From a bacterium (GTDB lineage Bacteria > Patescibacteriota > Minisyncoccia > Phycocordibacterales > UBA1006), in NCBI GenBank assembly GCA_037144045.1, contig JBAWXN010000001.1, forward strand, positions 66,487-130,486: 64,000 nucleotides of DNA, in the 5' to 3' direction. Both the position numbers and the translations under genes were made by a program. Numbering within the stretch: the stretch's first letter is position 1; the number at the start of each line of letters is the position of its first letter. This document shows positions 1-64,000 of the stretch, in pieces. A model generated the notes under the pieces. The model saw nothing but the letters and a program-made list of their open reading frames with translations, did not search any database and had not been told where the DNA came from.

Positions 1-8311: not shown

Positions 8312-10621
8312 ATGAAAAAACTTTTTTTAATAGTCGTTATTGTTATAGCGTTGTTCGCGCATGGGGCATCAGCAGCTCCTATCTCGGTAACATTTACTGT
8401 AAACTCTAATCTTGATTCAAGCGATGCACAAATTAATAGTATTTGTGATGATGGTGCAGGAAACTGTACTTTGCGAGCAGCAATTGAAGAATCAAACGCA
8501 AATTCTGGAACTGTTGATACTATTAACTTTGCGACAGGTATGACCATTACTCCTACGGCGGGATATGCTATTACCGATAGAGTTATTATTGATGCTTCAA
8601 GTGTTGGAACGTGTCCAGTGCCAACTGTTTTTATTAACGGAGCAAATTCTGGTAATTATGCACTTGGACTAAATAGTGGATCGGCAGGGTCAATTATTAA
8701 AGGATTATGGATTAATGGGTATAATTCCGCTGGTATTGCTATAAATAATATTTCTGGAACACAGACAGTATTGTCGTGTAACGTGATTGGTCTTTCATCT
8801 GATGGATTATCAGCTTCAGGGGCAAATAACAGTATTAGCATTGCTGAAAGTTCAAACATTTTAATAGGAGGTCCTAATCCTGAAGATCGAAACACATTAT
8901 CAGGTAATCAGACGCAACCTTTTTCTGAAGCTATTGGTATTGGTAATAGTAGTACACCAATGACGGATATTGTCTTTCGAGGTAACTATTTTGGTACTAA
9001 TATTAGCGGTACTGCTCCGGTTGCCAATGGGAGTTCCCAAGGTGAAGGAATTGATATTTACAGTAATACTGATATTTCAAATATTTTAATACGTGACAAT
9101 CTTTTTTTAGGTGGTGCTATTACTGTTAACGACGCTAGAGATGTTGTTGTACAGTCGAACACGGTTAATATTGCTTCTGATGGAATTACACCGATTGCAG
9201 CAACGGATTCTGGTGGCTTTAGCTTTACCGATGTAGAAAACCTGACCGTTGGGGGTATTGGTGAGGGAAATGTTTTCGCTGCATCGGGGTCAGAGGCGGC
9301 TATAAAACTCAGGGGTGGAAACCATGCAACAATCAAAGGAAATTTTTTTGGGGTATTGCCGGATGGTGTAACCACGCTTTTATCGGGAGGGTTTGGTGAT
9401 GGTGCTGTCAGAATAATCAACGGTGCCAGAGATGTCACGGTTGGTGGTACTCTATCCGGGGAAGGAAATTTAATATTAAACGACGCACTAGCACTGGGTA
9501 GCTTCCTTTGGATTATTAGTTCTGAACAAGTAAATATTTTTGGTAACACTATGGGTATTGATAATAATGGAAATATACTACCAATTGATACAATTGGTGT
9601 GTTCATTGTTGGCTCTGAACAAGTTGCTTTTGGGGGGTTACTAGCAGGACAAGGTAATACTATTGCAGGAAATTCTCGTGGAATGTATATGATCGGAAAT
9701 GCTGTGGGTGACGTTACTATTGCAGGTAACACGTTTCGTGATATTGCCAGTATTGGGATAATTAGTACCAATTCACCATTTGCCCCTGGTGTAAATAATT
9801 ATGCTTCTATATTACAAAATACATTTAGTAATGTAGGTACTGCAATTGATCTAGCAGAGGACTTGGATGGCGATTTTATTTCAGAAACTCAATTTGGAGC
9901 TACTTTGAACGATGCTGGTGATGCCGATACTGGACCTAATGATTACCTCAACACTCCGATTATTCACGGTATAGATACAGCCACAGGGATGGTTACTTAT
10001 TCCGTAGATGCACCCGCAGGTACGTACCGTATTGAATTCTTCGTAGGTCCTTCAGTAGGTAAACCAGAAGAATATCTAGGGAGTGATGTATTTGTTTCAG
10101 CTGGGGTTAGTAAACAGCAGACGGTCACTTTTGCAGATGTTACTCATCTGTCACCTGGGGCCTTGCTCACCGCCACAACTATACAAGACCTTGGTGCGGG
10201 TTCATATGGTGCTACCTCAGAATTCTCTCAAGCTTATGAACCACTACCAGTAGTTGCAACGCAAACATCATCATCTGGAAAGGGTACGCCATGGACTCCT
10301 GTCACACCACCAAAACCGGTATCGAGTAATGCGTGCCCAGTTGATCAACAACTAACTCAAAATCTAAAGATAGGCGCACGCAATGGTAAATACAACACTT
10401 ATACTAAGGTAGTAGTAACAGAAGCGAAAATTTTACAGACACATATGAATCGATTAGGATTTAGTGCAGGTCCTGTTGATGGAATACTTGGCAAATTAAC
10501 CGACGCCGCAATCAAGCGTATGCAGAAATATTTAGGAACGTATCAAGACGGAATAGTGGGTCCCCTTACACGAAACCTTATTAATAATTCATGCGGTGCT
10601 CATGGGTTGTCACAAAGTTAA
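8312..10621 (+). CDS. secreted CSLREA-domain parallel beta-helix protein with C-terminal peptidoglycan-binding (PG_binding_1) domain
   Basis: Signal peptide MKKLFLIVVIVIALFAHGASA. CSLREA-type motif GNCTLRAAIEESNANSGTVDTINF. Many NxxGxxIxI beta-helix rungs. C-terminal PG_binding_1-like LGFSAGPVDGILGKLTDAAIKRMQKYLG. Start moved to the Met at 8312; the ORF-track start at 8294 is a TTG. Confidence 0.65.
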   Translation: MKKLFLIVVIVIALFAHGASAAPISVTFTVNSNLDSSDAQINSICDDGAGNCTLRAAIEESNANSGTVDTINFATGMTITPTAGYAITDRVIIDASSVGTCPVPTVFINGANSGNYALGLNSGSAGSIIKGLWINGYNSAGIAINNISGTQTVLSCNVIGLSSDGLSASGANNSISIAESSNILIGGPNPEDRNTLSGNQTQPFSEAIGIGNSSTPMTDIVFRGNYFGTNISGTAPVANGSSQGEGIDIYSNTDISNILIRDNLFLGGAITVNDARDVVVQSNTVNIASDGITPIAATDSGGFSFTDVENLTVGGIGEGNVFAASGSEAAIKLRGGNHATIKGNFFGVLPDGVTTLLSGGFGDGAVRIINGARDVTVGGTLSGEGNLILNDALALGSFLWIISSEQVNIFGNTMGIDNNGNILPIDTIGVFIVGSEQVAFGGLLAGQGNTIAGNSRGMYMIGNAVGDVTIAGNTFRDIASIGIISTNSPFAPGVNNYASILQNTFSNVGTAIDLAEDLDGDFISETQFGATLNDAGDADTGPNDYLNTPIIHGIDTATGMVTYSVDAPAGTYRIEFFVGPSVGKPEEYLGSDVFVSAGVSKQQTVTFADVTHLSPGALLTATTIQDLGAGSYGATSEFSQAYEPLPVVATQTSSSGKGTPWTPVTPPKPVSSNACPVDQQLTQNLKIGARNGKYNTYTKVVVTEAKILQTHMNRLGFSAGPVDGILGKLTDAAIKRMQKYLGTYQDGIVGPLTRNLINNSCGAHGLSQS

Positions 10622-10635
10622 CAGTATTCAAATAA

Positions 10636-10658
10636 AGAACCCGAGTAGGGTTTTTTAT
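10636..10658 (+). terminator. rho-independent terminator
   Basis: aacccgagtagggttttttatt. Confidence 0.75.
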
Positions 10659-10692
10659 TTGAAAATAAATGAAAACCGCGTATACTCGATTT

Positions 10693-11394
10693 ATGAAATT
10701 TCATATTATTACATTATTTCCAGAGTCGTTTGATTCATACCTTGCTGAATCGATTATAGGACGTGCGATTGAGTCTAAAAAAATAGCGGTGGCTTTTTAC
10801 GATCCACGAAAATATGCACCTAAAGAACTCAAGAAAAAATGGCCAGATGGTAACGTAACAGTATACGCAGATGGAAAACCATTTGGGGGAGGTCCCGGAA
10901 TGGTATTACGCGCAGAACCCTATATCAAAGCTATTGAAAAAGCCTTGGCTAGTATTAAGAAGAAGAAAAACGGGAAAGGCAAGATTGTTTTTTTCTCTCC
11001 AGGTGGGACACTGTTTAGTACTGAGTACGCAAAAACCGCAGTAACTAAATACACTGATATTATTTTTGTGTGTGGACGTTATGAAGGGATTGACGCTCGT
11101 ATCAAGAAGATTTTTAAAATGGATGACGTGTCTATTGGAAACTATGTACTTACGGGTGGTGAATTACCAGCAATGGTGTGTATCGACTGTATGGCACGGC
11201 AAATTCCAGGGGTACTAGGAAACTTTGATTCACGAGAAGAAGAACGGGTTTCATCACATGATGTATATACCCGTCCTGAAATCCTTGAACACAAAGGTGA
11301 AAATGGGAAAGTTAAAAAATATGCCGTTCCACCAGTACTCCTTTCAGGAAATCCAAAACTTATTGATGCGTGGAAACAGGGACTTGGTGAATAA
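10693..11394 (+). CDS. trmD: tRNA (guanine37-N1)-methyltransferase
   Basis: MKFHIITLFPESF N-terminus and GRYEGIDARI SPOUT motif. The ORF track starts 8 codons earlier, at 10669. Confidence 0.85.
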   Translation: MKFHIITLFPESFDSYLAESIIGRAIESKKIAVAFYDPRKYAPKELKKKWPDGNVTVYADGKPFGGGPGMVLRAEPYIKAIEKALASIKKKKNGKGKIVFFSPGGTLFSTEYAKTAVTKYTDIIFVCGRYEGIDARIKKIFKMDDVSIGNYVLTGGELPAMVCIDCMARQIPGVLGNFDSREEERVSSHDVYTRPEILEHKGENGKVKKYAVPPVLLSGNPKLIDAWKQGLGE

Positions 11395-11396
11395 TC

Positions 11397-12104
11397 ATGA
11401 AGTATAGAACAGAAGAATTCCTTGCAGATTACGATAATTACAAATTTGGATATACCCACTGGGGGATTCCAGAATCTGATCAAGACATTGAAAACTTGTA
11501 TAACCAAGGTTTTTTGCCGTATTCGGGAAATGAGCGACTCCACTCTTGCTATTATTTATGTCGGAGTATACGAATTCACGCCTCTGAATTTATCCTAAGT
11601 AGTGAAAATAAGCGAATACTCAGAAAAGTTGCTGAGGCGGGAATAGTTCCAGAGCTAATCGAATATTCAGCTGATGAAGCATTAGGAAACGGTGAACTTA
11701 AGCAGTTTTTCCTTGATTATTTTAATAAGCATCATGGTGAAGGAGTCATGAATTCCGGGCGCCTAGAGGCAATTTTAAGGTATTCACAGCATGTAAAAGT
11801 AGTAACTTACCTTTTCCAAGGCGAGTATATCGGCGCAGTTATTACCCAAAAAATCGGGACGGTTATTCACTACTGGTTTGCAGCGTATAGTGATCATTAT
11901 ACACATTTATCACTTGGAATGTGGCTCATGGTTACTTTTATCAAGGATTACACAGTACAAAATCCAGAAAAAGTCATCTATTTAGGTACTGGGTACGGTT
12001 CCAAGGCGCTCTATAAAACAAATATTGAACAAGTCGAGTATTTTGATGGAAATAATTGGAAAAAAGACTTGAAAATACTAAAGAATTTACTGAGAGGGAC
12101 TTGA
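11397..12104 (+). CDS. putative aminoacyl-tRNA-protein transferase (Bpt/ATE-like N-end-rule transferase)
   Basis: ATE-N-like Cys cluster followed by a basic stretch (HSCYYLCRSIRIHASEFILSSENKRILRKV), and ~235 aa size typical of bacterial Bpt. Assignment rests on motif resemblance only. Confidence 0.4.
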   Translation: MKYRTEEFLADYDNYKFGYTHWGIPESDQDIENLYNQGFLPYSGNERLHSCYYLCRSIRIHASEFILSSENKRILRKVAEAGIVPELIEYSADEALGNGELKQFFLDYFNKHHGEGVMNSGRLEAILRYSQHVKVVTYLFQGEYIGAVITQKIGTVIHYWFAAYSDHYTHLSLGMWLMVTFIKDYTVQNPEKVIYLGTGYGSKALYKTNIEQVEYFDGNNWKKDLKILKNLLRGT

Positions 12105-12130
12105 TTAGTTTTTTAGTTTCTGGTATATAT
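12102..12130 (+). promoter_or_regulatory. candidate promoter (TTGATT-17-TATATA) and ~110-nt leader upstream of rpoB
   Basis: ttgattagttttttagtttctggtatatat. Unlike most genes here, rpoB appears to have a substantial 5' leader. Confidence 0.4.
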
Positions 12131-12244
12131 ATGACATCAGAAACCGATTGAGTGCCGATCGAACGAATGAGATTATAAAGTGTTGTTTTACTAGTCTTAA
12201 TTTAAACGTCAAGAGTGAAAACCCTTGGCGTCAATTTTTGCGTT

Positions 12245-15200
12245 ATGGCACAAAAAAAAGCTGTTCAAACCCTTGCAAGTGCCAAGTATTATTCGGGTCC
12301 CCGAGAAGTGAAAACATTCTCGAAGTACCGAATGCCACTTGCCCCTATTCCTCATTTGGTCGAAAATCAATTAGCATCATACAAAAAGTTCATCGAACAT
12401 GACCTTGCAGAAACCATTAAGGAATTTTCTCCGATGGCTGACTATTCTGCGAAAAAGTTCGAACTCGTAATCGCATCACTTACGGTGAATGCGCCAGATT
12501 ACGATGTTAATCATGCAAAAGAAAACAAGTTAACCTACGAAGCTGAAGTAAAGGCGCGTATTAAACTTAAAAATAAAGTTCTTGGAGTAGAAAAAGAACA
12601 AGAAATCTTCTTGTCTGAAATTCCACTCATGACTGAAAACGGAACATTCGTTATTAATGGTGTAGAACGTGTAGTCGTTCCACAGCTTGCTCGATCTGCA
12701 GGTGTTTCATTTAATGATCGTCAAACTAAAAAAGGACGTTATTTCGGTGCAAAAATCATTCCTAACCGAGGAGCATGGATCGAAATTGAATCTGAATCAG
12801 ATAATGTTGTTTACGTACGTATCGATAAAAAACGAAAATTCGTAGTTACCTCGCTCTTGCGAGTTCTTGGTGTTGCGTCAGATGAAGCAATTGCAAAATT
12901 GTTTAAAAATGAAGTAGCACTTGGATATATCAAGTCATCACTTGGTAAAGACCCTGCAAAATCAACCGGTGAATCATTCGTAGAAATTTACCGAAAATTA
13001 CGAGACGGAGAAATTGCTTCTGCAGACAACGCAAAAGAATTCGTAGAATCAATCCTTTCAGAAGAACGTTACGATCTTTCAAATGTAGGACGTTATTCAT
13101 TTAACAAACGATTTGGGAAGAAGATGGACGAAGTCGCACTTGCAGGAATGACTCTTACGGTGGACGACGTGGTGACCATTATTGAAAAAATTGCAGAATT
13201 AAACAGTACTCCTAAGGCGAAAGCAGATGATATCGACCACTTAGCACACCGACGCGTTAAATTCGTAGGGGAACTTTTGCTACGAGAAGTTTCTGTAGGT
13301 ATGCTTCGTATTCGTCGTAACGTTCAAGACAAAATGTCTACTATTGATACGGAAACAACACTTCCTATTCAAATTTTGAACCAACGACCATTGCAAGCCG
13401 TAATCAAGGGATTCTTTTCAACGAACCAGTTGTCACAATTCCAAGCTCAAGAAAACCTCCTTGCAGAGGTAGAACACTTGCGAACCTTGTCCGCTCTTGG
13501 ACCCGGTGGACTTACTCGTGAACGAGCAGGATTCGAAGTACGTGACGTACACACGAGTCACTACGGACGATTGTGTCCAATCCATACTCCAGAAGGTCCA
13601 AACATTGGATTGATTTTACACATGTCGCTCTATGCTCGCGTAAACGATTTCGGAATGATTGAAACTCCTTACATTAAAGTTAAGAACGGAAAAATCACTC
13701 AAGAAATTGTGTACATGAACGCAATGGAAGAAGAACAATATACAATTGCGCACGCAGGATTGTTGTACGACAAAGACGGTAAAATCCTCGAAGACATTGT
13801 AGAAGCACGTATTAAAACAGCTCCAGGTATGGTTTCAAAAAACCAAGTGGATTATATCGACATCGCCCCTAACCAAGCCTTTTCGGTAGGTTCTTCAATG
13901 ATTCCATTTTTGGAACACGACGACGCAAAACGAACCCTTATGGGATCAAACATGCAGAAGCAGGCAATGCCATGTGTAGTTCCTATGGCGCCATTGGTTG
14001 CAACAGGAATGGAAGAACGAGCAGCACTTGATAGTGGACGCCTCATTGTAGCTCTTGAAGATGGAGTAGTTGCCGTTGCTGATGGGCAAGAAATTCAAAT
14101 CAAGGCATCAAATGGAAAAACAAAAGAATATCCATTAACGCTTTATAAGCGAACCAACCAGAATACGATGTATCACAATCGTCCTATTGTTGCGGTGGGT
14201 GATAAAGTTAAAAAAGGACAAGTATTGGCTGATGGAGCTGCAACTGCAAACGGGCAATTGGCACTCGGACAAAATGTATTGGTAGCCTTTATGTGTTGGA
14301 ATGGTGCAAACTACGAAGACGCGATTATCCTTTCAGAACGATTGGTTAAAAATAGTATCTTTACTTCAATCCACATTCACGAAGAAGAATGTGTGGTTCG
14401 TGATACTAAATTAGGTGAAGAACAAACAACGCACGATATTCCTAACGTCGGTGAAGGTCGTTTGAAAGACTTGGATGAAGACGGAATTGTACGTGTCGGA
14501 GCAGAAATCCGAGAAGGAGACATCCTTGTAGGAAAAGTTACTCCAAAAGGTGAAACTGAACTTACTCCAGAAGAACGATTGTTACGATCAATCTTCGGTG
14601 AAAAAGCACGAGACGTAAAAGATACTTCACTTCGTATGGGACACGGTAAAAAGGGTCGTGTGGTAGGGGTTAAAGTATTTTCTCGAGAAGCAGGTCACGA
14701 ATTGGAATCAGGAGTAATCAAGAAAATTTACATTGAAATCGCTCAATTGCGTAACGTTCAAGTAGGAGACAAGCTTGCAGGACGACACGGAAACAAGGGG
14801 GTAATTTCAGTAATCTTGCCAGAAGAAGACATGCCATACATGGCAGATGGAACACCGGTTGATGTAGTACTTACCGCACTCGGAGTATCGTCACGTATGA
14901 ACCTTGGACAGATTCTTGAAATGCACTTGGGACTTGCAGCAAATAGTTTGCATTACCAAGCAGTGGTTCCACCATTTGCAGGTGCCGTACCAGAAGAAAT
15001 TAAAGAAGAACTTGAAGCTGCAGGATTTGCCGCTTCAGGAAAAATGAAATTGTTTGACGGACGAACCGGTGAAGCATTTGATCAAGACGTGGCGGTGGGA
15101 TACATGTATATCTTGAAACTTTCCCACATGGTGGAAGACAAGATGCATGCACGTTCAGTTGGTCCATACAGTTTGATTACTCAACAACCATTGGGAGGAA

Positions 15201-15484
15201 AATCTCAACATGGTGGTCAGCGATTCGGAGAAATGGAAGTGTGGGCATTGGAAGGATACGGAGCGGCATATACCCTCCGAGAAATGCTCACGGTAAAATC
15301 CGATGACATCATGGGACGTACGGCAACATTCGATGCAATTATTAAAGGGATTCATATGAAGGAACCTAATACCCCTGCATCATTTAAAGTAATGTTGAAC
15401 TACCTCCGAGGACTTTCACTCGATGTGAAACTAGAAGGGTCGAAGAAAAATTATGAGGAAACCTATGAAGAAGCTGCTGAATAA
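12245..15484 (+). CDS. rpoB: DNA-directed RNA polymerase subunit beta
   Basis: Conserved beta-subunit blocks throughout (e.g. RLCPIHTPEGPNIGL, GDKLAGRHGNKGV, GGQRFGEMEVWALEGYGAAY). The ORF track begins at 12215; MAQKK at 12245 aligns better with rpoB N-termini. Confidence 0.95.
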   Translation: MAQKKAVQTLASAKYYSGPREVKTFSKYRMPLAPIPHLVENQLASYKKFIEHDLAETIKEFSPMADYSAKKFELVIASLTVNAPDYDVNHAKENKLTYEAEVKARIKLKNKVLGVEKEQEIFLSEIPLMTENGTFVINGVERVVVPQLARSAGVSFNDRQTKKGRYFGAKIIPNRGAWIEIESESDNVVYVRIDKKRKFVVTSLLRVLGVASDEAIAKLFKNEVALGYIKSSLGKDPAKSTGESFVEIYRKLRDGEIASADNAKEFVESILSEERYDLSNVGRYSFNKRFGKKMDEVALAGMTLTVDDVVTIIEKIAELNSTPKAKADDIDHLAHRRVKFVGELLLREVSVGMLRIRRNVQDKMSTIDTETTLPIQILNQRPLQAVIKGFFSTNQLSQFQAQENLLAEVEHLRTLSALGPGGLTRERAGFEVRDVHTSHYGRLCPIHTPEGPNIGLILHMSLYARVNDFGMIETPYIKVKNGKITQEIVYMNAMEEEQYTIAHAGLLYDKDGKILEDIVEARIKTAPGMVSKNQVDYIDIAPNQAFSVGSSMIPFLEHDDAKRTLMGSNMQKQAMPCVVPMAPLVATGMEERAALDSGRLIVALEDGVVAVADGQEIQIKASNGKTKEYPLTLYKRTNQNTMYHNRPIVAVGDKVKKGQVLADGAATANGQLALGQNVLVAFMCWNGANYEDAIILSERLVKNSIFTSIHIHEEECVVRDTKLGEEQTTHDIPNVGEGRLKDLDEDGIVRVGAEIREGDILVGKVTPKGETELTPEERLLRSIFGEKARDVKDTSLRMGHGKKGRVVGVKVFSREAGHELESGVIKKIYIEIAQLRNVQVGDKLAGRHGNKGVISVILPEEDMPYMADGTPVDVVLTALGVSSRMNLGQILEMHLGLAANSLHYQAVVPPFAGAVPEEIKEELEAAGFAASGKMKLFDGRTGEAFDQDVAVGYMYILKLSHMVEDKMHARSVGPYSLITQQPLGGKSQHGGQRFGEMEVWALEGYGAAYTLREMLTVKSDDIMGRTATFDAIIKGIHMKEPNTPASFKVMLNYLRGLSLDVKLEGSKKNYEETYEEAAE

Positions 15485-15512
15485 GCATTCTTATTAACCT
15501 CATCACTCAACT

Positions 15513-18500
15513 ATGAATACTAAAGATCATACAACATTCACCCCAGATACGATTTCACTTTCATTAGCATCACCAGAACGCATTCGCGAATGGTCATACG
15601 GTGAAGTATTGAAGCCAGAAACTATTAACTATCGAACCGGTCGTTCTGAACGAGGCGGGCTTTTCGACGAAAAAGTGTTCGGTCCTGAAAAAGACTACGA
15701 ATGTTACTGTGGAAAATATAAGCGCATTCGTTACGCAGGTATTGTGTGTGAAAAATGTGGCGTAGAAGTTACGAAAGCTATCGTACGTCGTGAACGTATG
15801 GGGCATATTGAACTTGCGTCTCCGGTTGCACACATCTGGTTCTTGCGAGGAATTCCATCACGAATGTCAACATTGCTTGATATTCCTATTAATCAACTCG
15901 AAAAAGTAATTTACTTTGCGGGGTACATTGTTACTGAAATTCATCAATCTGAAAAAGATCGTGTTTTGAAGGAACTTGATAACGAATACAAGATTCGAAT
16001 GAAGACGTTGGATACCGATGAAGAAAAAGACAAATTGAAAGACCTCTTTTCATCAACCAAAAAAGACTTGGTAGATTTATTACCATGGCGTATTTTAACA
16101 GAAGTTGAATTCCACAAGTTTTCAATGAAATTCAGTACCGTGTTTGAAGCATCGATTGGTGCAGAAGCGGTATACGAAGTATTTAAAAAACTTGATTTAA
16201 ATGAACTTGCAGCAACCCTCGAAAAAAAGCTTGAAAAAGACCCTGCAGCTCGTGAACGTATTGAACGACGGTTGCACATGATTCGTGCATTGATTGCGTC
16301 TAACCAACGTCCTGAATGGATGTTCCTTACTGCAATTCCAGTGATTCCTCCAGCTTTACGACCGATGGTGGCTCTTGAAGGTGGGCGTCATGCAACATCA
16401 GACGTAAACGATTTGTACCGTCGTGTAATTAATCGAAACTCTCGATTGAAGAAACTGAAAGAAATTGGTGCGCCGGATGTTATCTTGCGAAACGAAAAGC
16501 GTATCTTGCAAGAAGCATGTGACTCATTGATTGATAACACAATTCGAAAACACTCAGGATCAGTTGCGATGTCACAAGCACAGCGACGACAATTGAAATC
16601 ACTTGCCGATTCATTGAAAGGAAAGCAAGGTATTTTGCGTGCGAACCTCCTTGGAAAGCGTGTAGACTATTCTGGACGTTCGGTAATTGTGGTAGGTCCA
16701 AGTTTGAAATTGAATCAATGTGGACTTCCTAAATTTATGGCACTTGAATTGTTCCGACCATTCGTTATTTCAAAAATCTTGAAACGAGAATTGGCATATA
16801 ACATTCGTGGTGCTGGAAAGCTTATCGAAGACGGAGCTCCAGAAGTTTGGGAAATCCTTGAAGAAGTAATTGACGGAAAATATGTATTGTTGAACCGTGC
16901 TCCTACGCTTCATCGATTGTCTATTCAAGCATTCAACCCAGTACTTATCGAAGGTAAGGCGATCCAGGTGCACCCATTGGTATGTTCAGCGTTTAACGCT
17001 GACTTCGACGGGGACCAGATGGCGGTACATGTACCTCTTTCAGAAGAAGCACAAATCGAAGCACGAGAATTAATTGCGTCAAATAAAAACCTCCTTAAAC
17101 CACAATCAGGGGATCCGGTTACACAACCATCACAAGACATTGCGCTTGGATGTTACTGGGCAACAAAAATTGTTCCTGGAGTACTTGGTGAAGGAAAAAT
17201 GTTCTCAAGTCCAGAAGAAGCGGTAACAGCTTACGATCATAATATTATTGATGTGCGATCAAAAATCTACGTGTTGCCAAATGATAGTCAAAAATATGCA
17301 GCATTTGAAGGAAAAGTATTTGAAACCAGTGTTGGACGAATTTTGTTTAACAATGTATGGCCTGATGACTTTGAATTCGTAAACAGTGAAGTAAACAAAA
17401 AAGCCGTTTCAAATATTTTGGAAACTGCTATCAATAAATATGGTTTTGATGCAACAACACCATTATTGGATACGGTGAAAATGTTTGGATATAAATTTGC
17501 AACTAAATCAGGAACCACAATTGGTATCGACGATGCATTGGTTCCACCTGAAAAGAAAGATATTATTATCGAAGCTCGAAAGGTTGAAGCACAAATTGTA
17601 GATCAGTTCATGGACGGACTTATTTCAGATGATGAACGTTACAACAAATTGATTGAACTTTGGGAAGGAGTTACTCGAAAAATTGAAAAAGCAATTGTAA
17701 GTCATTTGGCTGAATCTGAATCTATTCATGACCAGATTACATCAGGTGCTCGTGGTAACCCTGCACAGTTACGACAAATGGCAGGTATGAAAGGGGTAAT
17801 TGTAAACACCGCTGGACGACCAGTAGATTTCCCGATTATTGCTTCATATAAAGAAGGACTTTCACCAATTGAATACTTCATTACGAACCACGGATCACGA
17901 AAAGGGCTTACTGACACCGCGCTTAACACAGCTACTGCTGGATACATGACTCGAAAGTTGGTTATTGTAGCGCAGGACGTAGTAATCCTTGAAGAAGACT
18001 GTGGAACGAAAAAAGGAATGACGGTCAAGGCTGAAAATATCGATGGTATGCTGCGCCCAATTTCTAAAAACATTGTAGGACGCGTACTCGCAGAAACCGT
18101 TAAAGACGCTACAGGATCCGTATTGTTCAAGCGAGGTCACTTGATTGGACGTGAAGACGGAAAGGTTATCGATGAAGCAAAAATTGCAGAAGTGGTAATT
18201 CGATCACCGCTTACCTGTGATACATTACATGGAATTTGTCAGCAATGTTATGGACTCGATCTTGGACGAAACAAGATGGTGAAATACGGAGAAGCAGTAG
18301 GAATTGTTGCGGCTCAAGCTATTGGTGAACCAGGAACACAGCTTACACTGCGAACAATGCACGGAGGAGGGGTAGTAGGAAACGATATTACTGCCGGGCT
18401 TCCACGTGTAGCCGAATTGTTTGAATGTCGTGCGATTAAAATCCCTGCGGTTATTTCAGAAACCAAGGGTCAAGTAATTGAAATTAAAAATGATGGGGTG

Positions 18501-19151
18501 CAGAAAACAATTGTAGTGTTATCTGATTCAGCAAAATCTGATGCAGATAAATCAAAGGAATACCCTGTTGATCCACGACGTACTGTTTCAGTTAAAGTAG
18601 GGCAACAAGTAAATGTTGGAGACCTTATGACTGATGGTGCTGCAGATCCACAATCACTGTATGCTATTGCTGGATTCCATCGAGTTCAGGAATACATTAT
18701 TAGTGAAATTAACAAGGTGTATGAATTGCACAGTGCGCCAATTTCTCGAAAGCACTTGGAGATCATTGTGCGACAGATGTTCTCACGTATTCGTATCAAG
18801 AAAGCAAATGATACGGCGTTTACTACAGGACAAATTGTTGAACGAGGTGAATTTACCAAGCGCAACCGTATTGCTGAAGAATCAAACGGACTTGCCGCAG
18901 AAGGACTTGAACTCCTCCGAGGAATTACCGAAGTTTCACTTACGGCTAAATCATGGATGTCAGCCTCTGCGTTCGAACGTGTAACACGAGTATTGGTAAA
19001 CAATGCTATTGAAGCAGGACATGATGAGTTGCGAGGACTTATGGAAAACGTAATGATCGGAAACTTGATTCCAGCAGGAACAGGGTTGTCTGATGAATTC
19101 GTACCAGCCCTTAAAGACATTGTACGAACTACCGAAGAAGTGGCTGAATAA
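15513..19151 (+). CDS. rpoC: DNA-directed RNA polymerase subunit beta'
   Basis: Zn-finger [23 protein letters not shown]. Catalytic NADFDGDQM. Conserved C-terminal blocks. Length 1212 aa. Confidence 0.95.
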   Translation: [1212 protein letters not shown]

Positions 19152-19165
19152 TTTTAAGTAACACT

Positions 19166-20872
19166 ATGAATCGAAATACTGTTGAAACAATTAAACAGAA
19201 ACTATCGATTGAGTCGGTAGTGGGTTCATATGTGAAACTTGAAAAATCAGGAAAGAATTTTCGTGCCTGTTGTCCTTTTCATAATGAAAAGTCACCAAGT
19301 TTTTACGTAACAACAGATCGTGGTATTTACTATTGCTACGGTTGCCATAAAGGGGGAGACATATTCAGCTTTGTTCAAGAAATTGAAGGAGTTGCATTTG
19401 TTGATGCTCTTAAGACACTTGCCGAAAAAGCAGGGGTGACGCTCAATGACTACGCAGGCGAACAACCAAGCCGCGTAGGCATTTTGCGTGACATAATGGA
19501 AACGGCAACTAAATATTATGAAGTAGGATTGCGAACCAACAAGTCGGTAGTTGATTATCTGTTGGGACGAAGTATGACCAAAGAAACGATGGTTGCGTTT
19601 CGTGTTGGCTATGCTCAACAAGGATGGTCAGGGCTCTATGATGTTCTTAAGAAGAAATATTCTGATCAAGACATTCTTGCAACAGGGTTATGTATCCAAG
19701 GACAAAAAGGATTGTATGACCGATTTCGAGAACGCATTATGTTTCCTATTATGGACGCCCAGGGACGTGTTATTGCATTTACCGGGCGCGTGATGCCAGG
19801 AACCGAAGAAGCATCGAGGCCAGTGGGGAAATACATCAATTCACCAGAAACAGATTTGTATCATAAATCAGCAGTACTATTTGCCTTTGATAAAGCCAAG
19901 ACGAGTATTCATACAAATAACTTCGTCATCCTTGTAGAAGGACAAATGGATGCGATTATGAGTCATCAAGCAGGAATTACGAATTTAGTTGCACTTTCTG
20001 GTACTGCGAGTACCGAATTACAAATGAAGCAAATTGCTCGATTTACGAACAATGTAGCTATTTGTTTAGATGCTGATAATGCAGGACTTGCTGCAGCGCA
20101 GAAGACTGCTATGGTTGCGTACGCTCATGATATGAAGGTATTGGTCATTGATATTACTCAAGGGAAGGACCCAGCTGATATGGTTGCAGAAAACCCTGAG
20201 TTATGGAAAGAAACGGTGCGCCATCGAAAAGATTTCATTACATTTCGTCTAGAAAAAATGAAACAGCAGGGAAGTCTTGAAAACAAGGTCGCCATTGCTC
20301 ATAAAGAACTGTTTCCGATACTGGGATATATTCAATCACAAATAACATTGGATGATCGTCTCGGTGAAATTGCACACGTATTTGGATCAAGTACGATTGA
20401 ACCAGTTCGTAAAGAATTTGAAAAATTCATGCAACAGCAAGCACTTGATCCTATAGCACCACGTGATCAAGTATCAATGCCTCGTGTGGAGAAAGATCAA
20501 AAGAAAGAACTCGGAGAACGTATGATAGGAATCCTCTTGTTAGTCGAATCCCTTGAGTCGTTCCAGAAGTTACGCGAGACGTTTGAAAAAGTAGTTGGTT
20601 CTTTCGAAAATGCAAAACAGTCCATGACTGAACAACATCAAAAAGAAATCATGTTCCAGTGTGAACAAGTGCTTGGTGAACTTCCCGATATGATGCCTGC
20701 ATACGTGCGCGCATTTATGAATGATAGTGTTAGTTATGAATTGTTAGGTATTGATACTGAGCGCAAACGCCTCAGTGAGATCCTTGGGGTAGACCCAGGA
20801 AATACTGATATCCTTAAACAGATGCACACGCTCCAGGTTCGAAAAGACGAGCTCGTTCGTACTCGTCATTAA
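19166..20872 (+). CDS. dnaG: DNA primase
   Basis: CHC2 zinc finger [18 protein letters not shown] region ([16 protein letters not shown]). Confidence 0.9.
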
Positions 20873-20885
20873 TTGCACAAAGCTT

Positions 20886-22148
20886 ATGCCAAAACCAATC
20901 AAAAAAAAGACAACTAAAAAAGTAGCTCCAAAAAAAGTTGCCAAAAAGGCTCCTGTTAAAAAAGTAGCACCTAAGAAAGTTGCTGCGAAAAAAGTTGTTA
21001 AATCAACAAAAAAAGTAGCACCTAAAAAGGTAGCCAAGAAAAAAGGTGATTCAATGCCTGCTAAAGGACTCACTAAGGAAGAGATTAATGCGCGAGTAGC
21101 AGTATTACTTGATAAAGGAAAAAAACGACGGTTTCTTACCTATGATGAAATCCTTAAAGCGTTTCCTGATATTGAAGAAGATGTATTGTTCCTTGATGAA
21201 TTGTATGGGAAATTCGGTGATGCGGGAATTGATGTTATTGAAACAGGGGGACTCCTTTCTATGGATCCCGAACCAGATCCAGAACTTTCTGGTCGTCGGT
21301 ATGATCGCGCATCATCATCAAATGATTCTGTGCAAATGTATCTCAAGGAAATTGGAAAATATCCTTTGATTCGCGCTGCAGAAGAACGAGACCTTGCACA
21401 GAAGATTCTTGCAGGTGATGACGAAGCGCGCAACCTTCTTGCCCAAGCAAACTTGCGTTTAGTGGTGTCTATTGCGAAGAAATATTCTACACGTAGTGCA
21501 GACCTCACCCTCCTTGATTTAATTCAAGAAGGAAACATTGGATTGTATAAGGCAGTTGAAAAATTTGACTGGACGAAAGGATTTAAATTTTCTACGTATG
21601 CGACTTGGTGGATTCGACAGTCGATTACTCGAGCCTTGGCTGACCAGTCTCGAACGATTCGTATTCCGGTGCATATGGTTGAAACGATTTCAAAGTACAA
21701 GCAAGTAACGCGACGCCTTGAACAAGACCTGGGACGAACACCATTACCCGAAGAAATCGCTACCGAGATGGGTATTGAGGTAGAAAAGATCTATATGATT
21801 AACAAAATTAATCAATCTACGAAATCACTCGAAGAATCTATTGGTGGATCTGATGATGATAAGTCTACTCTTTCTGAATTCGTTGCTGATGACAAAATTA
21901 TGTCGCCTGACCGCGAAGCATCAAAACGAATATTACAAGATCAGTTTAAAGACATTCTCAACGATCTGTCACCTAAAGAGCAAAAGATTATTGAAATGCG
22001 TTATGGATTGATTGATGGTATTAATCACACGTTAGAAGAAGTAGGAAAGGAATTCGGGGTAACTCGTGAACGTATCCGACAAATCGAAGCAAAAGTACAT
22101 GATAAGATCCGTGCTAACGAAAAGATCATGAAGTTGCGAGACTACTAA
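20886..22148 (+). CDS. rpoD: RNA polymerase sigma factor, primary sigma-70 type, with lysine/alanine/proline-rich N-terminal tail
   Basis: Region 1.2, 2 ([26 protein letters not shown]), 3 and 4.2 ([20 protein letters not shown]) are present. The first 56 codons encode [11 protein letters not shown] repeats. An alternative internal start is the Met at 21054. Confidence 0.88.
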
Positions 22149-22160
22149 CAGAATTATTGT

Positions 22161-23396
22161 ATGGATTTTATTCAAAACGCACTCATATATACATCATTGT
22201 TCCTTGCGATTTACTTTCAAGTATTTCTATTTCTAACTTATATTGGGTGGCGAGAACATAAAGACGATCTACCTGGATTTGCTTCAGAAGACGCATTACC
22301 ATCAGTTTCGATTATGGTGCCCTGTTATAACGAAGAATCAACGGTTGTGGGAACTATTGAATCACTCCTTGCATCACATTATCCAAAAAGCAAGCTGAAA
22401 ATTGTAGTTATTGATGATGGATCGAAAGATGGCACATGGGTCAATGTTCAACCGTTTGCGCATAATTCACAAGTGGTCTTGCTTCAGAAGAAAAATGAAG
22501 GAAGTAAATTCGCAGCGCTCAACTTTGGATTACGTCACGTTACAACTGATATTGTGGGGTGCCTCGACGCAGATTCGTCGGTAGACAGCTTTGCTATTCG
22601 CAATTCAGTACAATGGTTTTCACGTGATGATGTAGGAGGTGTGGTACCTTCAATGGTTATTGATAATCCAAAGAGTATCATGCAGCACATGCAAAAAGTT
22701 GAATATGAAATAGCTACGTACCTTAAACAAGTACTCCACCAACTTGAATCGTTATATGTAGCTCCGGGACCACTTACACTCTTTAGAAAAAAGGTATTTG
22801 ACACCTTGGGTGAATATAAAGAAGCACATCATACGGAAGACTTAGAAATTGCGCTGCGCATGCAAATAGCGGGAATGCGACTCGTGCATTCTAAGGAGTC
22901 ATTGGTATATACCAAAGGTCCACGTACCTGGCCAGCGCTCCTTAAACAGCGCATTAGATGGACCTATGGGTTTATCAAGAATGTTCAAGACTATCGAGCC
23001 TATCTATTTTCGGCTCAGCTGGGTGATCTTTCGTTCTTTATTTTACCGTTTGCAATAATTTCATTGATTGTTGCCGTGCTCATGTTACCATTTACGGTAT
23101 GGCAAATTGTGGTACCTATTGTTACTACAGTGCAGCGGATCCTTACGGTTGGGTTTCATTTTTCACAACCTTCGTTTGATATTTTCTCCATCCCTAATCA
23201 AGGCTATGCCTGGCTTGGATACTTTGGATTACTATTCTTAGTATTCTCATTAGTTATTGGACGCAGAATCATACTGAAACAAAAATTACTGTCTTTTGAT
23301 TTATTAACAACACTTATCTATCCGTTCTTTGCATCATGGTGGACGCTACGTTCACTATGGAATGCCATCTGGTCAAAGAAAAGCAGTTGGCGATAA
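22161..23396 (+). CDS. membrane-embedded family-2 glycosyltransferase (processive synthase-like)
   Basis: GT2 motifs VPCYNEE, DDGSKDGT, DAD and QRIRWTYG (QxxRW), flanked by TM helices. Confidence 0.7.
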   Translation: MDFIQNALIYTSLFLAIYFQVFLFLTYIGWREHKDDLPGFASEDALPSVSIMVPCYNEESTVVGTIESLLASHYPKSKLKIVVIDDGSKDGTWVNVQPFAHNSQVVLLQKKNEGSKFAALNFGLRHVTTDIVGCLDADSSVDSFAIRNSVQWFSRDDVGGVVPSMVIDNPKSIMQHMQKVEYEIATYLKQVLHQLESLYVAPGPLTLFRKKVFDTLGEYKEAHHTEDLEIALRMQIAGMRLVHSKESLVYTKGPRTWPALLKQRIRWTYGFIKNVQDYRAYLFSAQLGDLSFFILPFAIISLIVAVLMLPFTVWQIVVPIVTTVQRILTVGFHFSQPSFDIFSIPNQGYAWLGYFGLLFLVFSLVIGRRIILKQKLLSFDLLTTLIYPFFASWWTLRSLWNAIWSKKSSWR

Positions 23397-23417
23397 TCAG
23401 CTAATTATTATATTGCT

Positions 23418-24110
23418 ATGAAAAAAAATATTGAATGGTTTAAATATGTTGCAACTCTCTTAATTACGGCAGGGCTGTTCTTTACTGTCTTCTACGTAAC
23501 TAAAGTGGTTAATGAACGTAGGTTCTCAGAAATTAAGTCTATCCAAGATAAGATTTCTATTGACTTGCTTTCATCTGAAACGCAATTTGCTCTCTTGAAT
23601 AGTACTGATTGTTCTATTAATGCGAGTTCGATTCTTGCTCCTGAGATTGAAAAATTAGGTGACAGACTTTCTGTTATGGAAGTACAGCTCGGTACAAAAA
23701 ATGATGATGTGATTAGCCTTAAAAAATACTACTCACTCCTTCAGATCAAGGATTATATGCTTACTAAGGCACTTGCTGCACGATGTAAAGTAAAGCCAGT
23801 TACTATCTTATACTTCTACACTAATGATTGTTCTGAATGTACGAAACAAGGTTACGTTCTCACTACACTTCGTGAAAAATATCCACAAATTCGTATTTAC
23901 GCATTTGATTCAAACCTTGATCTTTCAGCAATAAAAACACTTGAAACGATTAACGTTATTTCAGGAGAACGACCAAGTATTGTAATTGATGGAATTACTT
24001 ACGCAGGCTTTAAGTCAGTAGAAGACATTGAAAAAGCGCTCGGTAAGCAATTAAAACGATTACAAGAACCAGTGAATATTCGTTCAACCAGTTCAACTAC
24101 TTCGTCTTAA
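23418..24110 (+). CDS. membrane-anchored thioredoxin-fold protein (CxxC)
   Basis: N-terminal TM helix. CSEC motif within YFYTNDCSECTKQGY (thioredoxin-like). Function is a guess. Confidence 0.4.
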   Translation: MKKNIEWFKYVATLLITAGLFFTVFYVTKVVNERRFSEIKSIQDKISIDLLSSETQFALLNSTDCSINASSILAPEIEKLGDRLSVMEVQLGTKNDDVISLKKYYSLLQIKDYMLTKALAARCKVKPVTILYFYTNDCSECTKQGYVLTTLREKYPQIRIYAFDSNLDLSAIKTLETINVISGERPSIVIDGITYAGFKSVEDIEKALGKQLKRLQEPVNIRSTSSTTSS

Positions 24111-24125
24111 TAATGAAGTGATTAT

Positions 24126-24147
24126 AAAAACCCCAGAAGGGGTTTTT
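24126..24147. terminator. rho-independent terminator
   Basis: aaaaaccccagaaggggttttt. Confidence 0.8.
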
Positions 24148-24161
24148 ATAATGGGTACGTG

Positions 24162-24234
24162 AGCCGCTTCCCAGATTCGAACTGGGGACCTTCACTTTAC
24201 AAAAGTGTTGCTCTACCAACTGAGCTAAAGCGGC
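24162..24234 (-). tRNA. tRNA-Thr (anticodon UGU)
   Basis: Reverse complement GCCGCTTTAGCTCAGTTGGTAGAGCAACACTTTTGTAAAGTGAAGGTCCCCAGTTCGAATCTGGGAAGCGGCT has a 7-bp acceptor stem, D-arm GCTC/GAGC, anticodon loop TTTGTAA and T-arm CCCAG-TTCGAAT-CTGGG. CCA is not encoded. Confidence 0.85.
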
Positions 24235-24275
24235 AGTATCACCTAACTGGATTACCCAGATAGGTGATTATCTTA

Positions 24276-24686
24276 TCATAGAGAATCGTCAATTTCAACT
24301 GGTTTTTCTGCTGGTACGTGGTCTCGTAGGGAGCGAGATTTTTTCTCGTTCTTGCGTACCTTGTTCCAGAACTCAGAAGGGTGGCGAATACTATCGTGAG
24401 TATGTTCGTACAAGAATCCGCGAATTTTTTTCTTGAGCACTTGTTTAACGGTTACTTTTTCTGAAAGTTTTCGATACCAGTGAATCATCCAAATAAGAAG
24501 CCATTTGATCCATGCTCGTAATAACGAGCGTGCATATTGAATAACTCCTGATTCAAAGTTTTCTGGATGGAGGATGTACCACGCGTCCCCTGAAGGGGTG
24601 TTGGAGTGAGACCATTTAGGATGACTAATCCAAAGTGTAGTACTAATTCCTACAAGTCCTAGGACGATAAGAATGATATAGATCAT
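24276..24686 (-). CDS. hypothetical membrane protein (136 aa)
   Basis: N-terminal TM helix. No recognised motif. Lies immediately downstream of tsf. Confidence 0.4.
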   Translation of the reverse strand: MIYIILIVLGLVGISTTLWISHPKWSHSNTPSGDAWYILHPENFESGVIQYARSLLRAWIKWLLIWMIHWYRKLSEKVTVKQVLKKKIRGFLYEHTHDSIRHPSEFWNKVRKNEKKSRSLRDHVPAEKPVEIDDSL

Positions 24687-24688
24687 AT

Positions 24689-25141
24689 TTAGATACTATA
24701 TCGCACAAAACGACTGATTTCAACACGTTCACCGGTCTTTTGTACTAACCCATCAACAACTTGTTTAATGGTAAGTTCAGGATTCATAATGAATGACTGC
24801 TCAAGGAGTGCGGTAACGTCTTCTGGTTCCATAGCACCAATGTGCATAGCGATTTGATTTGCAGCAGCAACGAATTCTTCGTTTTGAGCTACGAAATCAG
24901 TTTCGCATGAAAGTTCAAGAAGAACTCCCATTTTTTTGTTACCATGAATGTACGCAGCAACAATTCCAGCTCCGATCGTTCGATCTGATTTCTTTTCAGC
25001 TTGTGAAGCAGCGATAGCACGGAGTGCTACACGAGCTTGTTCCATGTCCCCGTTAGCTTCTTCGAGCGCCTTTTTGCATTGCATTATTGAAATTCCTGTT
25101 TCTTCTCGCAATGACTTGATCATATCAGCGGTGATGTCCAT
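24689..25141 (-). CDS. tsf: elongation factor Ts (short form)
   Basis: N-terminal UBA-like EF-Ts motif IKSLREETGISIMQCKKALEEANGDMEQA and DFVAQNEEF block. Only 150 aa. Sits downstream of rpsB as in the canonical operon. Confidence 0.7.
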   Translation of the reverse strand: MDITADMIKSLREETGISIMQCKKALEEANGDMEQARVALRAIAASQAEKKSDRTIGAGIVAAYIHGNKKMGVLLELSCETDFVAQNEEFVAAANQIAMHIGAMEPEDVTALLEQSFIMNPELTIKQVVDGLVQKTGERVEISRFVRYSI

Positions 25142-25172
25142 AATTTTGAAAGATTAAGAGTTATTAAAAGTA

Positions 25173-25850
25173 CTAGTTTCCTTTATAAGCAGCGATGAAT
25201 CGGTTGAGGATGAATTCAATTGCTTTTTTGTTAGCATCGTTTCCGATAACTGGATAAGCAACTGGTTTAATGTTGCAGTCTGTGTTGCAGAGCGCAATTA
25301 CGGGAATACCAATTTGATTTGCTTCAGTGATGGCAATAGCTTCTTCTGCGGCGTCGATTACTACCAAGGCTCCTGGGAGTCCTTTCATAGTAGTAAGTCC
25401 ACCAAATCGTCGTCCTAGTTTTTCGATTTTTCGTTCAAGGAGGAGTTTTTCCTTCTTGGTTTTTGTAATTGTCTCAAGTTCGTTCTTTTCTTGTTTATCA
25501 GAAAGGTCTTCAAACAAAGTAACGCGTGACTTTATTTGTTTTTCGTTAGTAAGCGTACCTCCAATCCATCGGATTTCCACGTAAGGCATTCCAATTGAAT
25601 CAGCAGCATTTTTAACTGCGTCTTTTGCTTCTGGTTTTGTTCCTACGAAAAGGATCTGTTTTCCTGTAGAACCAAGTGTTTTAAGGATTTCTTCGGCAGT
25701 TGCAAGAGATTTAACAGTTTTTTCCAAATCGATAATATCGGTTCGGTTTTTTGTTCCATAGAGGAACGGTTTTGTAGTAGGGTGACGTCGAGTACGGGTG
25801 TAACCGTAATGAGCACCTACTGCGAAAAGTTCTTTTACAAGATTTTCCAT
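25173..25850 (-). CDS. rpsB: 30S ribosomal protein S2
   Basis: GAHYGYTRTRRHPTTKPFLYGTKNRTDIIDLEKT matches the S2 N-terminal signature. Length 225 aa. Confidence 0.85.
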   Translation of the reverse strand: MENLVKELFAVGAHYGYTRTRRHPTTKPFLYGTKNRTDIIDLEKTVKSLATAEEILKTLGSTGKQILFVGTKPEAKDAVKNAADSIGMPYVEIRWIGGTLTNEKQIKSRVTLFEDLSDKQEKNELETITKTKKEKLLLERKIEKLGRRFGGLTTMKGLPGALVVIDAAEEAIAITEANQIGIPVIALCNTDCNIKPVAYPVIGNDANKKAIEFILNRFIAAYKGN

Positions 25851-26050
25851 GTAGTTGACTACAGAATTTGCACAAAAGGCAGGTTTAATAATAAAGCCTT
25901 TTGTTGGCCTAGGTGACGCCTAGGGAAATAGCCTGTTTTTTCAGGCTTGGAAATGTCCAAGTACCTTGAAAAATAAGCTATTTCTACAATCTGTATGACG
26001 GGGAGACTATAACATAAAACTCTTATTTTGAAAAGGCTTAGTGATACAAT

Positions 26051-26079
26051 TTGACAAAATTAAAAATATTATTTATTAT
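26051..26079 (+). promoter_or_regulatory. sigma70-like promoter (TTGACA-17-TATTAT) upstream of CPBP gene
   Basis: ttgacaaaattaaaaatattatttattat. Confidence 0.45.
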
Positions 26080-26108
26080 ACAATTTTGCACTTTTAAAAA
26101 CAGGATAA

Positions 26109-26492
26109 ATGAATAATCTTGAGAGTTCTGCCTTGGTAGAGTATTTATTTAATCATGCATTTCACGAAGAACTTATTTTTCGATTTTTACCCCTTACCTT
26201 TTTTGCGCGATGGGTATATTACGAAAATAAAATTAAGTGTGATACTTCATCATTTCGAACTATTGCAGTGATTGCCGTAAGTTCCATTATTTTCGGTTGG
26301 CTTCACGGAGGCTTTTGGAATATTTTTGTTCAAGGGGTATATGGAGTTGTTTTTGCGACAATTTTCATATTTACTGCAAACAAAATGCCTACTTCGTTTG
26401 GTCGTGGTACTCGATCAGTAATTGGATTGTATGCTGCTACGTGTTTCCATGCATTTTCAAATTACGCAATAATGTCAGCAGCCTTAAACTAG
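26109..26492 (+). CDS. CPBP-family (CAAX/Abi) intramembrane metalloprotease-like protein, short
   Basis: Motifs EELIFRF (EExxxR), FGWLHG (FxxxH) and HAFSNY (HxxxN) on a hydrophobic background. Length 127 aa. Confidence 0.55.
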   Translation: MNNLESSALVEYLFNHAFHEELIFRFLPLTFFARWVYYENKIKCDTSSFRTIAVIAVSSIIFGWLHGGFWNIFVQGVYGVVFATIFIFTANKMPTSFGRGTRSVIGLYAATCFHAFSNYAIMSAALN

Positions 26493-26506
26493 TGATTGTA
26501 AACAAG

Positions 26507-26528
26507 ACCTGATTATTTCAGGTTTTTT
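26507..26528 (+). terminator. rho-independent terminator
   Basis: acctgattatttcaggt followed by ttttt. Confidence 0.7.
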
Positions 26529-26540
26529 ATTTTATTCAAT

Positions 26541-26569
26541 TTGTAAAAAACCTATTTTTACGATATAGT
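26541..26569 (+). promoter_or_regulatory. sigma70-like promoter for proS (TTGTAA-17-TATAGT), leaderless configuration
   Basis: The -10 ends at 26569 and the ATG is at 26577. Confidence 0.55.
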
Positions 26570-26576
26570 TGCCCAT

Positions 26577-27821
26577 ATGCGACAATCTCAATTGTTTACC
26601 AAAACTCGTAAAGAAGCTCCGGCGGATGAAGTTTCAAAAAATGCGCAACTCTTAATCAAGGGTGGTTTTATTCATAAAGAAATGGCAGGAGTGTATTCGT
26701 TACTACCACTTGGTTTCAAAGTAATAAATAAAATAAAGAAAATCGTTGCTCGTGAAATGGAAAAGTTGGGATCACAAGAAATCATTATGTCCACACTACA
26801 AGCACGTGACATTTGGGAGAAAACAGATCGATGGAGTGATGAAAAGGTAGATATCTGGTTTAAAACTGAACTAAAAAACGGAAATCAAATTGGACTTGGT
26901 TGGTCACATGAGGAGCCGATTACTAATATGATAAAGGATCATATTAATAGTTATAAGGACCTTCCTGTTTTTGTACACCAATTTCAAAACAAGTTACGTA
27001 ATGAATCTCGCGCTAAAAGTGGTGTAATGCGATGTCGTGAATTCATAATGAAGGACATGTATTCGTATGCTATTTCTGAAGAGCAGCATATGGATTTCTA
27101 TGATAAAACCATTGATGCATATATGGAGGTATATAAGAAACTTGGATTGGGAGATATTACTTATGTAACTTCTGCATCAGGTGGGGTATTTACTGATAAA
27201 TTCAGTCATGAATTTCAAACACTTTGTGAGGTAGGCGAAGATATTATTTATGTTCATAAGGAAAAATCAGTTGCGGTTAACGAAGAAATTTTTAATGAAG
27301 AATCGTTAAATAAGTTAGGTTATAAGGCAGAAGACTTTGAAATGAAAAAAGCTGCAGAAGTCGGAAACATTTTTACATTTGGCACAAAAAAATGCGAAGA
27401 AATGGAACTTTTCTTTATGGATAGAGAAGGGAAAAAGCAACCTGTATTTTTGGGTTCATATGGAATTGGAATAACTCGCCTCATGGGAGTAATCACTGAA
27501 ATATTTGCCGATGATAAAGGGATGATTTGGCCAGAAAGCATTGCACCATTTAAGGTTCATCTTATCCAATTAGGTTCTGTTGCCGATCAAGCTACTGCTT
27601 TGTATGAAAAACTTATCAAGCAGGGAATCGAAGTTCTCCTAGATGATCGCGATATGGGGGCAGGTGCAAAATTTGCAGATGCAGATTTAATTGGTATTCC
27701 GTATCGAGTCCTTATTTCTGATAAATCACTAGAAAAAGGTGGATTGGAATTTAAAAAGCGAAACGACACAGAAGCGAAAATAATTACTGAAAGTGAACTC
27801 TTAACTATTTTAAGCAAATAA
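26577..27821 (+). CDS. proS: prolyl-tRNA synthetase (compact form without INS editing domain)
   Basis: Class II aaRS motifs (YSLLPLGFKV, FIMKDMYSY, GSYGIGITRLMG) and a C-terminal anticodon-binding domain. Length 414 aa. Confidence 0.75.
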   Translation: MRQSQLFTKTRKEAPADEVSKNAQLLIKGGFIHKEMAGVYSLLPLGFKVINKIKKIVAREMEKLGSQEIIMSTLQARDIWEKTDRWSDEKVDIWFKTELKNGNQIGLGWSHEEPITNMIKDHINSYKDLPVFVHQFQNKLRNESRAKSGVMRCREFIMKDMYSYAISEEQHMDFYDKTIDAYMEVYKKLGLGDITYVTSASGGVFTDKFSHEFQTLCEVGEDIIYVHKEKSVAVNEEIFNEESLNKLGYKAEDFEMKKAAEVGNIFTFGTKKCEEMELFFMDREGKKQPVFLGSYGIGITRLMGVITEIFADDKGMIWPESIAPFKVHLIQLGSVADQATALYEKLIKQGIEVLLDDRDMGAGAKFADADLIGIPYRVLISDKSLEKGGLEFKKRNDTEAKIITESELLTILSK

Positions 27822-27848
27822 AAATTCCCGCAACGTGCGGGTTTTTTA
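27822..27848. terminator. bidirectional rho-independent terminator
   Basis: aaaattcccgcaacgtgcgggtttttt between convergent genes. Confidence 0.8.
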
Positions 27849-27852
27849 ATTA

Positions 27853-28119
27853 TTATTTTTGACTAACTAGAACGAATATTCTATTTTGTGCTATGGTTTT
27901 GTTTTTTTGTTGAATTTCTCTAATGACGCCTACGTCAACTAATCTATCAACATACGCCATATTTTCCCACGAATCAGATGTGTGGTTTAGAAGTGCACTG
28001 TCCATAGTGATGGCACCGCTCTTTTTAAGAATTTTACGAACATGATCAAGGCTCTTAATAAGATTACGTTGCCCCTGATCAGTTAACAGTTTGGGTAGTT
28101 CTTTTTTGTAGTTATACAT
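27853..28119 (-). CDS. hypothetical protein (88 aa)
   Basis: Intact ORF sharing the bidirectional terminator with proS. No motif recognised. Confidence 0.35.
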   Translation of the reverse strand: MYNYKKELPKLLTDQGQRNLIKSLDHVRKILKKSGAITMDSALLNHTSDSWENMAYVDRLVDVGVIREIQQKNKTIAQNRIFVLVSQK

Positions 28120-28206
28120 CTTGTATTTTTATTTATAATAACATGAATATATACTTTTTGTCAAGTTCTTTCCGAAACGCCTATAAAATGCTACACTCGC
28201 GGCATC

Positions 28207-29253
28207 ATGTTTGAAGACCTCTATAACAAATTTTCTAACGATATCGGTATTGACCTTGGAACGGCAAACACATTGGTGTATTTACGTGGATCAGGAATTG
28301 TTATCAACGAACCGTCTATTGTGGCGCTTAACGCGAAAACAGGGCGTATTGTGGCAGTAGGGGTAGCCGCAAAAGAAATGCTCGGACGAACTCCGGCCCA
28401 TATCAAAGCGATTCATCCGGTAGTAGACGGTGTTATTTCTGATTTCGAAGTAACCGAAGAAATGCTTGCGTATTTGATTACAAAAGCAGAAAAAATTTCA
28501 CCTAAGTTTTTTCGACCACGAGTGGTAGTTGGGGTTCCTTCCGGAATTACTAACGTAGAGCACCGTGCCGTGTATGATGCTGCCAAATCAGCTGGTGCGC
28601 GCGAAGTATATATTATTGAGGAACCGATGGCTGCTGCTATTGGAATTCGACTTCCTATTAAAGAACCAGTAGGTTCAATGATTATTGATATTGGTGGAGG
28701 AACTACCGATATTGCTGTTATTTCATTATCAGGGGTTGTACAAGCAAAATCCTTGAAATTAGCTGGTGATAAAATGAATCAAGACATTATTAATTATTTA
28801 AAAAATGAATTTAAATTATTAGTAGGTGAAAAAACCGCAGAAGAAATTAAGGTAGCGCTTGGTTCTGCAGGTTCTGGTGAAAAAATGGAAACGAAAGTAA
28901 AGGGGCGTGACTTGATAACAGGACTACCTCGTGAAATCATGATTACAGATACCGATATCCGTTATGCGATCGCTGATTCAGTAAAAGCAATTGTTGATGT
29001 GGTGCGTGAAGTTCTAGAAACAACACCCCCTGAAATTGTGTCTGATGTTATGAATCGAGGAATGTATATCGCAGGAGGTGGAGCGTTAATTCGAGGACTC
29101 GATAAAATGCTCGCTGATAATTTTAAAATTCCCGTATATGTTGCCGATGATCCATTGTCTGCGGTTGCGCGAGGATGTGGTATTGTCTTAGAAGACATTG
29201 AGAAATATAATGAAGTATTAGTTTCAAATCATGACACCTTACCGCTTCGCTAA
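28207..29253 (+). CDS. mreB: rod shape-determining protein MreB
   Basis: Actin-fold phosphate-1 motif IGIDLGTANTLVY, plus DIGGGTTDIAV. Length 348 aa. Confidence 0.9.
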   Translation: MFEDLYNKFSNDIGIDLGTANTLVYLRGSGIVINEPSIVALNAKTGRIVAVGVAAKEMLGRTPAHIKAIHPVVDGVISDFEVTEEMLAYLITKAEKISPKFFRPRVVVGVPSGITNVEHRAVYDAAKSAGAREVYIIEEPMAAAIGIRLPIKEPVGSMIIDIGGGTTDIAVISLSGVVQAKSLKLAGDKMNQDIINYLKNEFKLLVGEKTAEEIKVALGSAGSGEKMETKVKGRDLITGLPREIMITDTDIRYAIADSVKAIVDVVREVLETTPPEIVSDVMNRGMYIAGGGALIRGLDKMLADNFKIPVYVADDPLSAVARGCGIVLEDIEKYNEVLVSNHDTLPLR

Positions 29254-30022
29254 TCAAGAAAAAAAACAAAAAGTGTCGCGAACTAAAATAGTGGTCGTGG
29301 CAGTTTTTTTGGTGCTGGTTGTTTTACTTGCAGTGTTTGTACTTGCTCCATTATTGCAATCAGCAAGTCAAGGACCTGCTTGGTTGGCACGTTCGGTACA
29401 GAATGGAATAAGTGATGCAATAACTATGGCAACACCTAAGTCTACGATAATTGCACGGAATAAATTATTAACTGACCAGGTTGCAAGTTATGAGGCGCAA
29501 CTTATTGAATTACAGCAACTCAAAGATGAAAATGCTCAACTAAGAAAAGAATTGTCGTATCTTCCAATTCCTGACGAGACAATAACGGTACAAATTTTAG
29601 GTAAGCCAAGTCAGTCATTAATGAATAGTATGGTTATTAATGCAGGAACCGCGCAAGGGGTGCGGATTGGTCAATTAGTAACAGTGCAACATAATTTGGG
29701 GCTCGGAACTGTTGTGTCAGTATCGTCAAAAACAGCGGTAGTTGAGTTATTTGGAGGACCACAATTTTCTGGTGATGTTTTGCTTGCAAATAAAAATATA
29801 ACGGTGCCTGCAACAGGAAAGGGTGCTGGTAATTTTGAGATCCATATTCCTCGAGAAGTCGCTGTTTCAGACGGAGATTTTCTAGCTTTTCCAGGAAATC
29901 CATCAGTCGTTATTGGTGTAGTAAAATCAATTATTTTTGATCCTCGCGATCCGTTTCAGACGGTACTTGCGCGAGCACCGGTTAATATACAAGAATTGCG
30001 TTTTGTGGAGGTGGTGAAATAG
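29231..30022 (+). CDS. mreC: rod shape-determining protein MreC
   Basis: Signal-anchor, coiled coil (ARNKLLTDQVASYEAQLIELQQLKDENAQLRKEL), then beta-barrel repeats. Overlaps the mreB stop as usual. Confidence 0.7.
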   Translation: MTPYRFANQEKKQKVSRTKIVVVAVFLVLVVLLAVFVLAPLLQSASQGPAWLARSVQNGISDAITMATPKSTIIARNKLLTDQVASYEAQLIELQQLKDENAQLRKELSYLPIPDETITVQILGKPSQSLMNSMVINAGTAQGVRIGQLVTVQHNLGLGTVVSVSSKTAVVELFGGPQFSGDVLLANKNITVPATGKGAGNFEIHIPREVAVSDGDFLAFPGNPSVVIGVVKSIIFDPRDPFQTVLARAPVNIQELRFVEVVK

Positions 30023-30041
30023 AGAATAAAAATAGTATTTA

Positions 30042-30070
30042 AAACAAAGGATAATATTCCTTTTTTTATT
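30042..30070 (+). terminator. rho-independent terminator
   Basis: aaggataatattcctttttttatt. Confidence 0.6.
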
Positions 30071-30106
30071 TATATAAAATTTATCTTGAGTTGTTAGAAT
30101 GGAGAC

Positions 30107-30472
30107 ATGTTTGATAAGCAGTATCCAAATGGAATAACAATAAATCAGTTCGCTGAAATAATGATAAAGAATTTTGATGATGTAAATTCGCGGCTAAATA
30201 ATATTGAAACAAGTCTAAATACTTTAGAAGTTAAGGTTGATAGTCTTACGCATAAGATGATTATTATTGAGGATAAGATAAATAATCTTGAAAATAAGAT
30301 GAAGCATTTAGAATATCGAACAGTTGTTATTGAGCATAGATTTGATATTTTCGAAGAGCGATTCGATGTGTTTGAACAAAAATTCGAAAAGCATGCTGGA
30401 TGGGTAAGAACATCAGTTCATTACTTGGCTGATGTTATAGAGGGCGAAGTGGGTGTAAAGGTGCTATTATAG
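30107..30472 (+). CDS. hypothetical coiled-coil protein (121 aa)
   Basis: Heptad-rich sequence (NIETSLNTLEVKVDSLTHKMIIIEDKINNLENKMKHLEYR). Confidence 0.4.
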   Translation: MFDKQYPNGITINQFAEIMIKNFDDVNSRLNNIETSLNTLEVKVDSLTHKMIIIEDKINNLENKMKHLEYRTVVIEHRFDIFEERFDVFEQKFEKHAGWVRTSVHYLADVIEGEVGVKVLL

Positions 30473-30477
30473 ATAGT

Positions 30478-31029
30478 ATGAAACAAGTAATACTTATTCA
30501 TGGGCTGCCAGACGATAATGAGTTTGACGACCCCCTGATTCCATCTCCTTCAAACAGTCAATGGCTTCCTTGGGTTCAAAAAAAATTAGCAATGCAAGGT
30601 GAAGTTTGTCAGTCTTTAGAATTTCCATTTCAAAATCATGAACCTGTATATTCGGCGTGGCTAAATGTTATAGAAAATTTTAAAATTGATTCTAATACAA
30701 CACTGGTGGGGCATAGTTGCGGAGGCGGATTTTTATTGCGGTACTTGTCTGAATATCCAGACCTAAAACCTAAACGAGTGATATTGGTCGCGCCATGGAT
30801 TGATCCACAGAAAGAGCTTAGTACTCATTTCTTTGATTTTAATATAGATGAAACTTTAAATGAAAGAACTGATGTACGTATGCTCACATCTGCTGATGAT
30901 ATGGAAAGTGTTTTAATATCAATTAAACGAATCAAAGAAAAATTACCAACTATTACGTGTCACGAATTCACTAACAAAGGGCATTTTTGCACACCACAGT
31001 TTCCTGAGTTGTTAGAACTCCTAAAATAA
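30478..31029 (+). CDS. alpha/beta-hydrolase-fold serine hydrolase (YdeN/RBBP9-like)
   Basis: Nucleophile elbow VGHSCGG (GxSxG). Size of 183 aa is typical of the family. Confidence 0.55.
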   Translation: MKQVILIHGLPDDNEFDDPLIPSPSNSQWLPWVQKKLAMQGEVCQSLEFPFQNHEPVYSAWLNVIENFKIDSNTTLVGHSCGGGFLLRYLSEYPDLKPKRVILVAPWIDPQKELSTHFFDFNIDETLNERTDVRMLTSADDMESVLISIKRIKEKLPTITCHEFTNKGHFCTPQFPELLELLK

Positions 31030-31045
31030 GGTATATTCACCTCGT

Positions 31046-33000
<1,955 letters not shown>

Positions 33001-33022
33001 GACATATCAAAAAAATCATGAC

Positions 33023-33046
33023 AAGAGCCCTTTGTAGGGCTTTTGC
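33023..33046 (+). terminator. terminator/attenuator hairpin
   Basis: agccctttgtagggcttttg. Confidence 0.5.
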
Positions 33047-33061
33047 ATATACTAGATATCT

Positions 33062-34903
33062 ATGTGCGGAATTGTTGCAAAAATTACTGATCATAAACCA
33101 GTGAAGGATTTTTTAATTTCAGGGCTTCAAAAACTGGAAACTCGTGGTTATGACGGGTATGGTATTTATATTCTCGGAAAAGGTGGTGTAAAGGTTGGGC
33201 CAAAAGAACTTGCTCGATTACAACAAGAAATGGAATCAGTTCCTGATGGACTAGTAGGTATTGCACACAATCGATGGGCGACTCATGGGATTGCTGATCA
33301 GAAAAATTCACATCCCCATACCTCAGGACCGGTTCATATTGTTCATAATGGGCAAGTCACTAACTATTTAGAACTTAAAGAAGAACTCCTTAAAAAAGGT
33401 TATGAGTTTAGTTCAGATACAGATACTGAAGTACTTGCACACTTGATTCGTGACTATAGTATTTACACAAAAGACTTGTTTACCGCAGTACATCAAGCAC
33501 TATTACGCCTCGAACAAAGTACTTACGGTTTAGTAGTTATTCATGATGACTATCCTCATGAAATGGTGGTAGCGCGTATGGGTAGTCCAGTATTGATCGG
33601 CACTACAGGTCATGAAACATTCGTTGCTTCACAAGAAGGTGCACTGTTTGGGTATGTTGAAAATTATCGAGAACTTAATGACGGAGATATTGTATTATTG
33701 AATCCTGCTGGAATCCAAAAAGCTATCAATGTATCAGGAGAGTTAAAAGCTATTGCAGAATATCCTATTGATCCAGAGCATTATAAATCACTCGAGAAGC
33801 AATCAGAGTTTTGGATGTATGACGAAATGATTTCTGCCCCGGAAACATTATTGCGCGCATTACAAAACGGTTCTCGGGCACGACTTGATCAAGGAGTAAT
33901 CCTCGGTGGCCTTCTTGATAATAAAGAAATTTGGAATAAGTTAGGAAAGATAAAACGCTTTATTTTTGTAGGTTGCGGAACTTCGTATCACGCAGGGAAA
34001 ATTATGGCGCTTGCTATGGAAGAAATAGCAGGGATAGAGGCTCAGGTGATTATTGCTTCTGAGTGGATTTATCGAACAGCGGTTTTTGATCCTGAGACAA
34101 CGTGCCTTGTTGCAATATCGCAATCTGGTGAAACGGCTGACGTGCGTAAACTGCTTGAAATTTGGAAAATGCGGGGAATCCTTACATTAGGTATTGTTAA
34201 TGTACCCAATACACAAATCCCGAAAATTACTGATGCTGGAGTGTATTGTCACATTGGTAAAGAAGTCGGGGTTGCATCTACAAAAGCTTTTTTGGGTCAA
34301 GTAATATGCGGACTCCTTTTTGTAGTCCTTATGGCACAACAGCGTGGACTTTCACTTACAGATCGAGCTCGTTACATTAGTGAAATACTTACGCTTCCTG
34401 AAAAAGCAGGTGAAGTGCTTAAGCAAGAATCGCATATAAAATCATTGGTTAAAAAATACGCAGCAGCGAGGGACTTTTTATTCATTGGGCGAAAATATAG
34501 CGAACCAGTGGCACTCGAAGGTGCGCTCAAACTCAAAGAAATTTCGTATATTCACGCAGAAGGATATGCGTCAGGTGAAATGAAACACGGACCCCTCGCA
34601 ATGATTGATGAATTTTTTCCAACATTTGTAATTGCACCAAAAGATTCTGTGTACGATATGACGCTACACAACACCGCTGAAATTCATGCACGAAATGGGA
34701 AGATTATTATGGTAACTACAGCAGGGAATACGAATGCTGCTCAGCATGCCGATGACGTTATTTATATTCCTCAAACGCTTGAGGCGTTTTCACCGATTTT
34801 ATCGGTAATTCCAACCCAGCTTTTTGCCTTTTTTATGGCACTTGAAAAGGGGTATAATCCTGATCAGCCACGTAATCTTGCTAAATCGGTAACGGTTGAA
34901 TAA
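33062..34903 (+). CDS. glmS: glutamine--fructose-6-phosphate aminotransferase
   Basis: N-terminal MCGIVA catalytic Cys2. Two SIS domains. C-terminal KSVTVE. Length 613 aa. Confidence 0.9.
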   Translation: MCGIVAKITDHKPVKDFLISGLQKLETRGYDGYGIYILGKGGVKVGPKELARLQQEMESVPDGLVGIAHNRWATHGIADQKNSHPHTSGPVHIVHNGQVTNYLELKEELLKKGYEFSSDTDTEVLAHLIRDYSIYTKDLFTAVHQALLRLEQSTYGLVVIHDDYPHEMVVARMGSPVLIGTTGHETFVASQEGALFGYVENYRELNDGDIVLLNPAGIQKAINVSGELKAIAEYPIDPEHYKSLEKQSEFWMYDEMISAPETLLRALQNGSRARLDQGVILGGLLDNKEIWNKLGKIKRFIFVGCGTSYHAGKIMALAMEEIAGIEAQVIIASEWIYRTAVFDPETTCLVAISQSGETADVRKLLEIWKMRGILTLGIVNVPNTQIPKITDAGVYCHIGKEVGVASTKAFLGQVICGLLFVVLMAQQRGLSLTDRARYISEILTLPEKAGEVLKQESHIKSLVKKYAAARDFLFIGRKYSEPVALEGALKLKEISYIHAEGYASGEMKHGPLAMIDEFFPTFVIAPKDSVYDMTLHNTAEIHARNGKIIMVTTAGNTNAAQHADDVIYIPQTLEAFSPILSVIPTQLFAFFMALEKGYNPDQPRNLAKSVTVE

Positions 34904-34930
34904 TGCAGTTAAAAAATGCTTGAAAAACCC

Positions 34931-34958
34931 TTGACTTTACTTATTATTCGTCTATACT
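34931..34958 (+). promoter_or_regulatory. rRNA promoter candidate (TTGACT-16-TATACT)
   Basis: ttgactttacttattattcgtctatact, ~315 nt upstream of the 16S 5' end. Confidence 0.5.
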
Positions 34959-35272
34959 AAGCTTCGTCACTTTTTAAATCGGTACAAGCCAAGTAATCCC
35001 CATGTTGGCAAGCGGAAATCGCTTGCATTTTATATGGGCATTTGCTATGATGGCTTTCGTCTCGCTAAAAAGCAGGCAATTGTATTTTGTCAACAGAAGC
35101 AAATCCGATTCACAAGAAATGTGTGAATGCGGATAGATTATGCATCTCATGTTCGAAGCAGAAGATTTTAAATTCTTTTGTTTCGTTCTATGAGAATACA
35201 AAACTGGAAGGTTCAATAAATTTTTACAAGAAACTTTATTGGGCATCAACTTCCTGTTTATTCTTTTTTAGT

Positions 35273-36835
<1,563 letters not shown>

Positions 36836-37056
36836 GAAAATCGGTTAACATTTATGTTAGCTCTATTGTCGATTACCAACGGGTAGATGATTGCTTTATC
36901 ATCATTAAAATAAGCACGGTAACTTAGCCTTCGTTAGGCCAAGTCGAAAACCAGGGTTGTGTCATTCTGTACAGAGACATAACATGGTCATAGGACGAAA
37001 CAAAAGAGACTATAATCTTTTGTGGGATGCATTAATCTAAACAAGCTTCTGGCAAA

Positions 37057-37097
37057 GTAAAGCAAAAACAACCCTGATTGGGTTGTTTTTGCTTTAC
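37057..37097 (+). terminator. strong hairpin (18-bp perfect stem) after 16S/ITS, terminator-like
   Basis: gtaaagcaaaaacaaccc-tgatt-gggttgtttttgctttac. No 23S or tRNA is recognisable in 36836-37056. Confidence 0.6.
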
Positions 37098-37116
37098 AAA
37101 GAAGTATAATGAGCAC

Positions 37117-38448
37117 ATGAATATTGGGAGTATGCGAGGTAAAATGGCGTTAGTTTTAGGTGACGTAGGTATTCTCTTAGGAAGTCTTTTGTTGGCGTTA
37201 ATTATTCGTTATCAAGTAATTCCTACAGGGGCCGAGATTTTTGTCTTAATACAGTCATTTGCACCAGTTATAATGGTTTGGTTGATTATCTTGTATATAG
37301 CAGGACTCTACGACCGATTTGCTTTTGATTTTAAGAAAAGAGTTTTCTCGATACTCACTCGTGCACAAATTGCTAATGGAATAGTTGCAGTATTGTATTT
37401 TTATATTCTCGATACTGCGGTAAACCCTAAAACAATTTTGTTTATTTATGTAGTGCTGGCTTCGTTCTTCATATTACTGTGGCGTGTTTTTGCATTTCCA
37501 ATGTTATATCGACCTTCAAGAATAAAGGCGGTACTTATTTGCGCAGGTAAACCACTTCAAGAAATGGCTCAAGCGCTCACCGACAAAAAATACGGTATTC
37601 AATTGGTACGTACGCACGATTTGGTGATTGAAACTATTACTTCACTTGATTTGCGGCATGAAATTGAACAACAGGGTATAGAAATGGTTATCTTTGATTA
37701 TCAGCATCCACATGCGCAAGAAATGATTGAAAATCTTTATCCGTTAATATTTAAAGGGGTTGGCTTCGTTCAATTTGAAGAATTGTATGAAATGGTATTT
37801 TCTCGGATTTCAATAGATCATCTAAGTCCTGAGTGGTTTTCACAGAACACCTATTCAAAAAATACTATGGCATATATGGTTGCTAAACGAATCATGGATT
37901 GTGTTATTGCTGTCCCTCTATTAATAGTCACCGGAATTTTCTTTCCGATTATTGTTGCGCTCATTAAGTGGGATAGTGCAGGAGATGCATTTATTTATCA
38001 AGAGCGCATTGGAAAGAATGGAAATCGTATCCGTATTCCTAAATTCAGGTCAATGACGGTTAATGATCAAGGGGTATGGGTGAATACTGCGGGTGATGCA
38101 CGAATTACTCGGGTAGGGTCATTCCTTCGGAAAAGTCGTATCGACGAGCTACCGCAGTTGTGGAGCGTTATAAAGGGTGATTTATCACTCGTAGGTCCTC
38201 GACCAGATATTATTGGTTTGGGAATTGAGCTTGAAAAAACAGTGCCATTTTATACGGTGCGCAACTTGGTTGTTCCGGGACTTTCGGGATGGGCTCAAAT
38301 TTCACAAGACCTTCCTCCACAGTCATTAGAAGAAACTATTGTGCGTCTTTCGTATGACTTGTATTATGTAAAACATCGATCAGTACTGCTTGATTTAGAG
38401 ATCGCATTAAAAACCGTTAGAATTTTATTATCACGTATGGGTGCTTAA
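37117..38448 (+). CDS. polyprenyl-phosphate sugar phosphotransferase (bacterial sugar transferase, WbaP/CpsE family)
   Basis: N-terminal TM helices. C-terminal PF02397-type domain (PKFRSM, IDELPQLWSVIKGDLSLVGPRP). Start is set at the Met (MNIGS) just after a TATAAT at 37105-37110; the ORF-track start at 37078 lies inside the hairpin. Confidence 0.75.
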   Translation: MNIGSMRGKMALVLGDVGILLGSLLLALIIRYQVIPTGAEIFVLIQSFAPVIMVWLIILYIAGLYDRFAFDFKKRVFSILTRAQIANGIVAVLYFYILDTAVNPKTILFIYVVLASFFILLWRVFAFPMLYRPSRIKAVLICAGKPLQEMAQALTDKKYGIQLVRTHDLVIETITSLDLRHEIEQQGIEMVIFDYQHPHAQEMIENLYPLIFKGVGFVQFEELYEMVFSRISIDHLSPEWFSQNTYSKNTMAYMVAKRIMDCVIAVPLLIVTGIFFPIIVALIKWDSAGDAFIYQERIGKNGNRIRIPKFRSMTVNDQGVWVNTAGDARITRVGSFLRKSRIDELPQLWSVIKGDLSLVGPRPDIIGLGIELEKTVPFYTVRNLVVPGLSGWAQISQDLPPQSLEETIVRLSYDLYYVKHRSVLLDLEIALKTVRILLSRMGA

Positions 38449-38451
38449 TCT

Positions 38452-39555
38452 ATGGATGAATCTCATGTAAAAACAATTGTTATTACTGGTGCTGCGGGAT
38501 ACGTCGGTGCAATGTTAGCGCATCAGTTTTCGTTACGGCCAGATATTAAAAAAATTATTGGTATCGATAAAAATCCATTGCCTGAATTCTTAAAACCGTT
38601 AGTAAATAGTGGGGTATTAGTTTGGATACAAGAAAACCTGAGTGAAGGTAATTGGGAATCATTAATTGAACCTGAGGTGCCGGAAATAATTATTCATACG
38701 GCATGGCAAATTCGAGAAATGTATGGAAAATCAGCTATTCAATGGAAGTGGAATATTGAAGGATCCGACCGAGTTTTCAATTACGCATTTACCCATCCGT
38801 CAGTAAAACGACTTATTCACTTTTCAACGGTCGCGTCATATGCGGCGTATCCCGATAATGAAATTAATCACTTCTTTACGGAACAAGAACCATTTCGAGT
38901 GAGTGACTATTTGTATGCAGAAGAAAAAAGAATTGCAGAAGAACATTTGAAAGCATTAGTTGAAAAAAATAAACAAGATAATAAAACCGTTCCTCAAGTA
39001 TTTATCGTACGTCCTGCTGCAATTACAGGTCCAAGAGGTCGCTATATGACGGTTCGTGTGGGACTTCAGTCAGCACTTTCTGGTCAACTGAATAAAGGAT
39101 TTGCGCAAAAGTTGATGTCGCTTTTGACTTCATGGGTACCGCTTACTAAAAAATGGTGTCGACAGTTTATTCATGAAGACGATGTGACAGATATTGTAGC
39201 GCTCCTTGCTTTTGAAGATGGATTAGTTGGAGACTATGAAGCATTTAATATCTGCCCACCAGGTCCAGTGGTTACGGGTCCTGATATGGCGCGTGCGGTA
39301 CGCAAAAAATCGGTATACCTTCCACCACGACTCATACAAATTATTTACTTTTTACTGTGGCATGGATCACGAGGTAAGATTCCAACTTCGCGTGGAGGCT
39401 GGAAAACCTATAGTTATCCTATCTCCGTTGACGGTTCAAAAATTACTCAATTGTTTGGGTATCAGTATCACTATGAAGCATACCCTGCGTTTACTGAATT
39501 TGTAGGGCGATACACTTCATTAGTACCGAAAGACCGCATTCCTAATAAAAAGTAG
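38452..39555 (+). CDS. NAD-dependent epimerase/dehydratase (extended SDR)
   Basis: Rossmann motif VITGAAGYVGAML. Length 367 aa. Sits adjacent to the sugar transferase. Confidence 0.7.
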   Translation: MDESHVKTIVITGAAGYVGAMLAHQFSLRPDIKKIIGIDKNPLPEFLKPLVNSGVLVWIQENLSEGNWESLIEPEVPEIIIHTAWQIREMYGKSAIQWKWNIEGSDRVFNYAFTHPSVKRLIHFSTVASYAAYPDNEINHFFTEQEPFRVSDYLYAEEKRIAEEHLKALVEKNKQDNKTVPQVFIVRPAAITGPRGRYMTVRVGLQSALSGQLNKGFAQKLMSLLTSWVPLTKKWCRQFIHEDDVTDIVALLAFEDGLVGDYEAFNICPPGPVVTGPDMARAVRKKSVYLPPRLIQIIYFLLWHGSRGKIPTSRGGWKTYSYPISVDGSKITQLFGYQYHYEAYPAFTEFVGRYTSLVPKDRIPNKK

Positions 39556-39589
39556 TACAAAATAAACCCTGCTGAGTGCAGGGTTTTTG
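39556..39589. terminator. bidirectional rho-independent terminator
   Basis: aaaataaaccctgctgagtgcagggtttttg. Confidence 0.75.
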
Positions 39590-40216
39590 TTACAGGTAAT
39601 GTACGAGTTCAGCAATCGTTGAAATTTTCGCATCAGCTATACTCGTGCGTTGTAAATCAAGGTGAATAGCGTGCATCCCTGCCTCCTTGGCGCCCAGGTA
39701 GTCGTTTTTGTAGCTATTACCTATATGTAATATTTCGTAGGGTTGTAATCCTGAAAGAGTAATTAGTTTTTGAAAAATCTCTTGATCAGGTTTTTTGTAG
39801 CCTACTTCATACGAAAACAAGGTGTAGTCTATAGAATGATTAAGTGCTGCGAGTGCAGGTTTACCATAGTCGTATCCCAAGTTAGAAATAACGGCAAGTT
39901 TGTAATTATGAGCTTGAGTAATTTCCTCGAGGATTTCTTTGGCGAAAAGTACTGGTTCAATACTTGCGCATTCTGCATCAATAAGTTGCTGGATATCAGA
40001 TACGTGTTCATCACGTAGTAAATTAAGTGATTGCAATGTAGCAATCATGGATACATTATCACATAAGAACCGGTGACGCAGATTTGCTGGATCAAGTAAT
40101 GCTGTTTGCTCAGCAGAAAAGTACTTTGCTACCTCCTGCATCCAGTTGTTTTTCTTGATAATAAGAGTAGTGTCAAAGATGTCTAACGAGACAAGCTTTA
40201 TCCCTTCGAATTTCAT
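39590..40216 (-). CDS. HAD-superfamily hydrolase
   Basis: N-terminal SLDIFDTTL (motif I-like) and C-terminal ILHIGNSYKNDYLGAKEAGMHAIHL (motifs III/IV). Confidence 0.6.
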   Translation of the reverse strand: MKFEGIKLVSLDIFDTTLIIKKNNWMQEVAKYFSAEQTALLDPANLRHRFLCDNVSMIATLQSLNLLRDEHVSDIQQLIDAECASIEPVLFAKEILEEITQAHNYKLAVISNLGYDYGKPALAALNHSIDYTLFSYEVGYKKPDQEIFQKLITLSGLQPYEILHIGNSYKNDYLGAKEAGMHAIHLDLQRTSIADAKISTIAELVHYL

Positions 40217-40304
40217 AAGAATAGATTTGTAGTCAGCATACTTGTTTTAGAGGGGATGTCAAACTTGTTTCAAAACCTAAAACCTTGTAGAGTAAAGAAA
40301 AAAT

Positions 40305-40658
40305 ATGATACAGCACAATCTTGTATTTGGTGGTTTTTACATCCACTACAAACATAATCCGGAAGGCGAACCGGGAAATTACTGGTACCAAGTACTCAAT
40401 CTGAGTCACTTGAAGGATCAGGATATGACCGTGGTAACCTATCGACCATTATATAAGTCTCATGTTTACAAAGAAGGACGTCACTGGGACGGTAAGCTCT
40501 TGAGTGATTGGATGTTACCACTTCCAGAAACGGTAAAGGTTAAGGAACGCTATCGACTTGTTGTACCAGGTACTGCAGAGCACGATCAGTGTATAAAATT
40601 AGTTCAAGAACTATACGGTGAAGACGAGCAAGCATTTTATGGATTGAATATGCAGTAG
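40305..40658 (+). CDS. hypothetical protein (117 aa; possibly DUF1653-like)
   Basis: Intact ORF. Weak resemblance (YxH.K...Y.V) to DUF1653. Confidence 0.35.
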   Translation: MIQHNLVFGGFYIHYKHNPEGEPGNYWYQVLNLSHLKDQDMTVVTYRPLYKSHVYKEGRHWDGKLLSDWMLPLPETVKVKERYRLVVPGTAEHDQCIKLVQELYGEDEQAFYGLNMQ

Positions 40659-40669
40659 TTGTAATACGT

Positions 40670-40710
40670 AAAAACCCTTAAGGATTTTCCTAGAGGGTTT
40701 TATTTTTGAG
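40670..40710 (+). terminator. terminator-like hairpin
   Basis: aaaacccttaaggattttcctagagggttttattttt. Confidence 0.5.
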
Positions 40711-40750
40711 GCTTTTTTTGTAAGGTAAAAAATGGTAAGGTGGGAATACT

Positions 40751-42790
40751 ATGCAACAGAACAAGTTCGTTATTAAGTCACATATGACCCCTGCTGGGGA
40801 TCAGCCTGAAGCGATCAAGGCGCTTGTTTCTGGGCTTAAAAAAGGTATAGCTAAGCAAACCCTACTCGGTGCTACAGGAACGGGGAAGACGTTTACTATT
40901 GCTAACGTTATTGAACAAGTACAGCGACCAACACTGGTTATTGCGCATAACAAAACCCTGGCAGCGCAGCTGGCTCAGGAATTCACAGAATTTTTCCCTG
41001 ATGCGGCAGTACATTATTTCGTATCGTATTACGATTACTATCAACCAGAAGCATACATGCCTATGACGGATACGTACATCGAAAAAGACGCTCAAATCAA
41101 CGAAGAAATCGACCGATTACGTCACGCGTCGACTCAAGCACTCCTCACGCGGTCAGATGTGATCATTGTTGCGTCCGTTTCGTGTATTTATGGATTGGGA
41201 AGTCCAGAAGAATACGCTGAAATGAATGTGCAGCTTAAACTTGATCAGAAACTATCAAAACGCGAACTCATGGAACAGTTGGTGCGGGTTCACTATGGCC
41301 GCACGACAGCAGATTTAAATCCTGGACAATTCAGAGCCGTAGGCAACCGTGTGGATGTTATGCCGGTATCTGAAAAATTGATGTATTCAATTATTTTTTC
41401 TGGTAACCAAATTGGAGTTATTCATATTATTAATCCAGTAAACGGGATGATTATCGAATCACCGGAACACGTGTTTCTGTTCCCAGCAAAGCACTTCCTT
41501 ACAGAAGGGGAAAAGAAAGAAAAAGCACTCATTGCTATTGAAAAAGAAATGAAGGAAACTGTAAAGAAGTTTGAGAAAGAAGGTAAGCTCCTTGAGGCAG
41601 AACGAATTAAACGTCGAACCCAAAATGATTTATCAATGATGCGAGAAATGGGATATTGCTCTGGAATTGAAAACTATTCTCGCCACCTGTCAGGTAAAAA
41701 GGCGGGTGAAGCCCCCGAGACATTGTTGTCATATTTCCCAAAAGACTTCCTTACAGTTATCGATGAATCTCATGTGACATTGCCACAATTACATGGAATG
41801 TATGCGGGTGATGCATCACGTAAAAAAACACTTATTGAATTCGGGTTTCGACTTCCTTCAGCATCGGATAATCGCCCAATGCAGTATCCTGAATTTGATA
41901 AAAAGGTAGGTCAAACGGTATATGTATCTGCAACGCCAAGTAAGCTTGAGATTGAAACATCTGACCAGGTTGTTGAACAGATTATTCGTCCTACGGGACT
42001 CGTTGATCCTCAGGTAGAAATTCGCAAGGTTACTCCTGAGGAGGGGTACTCTGGACAAATTCAAGACTTCATTAATGAAACTGAAGCAGAGATTAAAAAG
42101 GGTGGGCGAGTGATTGCAACAACACTTACAAAAAAAATGGCAGAAGACCTCTCTGAATATTTAAAGCAACGAAAAATAAAATCAGAATATTTACACAGTG
42201 ATATTAAAACCATTGACCGTATTAAAATTCTTACCGAATTTAGACGGGGAACGTTTGATTGTCTGGTAGGGGTAAACTTGCTCCGTGAGGGACTCGACAT
42301 GCCAGAAGTATCATTTATTGGAATCCTTGATGCGGATAAAGAAGGATTCTTGCGATCAGAAACATCATTGATTCAAACTATTGGTCGTGCAGCGCGTAAC
42401 GTAGATGGACGGGTTATATTGTATGCAGATCATATGACCGGTTCTATGGAACGAGCCATTGGCGAAACAAAACGTCGTCGCGATAAACAGATTGCTCATA
42501 ACGAGAAACACGGTATTACTCCAATGACGATCAAAAAAACAATTCAAGATATTACGGCTAATATGGAATCGTCGCACGACAAAGCCGTTTCGGCAAACCT
42601 AATCCTTGATGAAGAACTGTTTGCAAATAATCCAAGTGAATTGATCAAAATTAAAGAAGATCAAATGAACGATGCAGTGGCTGAACTTGATTTCGAAACA
42701 GCAGCAATATTGCGTGATGAAATTCAAGCATTAAAAGAAAAGACAGGTGCTACAAAACCTAAGAAAAAGGAAAGACGAAAATTCAAATAA
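40751..42790 (+). CDS. uvrB: excinuclease ABC subunit B
   Basis: Walker A GATGTGKT, helicase motifs, C-terminal UVR domain (AAILRDEIQALKE). Length 679 aa. Confidence 0.93.
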   Translation: MQQNKFVIKSHMTPAGDQPEAIKALVSGLKKGIAKQTLLGATGTGKTFTIANVIEQVQRPTLVIAHNKTLAAQLAQEFTEFFPDAAVHYFVSYYDYYQPEAYMPMTDTYIEKDAQINEEIDRLRHASTQALLTRSDVIIVASVSCIYGLGSPEEYAEMNVQLKLDQKLSKRELMEQLVRVHYGRTTADLNPGQFRAVGNRVDVMPVSEKLMYSIIFSGNQIGVIHIINPVNGMIIESPEHVFLFPAKHFLTEGEKKEKALIAIEKEMKETVKKFEKEGKLLEAERIKRRTQNDLSMMREMGYCSGIENYSRHLSGKKAGEAPETLLSYFPKDFLTVIDESHVTLPQLHGMYAGDASRKKTLIEFGFRLPSASDNRPMQYPEFDKKVGQTVYVSATPSKLEIETSDQVVEQIIRPTGLVDPQVEIRKVTPEEGYSGQIQDFINETEAEIKKGGRVIATTLTKKMAEDLSEYLKQRKIKSEYLHSDIKTIDRIKILTEFRRGTFDCLVGVNLLREGLDMPEVSFIGILDADKEGFLRSETSLIQTIGRAARNVDGRVILYADHMTGSMERAIGETKRRRDKQIAHNEKHGITPMTIKKTIQDITANMESSHDKAVSANLILDEELFANNPSELIKIKEDQMNDAVAELDFETAAILRDEIQALKEKTGATKPKKKERRKFK

Positions 42791-42815
42791 TAGCCAACCG
42801 TAATCAATTGTATTT

Positions 42816-43574
42816 ATGAAAAAAACAATCGTATCAATTATCATAGTTGCAGCATTTGTAACAGGGTTAGTGTTTTTAGTGCGCATCAATCCATTAGTGT
42901 TACAACCTGAAGTGACTCCTAGTCTTGCACCGTCGCAATCAGTGTTAATAACACAACAGCCAGAGATGGTTTCTGTAGCCGAAGATTCTTATTTGTTAGA
43001 AATCACAGGTGGGTATCCTCAATTTCCGCAGGCAGATGATATGTTTAATAAAAAAATTGCTGATGCGATTACTGCAGAAACTGGTGAATTTAAAAAATAC
43101 GCATCTGAGGATTACCAAGCACAACTTACGACAGATAGTGGTGATTTGTTTCAGAAGCGTTTTGAGCAGGGTGAAATGTATACCTTGTCTTGGAATACAG
43201 AAGTGATTCAGTCAAACGATAATTACATTAGTGTTATTATTCGACAAGAATCATACACTGGTGGTGCGCACGGTTCACGCGTTGCCCGCTCGTTTAATTA
43301 CGATGTTAAGCAACACAAAGAACTTATCCTGACTGATTTAATGAGTTATGAAAAGGCTTCACAAGTTTCTCGAGAATCATTTAAAAAGGTATTCACAGAA
43401 AATGGTGATCGTGAAGTATTTGAGAGTTTTGCTCTAGAAGGAACTGACCCGAAAATTCCAGAAAATTTCCAAGTATTTACTATGACGCCGGACGTGATTA
43501 CGATTTACTTTAATGAGTACCAAGTAGCACCGTATGTATATGGTGAGCAGCAAGTAGTGATCCCAATAAAATAA
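42816..43574 (+). CDS. DUF3298/DUF4163-domain (RsiV-like) membrane-anchored protein
   Basis: N-terminal TM helix. YTGGAHG motif characteristic of DUF3298. Confidence 0.55.
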   Translation: MKKTIVSIIIVAAFVTGLVFLVRINPLVLQPEVTPSLAPSQSVLITQQPEMVSVAEDSYLLEITGGYPQFPQADDMFNKKIADAITAETGEFKKYASEDYQAQLTTDSGDLFQKRFEQGEMYTLSWNTEVIQSNDNYISVIIRQESYTGGAHGSRVARSFNYDVKQHKELILTDLMSYEKASQVSRESFKKVFTENGDREVFESFALEGTDPKIPENFQVFTMTPDVITIYFNEYQVAPYVYGEQQVVIPIK

Positions 43575-43600
43575 ACCCTGTACAAGACAGGGTTTTTTTA
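43575..43600. terminator. bidirectional rho-independent terminator
   Basis: aaaccctgtacaagacagggtttttttatt. Confidence 0.8.
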
Positions 43601-43864
43601 TTAGTTTATTTTCATAATCAAAGAAACAGATGAATTATCAACGAATCCTGCAAAACGGTAGAGTTGCGACGATTCTGGAGGCCCATTCAGGAGTTGGTCT
43701 TTCCTTACAAAAAGGGCCTGGTTGTCTCGTAAGTGCTTGAAGAGAAACCCGGAATGATTATCGTGGGTGTGAGTGGCAATGTACTCAAGGTGGTGGTCGG
43801 TGTATTGTTCGTAGTCAGTATTTTTCGAAAAGTATTCTTCGAATGAATGTATTTGTTTACCCAT
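43601..43864 (-). CDS. hypothetical protein (87 aa, His-rich)
   Basis: Intact ORF between the terminator and the divergent uvrA promoter. No motif recognised. Confidence 0.35.
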   Translation of the reverse strand: MGKQIHSFEEYFSKNTDYEQYTDHHLEYIATHTHDNHSGFLFKHLRDNQALFVRKDQLLNGPPESSQLYRFAGFVDNSSVSLIMKIN

Positions 43865-43903
43865 AAGGAGGGAGTTTAATGCAGATTACCATATATAAAT
43901 ACT

Positions 43904-43932
43904 TTGTAAAGAACTTATCAATATGCTAGAAT
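43904..43932 (+). promoter_or_regulatory. sigma70-like promoter for uvrA (TTGTAA-17-TAGAAT), leaderless configuration
   Basis: The -10 ends at 43932 and the ATG is at 43941. No LexA-box-like palindrome seen. Confidence 0.55.
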
Positions 43933-43940
43933 AAGTCATT

Positions 43941-46643
43941 ATGGTAAAGAAAAAAGACGGCTCGGCACGCGACGAGAAAATTATTATTAAAGGGGCGCGA
44001 ACTCATAACTTGAAAAATATTGATGTCGAAATTCCGCGAGGAACCATGACGGCAATTACAGGACTTTCGGGTTCCGGAAAAAGTTCGCTTGCGTTCGATA
44101 CAATCTTTGCAGAAGGGCAGCGACGCTATGTTGAATCGCTTTCTGCGTACGCACGACAATTTCTTAAACAAATGGGGAAGCCGGACGTAGATGAAATCAC
44201 TGGACTATCACCGGCAATTTCTATCGATCAAAAATCACGATCAAATAATCCGCGTTCAACGGTTGCAACCATTACTGAAATTTATGACTATTTGCGAGTA
44301 TTGTATGCTCGTGTTGGTAAGCCGTTCTGTATTGAATGTGGGCGCAAAATTGAAAAATTATCAACCGAAGAAATCTTAAACTTAATTCAAGAAAAGATTA
44401 ACAGGTTCGAAACGGATAATAAGGGTAATAAAAAAGTAATGGGAGTTCAGTGGAACGATACCCAAGTGCAAATTATGGCGCCCGTAGTTCGTGGTCGCAA
44501 AGGTGAATATTATCAACTACTCTACGATATGTTAGGGAAGGGTTTTGCACGTGCACGTATTGATGGGTCAATGAAAAACCTGCGTGAAAAAATAACGCTG
44601 GATAAAAATTCTAAGCACGATATTGATTTCCTCGTAGATGAAATTGCTATTCATGAATTTCGCGATGATTTCAAAGCGGCCAGTGAGCGTCTTGCGGAAG
44701 CAGTAGAATTGGGGCTTACTGAAGCTGAAAACATGGTGCGTATTGTGTTTGCGGTACCTGGTGAAGAAGTTACTGATGAAAATCGTAACGAACGCGAATT
44801 CCTTATGTCAGCAACCTTGTCATGTCCTCATGATGGATTTTCGTATCCTGATATTGAACCACGATTATTCTCGTTTAATAGTCCTTATGGAGCTTGTCCT
44901 GAATGTAACGGGTTAGGAACCTATCATTTGTTTGGAAATGAAAACGACGATATTTGTAAAGTGTGTAATGGAGCACGGTTGCGTCCCGAAGGACTCAATG
45001 TGTTTTTGCATGGGAACACAGAAAGTGATCGGGTAACGGAAAAGAATCGTAAAGAGTTTGTAAATATTGTTGATGTGACTGACATGTCTATCGAACAAGC
45101 AATTACCTTTTTTGCAGATCTACAGCTTTCAAAGCAAGATCGTGAAATTGCGAGTGTTATCCTTAAAGAAATTGAAGACCGTTTATTGTTCATGTTCGAT
45201 GTAGGTCTTCAATACCTGGAATTAAGTCGACGCGCTAACACCTTGTCAGGTGGGGAGGCGCAGCGTATTCGCCTTGCTTCACAATTAGGTTCCCAATTAG
45301 TGGGAGCATTATACGTACTTGACGAACCTACTATTGGGTTACATCAACGTGACAATGATCGTTTGATTAATACGTTAAAGAATTTACGAGACCTGGGAAA
45401 TACTATTATTGTTGTTGAACATGATGAAGACACGATTTTTGCCAGTGACTACATTGTAGACATTGGTCCTGGTGCTGGGATACACGGTGGAAATGTCGTA
45501 GTACAAGGAAATTTGAAAGAGCTCCTTGCGGGGAAAAACAAAGAAAATTCACTCACGATTGATTACTTGAAAGGAGTAGAACAAGTACATATTCCCGAAA
45601 AACGTCGTGATAACGACAAGGGTCACTTAAAAGTAGTAGGAGCAACAATAAATAATATTCATAACATTAATGCTGAAATTCCATTAGGGCGTATGAGTGT
45701 GATTACGGGTGTTTCAGGTTCCGGAAAATCCTCATTTATGTACGAAGTTGTTTATAAGAACCTACAAGGATTATTGGAGCGACGTTCACGCAGTGCAAAA
45801 GTATATAATGCCGCCACGTTTGAAAAGACAGGTGAATTGTCACGGGTAATTATGATTGATCAATCACCTATTGGACGAACACCCCGTTCAAACCCTGCAA
45901 CGTATACAGGGTCATGGACATTCATTCGTGATTTATTTGCAAGTACCGCCGAAGCACGGGTGCGCGGTTGGAAATCATCACGCTTTAGTTTTAACGTGAA
46001 AGGAGGACGCTGTGAGGCGTGCCAAGGAAATGGAGAAATTGCCGTTGAAATGCACTTCCTGCCAACGGTGTATGTAACGTGTGATGTGTGTAATGGAAAA
46101 CGTTTTGATAAGGAAACGTTAAAAGTGGTGTATAAACCTGCAAAGGCTAAGAAGGGGAAAAATATTTTTGAAGTACTCGAAATGACGATCGAAGAAGCAC
46201 ATGATTTCTTCTACGATATTCCAGCTATTGCAGATCGTATGCGATCATTACTTGATGTGGGGCTTGGATATATTAAGCTCGGACAATCGGCAGATACGCT
46301 TTCTGGTGGGGAATCACAGCGTGTGAAGATTTCTTCAGAACTCTATCGTCCTATGACCCAGAAGACAATTTACCTCCTCGATGAACCTACAGTAGGATTG
46401 CATTTTGAAGACGTAAAACGTTTGATTGAGGTATTGAATAAGTTGGTAGAACGGCAAAACACAGTGGTACTTATTGAACATAATTTGGATGTTATTAAAT
46501 GCGCCGATTACCTCCTCGATTTTGGTCCTGAAGGAGGAACCGGGGGTGGTAAAATTATCGCTAAAGGAACTCCCGAAGAGGTGGCAAATAATCCTGCAAG
46601 TTACACCGGTAAATACCTTAAGAAAATGCTCAAGAAGAAATAA
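43941..46643 (+). CDS. uvrA: excinuclease ABC subunit A
   Basis: Two ABC modules ([24 protein letters not shown]; [24 protein letters not shown]). Zinc-finger Cys clusters. Length 900 aa. Confidence 0.95.
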
Positions 46644-46659
46644 GGGTCTTGACAAGAAT

Positions 46660-46688
46660 TTGACTTATTTTAACTGGTGTGATAGTGT
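46660..46688 (+). promoter_or_regulatory. sigma70-like promoter (TTGACT-17-TAGTGT)
   Basis: ttgacttattttaactggtgtgatagtgt. Confidence 0.45.
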
Positions 46689-46721
46689 AGAGATACAGAA
46701 ATTAATTATTTAGCAGTAAAG

Positions 46722-47795
46722 TTGTTGAAAACAAACAAACAAAACAAACGTTCTATGGCAAAAGTAAACATTACGTTCAAACCAAAACAGACTACCAAAA
46801 AGCTCCTTAAGGGGCTTCAAGACCGTGCGTCAGAAGTGATCGTGAACCGATTTGGCTTGAATGACAGTGGTGAACAACAAACACTTGAATCAATTGGTCA
46901 AAAATATGGCATTACTCGTGAACGAGTACGTCAAATTGAAAACTTCGCTCTTAATGCAATTAAAAAATCAGACTCATTCCATGAAGCAGAAGAAATCTTT
47001 AAAGAGCTTAAAGATGTTATTCAAACTCTTGGAGGAATTGTTTCAGAAGAAGAACTCCTTCCTATGCTTTCAAAGGATCAAGTAACTCAAAATCATATTG
47101 GGTTATACCTCGCATTGGGGAACGATTTTGCTGAAGCAAAAGAAGATGCTCATTTCAAGAAGCGATGGATTGTTGATGGATACACTGCAGAACGAGTACA
47201 CAAAGCTCTCCTTGATATTCATGGAGCCCTTGCATCAGAAGACCTTATTTCAGAATCTGAAATGATCGACAAAGTGTTGTGTCATGATGGTATCTGCGAA
47301 ATCACTTCACATAAAGTGGATAATGAAATGGCTGGCCGATGGTTGAACATTTCTAAGTCACTTGCAAAGAATCCTTTGGGTGAATGGGGACGCGCAACAT
47401 CACCTAATGTGAAAACTCGAGGAATCAAGGACTATGCGTACTTGGTAATGCGACGTCACGGTTCACCTATGCACTTTCGCGAAGTTGCAGAGGCAATCGA
47501 AAAAACATTTGGTAAGAAAACTCACACCGCAACCTGTCACAATGAATTGATTAAAGATGCTCGATTCGTCCTAGTAGGACGAGGAGTATACGCACTCAAA
47601 GAATGGGGATACACTGCAGGAGTAGTTCGTGAAGTAATTGAACAGATCTTGAAAAAGGACGGTCCAATGACTAAAGACGAAATTATCGAAAAGGTACTTA
47701 AAGAACGCTACCTCAAGAAAAATACTATCTTAGTAAACTTGATGAATCCTAAGTATTTTAAAAAAGACAAAAACGGACTCTATAGTGCCGCATAA
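46722..47795 (+). CDS. DNA-binding protein: N-terminal sigma-70 region-4-like HTH fused to C-terminal HARE-HTH (RNAP delta-subunit-like) domain
   Basis: VNRFGLNDSGEQQTLESIGQKYGITRERVRQIENFALNAIKK closely parallels region 4.2 of this genome's own rpoD. The C-terminal YLVMRRHGSPMHFREVAEAIEK...RFVLVGRGVYALKEW resembles HARE-HTH. An alternative start is the Met at 46755. Confidence 0.55.
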   Translation: MLKTNKQNKRSMAKVNITFKPKQTTKKLLKGLQDRASEVIVNRFGLNDSGEQQTLESIGQKYGITRERVRQIENFALNAIKKSDSFHEAEEIFKELKDVIQTLGGIVSEEELLPMLSKDQVTQNHIGLYLALGNDFAEAKEDAHFKKRWIVDGYTAERVHKALLDIHGALASEDLISESEMIDKVLCHDGICEITSHKVDNEMAGRWLNISKSLAKNPLGEWGRATSPNVKTRGIKDYAYLVMRRHGSPMHFREVAEAIEKTFGKKTHTATCHNELIKDARFVLVGRGVYALKEWGYTAGVVREVIEQILKKDGPMTKDEIIEKVLKERYLKKNTILVNLMNPKYFKKDKNGLYSAA

Positions 47796-47799
47796 GTTT

Positions 47800-47830
47800 T
47801 TCAAAAAACCACCTCGAGTGGTTTTTTGTT
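47800..47830 (+). terminator. rho-independent terminator
   Basis: aaaaaaccacctcgagtggttttttgtttg. Confidence 0.8.
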
Positions 47831-47858
47831 TGAATTGTAGTTATAATAACAAGTATCT

Positions 47859-49349
47859 ATGGATCAAACGGGGGTCATTGTTATACTGCGCGATTTTATC
47901 TATCCGATCATTGCAGGAACGGCGGTTATTTGGGCACCACTTTTGTGTGGTTATTTAGCTTGGGGCTGGTGGTTAGAATATGTGCGTAAGTTGAAAATTT
48001 CAGAAGCGAAATTTACGATGATTGAAATTAAGATTCCGAAGGAAGTCTATAAAAGTCCTGCGGCTATTGAGGTAATGCTTAATTCAATGTATGGGGATAC
48101 CCGTCCACCACTGTTCACCAAAGGACTTGAAACAAAATGGTCAACGTTGATTACTGACTTTGGAAAATGGTATAGTGCTATCTGGTCAGGATCATGGCCG
48201 CTCTGGTGGTCACTTGAAATTGCATCTATTGAAGGAAATATTTATTTCTTTATTCGGTGTGAACCTAAAAACAGAGAAACCATTGAGAACTTGCTCTATT
48301 CACAATTCCCTCAAGCAGAGATTACCGAAGTAGATGATTACACAAAGTATGTACCACCGTTTAAAGCGGGGGGATCATGGGATTTACGTGCTTGCGAATA
48401 TAAGCTGAAAGAAACATTTGAAGTGGTCGACAGTAAAGGTAATAAGAAAAAATACGCCGCAGATGCTGTTCCATTGAAAACCTATGTTGATTACGGGCTC
48501 CACGATTCGTTTAACCTTGAAGAAGAACAAAAGATTGACCCAATGGTACCATTCCTCCAAGCAATGGGTTCAATTGGAGTGGGGGAGCAAGTATGGTTCC
48601 AGATTGTGATGCAAGGAAGTTGGGCGCATTATGACAACCCTAATCCGGAGAAAAAATCAGAAAAGCCATTCATATCATGGCAAGATGTGGGTAAGTATTA
48701 TCTTGAAAACAATGTTCTCAAGCGTTGGACAAAACTATTAAGAACAGAAGACCATCCAACTGAGAAAGTAAAGAAAAAAGATAAAGACGGAAATGAAGTT
48801 GAAGCTGCCAAAGAGGTTAAATTTTTTACCAGTGGATATGGTGATTTGCCACCGGCTGAAAAAGAACGCGTAGAAGCCATTGATCGTAAATTAGTGAAAA
48901 GCGCCTACGATTGTGGAATACGGCTTATGTATATTGCTAAAGCTGATAAGTTTAATAAAAATAAATTTGGTGAAGTTAAAAATGCATTAAAGCAATTTAA
49001 TGCAGTAAATAGAAATTCACTTGAAGCTATTAATGGTACTGATGATGGATTTGACTATCCATGGCAAGACTATCGCGACCTTAAGAAGTTTACTAATCGT
49101 GAAAAAATGTTTAAGCGATATATTAAACGAGAATTCTTCTATCCGCCAGAAATGGGTGCGACCGTGCTTGTAAAAGAAGTACTTGATCGACCTTTGGTAA
49201 AGGGAACGATTAAGAGTACTGAAATTTGCCCACTAGGTACCGAAGAGCTTGCGACACTGTTTCATTTCCCGGGAACGGTTGCAAAAACTTCAGCGCTTGG
49301 TCGTATTGAAGCTCAAAAAGCCGAACCGCCAGCAAATCTACCTATATAA
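47859..49349 (+). CDS. hypothetical membrane protein (496 aa)
   Basis: Two N-terminal hydrophobic segments, then a large charged domain with no recognised motifs. Flanked by terminators. Confidence 0.45.
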   Translation: MDQTGVIVILRDFIYPIIAGTAVIWAPLLCGYLAWGWWLEYVRKLKISEAKFTMIEIKIPKEVYKSPAAIEVMLNSMYGDTRPPLFTKGLETKWSTLITDFGKWYSAIWSGSWPLWWSLEIASIEGNIYFFIRCEPKNRETIENLLYSQFPQAEITEVDDYTKYVPPFKAGGSWDLRACEYKLKETFEVVDSKGNKKKYAADAVPLKTYVDYGLHDSFNLEEEQKIDPMVPFLQAMGSIGVGEQVWFQIVMQGSWAHYDNPNPEKKSEKPFISWQDVGKYYLENNVLKRWTKLLRTEDHPTEKVKKKDKDGNEVEAAKEVKFFTSGYGDLPPAEKERVEAIDRKLVKSAYDCGIRLMYIAKADKFNKNKFGEVKNALKQFNAVNRNSLEAINGTDDGFDYPWQDYRDLKKFTNREKMFKRYIKREFFYPPEMGATVLVKEVLDRPLVKGTIKSTEICPLGTEELATLFHFPGTVAKTSALGRIEAQKAEPPANLPI

Positions 49350-49351
49350 AA

Positions 49352-49382
49352 TACGCCTCAACACTGAGCGCGTTTTTTTATT
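49352..49382 (+). terminator. rho-independent terminator
   Basis: cgcctcaacactgagcgcgtttttttatttt. Confidence 0.65.
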
Positions 49383-49420
49383 TTGGCCCTAGGTATATTT
49401 TATGATATTATGGATGAATT

Positions 49421-50413
49421 ATGGAACCAAATCCTCCTTTTCCGCACATCGACATGAAGCCTAAAAGTACCCCGTGGAGGTTCTTATTCTTGATTATTGG
49501 GATCGCTCTCATTGTAGGAGGATCATTTTTTGTTATTGGACAGGCGCCAGCTGATTTTGTACCGGGGACTCAAGTTAAGGTATCTGAAGGCTCATCAGTA
49601 CGCGATACGGGTGATTTGCTCTATCAAAAAAAGGTGATTAGATCGAGTAGCCTCTTTCAGTTTATTGTGAAAATGGCGTTTCATGACCGTCCGGTTATTG
49701 CTGGTGACTTTGCTTTTGAAAAAAACTACAATGTATATGAGGTTGCTAAAATGCTCACTGGTGGTGGTTTTGGTGGGACGCAGGTACGAATTACTATCCC
49801 CGAAGGAAGTTCGGTGGTAGAAATCGCAGCTATTATGAGTAAATCAATTCCAGGCTGGAATGCAAATGAATTTGTTTCAAAAGCTAAACCCTTTGAAGGA
49901 ACCCTTTTCCCGGAAACATATATTGTATTTAAATCTATTACGGCTGACGATTTGATTGAACAGTTAAAAAAACAATATGCGAGTAAAACAAAAAATCTAA
50001 AAGATGAAATCAAAAAATCAGGATACAGCGAATCGCAAATAATTATTATGGCATCTTTGTTAGAGAAAGAAGCGAAAAATGAATCCGAAGCGAAAATTAT
50101 TTCAGGAATTCTTTGGAAGCGTATTAAGCAAGGAAAGCCGCTCCAAGTAGATGCACCATTTCTCTACACGCTTAAAAAAACAAGTGCTCAACTAACGATG
50201 AAAGATCTTCAGAAAGATGGTCCCTATAATACCTATACTCGTAAAGGGCTTCCAGCGACAGCTATTGGCAACCCGGGAATGACTATGATTTTGGCAGCGC
50301 TGCGTCCAGAAAGTTCAAGTTATTGGTTTTACCTTCATGGTAACGATGGGGTAATCCGTTACGCAAAAACATACGAAGAGCACCTTATTAATAAGAAAAA
50401 ATATTTAAAGTAA
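49421..50413 (+). CDS. mltG: endolytic murein transglycosylase MltG/YceG family
   Basis: N-terminal TM helix. YceG block ASLLEKEAKNESEAKIISGILWKRIKQGKPLQVDAPFLY. Confidence 0.75.
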   Translation: MEPNPPFPHIDMKPKSTPWRFLFLIIGIALIVGGSFFVIGQAPADFVPGTQVKVSEGSSVRDTGDLLYQKKVIRSSSLFQFIVKMAFHDRPVIAGDFAFEKNYNVYEVAKMLTGGGFGGTQVRITIPEGSSVVEIAAIMSKSIPGWNANEFVSKAKPFEGTLFPETYIVFKSITADDLIEQLKKQYASKTKNLKDEIKKSGYSESQIIIMASLLEKEAKNESEAKIISGILWKRIKQGKPLQVDAPFLYTLKKTSAQLTMKDLQKDGPYNTYTRKGLPATAIGNPGMTMILAALRPESSSYWFYLHGNDGVIRYAKTYEEHLINKKKYLK

Positions 50414-50423
50414 ATTTAGACAT

Positions 50424-50966
50424 ATGAAAGGAAAGAAGTTAGCATTTATTGATATTGAAACTACAGGAACCAATGCTTATAAACATGAGATTGTTGAAAT
50501 CGGCTGCCTCCTTGCAAAACAAAACGATGATGGAACTTTTACTACTATCGAAGAATTCGAAGTAAAAGTGAAGCCTGAACATATTGAGACCGCTGAACGG
50601 GAGGCGTTGCGTATCAACGGGTATGATGAAAGTCAGTGGTTATTTGCTCATACGCAGAAAGAGGCTTTAACTCTTGTTTCTCAAAAATGTGAAGGTGCCG
50701 TTATGGTGGCACAAAATGCATCGTTCGACTATTCATTCCTTGCGGTAGCATTTGGAAAATATGAAGTAAAAGACCCTTTCTTCTACGCTAAACTCGACAC
50801 GATTCCTATGGCATATTTACGATTTCGTAATGATCCTGAAATGGATAGTTTTACCTTGAGAAAACTCTGTGAAAAATTTGGGATTAAAAATGAAAAAGCA
50901 CACACGGCTATGGCTGATATTCGCGCCACCTATGAAGTATTTAAGCGATTACTGGGTCAAAAGTAG
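50424..50966 (+). CDS. DEDDh 3'-5' exonuclease (DnaQ/epsilon-like)
   Basis: Exo I LAFIDIETTG. Exo III HTAMADIRAT. Confidence 0.75.
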   Translation: MKGKKLAFIDIETTGTNAYKHEIVEIGCLLAKQNDDGTFTTIEEFEVKVKPEHIETAEREALRINGYDESQWLFAHTQKEALTLVSQKCEGAVMVAQNASFDYSFLAVAFGKYEVKDPFFYAKLDTIPMAYLRFRNDPEMDSFTLRKLCEKFGIKNEKAHTAMADIRATYEVFKRLLGQK

Positions 50967-51027
50967 TGCACAGGTAAAGCCTTGCGCTTTTTTTGTTTAT
51001 ATGGTATAAAATCACAAATCGAGTCCT

Positions 51028-51678
51028 ATGGCAGAAACGAAGCAAGAGCCTTACTCAACCAAGGTTCCCAAGAAGCTCAGGGCGCTATCAAAACAAAATC
51101 ATCATCGAAAGTCGATTGTGAGTATCTTCAAGTCATTGGTGTCATTTTCCTACCAGCGTGAACTAGCTCAATACGTAGTATTGGTTTTAGAAATAATTCA
51201 CAACTTGATTACTTTAATCAAGAGACCAGGAAAAAAGTACCTTAATACAATTCTTGAAGCTACACAAACAGCACTACAACTTGAAGATGGTGATGATGAT
51301 GTTTCTGATAATAGTGTCCCCCATTCGCCACTAGGAAAGCAGCAATATGTTGCAGTAGTAGGCGGATTATCTATCAATAGTAATCAGTGTATTAAATTAC
51401 TTCAAACACAGGGAAGACTCACTAAACAGAATATTCGTATCTGTGATGACATTGAGCGATTCAAAAGTGGTACGTACACTGAAGTACTAACGAGTCAAAA
51501 TTGTGTAGGCATTATCTTGGGTCCTATCCCGCATTCACATAATGAAAACGTTGAAAAAGTGCTTTTGCATAAAATCGTATACGCACGAAATAATAGTAGT
51601 ACTCATGGTAAGTTGAGTCTTACCAAAGCTTCTATTACTCGCGCTATTGAAGAATTAAAACAAAGAAAAATTATTTAA
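51028..51678 (+). CDS. hypothetical protein (216 aa)
   Basis: Intact ORF preceded by an extended -10 (tggtataaaat) and followed by a terminator. Confidence 0.4.
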   Translation: MAETKQEPYSTKVPKKLRALSKQNHHRKSIVSIFKSLVSFSYQRELAQYVVLVLEIIHNLITLIKRPGKKYLNTILEATQTALQLEDGDDDVSDNSVPHSPLGKQQYVAVVGGLSINSNQCIKLLQTQGRLTKQNIRICDDIERFKSGTYTEVLTSQNCVGIILGPIPHSHNENVEKVLLHKIVYARNNSSTHGKLSLTKASITRAIEELKQRKII

Positions 51679-51706
51679 CCAAGAAGTGTCTCCGGGCACT
51701 TTTTTT
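51679..51706 (+). terminator. rho-independent terminator
   Basis: aagtgtctccgggcactttttttatt. Confidence 0.7.
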
Positions 51707-51733
51707 ATTTACTAAATATGGTACTATCACGAC

Positions 51734-52810
51734 ATGTTTACGTGGTTGTCAAAACAGATAAAACCAGGAATCGGGAAAAAAGTATTCGTAGGAGTTTCGG
51801 GAGGGGTTGATTCCTCGGTGGCGCTTGCGTTACTTCAAGACCAAGGCTATGACGTAGTCGGGGTTTTTATTCGTACCTGGCAACCTGATTTTATTGAATG
51901 TACGTGGCGTGATGAACGACGCGATGCCATGCGGGTGTGTGCACATCTAGGTGTTCCATTTGTCGAGCTTGATTTAGAGCATGAATATAAAGAAGGAGTT
52001 GCTGATTATATGATTGCAGAATATAAAAAAGGTCGAACCCCTAATCCTGACGTGATGTGTAACCGAGAAGTAAAGTTCGGGGGATTTTTAACGTGGGCAC
52101 TTGCACAAGGTGCTGATTATGTAGCGACGGGGCACTATGCGCAAAATAATAATGGTGAACTTGTGAAGGGAATTGATCAATCAAAAGACCAGTCTTATTT
52201 TTTATGGACATTAACCCCTGAGCAGTTGAAACATATTTTGTTTCCTGTGGGAAATTTACCTAAGACCAAGGTACGCAAACTTGCGCGGAAATATCGTTTA
52301 CCGACAGCGGTAAAAAAAGATTCCCAGGGAGTATGTTTTATTGGCGAGATTGATATGAAGGAATTTTTGAAGCATTACATCGGATCGGATACAGGGCTAG
52401 TGACCAATGAGCACGGTGAAGTTGTTGGACAACATGAAGGGGTGTTGTTGTATACACTAGGTGAGCGTCATGGGTTTACTATTACCAAGAAGACAACTTC
52501 GGATAAACCTTATTATGTTATTGCAAAAGATATTAAAAATAATAAATTAGTAGTTTCGCAGAATCCTCAATCAACAGTCATAGATAGTCAGGTTCACCTC
52601 GAGCAATGCGTGTGGCGTGTTCATCCTAATTCGAAACAGTATACTGTTCAAATTAGGTACCACGGTGCACTTAAAGAAGTACATATGAGTCATGTAACTA
52701 ATACAAACGCGTTAGTTCACTTTACTGAATCGGATTTTTCATTAGCTCCTGGTCAATCCGTGGTAATTTTTGACGGTGCGGTATGTATTGGAGGAGGTAT
52801 TGTTGCCTAG
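51734..52810 (+). CDS. mnmA: tRNA-specific 2-thiouridylase MnmA
   Basis: PP-loop VFVGVSGGVDSSVALALL, catalytic Cys region and C-terminal beta-barrel. Confidence 0.85.
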   Translation: MFTWLSKQIKPGIGKKVFVGVSGGVDSSVALALLQDQGYDVVGVFIRTWQPDFIECTWRDERRDAMRVCAHLGVPFVELDLEHEYKEGVADYMIAEYKKGRTPNPDVMCNREVKFGGFLTWALAQGADYVATGHYAQNNNGELVKGIDQSKDQSYFLWTLTPEQLKHILFPVGNLPKTKVRKLARKYRLPTAVKKDSQGVCFIGEIDMKEFLKHYIGSDTGLVTNEHGEVVGQHEGVLLYTLGERHGFTITKKTTSDKPYYVIAKDIKNNKLVVSQNPQSTVIDSQVHLEQCVWRVHPNSKQYTVQIRYHGALKEVHMSHVTNTNALVHFTESDFSLAPGQSVVIFDGAVCIGGGIVA

Positions 52811-52848
52811 TGCGTTTCTTTTTTAAAATAGTTTGCTATAGTGGTCCC

Positions 52849-53904
52849 ATGAAGTTGGCAAAGAAAATTCTTATCATAGGCATGCTTGCCTTTTGTTGTA
52901 TCGGAATAGTGTTTACGGGAGTGTTTATTGCAATGCAGTTTGGGTGGTTAAATGTGAGGGGAACAATCGCCGAGAGAAACAATTCAATATACAGCGCAAG
53001 GCTACTGGTAAAAAATAAATCCACATCAAATGATGATTCACAAGCAGTGATTTTATGTAAAATTCATGCATTATCAAATATGGCACCTGAAACGGCGCGG
53101 AATATTTATAATACGTATCAAGTGAAGCAGGATAGTATTTTGATCAATCAAATGCTTGATGTTGCACAGAAAAGGTTTTTAGATACGAACCTTCCTACCG
53201 TGTTTACCACATGTGCGCATGCATTAATTCCTGACACAACACCGCTCGCACAAAGCGCTTTTGCTTGGGCAGATTCGCAAGAATGGGGTGTGATTCGTTC
53301 AGCATTTATTCGTGATCAAGATATTATTCGACAAGCAGCAAAAGATGCAGGAATTTCACCGCGATTACTCCTCGGGGGAATCATTGGTGAACAGTTTAGA
53401 TTTTTCACGAATTCACGCGATACGTTTAAATCATATTTTGAACCATTAAAAATTTTGGCATCGCTCTCAAAATTTTCGTATGGAATTGCAGGGCTTAAAC
53501 CAGAAACAGCATTGCGTGTCGAGCAAAATCTAAAAAATCCAGAATCAGTGTTCTATTTAGGTAAAGATATGGAAAACGTTATTACATATCCAGAAGGGAG
53601 TATCGAAGACACGGTACGTTTTGATAGAATTACTGATACTAAAAATACCTACTATTCCTATTTGTACGCGGGATTGTTTATGCGCCAAGTAATGGCACAA
53701 TGGAAAAAATCAGGATATGATATTTCTAATCGTCCTGAAGTATTATCGACATTGTACAATCTTGGATTTAATCGTTCGATACCTAAAGCTGATCCAGGTG
53801 CAGGTGGTGCACCGATCACAGTGAATGGAATTGAATATAATTTTGGACAACTTGGTTATGAATTTTATTATTCAGGTGAACTCTCGCAGGAATTTCCTTA
53901 TTGA
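52849..53904 (+). CDS. hypothetical membrane-anchored protein (352 aa)
   Basis: Starts at MKLAKKILIIGMLAFCCIGIVF (TM helix); the ORF track's 52783 start overlaps mnmA. No motif recognised. Confidence 0.45.
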   Translation: MKLAKKILIIGMLAFCCIGIVFTGVFIAMQFGWLNVRGTIAERNNSIYSARLLVKNKSTSNDDSQAVILCKIHALSNMAPETARNIYNTYQVKQDSILINQMLDVAQKRFLDTNLPTVFTTCAHALIPDTTPLAQSAFAWADSQEWGVIRSAFIRDQDIIRQAAKDAGISPRLLLGGIIGEQFRFFTNSRDTFKSYFEPLKILASLSKFSYGIAGLKPETALRVEQNLKNPESVFYLGKDMENVITYPEGSIEDTVRFDRITDTKNTYYSYLYAGLFMRQVMAQWKKSGYDISNRPEVLSTLYNLGFNRSIPKADPGAGGAPITVNGIEYNFGQLGYEFYYSGELSQEFPY

Positions 53905-54494
53905 TATACCCAGAAACACTTGCATTCGTTTGCAAGTGTTTTATAATGAACTCATATATGTTCAATCAAATTTTCGATCCACAATTTATTTTATTCATTT
54001 GTAAATTATCACTTGCTATGGTGCTCGGTCTTGTTCTTGGACTTGAACGAGTGTATGCACATAAAACGGCGGGCATGCGAACGTATGCACTGGTGTCCGT
54101 TGCTTCAGCTGCATTCACCATGGTGTCATTGTTTATCGGAGAAAATTTTATTCAATTTTCTGCCGGATTCAATCCAGCGTTTATCGCAGGTAATATTATT
54201 GTAGGAATTGGATTCCTTGGTGCAGGTCTTATTTTACACAAAGATGGACATATCGAAAACCTTACCACCGCGGCAGGTATTTGGGCATGTGCAGGAATCG
54301 GAATGATGATTGGATTCGGAATGATCAAAGAAGCCTTGTTTATGAGTATTTTGATCTTCTTCGTACTTGGGGTTATGTCAGTAATTGAACGCTTTGTACG
54401 ACTCACTTTTTTCCCAGATCCTATGATTGATGAAGTAGTTGCACCTAAAAAAGTTCGCGCTTCACGTAAAAAAATTATAGAAGATAACGATTAG
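53901..54494 (+). CDS. MgtC/SapB family membrane protein
   Basis: MgtC N-domain signature LSLAMVLGLVLGLERVYAHKTAGMRTYALVSVASAAF. Confidence 0.7.
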   Translation: MIYPETLAFVCKCFIMNSYMFNQIFDPQFILFICKLSLAMVLGLVLGLERVYAHKTAGMRTYALVSVASAAFTMVSLFIGENFIQFSAGFNPAFIAGNIIVGIGFLGAGLILHKDGHIENLTTAAGIWACAGIGMMIGFGMIKEALFMSILIFFVLGVMSVIERFVRLTFFPDPMIDEVVAPKKVRASRKKIIEDND

Positions 54495-54499
54495 TATAA

Positions 54500-54527
54500 A
54501 AAGCTCCCTAATGAGGAGTTTTTTGGT
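54500..54527 (+). terminator. rho-independent terminator
   Basis: aaaagctccctaatgaggagttttttgg. Confidence 0.75.
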
Positions 54528-54591
54528 GTACTTGTCTTTTTGGTTTTCCTATGGTATTGTGCCTAAAATTTAAACTAAAAAATAAATAGAT

Positions 54592-55758
54592 ATGAAACAG
54601 GATGTAAACTTAGATGTGGGAAACAGCTTCAGTGCTTTTGCTCATAGAATTAATCAGGGTTCTTATTTTAACTCTCCATTTGTAACAGTAAAAGAGAGTG
54701 AGATAGGGGGGTTCCGTAGTTCTAAAGGATATCGTTTGCAAGGATTGCCAGTAGATATCTGGAACACGGCAGGCATGGACGGTATTGGAACTAAAGTGCT
54801 TATATCAGACGCAGCCAAAATGTATGAAACATCTGCAGCAGATTTAGTTGCAATGGTTTGTGGAGATATTACTCGAAAAGGAGGATTACCTCTCATTATG
54901 ATGAATGTGCTTAATGTAGCATCCCTAGACACTCATGAGTATATTACTGCAGCGCAGCAGCTCATGCGTGGATTGGGTGAATATGCAAAACAGCAGCACC
55001 TAGTACTTTTTAATGGTGAAACCGCAGAGCTTAAAGGTTTAGGGTTAGCTGATTCAGCACCACAGTTCAGTTATTTATGGGAATCTGCCGGTATTGGTGT
55101 GTTTCGTGAATCAACTGAAATTACTGGGGCATCAATTCGTCCCGGTCAAACCATAATTGCTTTTCAGGACAAAAGTCCTGGGAGTAATGGTATTACCGAA
55201 CTTCGAAGAGGACTTGCAAAAATGCATGGAACTGAATGGTGGAATAATCCTGACGCAGTAAGTGATATTGCAGCTGCGGCCATGCCTTGCACTCTGTATG
55301 ATAGATTTTTAACTCACCTTAACGGGTGGTATAACAATGACTTCGTACCTACTATTAAAGTACATGGAATAGCTCATATTTCCGGAGGAGGTATCCCTGA
55401 TAAACTTGCAGGTGATTTACTCTTTTCTCAAGGGTATGGAGCTGATCTGGATAACCTCTTTGATCCGCCTGCTATTTTCCAAAAAGTTGCAAAGGCTCGC
55501 GAAATCGATTTTTCTACCATGAAAAATCGCGACTATTTGAAACGGTTGTATGATATGTGGCATGGTGGACAACGTCTTCTTGTTATTGTTGATGAGCAAG
55601 ATGTTGATCTGTGTTTACAAATTGCAGTAAAACATAATCTGGTGGCACAAATAGCAGGTGTTGTAACGGATACTCCGGTACTCAAAATAAAGTCTAAGTA
55701 TGAACTATATAATGACTTTGAAATACTATTTGATTCGGACGATCTTGTTCGGATTTAA
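54592..55758 (+). CDS. AIR-synthase-related (PurM-like) protein
   Basis: DGIGTKV and DLVAMVCGDI blocks align with PurM (DGVGTKL, DLVAMCVNDL). GETAELKG also fits. Length 388 aa. Confidence 0.6.
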   Translation: MKQDVNLDVGNSFSAFAHRINQGSYFNSPFVTVKESEIGGFRSSKGYRLQGLPVDIWNTAGMDGIGTKVLISDAAKMYETSAADLVAMVCGDITRKGGLPLIMMNVLNVASLDTHEYITAAQQLMRGLGEYAKQQHLVLFNGETAELKGLGLADSAPQFSYLWESAGIGVFRESTEITGASIRPGQTIIAFQDKSPGSNGITELRRGLAKMHGTEWWNNPDAVSDIAAAAMPCTLYDRFLTHLNGWYNNDFVPTIKVHGIAHISGGGIPDKLAGDLLFSQGYGADLDNLFDPPAIFQKVAKAREIDFSTMKNRDYLKRLYDMWHGGQRLLVIVDEQDVDLCLQIAVKHNLVAQIAGVVTDTPVLKIKSKYELYNDFEILFDSDDLVRI

Positions 55759-55766
55759 AAATGTAA

Positions 55767-55795
55767 AGGCGCTTGTAAGAGCGCCTTTTTTTGTT
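55767..55795 (+). terminator. rho-independent terminator
   Basis: aaaggcgcttgtaagagcgcctttttttg. Confidence 0.8.
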
Positions 55796-55823
55796 TGCCG
55801 AAATATGGTAGGGTAGTCATATT

Positions 55824-57563
55824 ATGTTGTCATCAGAAATCCGCTTTCGATTCCTCGAATTCTTTAAAAAACGAGGGCATGCTATTTTACCTTCAGCTTC
55901 ACTCGTTCCTGAAAATGACCCTTCGGTGCTTTTTAATACTGCGGGAATGCAACCCCTGGTTCCTTATTTAATGGGGCAAAAACATCCATTAGGAACTCGT
56001 TTAGCAAGTGCACAAAAATGTGTACGTACGGGTGATATTGAAGAAGTCGGTAACCATAAAAACCTGACCTTTTTTGAAATGCTGGGAAATTGGTCACTTG
56101 GCGATTATTTCAAAGAGGAAGCGATTGCGTGGAGTTACGAATTTCTCACAAGTAAAAAAGAAGGGCTTGGATTTGATCCTGCACGACTTTATGTAACCGT
56201 GTTTGAAGGTGATGATGATGCGCCTCGTGATTTAGAAGCGGTAGAAATTTGGAAAAAATATATTCCTGAAAACCGTATCTATTTTTTGCCTAAGAAAAAC
56301 AACTGGTGGAGTCCTGGTGACAATGGTCCATGTGGTCCAGACACTGAAATGTTTTATGATGTAACTCCTCATGGATTAGGTGATATGACTCATGACGAAT
56401 ATGTAACAGCTGATGACCAGGGGGAGGTGGTTGAAATTTGGAATGATGTATTCATGGAATACGAGAAAAAAGACGGATCGGTAATCGGAAAGCTTTCTCA
56501 AAAAAATGTAGACACAGGCTCTGGATTAGAACGAGTTACCATGATTGTTCAAGGGAAATCTAATGTATACGATTGTGATTTATTTGCACCTGCAATGAGT
56601 TACATTAAAGAACATTCTGTAAATTATTCTGAACGTGCAGCACGAATCGTGGCTGATCATTTACGCAGTAGTTTGTTTATGGTAGGTGATGGGGTATTTC
56701 CATCAAATAAAGATCAAGGATATATTGTGCGTCGTTTAGTACGTCGTGCTGCAGTGCAGGCCCAGAAGCTTGGATTGCCAGATGCTGCGCTTGCAGAGAT
56801 TTTGAAATTATTCCAAGGTGTTTATGGTGACTCGTATACTGAGATACAACCAGTAACAGTAATTGAAACTATTTTAAATGAAATAAATAAATTTCAGAAA
56901 ACTATCACGGCTGGACTTAAAGAATTTGCCAAAGGGGTGGAACCGTTCCTTTTAGCGACAACCTATGGATTTCCTATTGAACTTACCGAAGAACTTGCGT
57001 TAGAACAAGGAATTACTATCGATCGGCAAAAGTTCGATGAGCAAATGACAGAACATCAGGCGAAATCACGCGCAGGGGCCGAACAGAAATTTAAAGGGGG
57101 GCTCGGTGGAACATCTGACAAAATTGTACGTTCACATACAGCGCATCATTTATTACTTGCCGCATTACGTAAAGTACTTGGTGAACACGTACATCAACGA
57201 GGAAGTAATATTACCGAAGAACGTATTCGTATCGATTTTGCCCATGATACAAAAATGACCGATGAACAAAAAACAGCGGTTGAACAGCAGGTTAATGAAT
57301 GGATCAAAGCAGACCTTCCTATGCAGCGTGTTGAAATGCCGCGCGCAGCAGCTGAAACGATAGGTGCTGAAATGGAATTTGGTATTAAATATCCCGATAC
57401 TGTTTCTGTTTACTATATTGGATCTGATCTAGACCATGCCATCTCAAAAGAATTCTGTGGTGGTCCTCATAGTGACCATACTGGAATTATTGGAATGTTT
57501 AAGATTCAAAAAGAAGAAGCATCATCATCGGGGGTTCGTAGAATTAAAGCAGTTATTGAATAA
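55824..57563 (+). CDS. alaS: alanyl-tRNA synthetase, C-terminally short form (catalytic, tRNA-recognition and editing domains)
   Basis: AlaRS N-terminal block FFKKRGHAILPSASLVP..., GNWSLGDYFK, editing-site HTAHHLL...CGGPH. Only 579 aa. Confidence 0.85.
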   Translation: MLSSEIRFRFLEFFKKRGHAILPSASLVPENDPSVLFNTAGMQPLVPYLMGQKHPLGTRLASAQKCVRTGDIEEVGNHKNLTFFEMLGNWSLGDYFKEEAIAWSYEFLTSKKEGLGFDPARLYVTVFEGDDDAPRDLEAVEIWKKYIPENRIYFLPKKNNWWSPGDNGPCGPDTEMFYDVTPHGLGDMTHDEYVTADDQGEVVEIWNDVFMEYEKKDGSVIGKLSQKNVDTGSGLERVTMIVQGKSNVYDCDLFAPAMSYIKEHSVNYSERAARIVADHLRSSLFMVGDGVFPSNKDQGYIVRRLVRRAAVQAQKLGLPDAALAEILKLFQGVYGDSYTEIQPVTVIETILNEINKFQKTITAGLKEFAKGVEPFLLATTYGFPIELTEELALEQGITIDRQKFDEQMTEHQAKSRAGAEQKFKGGLGGTSDKIVRSHTAHHLLLAALRKVLGEHVHQRGSNITEERIRIDFAHDTKMTDEQKTAVEQQVNEWIKADLPMQRVEMPRAAAETIGAEMEFGIKYPDTVSVYYIGSDLDHAISKEFCGGPHSDHTGIIGMFKIQKEEASSSGVRRIKAVIE

Positions 57564-57565
57564 AA

Positions 57566-57592
57566 ACCCGAAAGGGATTTTATTCTTGCATT
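57566..57592 (+). terminator. rho-independent terminator
   Basis: aaaaacccgaaagggattttattc. Confidence 0.7.
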
Positions 57593-57628
57593 ACTCATTC
57601 ATTCCTTGATATAATCTATTGTATTATT

Positions 57629-60025
57629 ATGCAACCTTTCTTTCGCAAAACCCTCACGGTTTCTTTTTCACTCCTCAGTATCCTCGGCTACGGCCTCTTC
57701 GTCTTCGCCGCAGCACCAACGGGAGGCTACCTTCCCGCTCAAACTCTCAACCCTAATTGTGCACCCGGAGACACAGATTGTTTCGTAAAGGCACTCGTTG
57801 TAACAACCAGTAGTACCTACAACTGGATAGGGGAAGGTTCAGGAGACAATGGGGGTTCAACTGACAACACGGTATTCATTGGTATTGGAGCAGGAGACAA
57901 TGCAGACAACGCAGATTACTCTAACTTCGTAGGAACAGGAGCAGGAGAGAACGCAACGAACGCGAACAACTCTAACTTCTTCGGACAACTCGCTGGATGT
58001 AATGCAACCAATGCAGACAATGCTAACTTCTTCGGACAAGAAGCAGGATGTTATGCAACCAACGCAAACAACGCTAACTTCTTCGGTTACCGTTCTGGTT
58101 ACCAAGCTACGAACGCAGACCACTCTACGTTCTTCGGAGACGAAGCAGGTATTAACGCATCTTCTGCGTATTCTTCATCGTTTGTTGGATCTTCTGCGGG
58201 AGCGAATGCGACTAATGCGTACCAATCTAACTTCTTCGGAAGTGATGCGGGTTATGGGGCAGTGAACGCCAATGATTCATCTTTCCTAGGATACCGAGCG
58301 GGGTATGAGGCGACGGATGCAACATCGTCGTTCTTTGCAGGGAACCAAGCGGGGTACCAGGCATATGGAGCAGACACTTCAGTGTTTATTGGTAACCAGG
58401 CGGGATACAACGATTCAGGAACTCTTGATTTCCTTACGGCTGCTTCAAATCCATTTGGGATTTCTGGCGGATCTAATTTTATTGGAGTTCAAGCTGGATA
58501 CGGAGCCGAAGGTGCTGTACAGTCTACATTTATGGGGACACAGGCAGGATACAAAGCCAATACAGCATTGGGATCAACTGTTATTGGATTTCTAGCAGGT
58601 AGTAATGCTAATTACTCAACTTCCCTAACACCAACCCTAGAAGCATCGGTAGTACTTGGTGCACTTGCTGGGTCTAATACTCAACGTACTAGTACTAATG
58701 TTATTATTGGAAATACTGCGGGTACAGAACTTAATTTCGCAAAAAGTTCGGTACTTATTGGTAACGCCTCTGGAAAAAATGGGGCAACCATTTTTGGAAC
58801 GTTAGGAATAGGTGGGGGAGCACTTCAAGATTCTATGCGTATTAATGAGAGTGTTATTCTCGGAAGAGGTACTGCTTCAAATGCGTCCGATATTAATAAT
58901 GCGGTCATTGTTGGTGCTAATGCAGCCTCTAGTTCTGCAATTGGAAATAGTTTAACTAGAGTAAATTATACACCAGTTTCCGGAACGTTTATCCCAGGTG
59001 AAACAATTATTGGTATGCCGAGCAATTTTTACGCACGAGTTATCACTGATAATGGATCACAACTGGAAATTGACTATTTATATACCAGTTACAACCCAGG
59101 AGAAACAATCACTGGGCAAGATTCAGGTGCTATCGCAACGGTTACCTCAGTAATACAAGGGACAACTACAATACTTATTGGAACAAATACATTTAGTAAT
59201 GGATATCAAGATTCTATTGCGTTAGGTACTGGTGCGAGTAATTCATCTAATAACCAACTCATGATCGGTTCTCAAACTTCACCCATCAACGAAGTCCGCA
59301 TCGAACAAGCAGGAGGAACCAACTGTACGATCACCAGCATCGGACTCAACTGTACGTCAGACGAAAACTTAAAAACCAACATTGCTGACCTTTCACCTAA
59401 CGTCCTTGATCCACTCAGTAGAGTACGTACCGTAACTTACAATTGGAAATCACAGCCAAGTGGTAAGCGTATGATTGGATTCTTGGCTCAAGACCTTGAA
59501 CAGTATTTCCCTGAACTCGTTACTACTGATAGTAAAGGTCAGAAATCAGTAAACTACGCCAACATCACCCCAGTATTGGTTGAAGCGGTGAGAGAGCTTA
59601 ATGTGAAGTTAATGAATATAAATACGTCAGCACAAAAAATCCTCGAAGATGAAGGATTCTTGTCAGGGTTACGTAATTGGCTTGCAAGTACCACTAACGG
59701 TATTACGCAAATCGTTGCAAATACGTTTACTGGTCAAAAAGTAGAAGTCCAGCAGTTATGTGTTGGGACTACGTGTCTTAATCAAGACCAAGTAGATCAA
59801 ATTATTCGAGTAGTAAATCAATCAGCCGGGGCAGTTCCTATTGTTTCGCCAAGTCCTACGCCATCAGGAACAACTACTGACGATAGTGCTGCACCTGATT
59901 CAGGTTCTAGTACTACAACAGATGGTAGTAGTACCGACGGAGTACCTACGGCTCCCGAGGTTGTACCTCCGCCTACTGTTCCAGATCCTGTACCTGAGGA
60001 AAATCCTCCGGTGGAAGGTGTTTAA
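57629..60025 (+). CDS. secreted tail-fibre-like repeat protein with C-terminal peptidase-S74 intramolecular-chaperone domain and Pro/Thr-rich tail
   Basis: Signal peptide. About 15 degenerate 17-18-aa repeats (SNFFGxxAGxxATNAxN). S74/chaperone-of-endosialidase-like block LKTNIADLSPNVLDPLSRVRTVTYNWKS...RMIGFLAQDLEQYFPELV...VNYANITPVLVEAVRELNVKL. Then PT-rich C-terminus. Confidence 0.65.
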   Translation: MQPFFRKTLTVSFSLLSILGYGLFVFAAAPTGGYLPAQTLNPNCAPGDTDCFVKALVVTTSSTYNWIGEGSGDNGGSTDNTVFIGIGAGDNADNADYSNFVGTGAGENATNANNSNFFGQLAGCNATNADNANFFGQEAGCYATNANNANFFGYRSGYQATNADHSTFFGDEAGINASSAYSSSFVGSSAGANATNAYQSNFFGSDAGYGAVNANDSSFLGYRAGYEATDATSSFFAGNQAGYQAYGADTSVFIGNQAGYNDSGTLDFLTAASNPFGISGGSNFIGVQAGYGAEGAVQSTFMGTQAGYKANTALGSTVIGFLAGSNANYSTSLTPTLEASVVLGALAGSNTQRTSTNVIIGNTAGTELNFAKSSVLIGNASGKNGATIFGTLGIGGGALQDSMRINESVILGRGTASNASDINNAVIVGANAASSSAIGNSLTRVNYTPVSGTFIPGETIIGMPSNFYARVITDNGSQLEIDYLYTSYNPGETITGQDSGAIATVTSVIQGTTTILIGTNTFSNGYQDSIALGTGASNSSNNQLMIGSQTSPINEVRIEQAGGTNCTITSIGLNCTSDENLKTNIADLSPNVLDPLSRVRTVTYNWKSQPSGKRMIGFLAQDLEQYFPELVTTDSKGQKSVNYANITPVLVEAVRELNVKLMNINTSAQKILEDEGFLSGLRNWLASTTNGITQIVANTFTGQKVEVQQLCVGTTCLNQDQVDQIIRVVNQSAGAVPIVSPSPTPSGTTTDDSAAPDSGSSTTTDGSSTDGVPTAPEVVPPPTVPDPVPEENPPVEGV
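57890..58420 (+). repeat. tandem ~54-bp coding repeats inside the tail-fibre-like gene
   Basis: Recurrent units such as aacgc(a/g)aacaa(c/t)gctaacttcttcgga...gcagg...gcaac(c/g)aa(c/t)gca are visible in the sequence. Confidence 0.6.
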
Positions 60026-61007
60026 AAAAGTCTTCGACATAGGGATACATAGTATCGCCAGCAAGAAATACGATATCAATAGTTCCTGTAGTGTTTCGGA
60101 GTTCGTTTAAATTACCAGCTTGTTTTCTGGATTTAATATATGAATAAATACCAGCAAGTTGCATACCTGTTGAAGGTCCTACAAATAAACCTAAACGAAT
60201 CATTTTCAAAGCCAGCGCATATGCTGGTTTTGTTGTTATGGGAATTTCTTTATCTACAACTTGTTGCCAAGGGAAAGCTAATTTTTTTACTGCAATTTCA
60301 CCGCGGGGTCCTGGAATACTTGATCCGTCTTTGATTGATATTCCGACTACTTGGATTTTTTTATTTTTATTTTTAAAGAATCGCCCTAATCCATATATAG
60401 TTCCACTGGTACCGATACTGTTAACAATTACGGAAATATTTTTACCTAACTGTTTCCATAATTCCGCGGCGATATATTTTTCTGATCCGTTTGGATTTGC
60501 AGGTGTTGTGTACTGGTTAAAATTATGCCAACCCCTTTTCTTACCTAATTGTTGCGCGTTCCAAATACCTCCCACAGTATCATATACGCCCGGACTTGAA
60601 GGTCCGTCGGTAATTAATAACTGAGTTCCCACAAGTTGCAGTATTCGTTTTTTATACTCAGGAACATCAGGTGTTATAAGAGCATGAGTATGAGGGATAC
60701 CAAAATATTGTGCGAGAATTGTTAAAGAAAGTACTGTGTTTCCAGATGAATATTCCACAAGGTGTTTTATTGAGTTTACTTGCTCCAATGGGAGACTGTC
60801 GAGCATGTTCCGTGCTGGAATTGATTTAATATTAGTAAGGGGTAGTTGATTCATTAGTTTCACAAAAATGCGCACCTTGTCTTTTGTAAATGGATTGAGG
60901 GATTGAGGTAGTTCAACTAAAGGGAGTGGTCCGCACGACCCCGGCGTTAAATAATCAAAGAGTGCATTGTTTCCAGTAAAAATATGATGAGTGTTGTTAT
61001 TGGTCAT
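59973..61007 (-). CDS. PLP-dependent cysteine-synthase-family (PALP fold type II) enzyme
   Basis: PLP-lysine block NIKSIPARNML (compare CysK SVKCRIGANMI), SGNTVLSLTILAQYFGIP, and Gly-rich loop NSIGTSGTIYGLGRFFK. A TATACT -10 lies directly upstream of the ATG. Confidence 0.65.
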   Translation of the reverse strand: MTNNNTHHIFTGNNALFDYLTPGSCGPLPLVELPQSLNPFTKDKVRIFVKLMNQLPLTNIKSIPARNMLDSLPLEQVNSIKHLVEYSSGNTVLSLTILAQYFGIPHTHALITPDVPEYKKRILQLVGTQLLITDGPSSPGVYDTVGGIWNAQQLGKKRGWHNFNQYTTPANPNGSEKYIAAELWKQLGKNISVIVNSIGTSGTIYGLGRFFKNKNKKIQVVGISIKDGSSIPGPRGEIAVKKLAFPWQQVVDKEIPITTKPAYALALKMIRLGLFVGPSTGMQLAGIYSYIKSRKQAGNLNELRNTTGTIDIVFLAGDTMYPYVEDFFKHLPPEDFPQVQDLEQ

Positions 61008-61110
61008 ATTTTGAGTATAAAACTACACAAACCGTATGGTTGTGTATAAAAAAACTAAAAAAGTTAACATGAGGCGTGTCAAAAAAAATATTCTGATATA
61101 TAATACAGTC

Positions 61111-62262
61111 ATGTTTTCATTCTTGAAAAAGAAACCTCAAGACGAGCAGGTGCACCTCGTGTGTTTGGTGACGAGTTACGCGGTAACCGCTGCGGTGGTT
61201 AAGGTGTTTACTCGACAAGAATCGGTACAAGAACCCGTCTTGTTATTTTCATGTGAATCAATTATTCCTATTCGTGACGGCTTTGATTATCGTGCCAATG
61301 CATCGTTAACTTATGATGCTATCAAGTATGCACTCAATAAATGCCGAGCGTTTAATCCGGTGTACGATAAACTCTATTGCAGTATCGGTGAACCGTGGAC
61401 GACCAGTATGACGCGTACGGCTCATCTTGAAAAACGTGAAGCATTTTCACTGACCCAGAAAGTTATTGATGATTTGGTTACTCGTGAATCAAAATTATTT
61501 GAACAAGAAGTAGCTCGGATGTATGCGGGTTCAGAAGAAGTAGGGCTGCTTCAGGTTTCGAAGCCGCTTATTGATGCGAATGGGTATCGTATAGCAAATC
61601 CAATGAACGCATTAGTTGCGTCAGTTGATGTACATAGTACGTTTTCATTAGTATCCCTTAGTTTCATAGATGGTGTTGTTGGAGTTTTTGTCGACGTGTT
61701 TCATCGAACCGATATCCAATTTACATCATTCGATTTAGCAAAAAGCGCGCTGTTAAACGATTATGATCACGGCACCGTGGTTGAAATGGGAGGTGATACT
61801 ATTTCTATAGTAATTAAACAAGGAGGGGTGCCTACACTGTTCGCAGCCATTCCTGAAGGATTGCATCGTTTCGAGATTGCATTAATGCAATTATTCGACG
61901 TACCGCAGAAGAAAATTCCTCAAGTACTGTCATTTGTAGGCGATGAAAATATTATTGAACACGAACGAGAACGGTATTACCATCGTATTGTTCGTGCGTA
62001 TGAAGAAATCAGTCCTGCAATTGCACTGAGAGCAATTGATATTAAGAAGCATGTGCAACAGCTTCCTGAACCAGTGGTGGTTATTGGTCATCCGGAATGG
62101 GTTGATGTGCTTAAGGTACCCCTTGAAAAAGACCTCGGTTCACGTGTTATTATTCCTCGGCATGATTTGTTCCGTGATCAAGTTATTATAAGTCATCAAG
62201 CACACGTGATTACTAATTCATTACTTCTTGCAGTAATGCATGCAATTCGTTATGAAAAATAA
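61111..62262 (+). CDS. hypothetical protein, possibly actin-like ATPase fold (PilM/FtsA-like)
   Basis: Two segments resemble actin-fold phosphate loops (VHLVCLVTSYAV, VVEMGGDTISIV). The assignment is tentative. Start is set at MFSFLKKK after a TATATAAT at ~61097; the ORF track starts at 61036. Confidence 0.35.
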   Translation: MFSFLKKKPQDEQVHLVCLVTSYAVTAAVVKVFTRQESVQEPVLLFSCESIIPIRDGFDYRANASLTYDAIKYALNKCRAFNPVYDKLYCSIGEPWTTSMTRTAHLEKREAFSLTQKVIDDLVTRESKLFEQEVARMYAGSEEVGLLQVSKPLIDANGYRIANPMNALVASVDVHSTFSLVSLSFIDGVVGVFVDVFHRTDIQFTSFDLAKSALLNDYDHGTVVEMGGDTISIVIKQGGVPTLFAAIPEGLHRFEIALMQLFDVPQKKIPQVLSFVGDENIIEHERERYYHRIVRAYEEISPAIALRAIDIKKHVQQLPEPVVVIGHPEWVDVLKVPLEKDLGSRVIIPRHDLFRDQVIISHQAHVITNSLLLAVMHAIRYEK

Positions 62263-63562
62263 CAAAAAAATAATGTCAGATATGGTGGCAGTTGCGCGAC
62301 CTAAGAAAAAAACGATTACGAAACCAGAAGTACCTGTAGTAGTGCATAAACAGTCTACTCGTAGTGAACGGTATCATGATCCTCAAGAGGAAGAGGTTGA
62401 TGAAATTATTGAAAATAGTCCTCGAACATTTGTCCAGGAACCACCTCGAGTAGGGTGTGCTCTTTGGTTTACGGGAATTATTTGTCTGGGATTACTCGCA
62501 CTAGTAATTGGTGGTGTTATTGCACGAACCGAAGTTGTGGTTACTCCTCAACAATATACTGGCACAGTCGACATAGCTACAACCCTTACACAGACCAATA
62601 CACAAGGTGCTATCCGATTCTATACCGCAACACAATCATTTTCAGATAAGCAAGTGATTCCGACACAGACAGTAGTTGCACGTGAATCACGAGCAACGGG
62701 GACAGTACGTTTCTATAACAGTCTAGGTCAGTCTAAAACTATCCCTGCAAAAACAATTATTAAAAGCTCGACAGCAACAGGGGTCATGGTTGCATACCAA
62801 ACCAAAACGGCAATAACGGTGCCTCCTGCTAAAAACAAACAACCAGGTCAAAAGGATGTAGGAATTATTGCAGTAGACGTAGGAGCTCAGGCAAATATTG
62901 GATTAAATGATTTTGTACTCGCAAACCCACTACCAGGGATACTTATTCGTTCGGTAACTGAAATGACCGGTGGTGCACAAGGATCAGATAAGATTGCGGA
63001 TCCTGTACTCGTTGCGTCAGCACGCGAAACCTTGGGACAAAATCTTAGTATTACAGAGGAGATGGTGCAACGACTCAAAGAAGAGTTACCTAAAGATATG
63101 ATTGTCCTTCCAATAACGTTTGCAGATACGGTTCCTGTTATTACCTTGGAATCTAACCATGAAGACGGAGTTCATGTAGTTGCACGTAAGGCAGTCACCA
63201 TAATTATGGTAAAACGAGGAGACCTTGCACGATTAATCGGGGATCGTTTAAATGCTCCCAAAGGTGAATTATTAACGATTTCGAGTCTCGACGGCTTATC
63301 TATAGCCTCTGGAGCGCTTGCAAGTCCTCAAGATATTCCACAAACAATTACGATACGTATAACCGGCACTGCAAACATTATGGGGGCAATTGAAACGTAT
63401 AACGTGCCAGTCAATCTGAAGGGTCTTTCTCGAGTTGAAGCCCGCAACGCAGTCCTTGCGCGCCCTGAAGTGGCGAGTGTAGATATCCACATGACCCCTT
63501 TTTGGAGACGAATTTTGCCCCTTGACGCAGAAAAAATTTCGGTCACAGTTACAAACCCTTAG
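62240..63562 (+). CDS. hypothetical single-pass membrane protein (440 aa)
   Basis: Cytoplasmic basic N-terminus, one TM helix (ALWFTGIICLGLLALVIGGVI), then a large Thr/Val-rich extracytoplasmic domain. Overlaps the upstream gene's stop. Start uncertain (Mets at 62240, 62252, 62273). Confidence 0.45.
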   Translation: MQFVMKNNKKIMSDMVAVARPKKKTITKPEVPVVVHKQSTRSERYHDPQEEEVDEIIENSPRTFVQEPPRVGCALWFTGIICLGLLALVIGGVIARTEVVVTPQQYTGTVDIATTLTQTNTQGAIRFYTATQSFSDKQVIPTQTVVARESRATGTVRFYNSLGQSKTIPAKTIIKSSTATGVMVAYQTKTAITVPPAKNKQPGQKDVGIIAVDVGAQANIGLNDFVLANPLPGILIRSVTEMTGGAQGSDKIADPVLVASARETLGQNLSITEEMVQRLKEELPKDMIVLPITFADTVPVITLESNHEDGVHVVARKAVTIIMVKRGDLARLIGDRLNAPKGELLTISSLDGLSIASGALASPQDIPQTITIRITGTANIMGAIETYNVPVNLKGLSRVEARNAVLARPEVASVDIHMTPFWRRILPLDAEKISVTVTNP

Positions 63563-63563
63563 A

Positions 63564-63592
63564 ATGCTAGGGGTTTTTCTGTGGATAAGTCA
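63564..63592 (+). terminator. rho-independent terminator
   Basis: cccttagaatgctaggggtttttc. Confidence 0.6.
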
Positions 63593-63599
63593 TATTTTA

Positions 63600-63628
63600 T
63601 TGACACATGTTTTCATTTCTGCTAAGAT
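63600..63628 (+). promoter_or_regulatory. sigma70-like promoter for infA (TTGACA-17-TAAGAT)
   Basis: Same -35/-10 hexamers as the rpsP promoter. Start codon is 15 nt after the -10. Confidence 0.55.
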
Positions 63629-63642
63629 TGTGTCTACTGCAC

Positions 63643-63858
63643 ATGAGTACAACAGATGAGAAAAACATTGTCACAGCAGAAGTCTTAGAAGCCTTACCAA
63701 ACGCTATGTTTCGCGTACGGTTTCAAGATGGTACGGAACAAGTTTCCTACCTTTCGGGCAAGATGAAACTCCACAGAATTAAGGTTTTGATTGGGGATAC
63801 GGTTCATGTGCTTCTCGACTCCTACGGGGGAAAAGGAAGAATCGTCAAACGAGTTTAA
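63643..63858 (+). CDS. infA: translation initiation factor IF-1
   Basis: S1-like OB fold. VLEALPNAMFRVRFQDGTEQVSYLSGKMKLHRIKVLIGDTV...KGRIVKR matches IF-1. The ORF-track start at 63607 lies upstream of the promoter -10. Confidence 0.8.
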   Translation: MSTTDEKNIVTAEVLEALPNAMFRVRFQDGTEQVSYLSGKMKLHRIKVLIGDTVHVLLDSYGGKGRIVKRV

Positions 63859-63940
63859 TAGACTCGTCATTGTCGTTTTGCAAGTTATTTTGGGGCAGCA
63901 ATTCAATTAATTGCCCAATTATTAATTAAGAGATACAGAT

Positions 63941-64000
63941 TATGAAGATTCGATCATCAATCAAAAAAATTAGTCCTGACGATAAAATCGTTCGACGAAA
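63941..64000 (+). CDS. rpmJ: 50S ribosomal protein L36 (5' partial, runs off the window)
   Basis: MKIRSSIKKISPDDKIVRR resembles the L36 N-terminus (MKVRASVKKICRNCKIIKR). Conserved infA-rpmJ adjacency. Confidence 0.55.

Follow-up and report, generated by a model that had tools for sequence, protein, structure and literature searches.

The sigma factor gene downstream of dnaG in this Patescibacteria genome raises two questions, namely where its protein starts and what its first residues may do. The reading frame opens with 56 codons dominated by lysine, ahead of an in-frame ATG at which translation could alternatively begin. The locus lies in a 64-kb stretch of DNA (64,000 nucleotides, hereafter the window), whose coordinates are used throughout and whose relevant features are the following:

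19166..20872, + strand: dnaG (primase), the operon partner upstream of rpoD (open reading frame list; synteny in relatives)
20873..20885, + strand: dnaG-rpoD spacer of 13 nt, directly 5' of the start as assigned here, without a Shine-Dalgarno (SD) sequence, as is typical for the genome
20886..22148, + strand: rpoD/sigA, 420 codons plus stop, a primary-type sigma-70 family factor (Pfam regions, NCBIfam match, dnaG upstream)
20886..21053, + strand: lysine-repeat (KKxxx) N-terminal tail, codons 1-56, polycationic, predicted disordered, net charge +23
20914..20997, + strand: 15-nt (pentapeptide) tandem repeat core within the tail (Tandem Repeats Finder)
21054..21056, + strand: internal in-frame ATG (Met57), unconserved and not the main start
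21087..21251, + strand: region 1.1, residues 68-122 (Pfam PF03979, E 5.9e-12, 45.8 bits versus a cutoff of 22.5)
21252..21323, + strand: linker between regions 1.1 and 1.2, residues 123-146, predicted disordered, net charge -2 (AF2 pLDDT, charge count)
21324..21425, + strand: region 1.2, residues 147-180 (Pfam PF00140, E 8.6e-14)
21438..21656, + strand: region 2, residues 185-257 (Pfam PF04542, E 8.6e-22)
21681..21914, + strand: region 3, residues 266-343 (Pfam PF04539, E 1.1e-18)
21957..22112, + strand: region 4, residues 358-409 (Pfam PF04545, E 4.5e-15)

By its domain order and best matches the encoded protein reads as a group 1, RpoD/SigA-type sigma factor. Regions 1.1, 1.2, 2, 3 and 4 occur in order, each above its Pfam gathering score. 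The assignment is made despite missed equivalog cut-offs: the best NCBIfam match, RpoD PRK09210, scores 404.8 bits (cutoff 572) and TIGR02393 (RpoD_Cterm) 324.3 bits (cutoff 354), shortfalls that are expected because the phylum is deeply divergent. The PRK09210 alignment starts at residue 64 and region 1.1 at residue 68, in agreement with an earlier note on this DNA, which placed the first recognisable sigma region at about position 21060. The classical dnaG-rpoD order is present, with dnaG ending 13 nt upstream, and it recurs in related loci wherever upstream sequence is available; rpoB and rpoC are adjacent genes. The Pfam domains of DnaG were seen on the identical dnaG gene of locus L081. 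No promoter-like or terminator-like site was found in the dnaG-rpoD spacer.

The tail consists of 24 Lys, 9 Val, 8 Ala, 6 Pro, 3 Thr and 2 Ser residues plus Met, Ile, Gly and Asp, with a net charge of +23, and is followed by M57 (ATG 21054-21056) and the residues PAKGLTKEE. Its KK doublets are found at residues 6, 11, 16, 20, 25, 30, 35, 42, 47 and 51, and Tandem Repeats Finder reports a period of 15 nt (5 codons) with 5.8 copies and 63% matches. The lysine-rich opening described in the earlier note is real, and so is its repeat; the 9-residue KKVAPKKVA unit proposed there, however, resolves into two KKxxx units of roughly 4.5 residues. AF2 gives a pLDDT of 35-45 over residues 1-57 without secondary structure, and the tail is thus a Lys-repeat segment with a KKxxx pattern, cationic almost throughout and intrinsically disordered in the model. 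Pentapeptide-spaced Lys doublets, a near absence of acidic residues and a nucleic-acid-binding host, the marks of lysine-repeat tails, are all found in the window sigma. The tail is the densest Lys stretch of the window (14 Lys in 30 residues, the next best being 9, among about 54 crude ORFs). A genome-wide habit of Lys-rich tails was considered and rejected, as no other ORF of the 64-kb window carries one.

Comparison with relatives shows that translation begins at the upstream ATG and that the product of the 56 codons forms the N-terminus of the primary sigma factor. Met57, which the earlier note had considered a possible true start, was rejected on its non-conservation, dN/dS, the loss of the anti-SD and the lack of a promoter signal. 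The residue aligned to it in the 120 closest homologues is Leu in 32, Gln in 22, Ser in 21, Pro in 11, Val in 9, Ala in 9 and Met in only 6. The tails of the window and L081 differ by seven synonymous changes and one nonsynonymous change (omega 0.037; binomial p = 2e-4), and against L084 omega is 0.31 in the tail versus 0.018 in the core, the charge class being kept at 52 of 56 positions. The 16S rRNA of the organism lacks the CCUCC anti-SD core and gene starts in the genome are SD-less; no promoter-like site was found within or before the tail. The tail DNA, 51% of which is A, is open in the sense frame and the mirroring antisense frame only, and of shuffles that preserve composition 1.9% leave the tail frame open.

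Extensions of this kind were found in 120 of the 120 closest homologues (68-100% identity), with lengths of 23-92 aa (median 70), 39% Lys, about 0.6% Asp plus Glu, a net charge of +10 to +38 and a M-[PA]-x-K-rich start. All 14 GTDB loci (L001-L014) carry basic extensions, whereas the Bacillota controls lack them. Among these 14 loci, 12 retain dnaG, and in 10 of them the distance from its stop to the first ATG of the tail ORF is -8 to +54 nt. Tail lengths across the close homologues and these loci range from 23 to 110 codons. When sigma factors were clustered at 50% identity, polycationic extensions occurred in approximately 17 of 59 clusters; among ten tailed representatives, the one that bears a taxon name belongs to Lloydbacteria. 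For the encoding contigs, the exact window protein (P0001) had no match and the close relatives P0003 and P0008 were taken instead. A 99%-identical gene is present in samples 3300045394 and 3300045398. Judged from these sequences, the lysine-repeat tail is a lineage-wide trait of the sigma factors of Patescibacteria (Paceibacterota and neighbouring groups). The alignment of related rpoD genes suggested in the earlier note thus answers in favour of a conserved tail of variable length (the 99%-identical proteins P0031 and P0043 differ by 35 aa in frame), and orthologues starting at the MPAKG position without an upstream frame were not seen among the 120.

The exact sequence of the tail is hardly retained: tail identity among homologues is near the shuffled level, while the cores are about 96% identical. 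What is retained is the pattern. Lys spacing is non-random family-wide, with an excess at lags 1, 4, 5 and 9 (z = 11-27), a deficit at lags 2-3 and autocorrelation maxima at lags 4-5 and 9. The cationic fraction lies at 0.35-0.55 over a locus GC content of 31-58% in 16 of 17 loci (the exception is L071, with 0.25), and Arg takes the place of Lys as locus GC rises (Spearman 0.70, p = 0.002, 17 loci). In the GC-rich loci L006 and L008 the A content of the tail is 0.33-0.35, yet the cationic fraction is still 0.41-0.48 by virtue of Arg. Since Arg replaces Lys in GC-richer relatives at a similar cationic fraction, charge rather than A-rich RNA is selected, and selection acts on positive charge and Lys-doublet spacing rather than on the precise order of residues. 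We regard translation of the tail and selection on it as nearly certain.

An origin by fusion with a free-standing histone-like ORF was rejected, as no K-rich ORF was found upstream of the tail-less or short-tailed loci L046, L060, L017, L016 and L019. Protein homology searches with the tail alone gave no match at E <= 0.001, nor did phmmer against the PDB at E <= 10, HMMER being blinded to low-complexity tails by its composition-bias correction.

Region 1.1 of primary sigma factors, according to work in E. coli and Thermus, is an acidic DNA mimic that resides in the DNA channel of RNA polymerase and autoinhibits free sigma. The earlier note took an acidic region 1.1 to be missing here. It is not absent, as the PF03979 match and the AF2 model attest: helices are predicted at residues 64-81, 86-92 and 100-112, with a mean pLDDT of 71-83 in 10-residue blocks over residues 61-120, falling below 50 for residues 120-140. 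Its acidity, in contrast, is reduced, and the strong net negative charge of a canonical region 1.1 was not found: residues 57-122 carry -4, and residues 57-146 (region 1.1 plus linker) carry -6. The same segment has a median charge of -5 in tailed loci versus -18 in a set of 47 tail-less SigA proteins (p = 3e-7), and the median region 1.1 charge in 117 close homologues is -6. By Pfam match, model and charge counts, the fold has thus been retained while acidity has largely been lost relative to Bacillota-type SigA. With a tail of +23 and most of the region 1.1 acidity gone, the N-terminal region ahead of region 1.2 has an overall charge of about +17 in the window sigma. The idea that the charges of tail and region 1.1 are strictly coupled was rejected; on broader representatives the association is weak (p = 0.014), and P0129, P0190 and P0253 combine large tails with an acidic region 1.1. 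The association is therefore a clade feature, resting largely on one clade, and not a rule.

Lysine-repeat additions are already known on other bacterial DNA-handling proteins, and the Patescibacteria sigma tail is a variant of these. The nearest parallel is the KKxxx block of Streptomyces HrdB, also a group 1 sigma factor with a low-complexity Lys-repeat block, whose KK doublets at 130-160 lie exactly 5 residues apart seven times; the pentapeptide KK pattern is common to HrdB and the window tail. The HC2 score of HrdB is likewise sub-threshold (22 bits, compared with 14-27 bits for the window tail and its orthologues). The two differ in that the HrdB block follows a region-1.1-like segment, inside the 1.1-1.2 linker, while the window block precedes region 1.1 at the extreme N-terminus, and in that an acidic stretch of -17 leaves the N-terminal region of HrdB about neutral (-1), whereas the window sigma, at +17, has no such counterweight. 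HrdB, from a high-GC genome, has repeats rich in Ala and Thr; the window spacers are Val/Ala/Pro in a genome of about 40% GC. The block and the tail probably arose independently. A survey that noted the lysine repeats of HrdB and of Bordetella pertussis RpoD considered such repeats typical of DNA-binding proteins and proposed them as a mark of GC-rich genomes (PMC5714199); the occurrence of the tail at about 40% GC weakens the latter idea. Lysine acetylation of HrdB was discarded as a regulatory analogy, since the acetylated residue, K259, falls in the non-conserved stretch that separates regions 1.2 and 2, outside the repeats.

A second comparison is offered by the analogue studied in most depth, M. 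tuberculosis sigma A, of which the first ~130 residues are basic. Its long, disordered and lineage-specific N-terminal extension, carried by an essential primary sigma factor, is unseen in structures; the acidic segment 132-179 is essential, but deletion of the first 42, 92 or 132 residues left promoter binding, in vitro transcription and complementation unchanged (PMC10011835). The Patescibacteria tail differs in having no acidic segment and in standing ahead of a recognisable region 1.1. HupB/Hlp/HupS, Ku and topoisomerase I likewise bear modular, disordered, acid-free Lys pentapeptide repeats on nucleic-acid proteins, albeit at the C-terminus, in Actinobacteria and on hosts that are not sigma factors. 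For these mycobacterial and streptomycete tails, DNA contact, complex stabilisation, processivity or end apposition was demonstrated experimentally (PMC5714199, PMC3553676), and the authors of the Ku study proposed that such tails evolved repeatedly and independently (PMC3553676). Streptomyces DdbA, in which an H1-like N-terminal domain is fused to a DksA-like RNA polymerase-binding domain, is similar in carrying N-terminal Lys pentapeptide repeats ([ST][AT]AKK) on a protein that acts on RNA polymerase, and in vitro the segment both binds DNA and condenses it (PMC3643593); DdbA, however, is an accessory factor of the secondary-channel type and a developmentally regulated nucleoid protein, not a promoter-recognition subunit.

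The description of the tail as histone-H1-like in the earlier note is apt for composition and not for descent. As in chlamydial Hc2 and the H1 C-terminal domain, the sequence is K/A/P-rich, polycationic and disordered, and HC2 (PF07382) is the only Pfam family that the tail touches, at 14.1 bits (E 0.053) versus a cutoff of 40; the orthologues P0057 and P0105 reach 25.5 and 27.5 bits, still below it. No linker-histone Pfam match to the window sigma was found even at E <= 10, no globular domain is present, and the tail contains four APKK motifs while SPKK and TPKK are absent. The resemblance is one of composition and not a matter of homology.

We tentatively propose, as a mechanism that we hold to be somewhat short of probable, that the tail is a non-sequence-specific electrostatic tether for nucleic acid, DNA in particular. 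It would hold sigma or the holoenzyme on the nucleoid, might aid promoter search, and could add contacts with flanking DNA that stabilise initiation complexes, and region 1.1, being only weakly acidic, would have ceased to be a strong DNA mimic that opposes binding by the tail. Lysine repeats are over-represented among DNA-binding proteins, and in TopA they stabilise the complex with DNA (PMC5714199); the PAKKA repeats of Ku and Hlp contact DNA (PMC3553676), and DdbA provides the case of an RNA polymerase-binding protein. Removal of the lysine tail from Ku, in contrast, raised its DNA affinity instead of lowering it (PMC3553676); the effect on affinity is not uniform across Lys-tail proteins, and a tail does not automatically mean more binding. 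The M. tuberculosis sigma A deletions imply, moreover, that disordered sigma N-termini can be dispensable in standard assays. A polycation could equally bind RNA, polyphosphate or acidic protein surfaces. Towards the combined view, that the tail is translated, selected and a DNA tether, we lean by a small margin.

The tail might alternatively be a regulatory polycation that acts in cis or in trans, folding onto acidic surfaces (the 1.1-1.2 linker or patches on RNA polymerase) or binding RNA or polyphosphate, and so tuning sigma-core association, sigma availability or condensates. The disordered polycation adjoins a DPEPDPE-containing linker, and the pairing of a +21 basic block with a -17 acidic stretch suggests intramolecular charge pairing in HrdB. 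Phosphorylation within the disordered N-terminus of M. tuberculosis sigma A modulates its function with DNA binding unchanged (PMC10011835), and polyphosphate-binding proteins are reported for E. coli in a further study (PMC12345225). However, residues 57-146, at only -6, provide too little charge to neutralise +23, and KKxxx is the pattern documented on DNA-binding tails. We consider such a regulatory role unlikely, albeit the best placed of the alternatives.

A harmless expansion of slippage-prone, A-rich repeats at the 5' end of the gene, tolerated without a specific function, would account for the 15-nt DNA periodicity, for a length and sequence so labile that tail identity approaches the shuffled level, for the 35-aa in-frame difference between 99%-identical proteins and for the lack of phenotype of the M. 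tuberculosis sigma A deletions. It does not accord with the purifying selection seen in the tail (omega 0.037 and 0.31, with 52 of 56 positions kept by charge class), its retention without exception in the 120 close homologues and in the 14 Patescibacteria loci that are more distant, the K-to-R compensation that follows GC content, the near exclusion of acidic residues (about 0.6%) or the want of a comparable stretch in any other protein of the window, and it is in our judgement distinctly improbable.

The species group might also make two isoforms, the long form and a short form initiated at Met57, and hence tailed and tail-less sigma pools. The six closest relatives (P0001-P0006) share the ATG at 21054. 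Upstream of it lies AAAGGTGAT, which resembles an SD sequence and has a duplex energy of -8.9 with a canonical anti-SD, a value reached by 3.7% of random positions. Yet AAAGGTGAT has no canonical partner because the 16S rRNA of the organism lacks CCUCC, and it simply encodes KKGDS; 114 of the 120 homologues have no Met at the equivalent position, and no internal promoter-like site was found. We give two isoforms little credence.

Selection on the mRNA, whereby an A-rich and unstructured start of the coding sequence would favour SD-independent initiation where the anti-SD is missing, is very improbable: the A content of 51% and the SD-less genome would suit it, but tails of 23-110 codons are far longer than an initiation region, the A content of the L006 and L008 tails drops to 0.33-0.35 with the cationic fraction upheld by Arg, the KK spacing is conserved in a reading-frame-specific manner, and synonymous changes accumulate freely while the amino acids are kept. 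That the 56 codons are untranslated, chance-open A-rich intergenic DNA ahead of a Met57 start, as the start of canonical Bacillota SigA near this position and at least one public annotation (Lloydbacteria OGZ11819.1, 360 aa) might suggest, is effectively refuted by the comparative sequence data, namely the unconserved Met57, the 7:1 ratio of synonymous to nonsynonymous changes, the rarity of an open frame in shuffles, the universal tail with its conserved M-[PA]-x-K start abutting dnaG, and the fact that OGZ11819.1 is annotated from an internal Leu-position codon within an open frame that its cluster mates conserve.

Automated annotation is thus inconsistent, at least one NCBI record omitting a 94-aa tail, and start sites merit re-examination when transcription is compared across Patescibacteria. 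A limited literature search found no description of a tail on Patescibacteria/CPR sigma factors, which does not by itself prove novelty. Carried further, the tether could mean that the N-terminus of the housekeeping sigma factor of Patescibacteria switched from DNA mimic to DNA seeker: with an acid-poor region 1.1 and a disordered tail of +20 to +38, sigma, free or in the holoenzyme, would be a nucleoid-associated, histone-like protein whose built-in tether replaces accessory factors and acidic gating in promoter search and open-complex stabilisation. This extension is speculative and we think it doubtful as a whole; if true, it would reflect adaptation to an ultra-small cell in which transcription factors are few. 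An uncultured radiation in which the region 1.1 fold was kept, its charge lost and a tail gained would offer a natural experiment that separates the roles of fold and charge. Even if the tail proved dispensable, which seemed to be the case for the first ~130 residues of M. tuberculosis sigma A, it would still be a well-supported instance of a disordered region whose evolution is constrained in charge and free in sequence.

RpoD is encoded in a cluster of four genes (12215-22148, + strand) which, with gaps of 28, 14 and 13 nt, look like a single operon; the order rpoC-dnaG-rpoD is also found in the related loci L001, L002, L004, L005 and L007.

Gene cluster and sigma regions of RpoD (regions by Pfam, all above gathering score).
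12215-15484, + strand, rpoB
15513-19151, + strand, rpoC
19166-20872, + strand, dnaG
20886-22148, + strand, rpoD, 420 codons
RpoD residues 68-122, region 1.1
RpoD residues 147-180, region 1.2
RpoD residues 185-257, region 2
RpoD residues 266-343, region 3
RpoD residues 358-409, region 4

The top NCBIfam model for RpoD is PRK09210, a Bacillota-type RpoD of 370 aa, with query residue 64 aligned to profile position 9; the closest solved structures are Bacillota SigA chains, whose alignments start at query residues 63-74 and chain residues 18-20. Since both alignments begin at residues 63-74, RpoD has about 56 surplus N-terminal residues (the tail). A family-2 glycosyltransferase gene (Glyco_transf_21 / Glyco_tranf_2_3; 22161-23396, + strand) lies 12 nt 3' of rpoD, and such a gene has the same position in the close relatives L081, L082 and L084.

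The 56 tail residues comprise 24 Lys, 9 Val, 8 Ala, 6 Pro and a single acidic residue (net charge +23). At 20914-20997 the tail DNA repeats in tandem every 15 nt (5.8 copies), equivalent to a KKxxx pentapeptide in the protein. The only open frames are the sense frame and its antisense mirror. Composition-preserving shuffles leave the frame open in 1.9% of cases, and no comparable Lys stretch was found in other ORFs of the window; the observation made in the earlier note is confirmed. The antisense ORF (20744-21073, - strand; 109 aa, rich in F, L, A and T) was rejected as a gene, being the mirror image of Lys/Ala/Val codons. Lys codons are AAA and AAG in a ratio of 19:5 and include A runs (8 A at 20901-20908, 7 A at 20930-20936); runs of this kind can cause ribosomes to slide or the polymerase to slip, and they may be a source of the in-frame length changes between relatives. 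AlphaFold2, given an alignment of 53 sequences, models residues 1-57 as coil (pLDDT 35-45), a folded region 1.1 (helices 64-81, 86-92 and 100-112; mean pLDDT 71-83 in blocks spanning residues 61-120) and a disordered 1.1-1.2 linker (residues 120-140).

The earlier note had offered Met57 (ATG at 21054-21056) as an alternative start. The 120 best homologs (68-100% identity; several named Patescibacteria, Pacebacteria or Nomurabacteria) are all 387-453 aa long and start with M-[PA]-x followed by a Lys-rich stretch. The related rpoD genes, which the note had wished to see aligned, thus carry the tail in 120 of 120 cases and at variable length (23-92 aa, median 70); these tails are 39% Lys and about 0.6% Asp+Glu, with net charges of +10 to +38. 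The residue aligned to Met57 is L in 32, Q in 22, S in 21, P in 11, V in 9, A in 9 and M in only 6. Compared with the 99% identical L081, the tail shows seven synonymous differences and one nonsynonymous (omega 0.037, core 0.014; binomial p = 2e-4, given 38/165 synonymous sites); compared with L084 omega is 0.31 (core 0.018), and the ungapped alignment keeps the same charge class at 52/56 positions. The tail ATG is 13 nt past the dnaG stop, a gap that measures -8 to +54 nt in 10 of the 12 loci of the L001-L014 series retaining dnaG, and neither a promoter-like nor a terminator-like site was found from the dnaG stop to residue 57.

The sole feature favouring Met57 is the SD-like AAAGGTGAT directly 5' of its ATG, which codes for KKGDS. 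The 16S rRNA gene (35266-36835, + strand) closes with ...GGATCAATTCAATT / ...GTGGATCAATTCAATT (3' end, 36820-36835) and hence lacks the CCUCC anti-SD core; helix 45, just 5' of this end, is intact, and no CCTCC was found in the 65 nt beyond it. Scored against the canonical anti-SD, 34 + strand gene starts (including 4525, 15513, 19166 and 22161) have a median of -1.1 kcal/mol, random positions pairing more strongly (mean -3.4), which fits a lost anti-SD. The 16S gene is isolated, the next gene being a protein ORF at 37078; neither 23S nor 5S rRNA was found across the 64-kb window, which makes the rRNA genes unlinked. The sole tRNA in the window is tRNA-Thr(TGT) (24161-24234, - strand).

Met57 was rejected as the true start on the scarcity of Met at this position, the purifying pattern in the tail, a 16S rRNA without a CCUCC partner for the SD-like motif and the lack of a promoter-like site. 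Judged from the sequences, five independent lines (conservation, Met57 variability, substitution pattern, gene layout and SD evidence) indicate that the tail is translated, and the main inference of the earlier note, a translated polycationic tail on sigma, proves correct. Start-site annotation of these genes is inconsistent: the Lloydbacteria RpoD record OGZ11819.1 (360 aa) is annotated with a downstream start, its first residue being an internal Leu position of its cluster mates P0121 and P0272 (452-454 aa), which have an open, conserved 94-aa basic tail. This short start is an annotation choice and no evidence for downstream initiation.

Among loci from GTDB species representatives, ranked by sigma-core similarity, the 14 most similar (among their titles Paceibacterota, Kaiserbacteria, Moraniibacteriota, Falkowbacteria and "Patescibacteria group", with several labelled Saccharibacteria) all have basic extensions of 26-110 aa. 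In Bacillota and other controls the extension is absent, of K/E mixed charge or acidic; in a few more distant Patescibacteria (L046, L060 and L017) it is absent or very short. Polycationic extensions occur in about 17/59 clusters (50% identity, region 1.1 aligning), reaching 312 aa and net +67. No free-standing K-rich ORF was found upstream in tail-less relatives; an origin by fusion of such an ORF is therefore unsupported, and we rejected it. N-terminal sigma extensions of another kind are seen in other lineages (L028, L037, L067 (Clostridia SigA loci), P0132, P0166, P0189 and others), either of K/E mixed charge (40-77 aa) or markedly acidic, with net charges as low as -38. At their very N-terminal end, primary sigma factors seem generally prone to gain low-complexity sequence.

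An acidic region 1.1, held to be missing in the earlier note, is present as a fold by both Pfam and AlphaFold2, albeit barely acidic. Over region 1.1 plus linker (about 90 residues in tailed and tail-less groups alike) the net charge is -6 in the window RpoD, with medians of -6 in close homologs (n=117), -5 in tailed loci (n=13) and -18 in tail-less sigmas (n=47; range -7 to -25). Tailed and tail-less groups differ (Mann-Whitney p = 3e-7), the tailed loci being one clade, so that the shift does not represent many independent events. Across broader representatives the association is weak (medians -7 vs -14, p = 0.014), and region 1.1 has stayed acidic in three proteins with large tails. RpoD region 1.1 has lost its acidity, and the tail brings the N-terminal region before region 1.2 to about +17.

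What precedes this weakly acidic region 1.1 is a polycation, translated and disordered, whose KKxxx pattern is conserved. We propose, by analogy with tails of the same pattern, that it may serve as a non-sequence-specific electrostatic nucleic-acid tether, most likely for DNA. Lysine repeats are found disproportionately in Streptomyces DNA-binding proteins, and they make the complex of TopA with DNA more stable (PMC5714199). In Ku and Hlp, PAKKA repeats touch DNA and favour end-joining (PMC3553676), and DdbA, an RNAP-binding factor, binds and condenses DNA through its H1-like N-terminus (PMC3643593). With such a tether, sigma or holoenzyme would become locally enriched on the nucleoid and/or gain further contacts with promoter-flanking DNA. 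Two reports weigh against a strong form of this claim: removal of the first 42-132 disordered N-terminal residues of M. tuberculosis sigma A left promoter binding, in vitro transcription and complementation unchanged (PMC10011835), and the Ku tail reduces DNA affinity rather than increasing it (PMC3553676). Binding of the tail intramolecularly, or to protein, RNA or polyphosphate, is a possible but less probable role.

The exact tail sequence is not under selection, tail identity being near the shuffled-tail level while cores are still about 96% identical; P0043 is P0031 minus 35 tail residues in frame and otherwise 99% identical, though its 1.6-kb contig makes assembly collapse possible. Charge and Lys spacing are the conserved properties: in the 120 tails, Lys-Lys lags of 1, 4, 5 and 9 are enriched (z = 11-27) and lags of 2-3 depleted (z = -40, -18). 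We consider a tolerated low-complexity expansion rather improbable, and dual isoforms in this species group, which the SD-like motif before Met57 might serve, very unlikely. In 16/17 loci (GC 31-58%) the (K+R)/length of the tail stays at 0.35-0.55 (exception L071, 0.25), while the Arg share increases with GC (Spearman 0.70, p = 0.002) and the A content of tail DNA is as low as about 0.33 in GC-rich loci, which rules out an A-rich mRNA leader alone as the target. Selection at the mRNA level is extremely improbable. An untranslated tail is, against the five lines, scarcely conceivable.

Streptomyces HrdB, its N-terminus checked against PDB chain 8k60_F, offers the closest precedent in its block of lysine repeats; B. 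pertussis RpoD carries a similar block (PMC5714199).

N-terminal region of HrdB.
Residues 18-79, region-1.1-like segment (Pfam 16.5 bits, below cutoff), net -5 (residues 1-75)
Residues 76-161, basic block, seven KK doublets exactly 5 apart, net +21
Residues 162-212, acidic stretch, net -17
Residues 1-212, entire N-terminal region before region 1.2, net -1

The pattern is alike, whereas the tail of the window RpoD is placed before region 1.1, without an acidic counterweight. Lysine repeats have been suggested to mark GC-rich genomes (PMC5714199); the host genome, at about 40% GC, argues against this. The likeness to histone H1/Hc2 put forward earlier holds for composition and not for homology: Pfam HC2 scores 14 bits for the tail and 25-27 bits for orthologs (cutoff 40), Pfam gives no hit to a globular domain of H1, and the tail has APKK in place of S/TPKK motifs. 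No description of a Patescibacteria sigma tail was found in the literature searched. By this comparison the tail extends a known class, the lysine-repeat tails on DNA-transaction proteins, principal sigma factors included. [quoted passage not shown]

Follow-up and report, generated by a model that had tools for sequence, protein, structure and literature searches.

The window analysed here, a 64,000-nucleotide stretch of DNA from a member of the Patescibacteria (CPR), carries a complete open reading frame on the forward strand (57629..60025, stop codon included) that starts with ATG and encodes a protein of 798 amino acids, referred to below as the fibre precursor. The closest relative in the databases is 50% identical, no identical protein is recorded there, and 417 homologues are found at E<=1e-3. 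On its 5' side lies the gene for a short AlaS (579 amino acids) and on its 3' side a convergent gene for a PALP (PLP-dependent) enzyme, which matches the placement between alaS and a cysteine-synthase-like gene given in an earlier, sequence-only reading. More distant neighbours are YceG, RNase T, MnmA, MgtC, UvrA, UvrB, 16S rRNA and IF-1. An assignment to Saccharibacteria based on the 16S rRNA was rejected, as the TM7905 probe site has 3 mismatches, and the lineage is given here as Patescibacteria only. Among the flanking open reading frames at ~33-64 kb of the window, none belongs to a phage structural family or matches a structural PHROG, and these flanks consist of housekeeping genes. A phmmer search against all six-frame open reading frames of the window finds no paralogue of the fibre. 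The homologue loci examined are also chromosomal, with housekeeping flanks and no adjoining phage structural gene, which upholds the initial view that the gene is not part of a prophage.

The fibre and PALP genes occupy a segment (57564..61035, no strand assigned) that is missing at the matching junction, between alaS and a 408-amino-acid open reading frame, of a related genome (locus L014). There, AlaS (13816-15585) is directly adjoined by a homologue of the window open reading frame 61036-62262. Only this locus and one other (L025) are syntenic with the window, and in both a fibre paralogue sits instead between a HARE-HTH gene and the YceG block. In none of the related loci does a fibre gene follow alaS, and the idea of a conserved placement there was rejected.

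A promoter-like element can be read from the sequence just upstream of the fibre gene (57586..57615, + strand). It combines a weak -35 hexamer, TTGCAT (57586-57591), an 18-nt spacer and a perfect extended -10 element, TGATATAAT (57607-57615), whose end is 14 nt from the ATG, implying a very short leader. A consensus scan missed the element because its -35 hexamer is weak. The perfect extended -10 together with TTGCAT makes it plausible that the gene has its own promoter, as the sequence-only reading proposed. The terminator proposed with it is not supported. Terminator-like matches are no more frequent than chance would give (4 seen, 3.3 expected). The best hairpin (60207-60232) falls within the PALP open reading frame, which itself shares 53 bp (59973-60025) with that of the fibre.

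Residues 1-27 of the precursor (57629..57709, + strand) resemble a signal peptide, with R6/K7, a hydrophobic core at residues 9-29 and a VFA|A site after which cleavage probably occurs. This is the sole hydrophobic segment of the fibre (KD19 of 1.97 at residue 11; the next best value is 1.31), and the AF2 model places a helix at residues 4-22. A signal-like N-terminal pattern is present in 62 of 121 family members, and many of the others are N-terminal fragments. The next module, residues 28-82 (57710..57874, + strand), has the motif P.GGY.P...L(D/N)P.C.PG...C with the Cys44/Cys51 pair. It is 53% identical to the closest homologues, its motif recurs in 45 of the 121 members, and it is a candidate for the cell-proximal end of the fibre. 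All eight cysteines of the protein fall into four near-neighbour pairs, and an even number of cysteines is found in 95 of the 121 members. The hydrophobic N-terminus with its family-conserved VFA|A site and the paired cysteines argue for an extracytoplasmic location.

The body of the protein, residues 83-435 (57875..58933, + strand), is predicted to be a beta-solenoid of ~20 coils built from a 17-residue repeat, in which Cys124 and Cys141 are separated by exactly one coil. The regular expression [FVILM][FVILMA]G..[AS]G finds 17 repeat units at residues 83-392, spaced by exactly 17 residues save for two insertions and with the consensus SxFxGxxAGYNAxNAxx. The ~15 tandem repeats of 17-18 residues noticed in the sequence-only reading are real and are counted here as 17 strict units. 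In the AF2 model there is one short strand per 17 residues up to about residue 430. Only 2.6 copies of the corresponding 51-bp unit are still recognisable in the DNA (57953-58086, 83% matches), which marks the repeats as old and diverged.

The repeats had also been described as being of the phage tail-fibre type, a description that their sequence does not support. By themselves they have no Pfam match at E<=10 and no PHROG match at E<=1, and they occur in 49 of 80 cellular loci compared to 2 of 80 viral S74 loci. A phage origin of the repeats was rejected on the basis of a tblastn search of 50,697 phage records, which yields only three matches, all weak and partial. One locus (L160) is a genuine phage fragment with terminase and portal genes, and its fibre carries a weak version of the repeat. 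The modelled solenoid resembles the passengers of autotransporter adhesins, and its highest-identity structural matches are adhesin heads (18-20%). The fold is equally typical of polysaccharide-degrading enzymes, which counts against reading the protein as an adhesin. The structure model is an AF2 monomer only (mean pLDDT 70.8, pTM 0.52), a kind of prediction that can mislead for trimeric fibres.

The solenoid is interrupted by an insert, residues 436-512 (58934..59164, + strand), with an internally duplicated unit (F..GE.I.G..SGA.A.V) that is modelled as a small six-stranded beta-barrel. This insert would be a variable domain close to the predicted C-terminal, distal end of the mature protein. 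The distal half as a whole (residues 271-512) is 37-40% identical to close homologues, whereas the N-terminal half and the chaperone core are 53-66% identical. The last solenoid coils (NSIALG.., NQLMIGS) and a neck follow at residues 513-576 (59165..59356, + strand), ending at T576, the predicted new C-terminus. Both members of the Cys566/Cys575 pair in the neck are invariant or nearly so in the family alignment, and a neck HMM detects 47 of 80 cellular loci compared to 1 of 80 viral loci. Neither the repeat region, the insert nor the C-terminal tail has a meaningful match in Pfam (E<=10) or PHROGs (E<=1), and the whole protein has none in NCBIfam. PHROG matches are confined to the C-terminus of the fibre, and the N-terminal 440 residues match nothing.

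The C-terminal part does contain the self-cleaving chaperone domain that the sequence-only reading had recognised. Pfam PF13884 (Peptidase_S74) matches residues 577-632 over the full length of its model (1-58; E 3e-15, 56.7 bits against a gathering score of 22). The S74/ICA intramolecular chaperone core extends over residues 577-668 (59357..59632, + strand), including the start of a long C-terminal helix that the AF2 model places at residues 643-686, and is the most conserved module of the protein (66%). Profile comparisons of the core with the PDB recover 8jov (5e-15), 6f45 (4e-10), 3gud (1e-4) and 7dc3 (1.4e-3). The predicted fold matches the chaperone domains of MyRF ICA, gp12 and endoNF; Foldseek, run with the monomer model, ranks 7dc3 at the top with a probability of 1.00 and a TM of 0.62 on the target, followed by 3gud and 3gw6.

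The domain begins with the catalytic motif S577-D-E-N-L-K582 (59357..59374, + strand), so that the predicted scissile bond is T576|S577. S577, D578, K582 and a GF.AQ motif are invariant in two family alignments, A1 and A2 (31 and 29 sequences, respectively), which bears out the expectation of a Ser-Lys dyad, and the strict dyad motif is present in 89 of 121 homologues. In the released chaperone chain of phi29 gp12 (3gud), the position aligned with S577 is residue 1. The dyad lysine lies five residues past the scissile serine, a spacing shared with T5 pb1, which is cut at Thr1263-Ser1264 and uses Lys1269 (PMC4690869), and with MYRF, whose dyad is S578/K583 (PMC3742443). The oxyanion-hole arginine, supplied in T5 and K1F by a neighbouring chain, has no invariant counterpart here. 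At the candidate position R557, 20 residues ahead of S577, about half of the sequences in A1 have Arg or Lys and the others a hydrophobic residue. Sequence conservation and the model together suggest that the S577/K582 dyad cleaves its own chain at T576|S577.

Beyond the Pfam match lie 166 residues, the last 63 of them rich in Pro, Thr, Val and Ser, and this extension had at first seemed unusual. It is not. The Pfam model stops 58 residues into a chaperone domain that is ~100-135 amino acids long, so that ~35-55 of the residues past the match constitute the chaperone's own helix, while the rest form a conserved family module and an acidic Pro/Thr tail. The distance from the catalytic serine to the C-terminus is 222 amino acids here compared to a family median of 210.

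This lineage-specific post-chaperone add-on (residues ~669-735; 59633..59833, + strand) is characterised by W(L/F)....NGI, a Cys711-x4-Cys716 hairpin and a short helix, and its modelled structure is of low confidence (pLDDT 43-61). Sequence matches from the PDB and tblastn matches from IMG/VR end by about residue 680, with one IMG/VR exception (L117). An HMM of the add-on detects 60 of 80 cellular loci and none of 80 viral S74 loci. A collection of 1.84 billion cluster representatives includes 3,174 that carry the add-on, and in these the dyad lies a median of 93 amino acids upstream of it. Two homologues (P0166 and P0180) carry an Ig-like surface domain in the region after the chaperone. The conserved add-on, together with these Ig-like domains, implies that a pure 'disposable chaperone' model is insufficient. 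The proposal that the add-on also follows a second type of chaperone in two homologues (P0199 and P0219), which we took to be Peptidase_G2, was dropped, since Pfam has no match there and did not bear it out.

The protein ends in a disordered acidic tail, residues 736-798 (59834..60022, + strand), that is rich in Pro, Thr, Ser and Val and contains no basic residues. Across the family the tail has a median length of 63 amino acids and a composition of 16% P, 14% E, 13% T, 11% S and 11% D. No transmembrane segment follows the dyad either in the query (the maximum KD19 past residue 577 is 0.85) or in the 94 dyad-bearing members, and a MYRF-like C-terminal membrane tether was therefore rejected. 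Sortase anchoring was also rejected, because the query lacks LPxTG, this motif follows the dyad in just 1 of the 94 members, and the tail is acidic with no basic residue. Nothing that could anchor the query to a cell was recognised, be it a sortase motif, a transmembrane segment past the signal peptide or a known wall-binding domain.

The family is large, multi-copy, cellular and drawn almost entirely from the Patescibacteria. At least nine assemblies carry two to four copies among the best 80 loci, confirming that related genomes harbour paralogues. Family members contain between 6 and 39 repeats, and the gene occupies different positions inside a conserved backbone shared by related genomes. 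A gene for a secreted VWA+SdrD_B protein lies near the fibre gene at 19 of 80 loci, in 15 cases directly downstream on the same strand; the present window has no VWA neighbour. No paper was found in the literature search that describes this family in Patescibacteria, be it the repeats, the add-on or what the proteins do.

The reading favoured here, to which we assign a probability of about 0.6, is that the gene product matures into an extracytoplasmic, self-cleaving trimeric fibre of the Patescibacteria cell, whose variable distal half binds a target. The signal peptide would lead the chain through Sec and would probably be removed after VFA. As the established behaviour of S74 domains suggests, three chains would then join via their C-terminal chaperone domains, which would serve as the folding template for the neck and for three beta-solenoids of ~20 coils apiece, with 17 residues per coil. 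Once the trimer has folded correctly, S577, activated by K582, is expected from the invariance of these residues to cut the T576-S577 bond and free a 222-residue fragment composed of the chaperone core, add-on and acidic tail. The mature fibre would comprise ~549 residues (28-576) held by near-neighbour disulfides. Its conserved N-terminal end would face the cell, and the variable distal half (residues 271-512), with the beta-barrel insert, would point outward and may recognise a ligand carried by a partner cell or by a surface. A role in adhesion is plausible from this context, making the protein a candidate for attaching to other cells. The export signals, the paired cysteines, the adhesin-like solenoid, the variable distal half and the VWA/SdrD_B neighbours in related loci form the circumstantial case for such a role. 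The family appears to have taken the chaperone domain alone from the phage world and then to have added its own modules. Points that weigh against the favoured reading are the variable residue at R557, the lack of a recognised anchor, the conserved add-on on the fragment that would be discarded and the absence of a VWA neighbour from the window.

Other functions could be served by an exported solenoid of this kind. It might be a structural part of the envelope, such as a fibrillar coat or an S-layer-associated spike, that protects or spaces without binding a specific ligand. Export signals, paired cysteines, a large multi-copy family in organisms with unusual envelopes and the lack of a recognisable ligand-binding domain would all suit this role, which we nevertheless judge unlikely: no S-layer or wall-binding domain is detected, and the variable position and copy number among related genomes and the fast divergence of the distal half fit interaction surfaces better. 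A shade less credible is an enzymatic role, in which the secreted protein would cut or modify polysaccharides in the capsule or wall of a host, as a tailspike-like depolymerase, lyase or epimerase would, and use S74 for trimer assembly only. The solenoid fold would permit it, but identity to such enzymes is 5-11%, below that to the adhesin heads, and no glycoside-hydrolase or lyase family is detected. Gly, Ala and Asn recur very regularly in the solenoid repeat, and its consensus has no conserved acidic cluster.

The chaperone might instead stay uncleaved as a permanent C-terminal trimerisation knot, with the add-on and Pro/Thr tail forming a stalk that spans the wall and leaves the N-terminus distal. 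Pro/Thr-rich segments often cross cell walls, and the region after the chaperone is conserved and at times includes Ig-like surface domains. However, the S-x4-K dyad is kept throughout the family, either unchanged or with conservative substitutions, arguing that catalysis is maintained; the dyad-bearing members lack a C-terminal anchor (no transmembrane segment in any of the 94, LPxTG in one); and it is the N-terminal half that is conserved, contrary to the pattern expected if that end were distal and did the binding. This arrangement is decidedly improbable. Least credible, and by our estimate very improbable, is that the gene is a phage tail fibre gene that the cell does not use, whether left over from a decayed prophage or recently captured from a CPR phage. 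An S74 domain is typical of phage fibres, PHROG tail-fibre families match the C-terminus, the phage fragment mentioned above has a weak version of the repeat, and the gene is an insertion relative to L014. Yet phage structural genes are found neither among the scanned open reading frames (~33-64 kb) nor beside the examined homologues, the signal peptide and disulfide pattern are a misfit with cytoplasmic virion assembly, the open reading frame is intact and preceded by a strong -10 element, and thousands of cellular relatives have modules absent from viral loci.

The means by which ultrasmall episymbiotic bacteria recognise a host and stay attached to it are still poorly understood. Two reports implicate type IV pili and unnamed 'adhesins' in host attachment of cultivated episymbionts (PMC10633639, PMC12206443). 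The fibre family is a concrete candidate, recognisable from sequence and represented by thousands of Patescibacteria proteins, with a maturation chemistry that is clear and testable and a distal-region diversity that could be mapped onto host range. A more tentative proposal is that Patescibacteria reuse the receptor-binding strategy of phages, such that this multi-copy, rapidly diverging family of self-cleaving trimeric fibres would be a main determinant of host choice by episymbionts, together with type IV pili and often a VWA adhesin. The add-on and acidic tail might then form a new assembly or tethering device by which a phage-type chaperone can function outside the cytoplasm. The post-chaperone module is newly defined here, and no description of it was found in the searched literature.

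Several known proteins resemble the window fibre in part. Patescibacteria MAG entries that NCBI automatically names 'Tail fiber domain-containing protein' (P0008, P0014, P0049, P0058 and others) belong to the same family and have the same architecture; the name merely reflects their match to the S74 domain. Autotransporter adhesins, both the type Va passenger beta-helices (Vag8, pertactin, Ag43, TibA) and the trimeric heads (YadA-like; UspA1, CbpF), are close counterparts of the solenoid. Unlike these, the window fibre, from a cell that is presumably monoderm, has no beta-barrel translocator or YadA anchor and ends in S74, add-on and disordered tail. It has no Hep_Hag or HIM match in Pfam, its repeat period is 17 residues and its assembly would depend on the S74 chaperone.

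The S74 domains of phages (K1F endosialidase 3gw6, phi29 gp12 3gud, T5 pb1 8hqz and S16 gp37 6f45) share with the window fibre the Pfam family, the S-x4-K motif at the domain start, GF.AQ, the predicted fold with its C-terminal helix and a location right after a beta-structured fibre. In contrast to the phage proteins, the window protein is cellular, with a signal peptide and paired cysteines, and lacks a virion-attachment N-terminus. Its body is made of a repeat absent from almost all phages, and its domain is followed by an add-on of ~65 residues and an acidic tail, neither of which occurs in the 80 viral loci. That cells can put the phage chaperone domain to use has its precedent in the ICA domain of MYRF/MrfA (7dc3), which has the same dyad and ranks first among the structural matches of the model. 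In MYRF, a eukaryotic membrane-tethered transcription factor, a transmembrane helix lies downstream of the ICA and cleavage frees the N-terminal part. The window fibre and the 94 dyad-bearing members have no such helix past the dyad. The window protein is predicted to be extracytoplasmic and carries a fibre rather than a DNA-binding domain as cargo. Cellular use of this domain, best documented in MYRF, would thus extend to an exported bacterial protein.

The intact open reading frame at window positions 57629-60025 (plus strand) encodes a 798-residue protein that truly belongs to the S74/ICA domain family of intramolecular chaperones. The sequence-only reading had proposed this domain, and PF13884 (Peptidase_S74) matches at full length over residues 577-632 with 56.7 bits, for a gathering score of 22. 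The catalytic Ser-Lys dyad suggested for inspection is present: S577, D578, K582 and a GF.AQ motif are invariant in two alignments, one comprising 31 C-terminal modules and the other 29 full-length proteins. Of 121 family members, 89 have the motif S[DE]xxxK in its strict form, and the exceptions mostly retain S-x4-K in other spellings. Among solved structures, the module profile matches a phage tail fibre (8jov, 5e-15), S16 gp37 (6f45, 4e-10), the chaperone released from phi29 gp12 (3gud, 1e-4; the crystallised chain begins at the residue aligned with S577), and the MyRF ICA domain (7dc3, 1.4e-3). A Foldseek search with the predicted structure recovers these structures as well, and 7dc3 reaches a probability of 1.0 and a TM score of 0.62.

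The precursor begins with a signal-peptide-like segment (aa 1-27) that is conserved in the family. It is the sole hydrophobic segment of the protein, preceded by R6/K7 and ending in a VFA/A site. A conserved N-terminal module (aa 28-82; motif P.GGY.P...L(D/N)P.C.PG...C) leads into about 20 coils built from 17-residue repeats (aa 83-435), and an insert separates these from the last coils and neck (aa 513-576). In the AF2 model, built from a 29-sequence alignment (mean pLDDT 70.8; 83-92 in the first half), each repeat contributes one short strand. A simple motif search finds 17 units at aa 83-392 (consensus SxFxGxxAGYNAxNAxx) with a period of exactly 17 residues except for two insertions; the sequence-only reading had put them at about 15 repeats of 17-18 residues. 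The corresponding 51-bp unit is recognisable in only 2.6 copies at the DNA level, so the protein repeat is old and diverged rather than recently expanded. All eight cysteines fall in four near-neighbour pairs (44/51, 124/141, 566/575 and 711/716), with Cys124 and Cys141 separated by exactly one coil, and the cysteine count is even in 95 of the 121 family members. Such pairing and the signal peptide both point to an oxidised, extracytoplasmic protein. A unit of about 38 residues from the insert (F..GE.I.G..SGA.A.V) recurs near the N termini of the homologues P0029, P0044 and P0078, visibly in tandem in the first two, and thus resembles a mobile sub-module within the family.

Matches to PDB structures stop near aa 665-670, so that some 35-55 residues past the Pfam match belong to the chaperone's own helix. 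The chaperone core (aa 577-668) is followed by an add-on (aa 669-735) containing a Cys-x4-Cys hairpin and by an acidic, disordered tail rich in Pro and Thr (aa 736-798). This C-terminal extension had been considered unusual, yet it is typical of the family, whose members have a median of 210 residues between the Ser and the C terminus. Repeats, chaperone core and add-on occur together in 88 of 121 homologues, where the remaining tail has a median of 63 residues, with P, E, T, S and D abundant. In an exhaustive profile search, 3,174 cluster representatives carry the add-on (1,236 at E<=1e-10), almost always near the C terminus and with the dyad a median of 93 residues upstream. Two proteins, P0166 (aa 1917-1987) and P0180 (aa 226-297), replace the purely disordered tail with an Ig-like surface domain (PF16403) after S74 and add-on, and the former also has Kelch repeats upstream. 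The seemingly discarded fragment may thus serve a separate function. Forty-one of the 121 members end in Glu, 21 of them in -TE (for example, PTE, TTE or ATE), which could be a C-terminal signal or an effect of acidic tail composition; the protein studied here ends in PPVEGV.

Scanning a single genome of each species yielded at least 480 loci. Nearly all of the best 80 come from Patescibacteria MAGs, with labels that include Paceibacterota, Nomurabacteria, Minisyncoccia, Parcubacteria and 'Saccharibacteria'. The homologous loci examined are chromosomal, and the paralogues that the earlier reading proposed to look for exist: at least nine assemblies among these 80 loci carry two to four copies. 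In 19 of the 80, a secreted protein of adhesin-type architecture is encoded within three genes of the fibre; it has about 650 residues and combines a signal peptide with VWA and SdrD-B-like domains. In 15 of these loci its gene is the next one downstream, in the same orientation (position +1 in L011, L015, L018-L021, L024, L033, L046, L055, L058, L061, L067 and L075). The two genes may form an adhesion cassette; the window carries no VWA/SdrD-B gene.

Two related genomes, L014 and L025, share with the window a backbone of a HARE-HTH gene, YceG, RNase T, MnmA, MgtC and AlaS. Their fibre paralogue sits between the HARE-HTH gene and YceG, and in L014 a homologue of window ORF 61036-62262 abuts AlaS. 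The fibre gene, here with its convergent neighbour, is thus an accessory insertion at a variable site. The alternative site is marked in the window by a 357-aa protein with sigma-70 region-4 and HARE-HTH domains (46722-47795), which is highly conserved in both loci (E ~1e-148). Three ORFs interrupt the window's YceG-to-AlaS block and are missing from both: 51028-51678 (216 aa) and 52783-53904 (373 aa), each without a family, and the AIR-synthase-like 54592-55758 (388 aa). Several junctions of the backbone seem to tolerate small insertions, and the fibre gene is not the only one.

Upstream of the fibre ATG, an extended -10 element with a perfect match, TGATATAAT, stops 14 nt short of the start codon. 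The terminator once assigned to the gene is not supported: terminator-like matches are at chance level, and the convergent ORF for a PLP-dependent enzyme (59973-61007, minus strand) overlaps the fibre ORF by 53 bp (59973-60025), leaving no intergenic room. The view that this is a cellular gene outside any prophage holds, in that phage structural families match none of the flanking ORFs scanned (window ~33-64 kb). These flanks are ordinary chromosomal genes: YceG, RNase T, MnmA, MgtC, an AIR-synthase-like protein, a short AlaS, the PLP-dependent enzyme, IF-1, UvrA, UvrB and 16S rRNA. AlaS (55824-57563) has 579 residues, with a catalytic domain at aa 5-423 and a tRNA_SAD domain at aa 527-574; the usual bacterial enzyme is far longer, about 870 aa, and the homologues in L014 and L025 are of similar size to the window's (ORFs of ~589 aa). 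ORFs 61036-62262 (408 aa) and 62240-63562 (440 aa) match no Pfam or PHROG family. The 16S rRNA gene is complete (35266-36835) and 23S and 5S are absent from the 64-kb window; the rRNA genes appear unlinked. The window's sole tRNA is tRNA-Thr (24161-24234).

In T5 pb1 the Thr1263-Ser1264 bond is cleaved with Lys1269 as base (PMC4690869), and the MYRF dyad is S578/K583 (PMC3742443). The spacing of S577/K582 is identical, which predicts a cut at T576/S577 yielding a mature fibre of about 549 residues and a 222-residue fragment. The best-supported reading, with a probability of roughly 0.6, is that the protein is exported by the Patescibacteria cell, forms a trimeric fibre with the help of its chaperone domain, cleaves itself and binds a target through its distal half. 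We infer cleavage and trimerisation; this architecture and maturation are probable, and the adhesin role is tentative. The oxyanion-hole Arg that a neighbouring chain provides in phage proteins has no invariant counterpart in the alignment of family C-terminal modules. A scan of the sequence found no anchoring device, with neither a TM segment after the signal peptide nor an LPxTG motif, and a purely disposable chaperone would not account for the conserved post-chaperone module. Structural matches of the repeat region include autotransporter adhesins and phage tailspikes, with the highest sequence identities (18-20%) to the trimeric-autotransporter heads UspA1 and CbpF. Polysaccharide lyases are also among them. 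A secreted depolymerase is an improbable reading, as is, a little less so, an envelope fibre without a specific ligand. Less probable again is a C-terminal trimerisation knot that stays uncleaved, with the tail spanning the wall; the S-x4-K dyad is invariant or conservatively respelled across the family.

That the gene is a phage remnant is very improbable. The chaperone core, present in all of 80 viral loci, is the sole module common with viruses. The add-on occurs in 60 of the best 80 cellular S74 loci versus none of the best 80 viral ones, and is thus specific to the cellular lineage. The repeats had been likened to those of phage tail fibres, but they occur in 49/80 cellular versus 2/80 viral loci, match no Pfam or PHROG family, and a search of 50,697 phage genomes yielded just three matches, all weak and partial. 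Some exchange with phages does exist. L160 (IMG/VR contig 3300006752_000637), one of the two viral loci with the repeats, comes from a genuine phage, as its large terminase, portal and GroES-like genes show. The product of its ORF 826-4047 is a fibre of 1,074 residues that has an S74 domain and, in weak form, the 17-residue repeat. This phage may infect Patescibacteria and have fibre modules in common with its hosts. Judged by the defining features of each class, the window protein does not qualify as a phage virion fibre, nor as a trimeric autotransporter, a MYRF-type tethered factor or a sortase substrate.

Databases already show S74 domains in cellular proteins, and entries of this family are automatically named 'tail fiber domain-containing protein' and nothing else; a literature search found no paper describing the family in Patescibacteria. 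The previously uncharacterised post-chaperone module is newly defined here, and the fibre offers a concrete candidate, open to test, for how episymbiotic bacteria attach to their hosts. Compared with its 11 closest homologues, the protein is most conserved in the chaperone core (66% identity), followed by the signal peptide (60%), N-terminal coils (58%), neck (54%) and N-terminal module (53%), and falls to 40% in the insert, 37% in the C-terminal coils and 26% in both add-on and tail. In the mature protein, the variable half is the one that would become the free end upon the predicted cleavage. The protein resembles phage fibres in this respect, whose distal, receptor-binding end is likewise variable.
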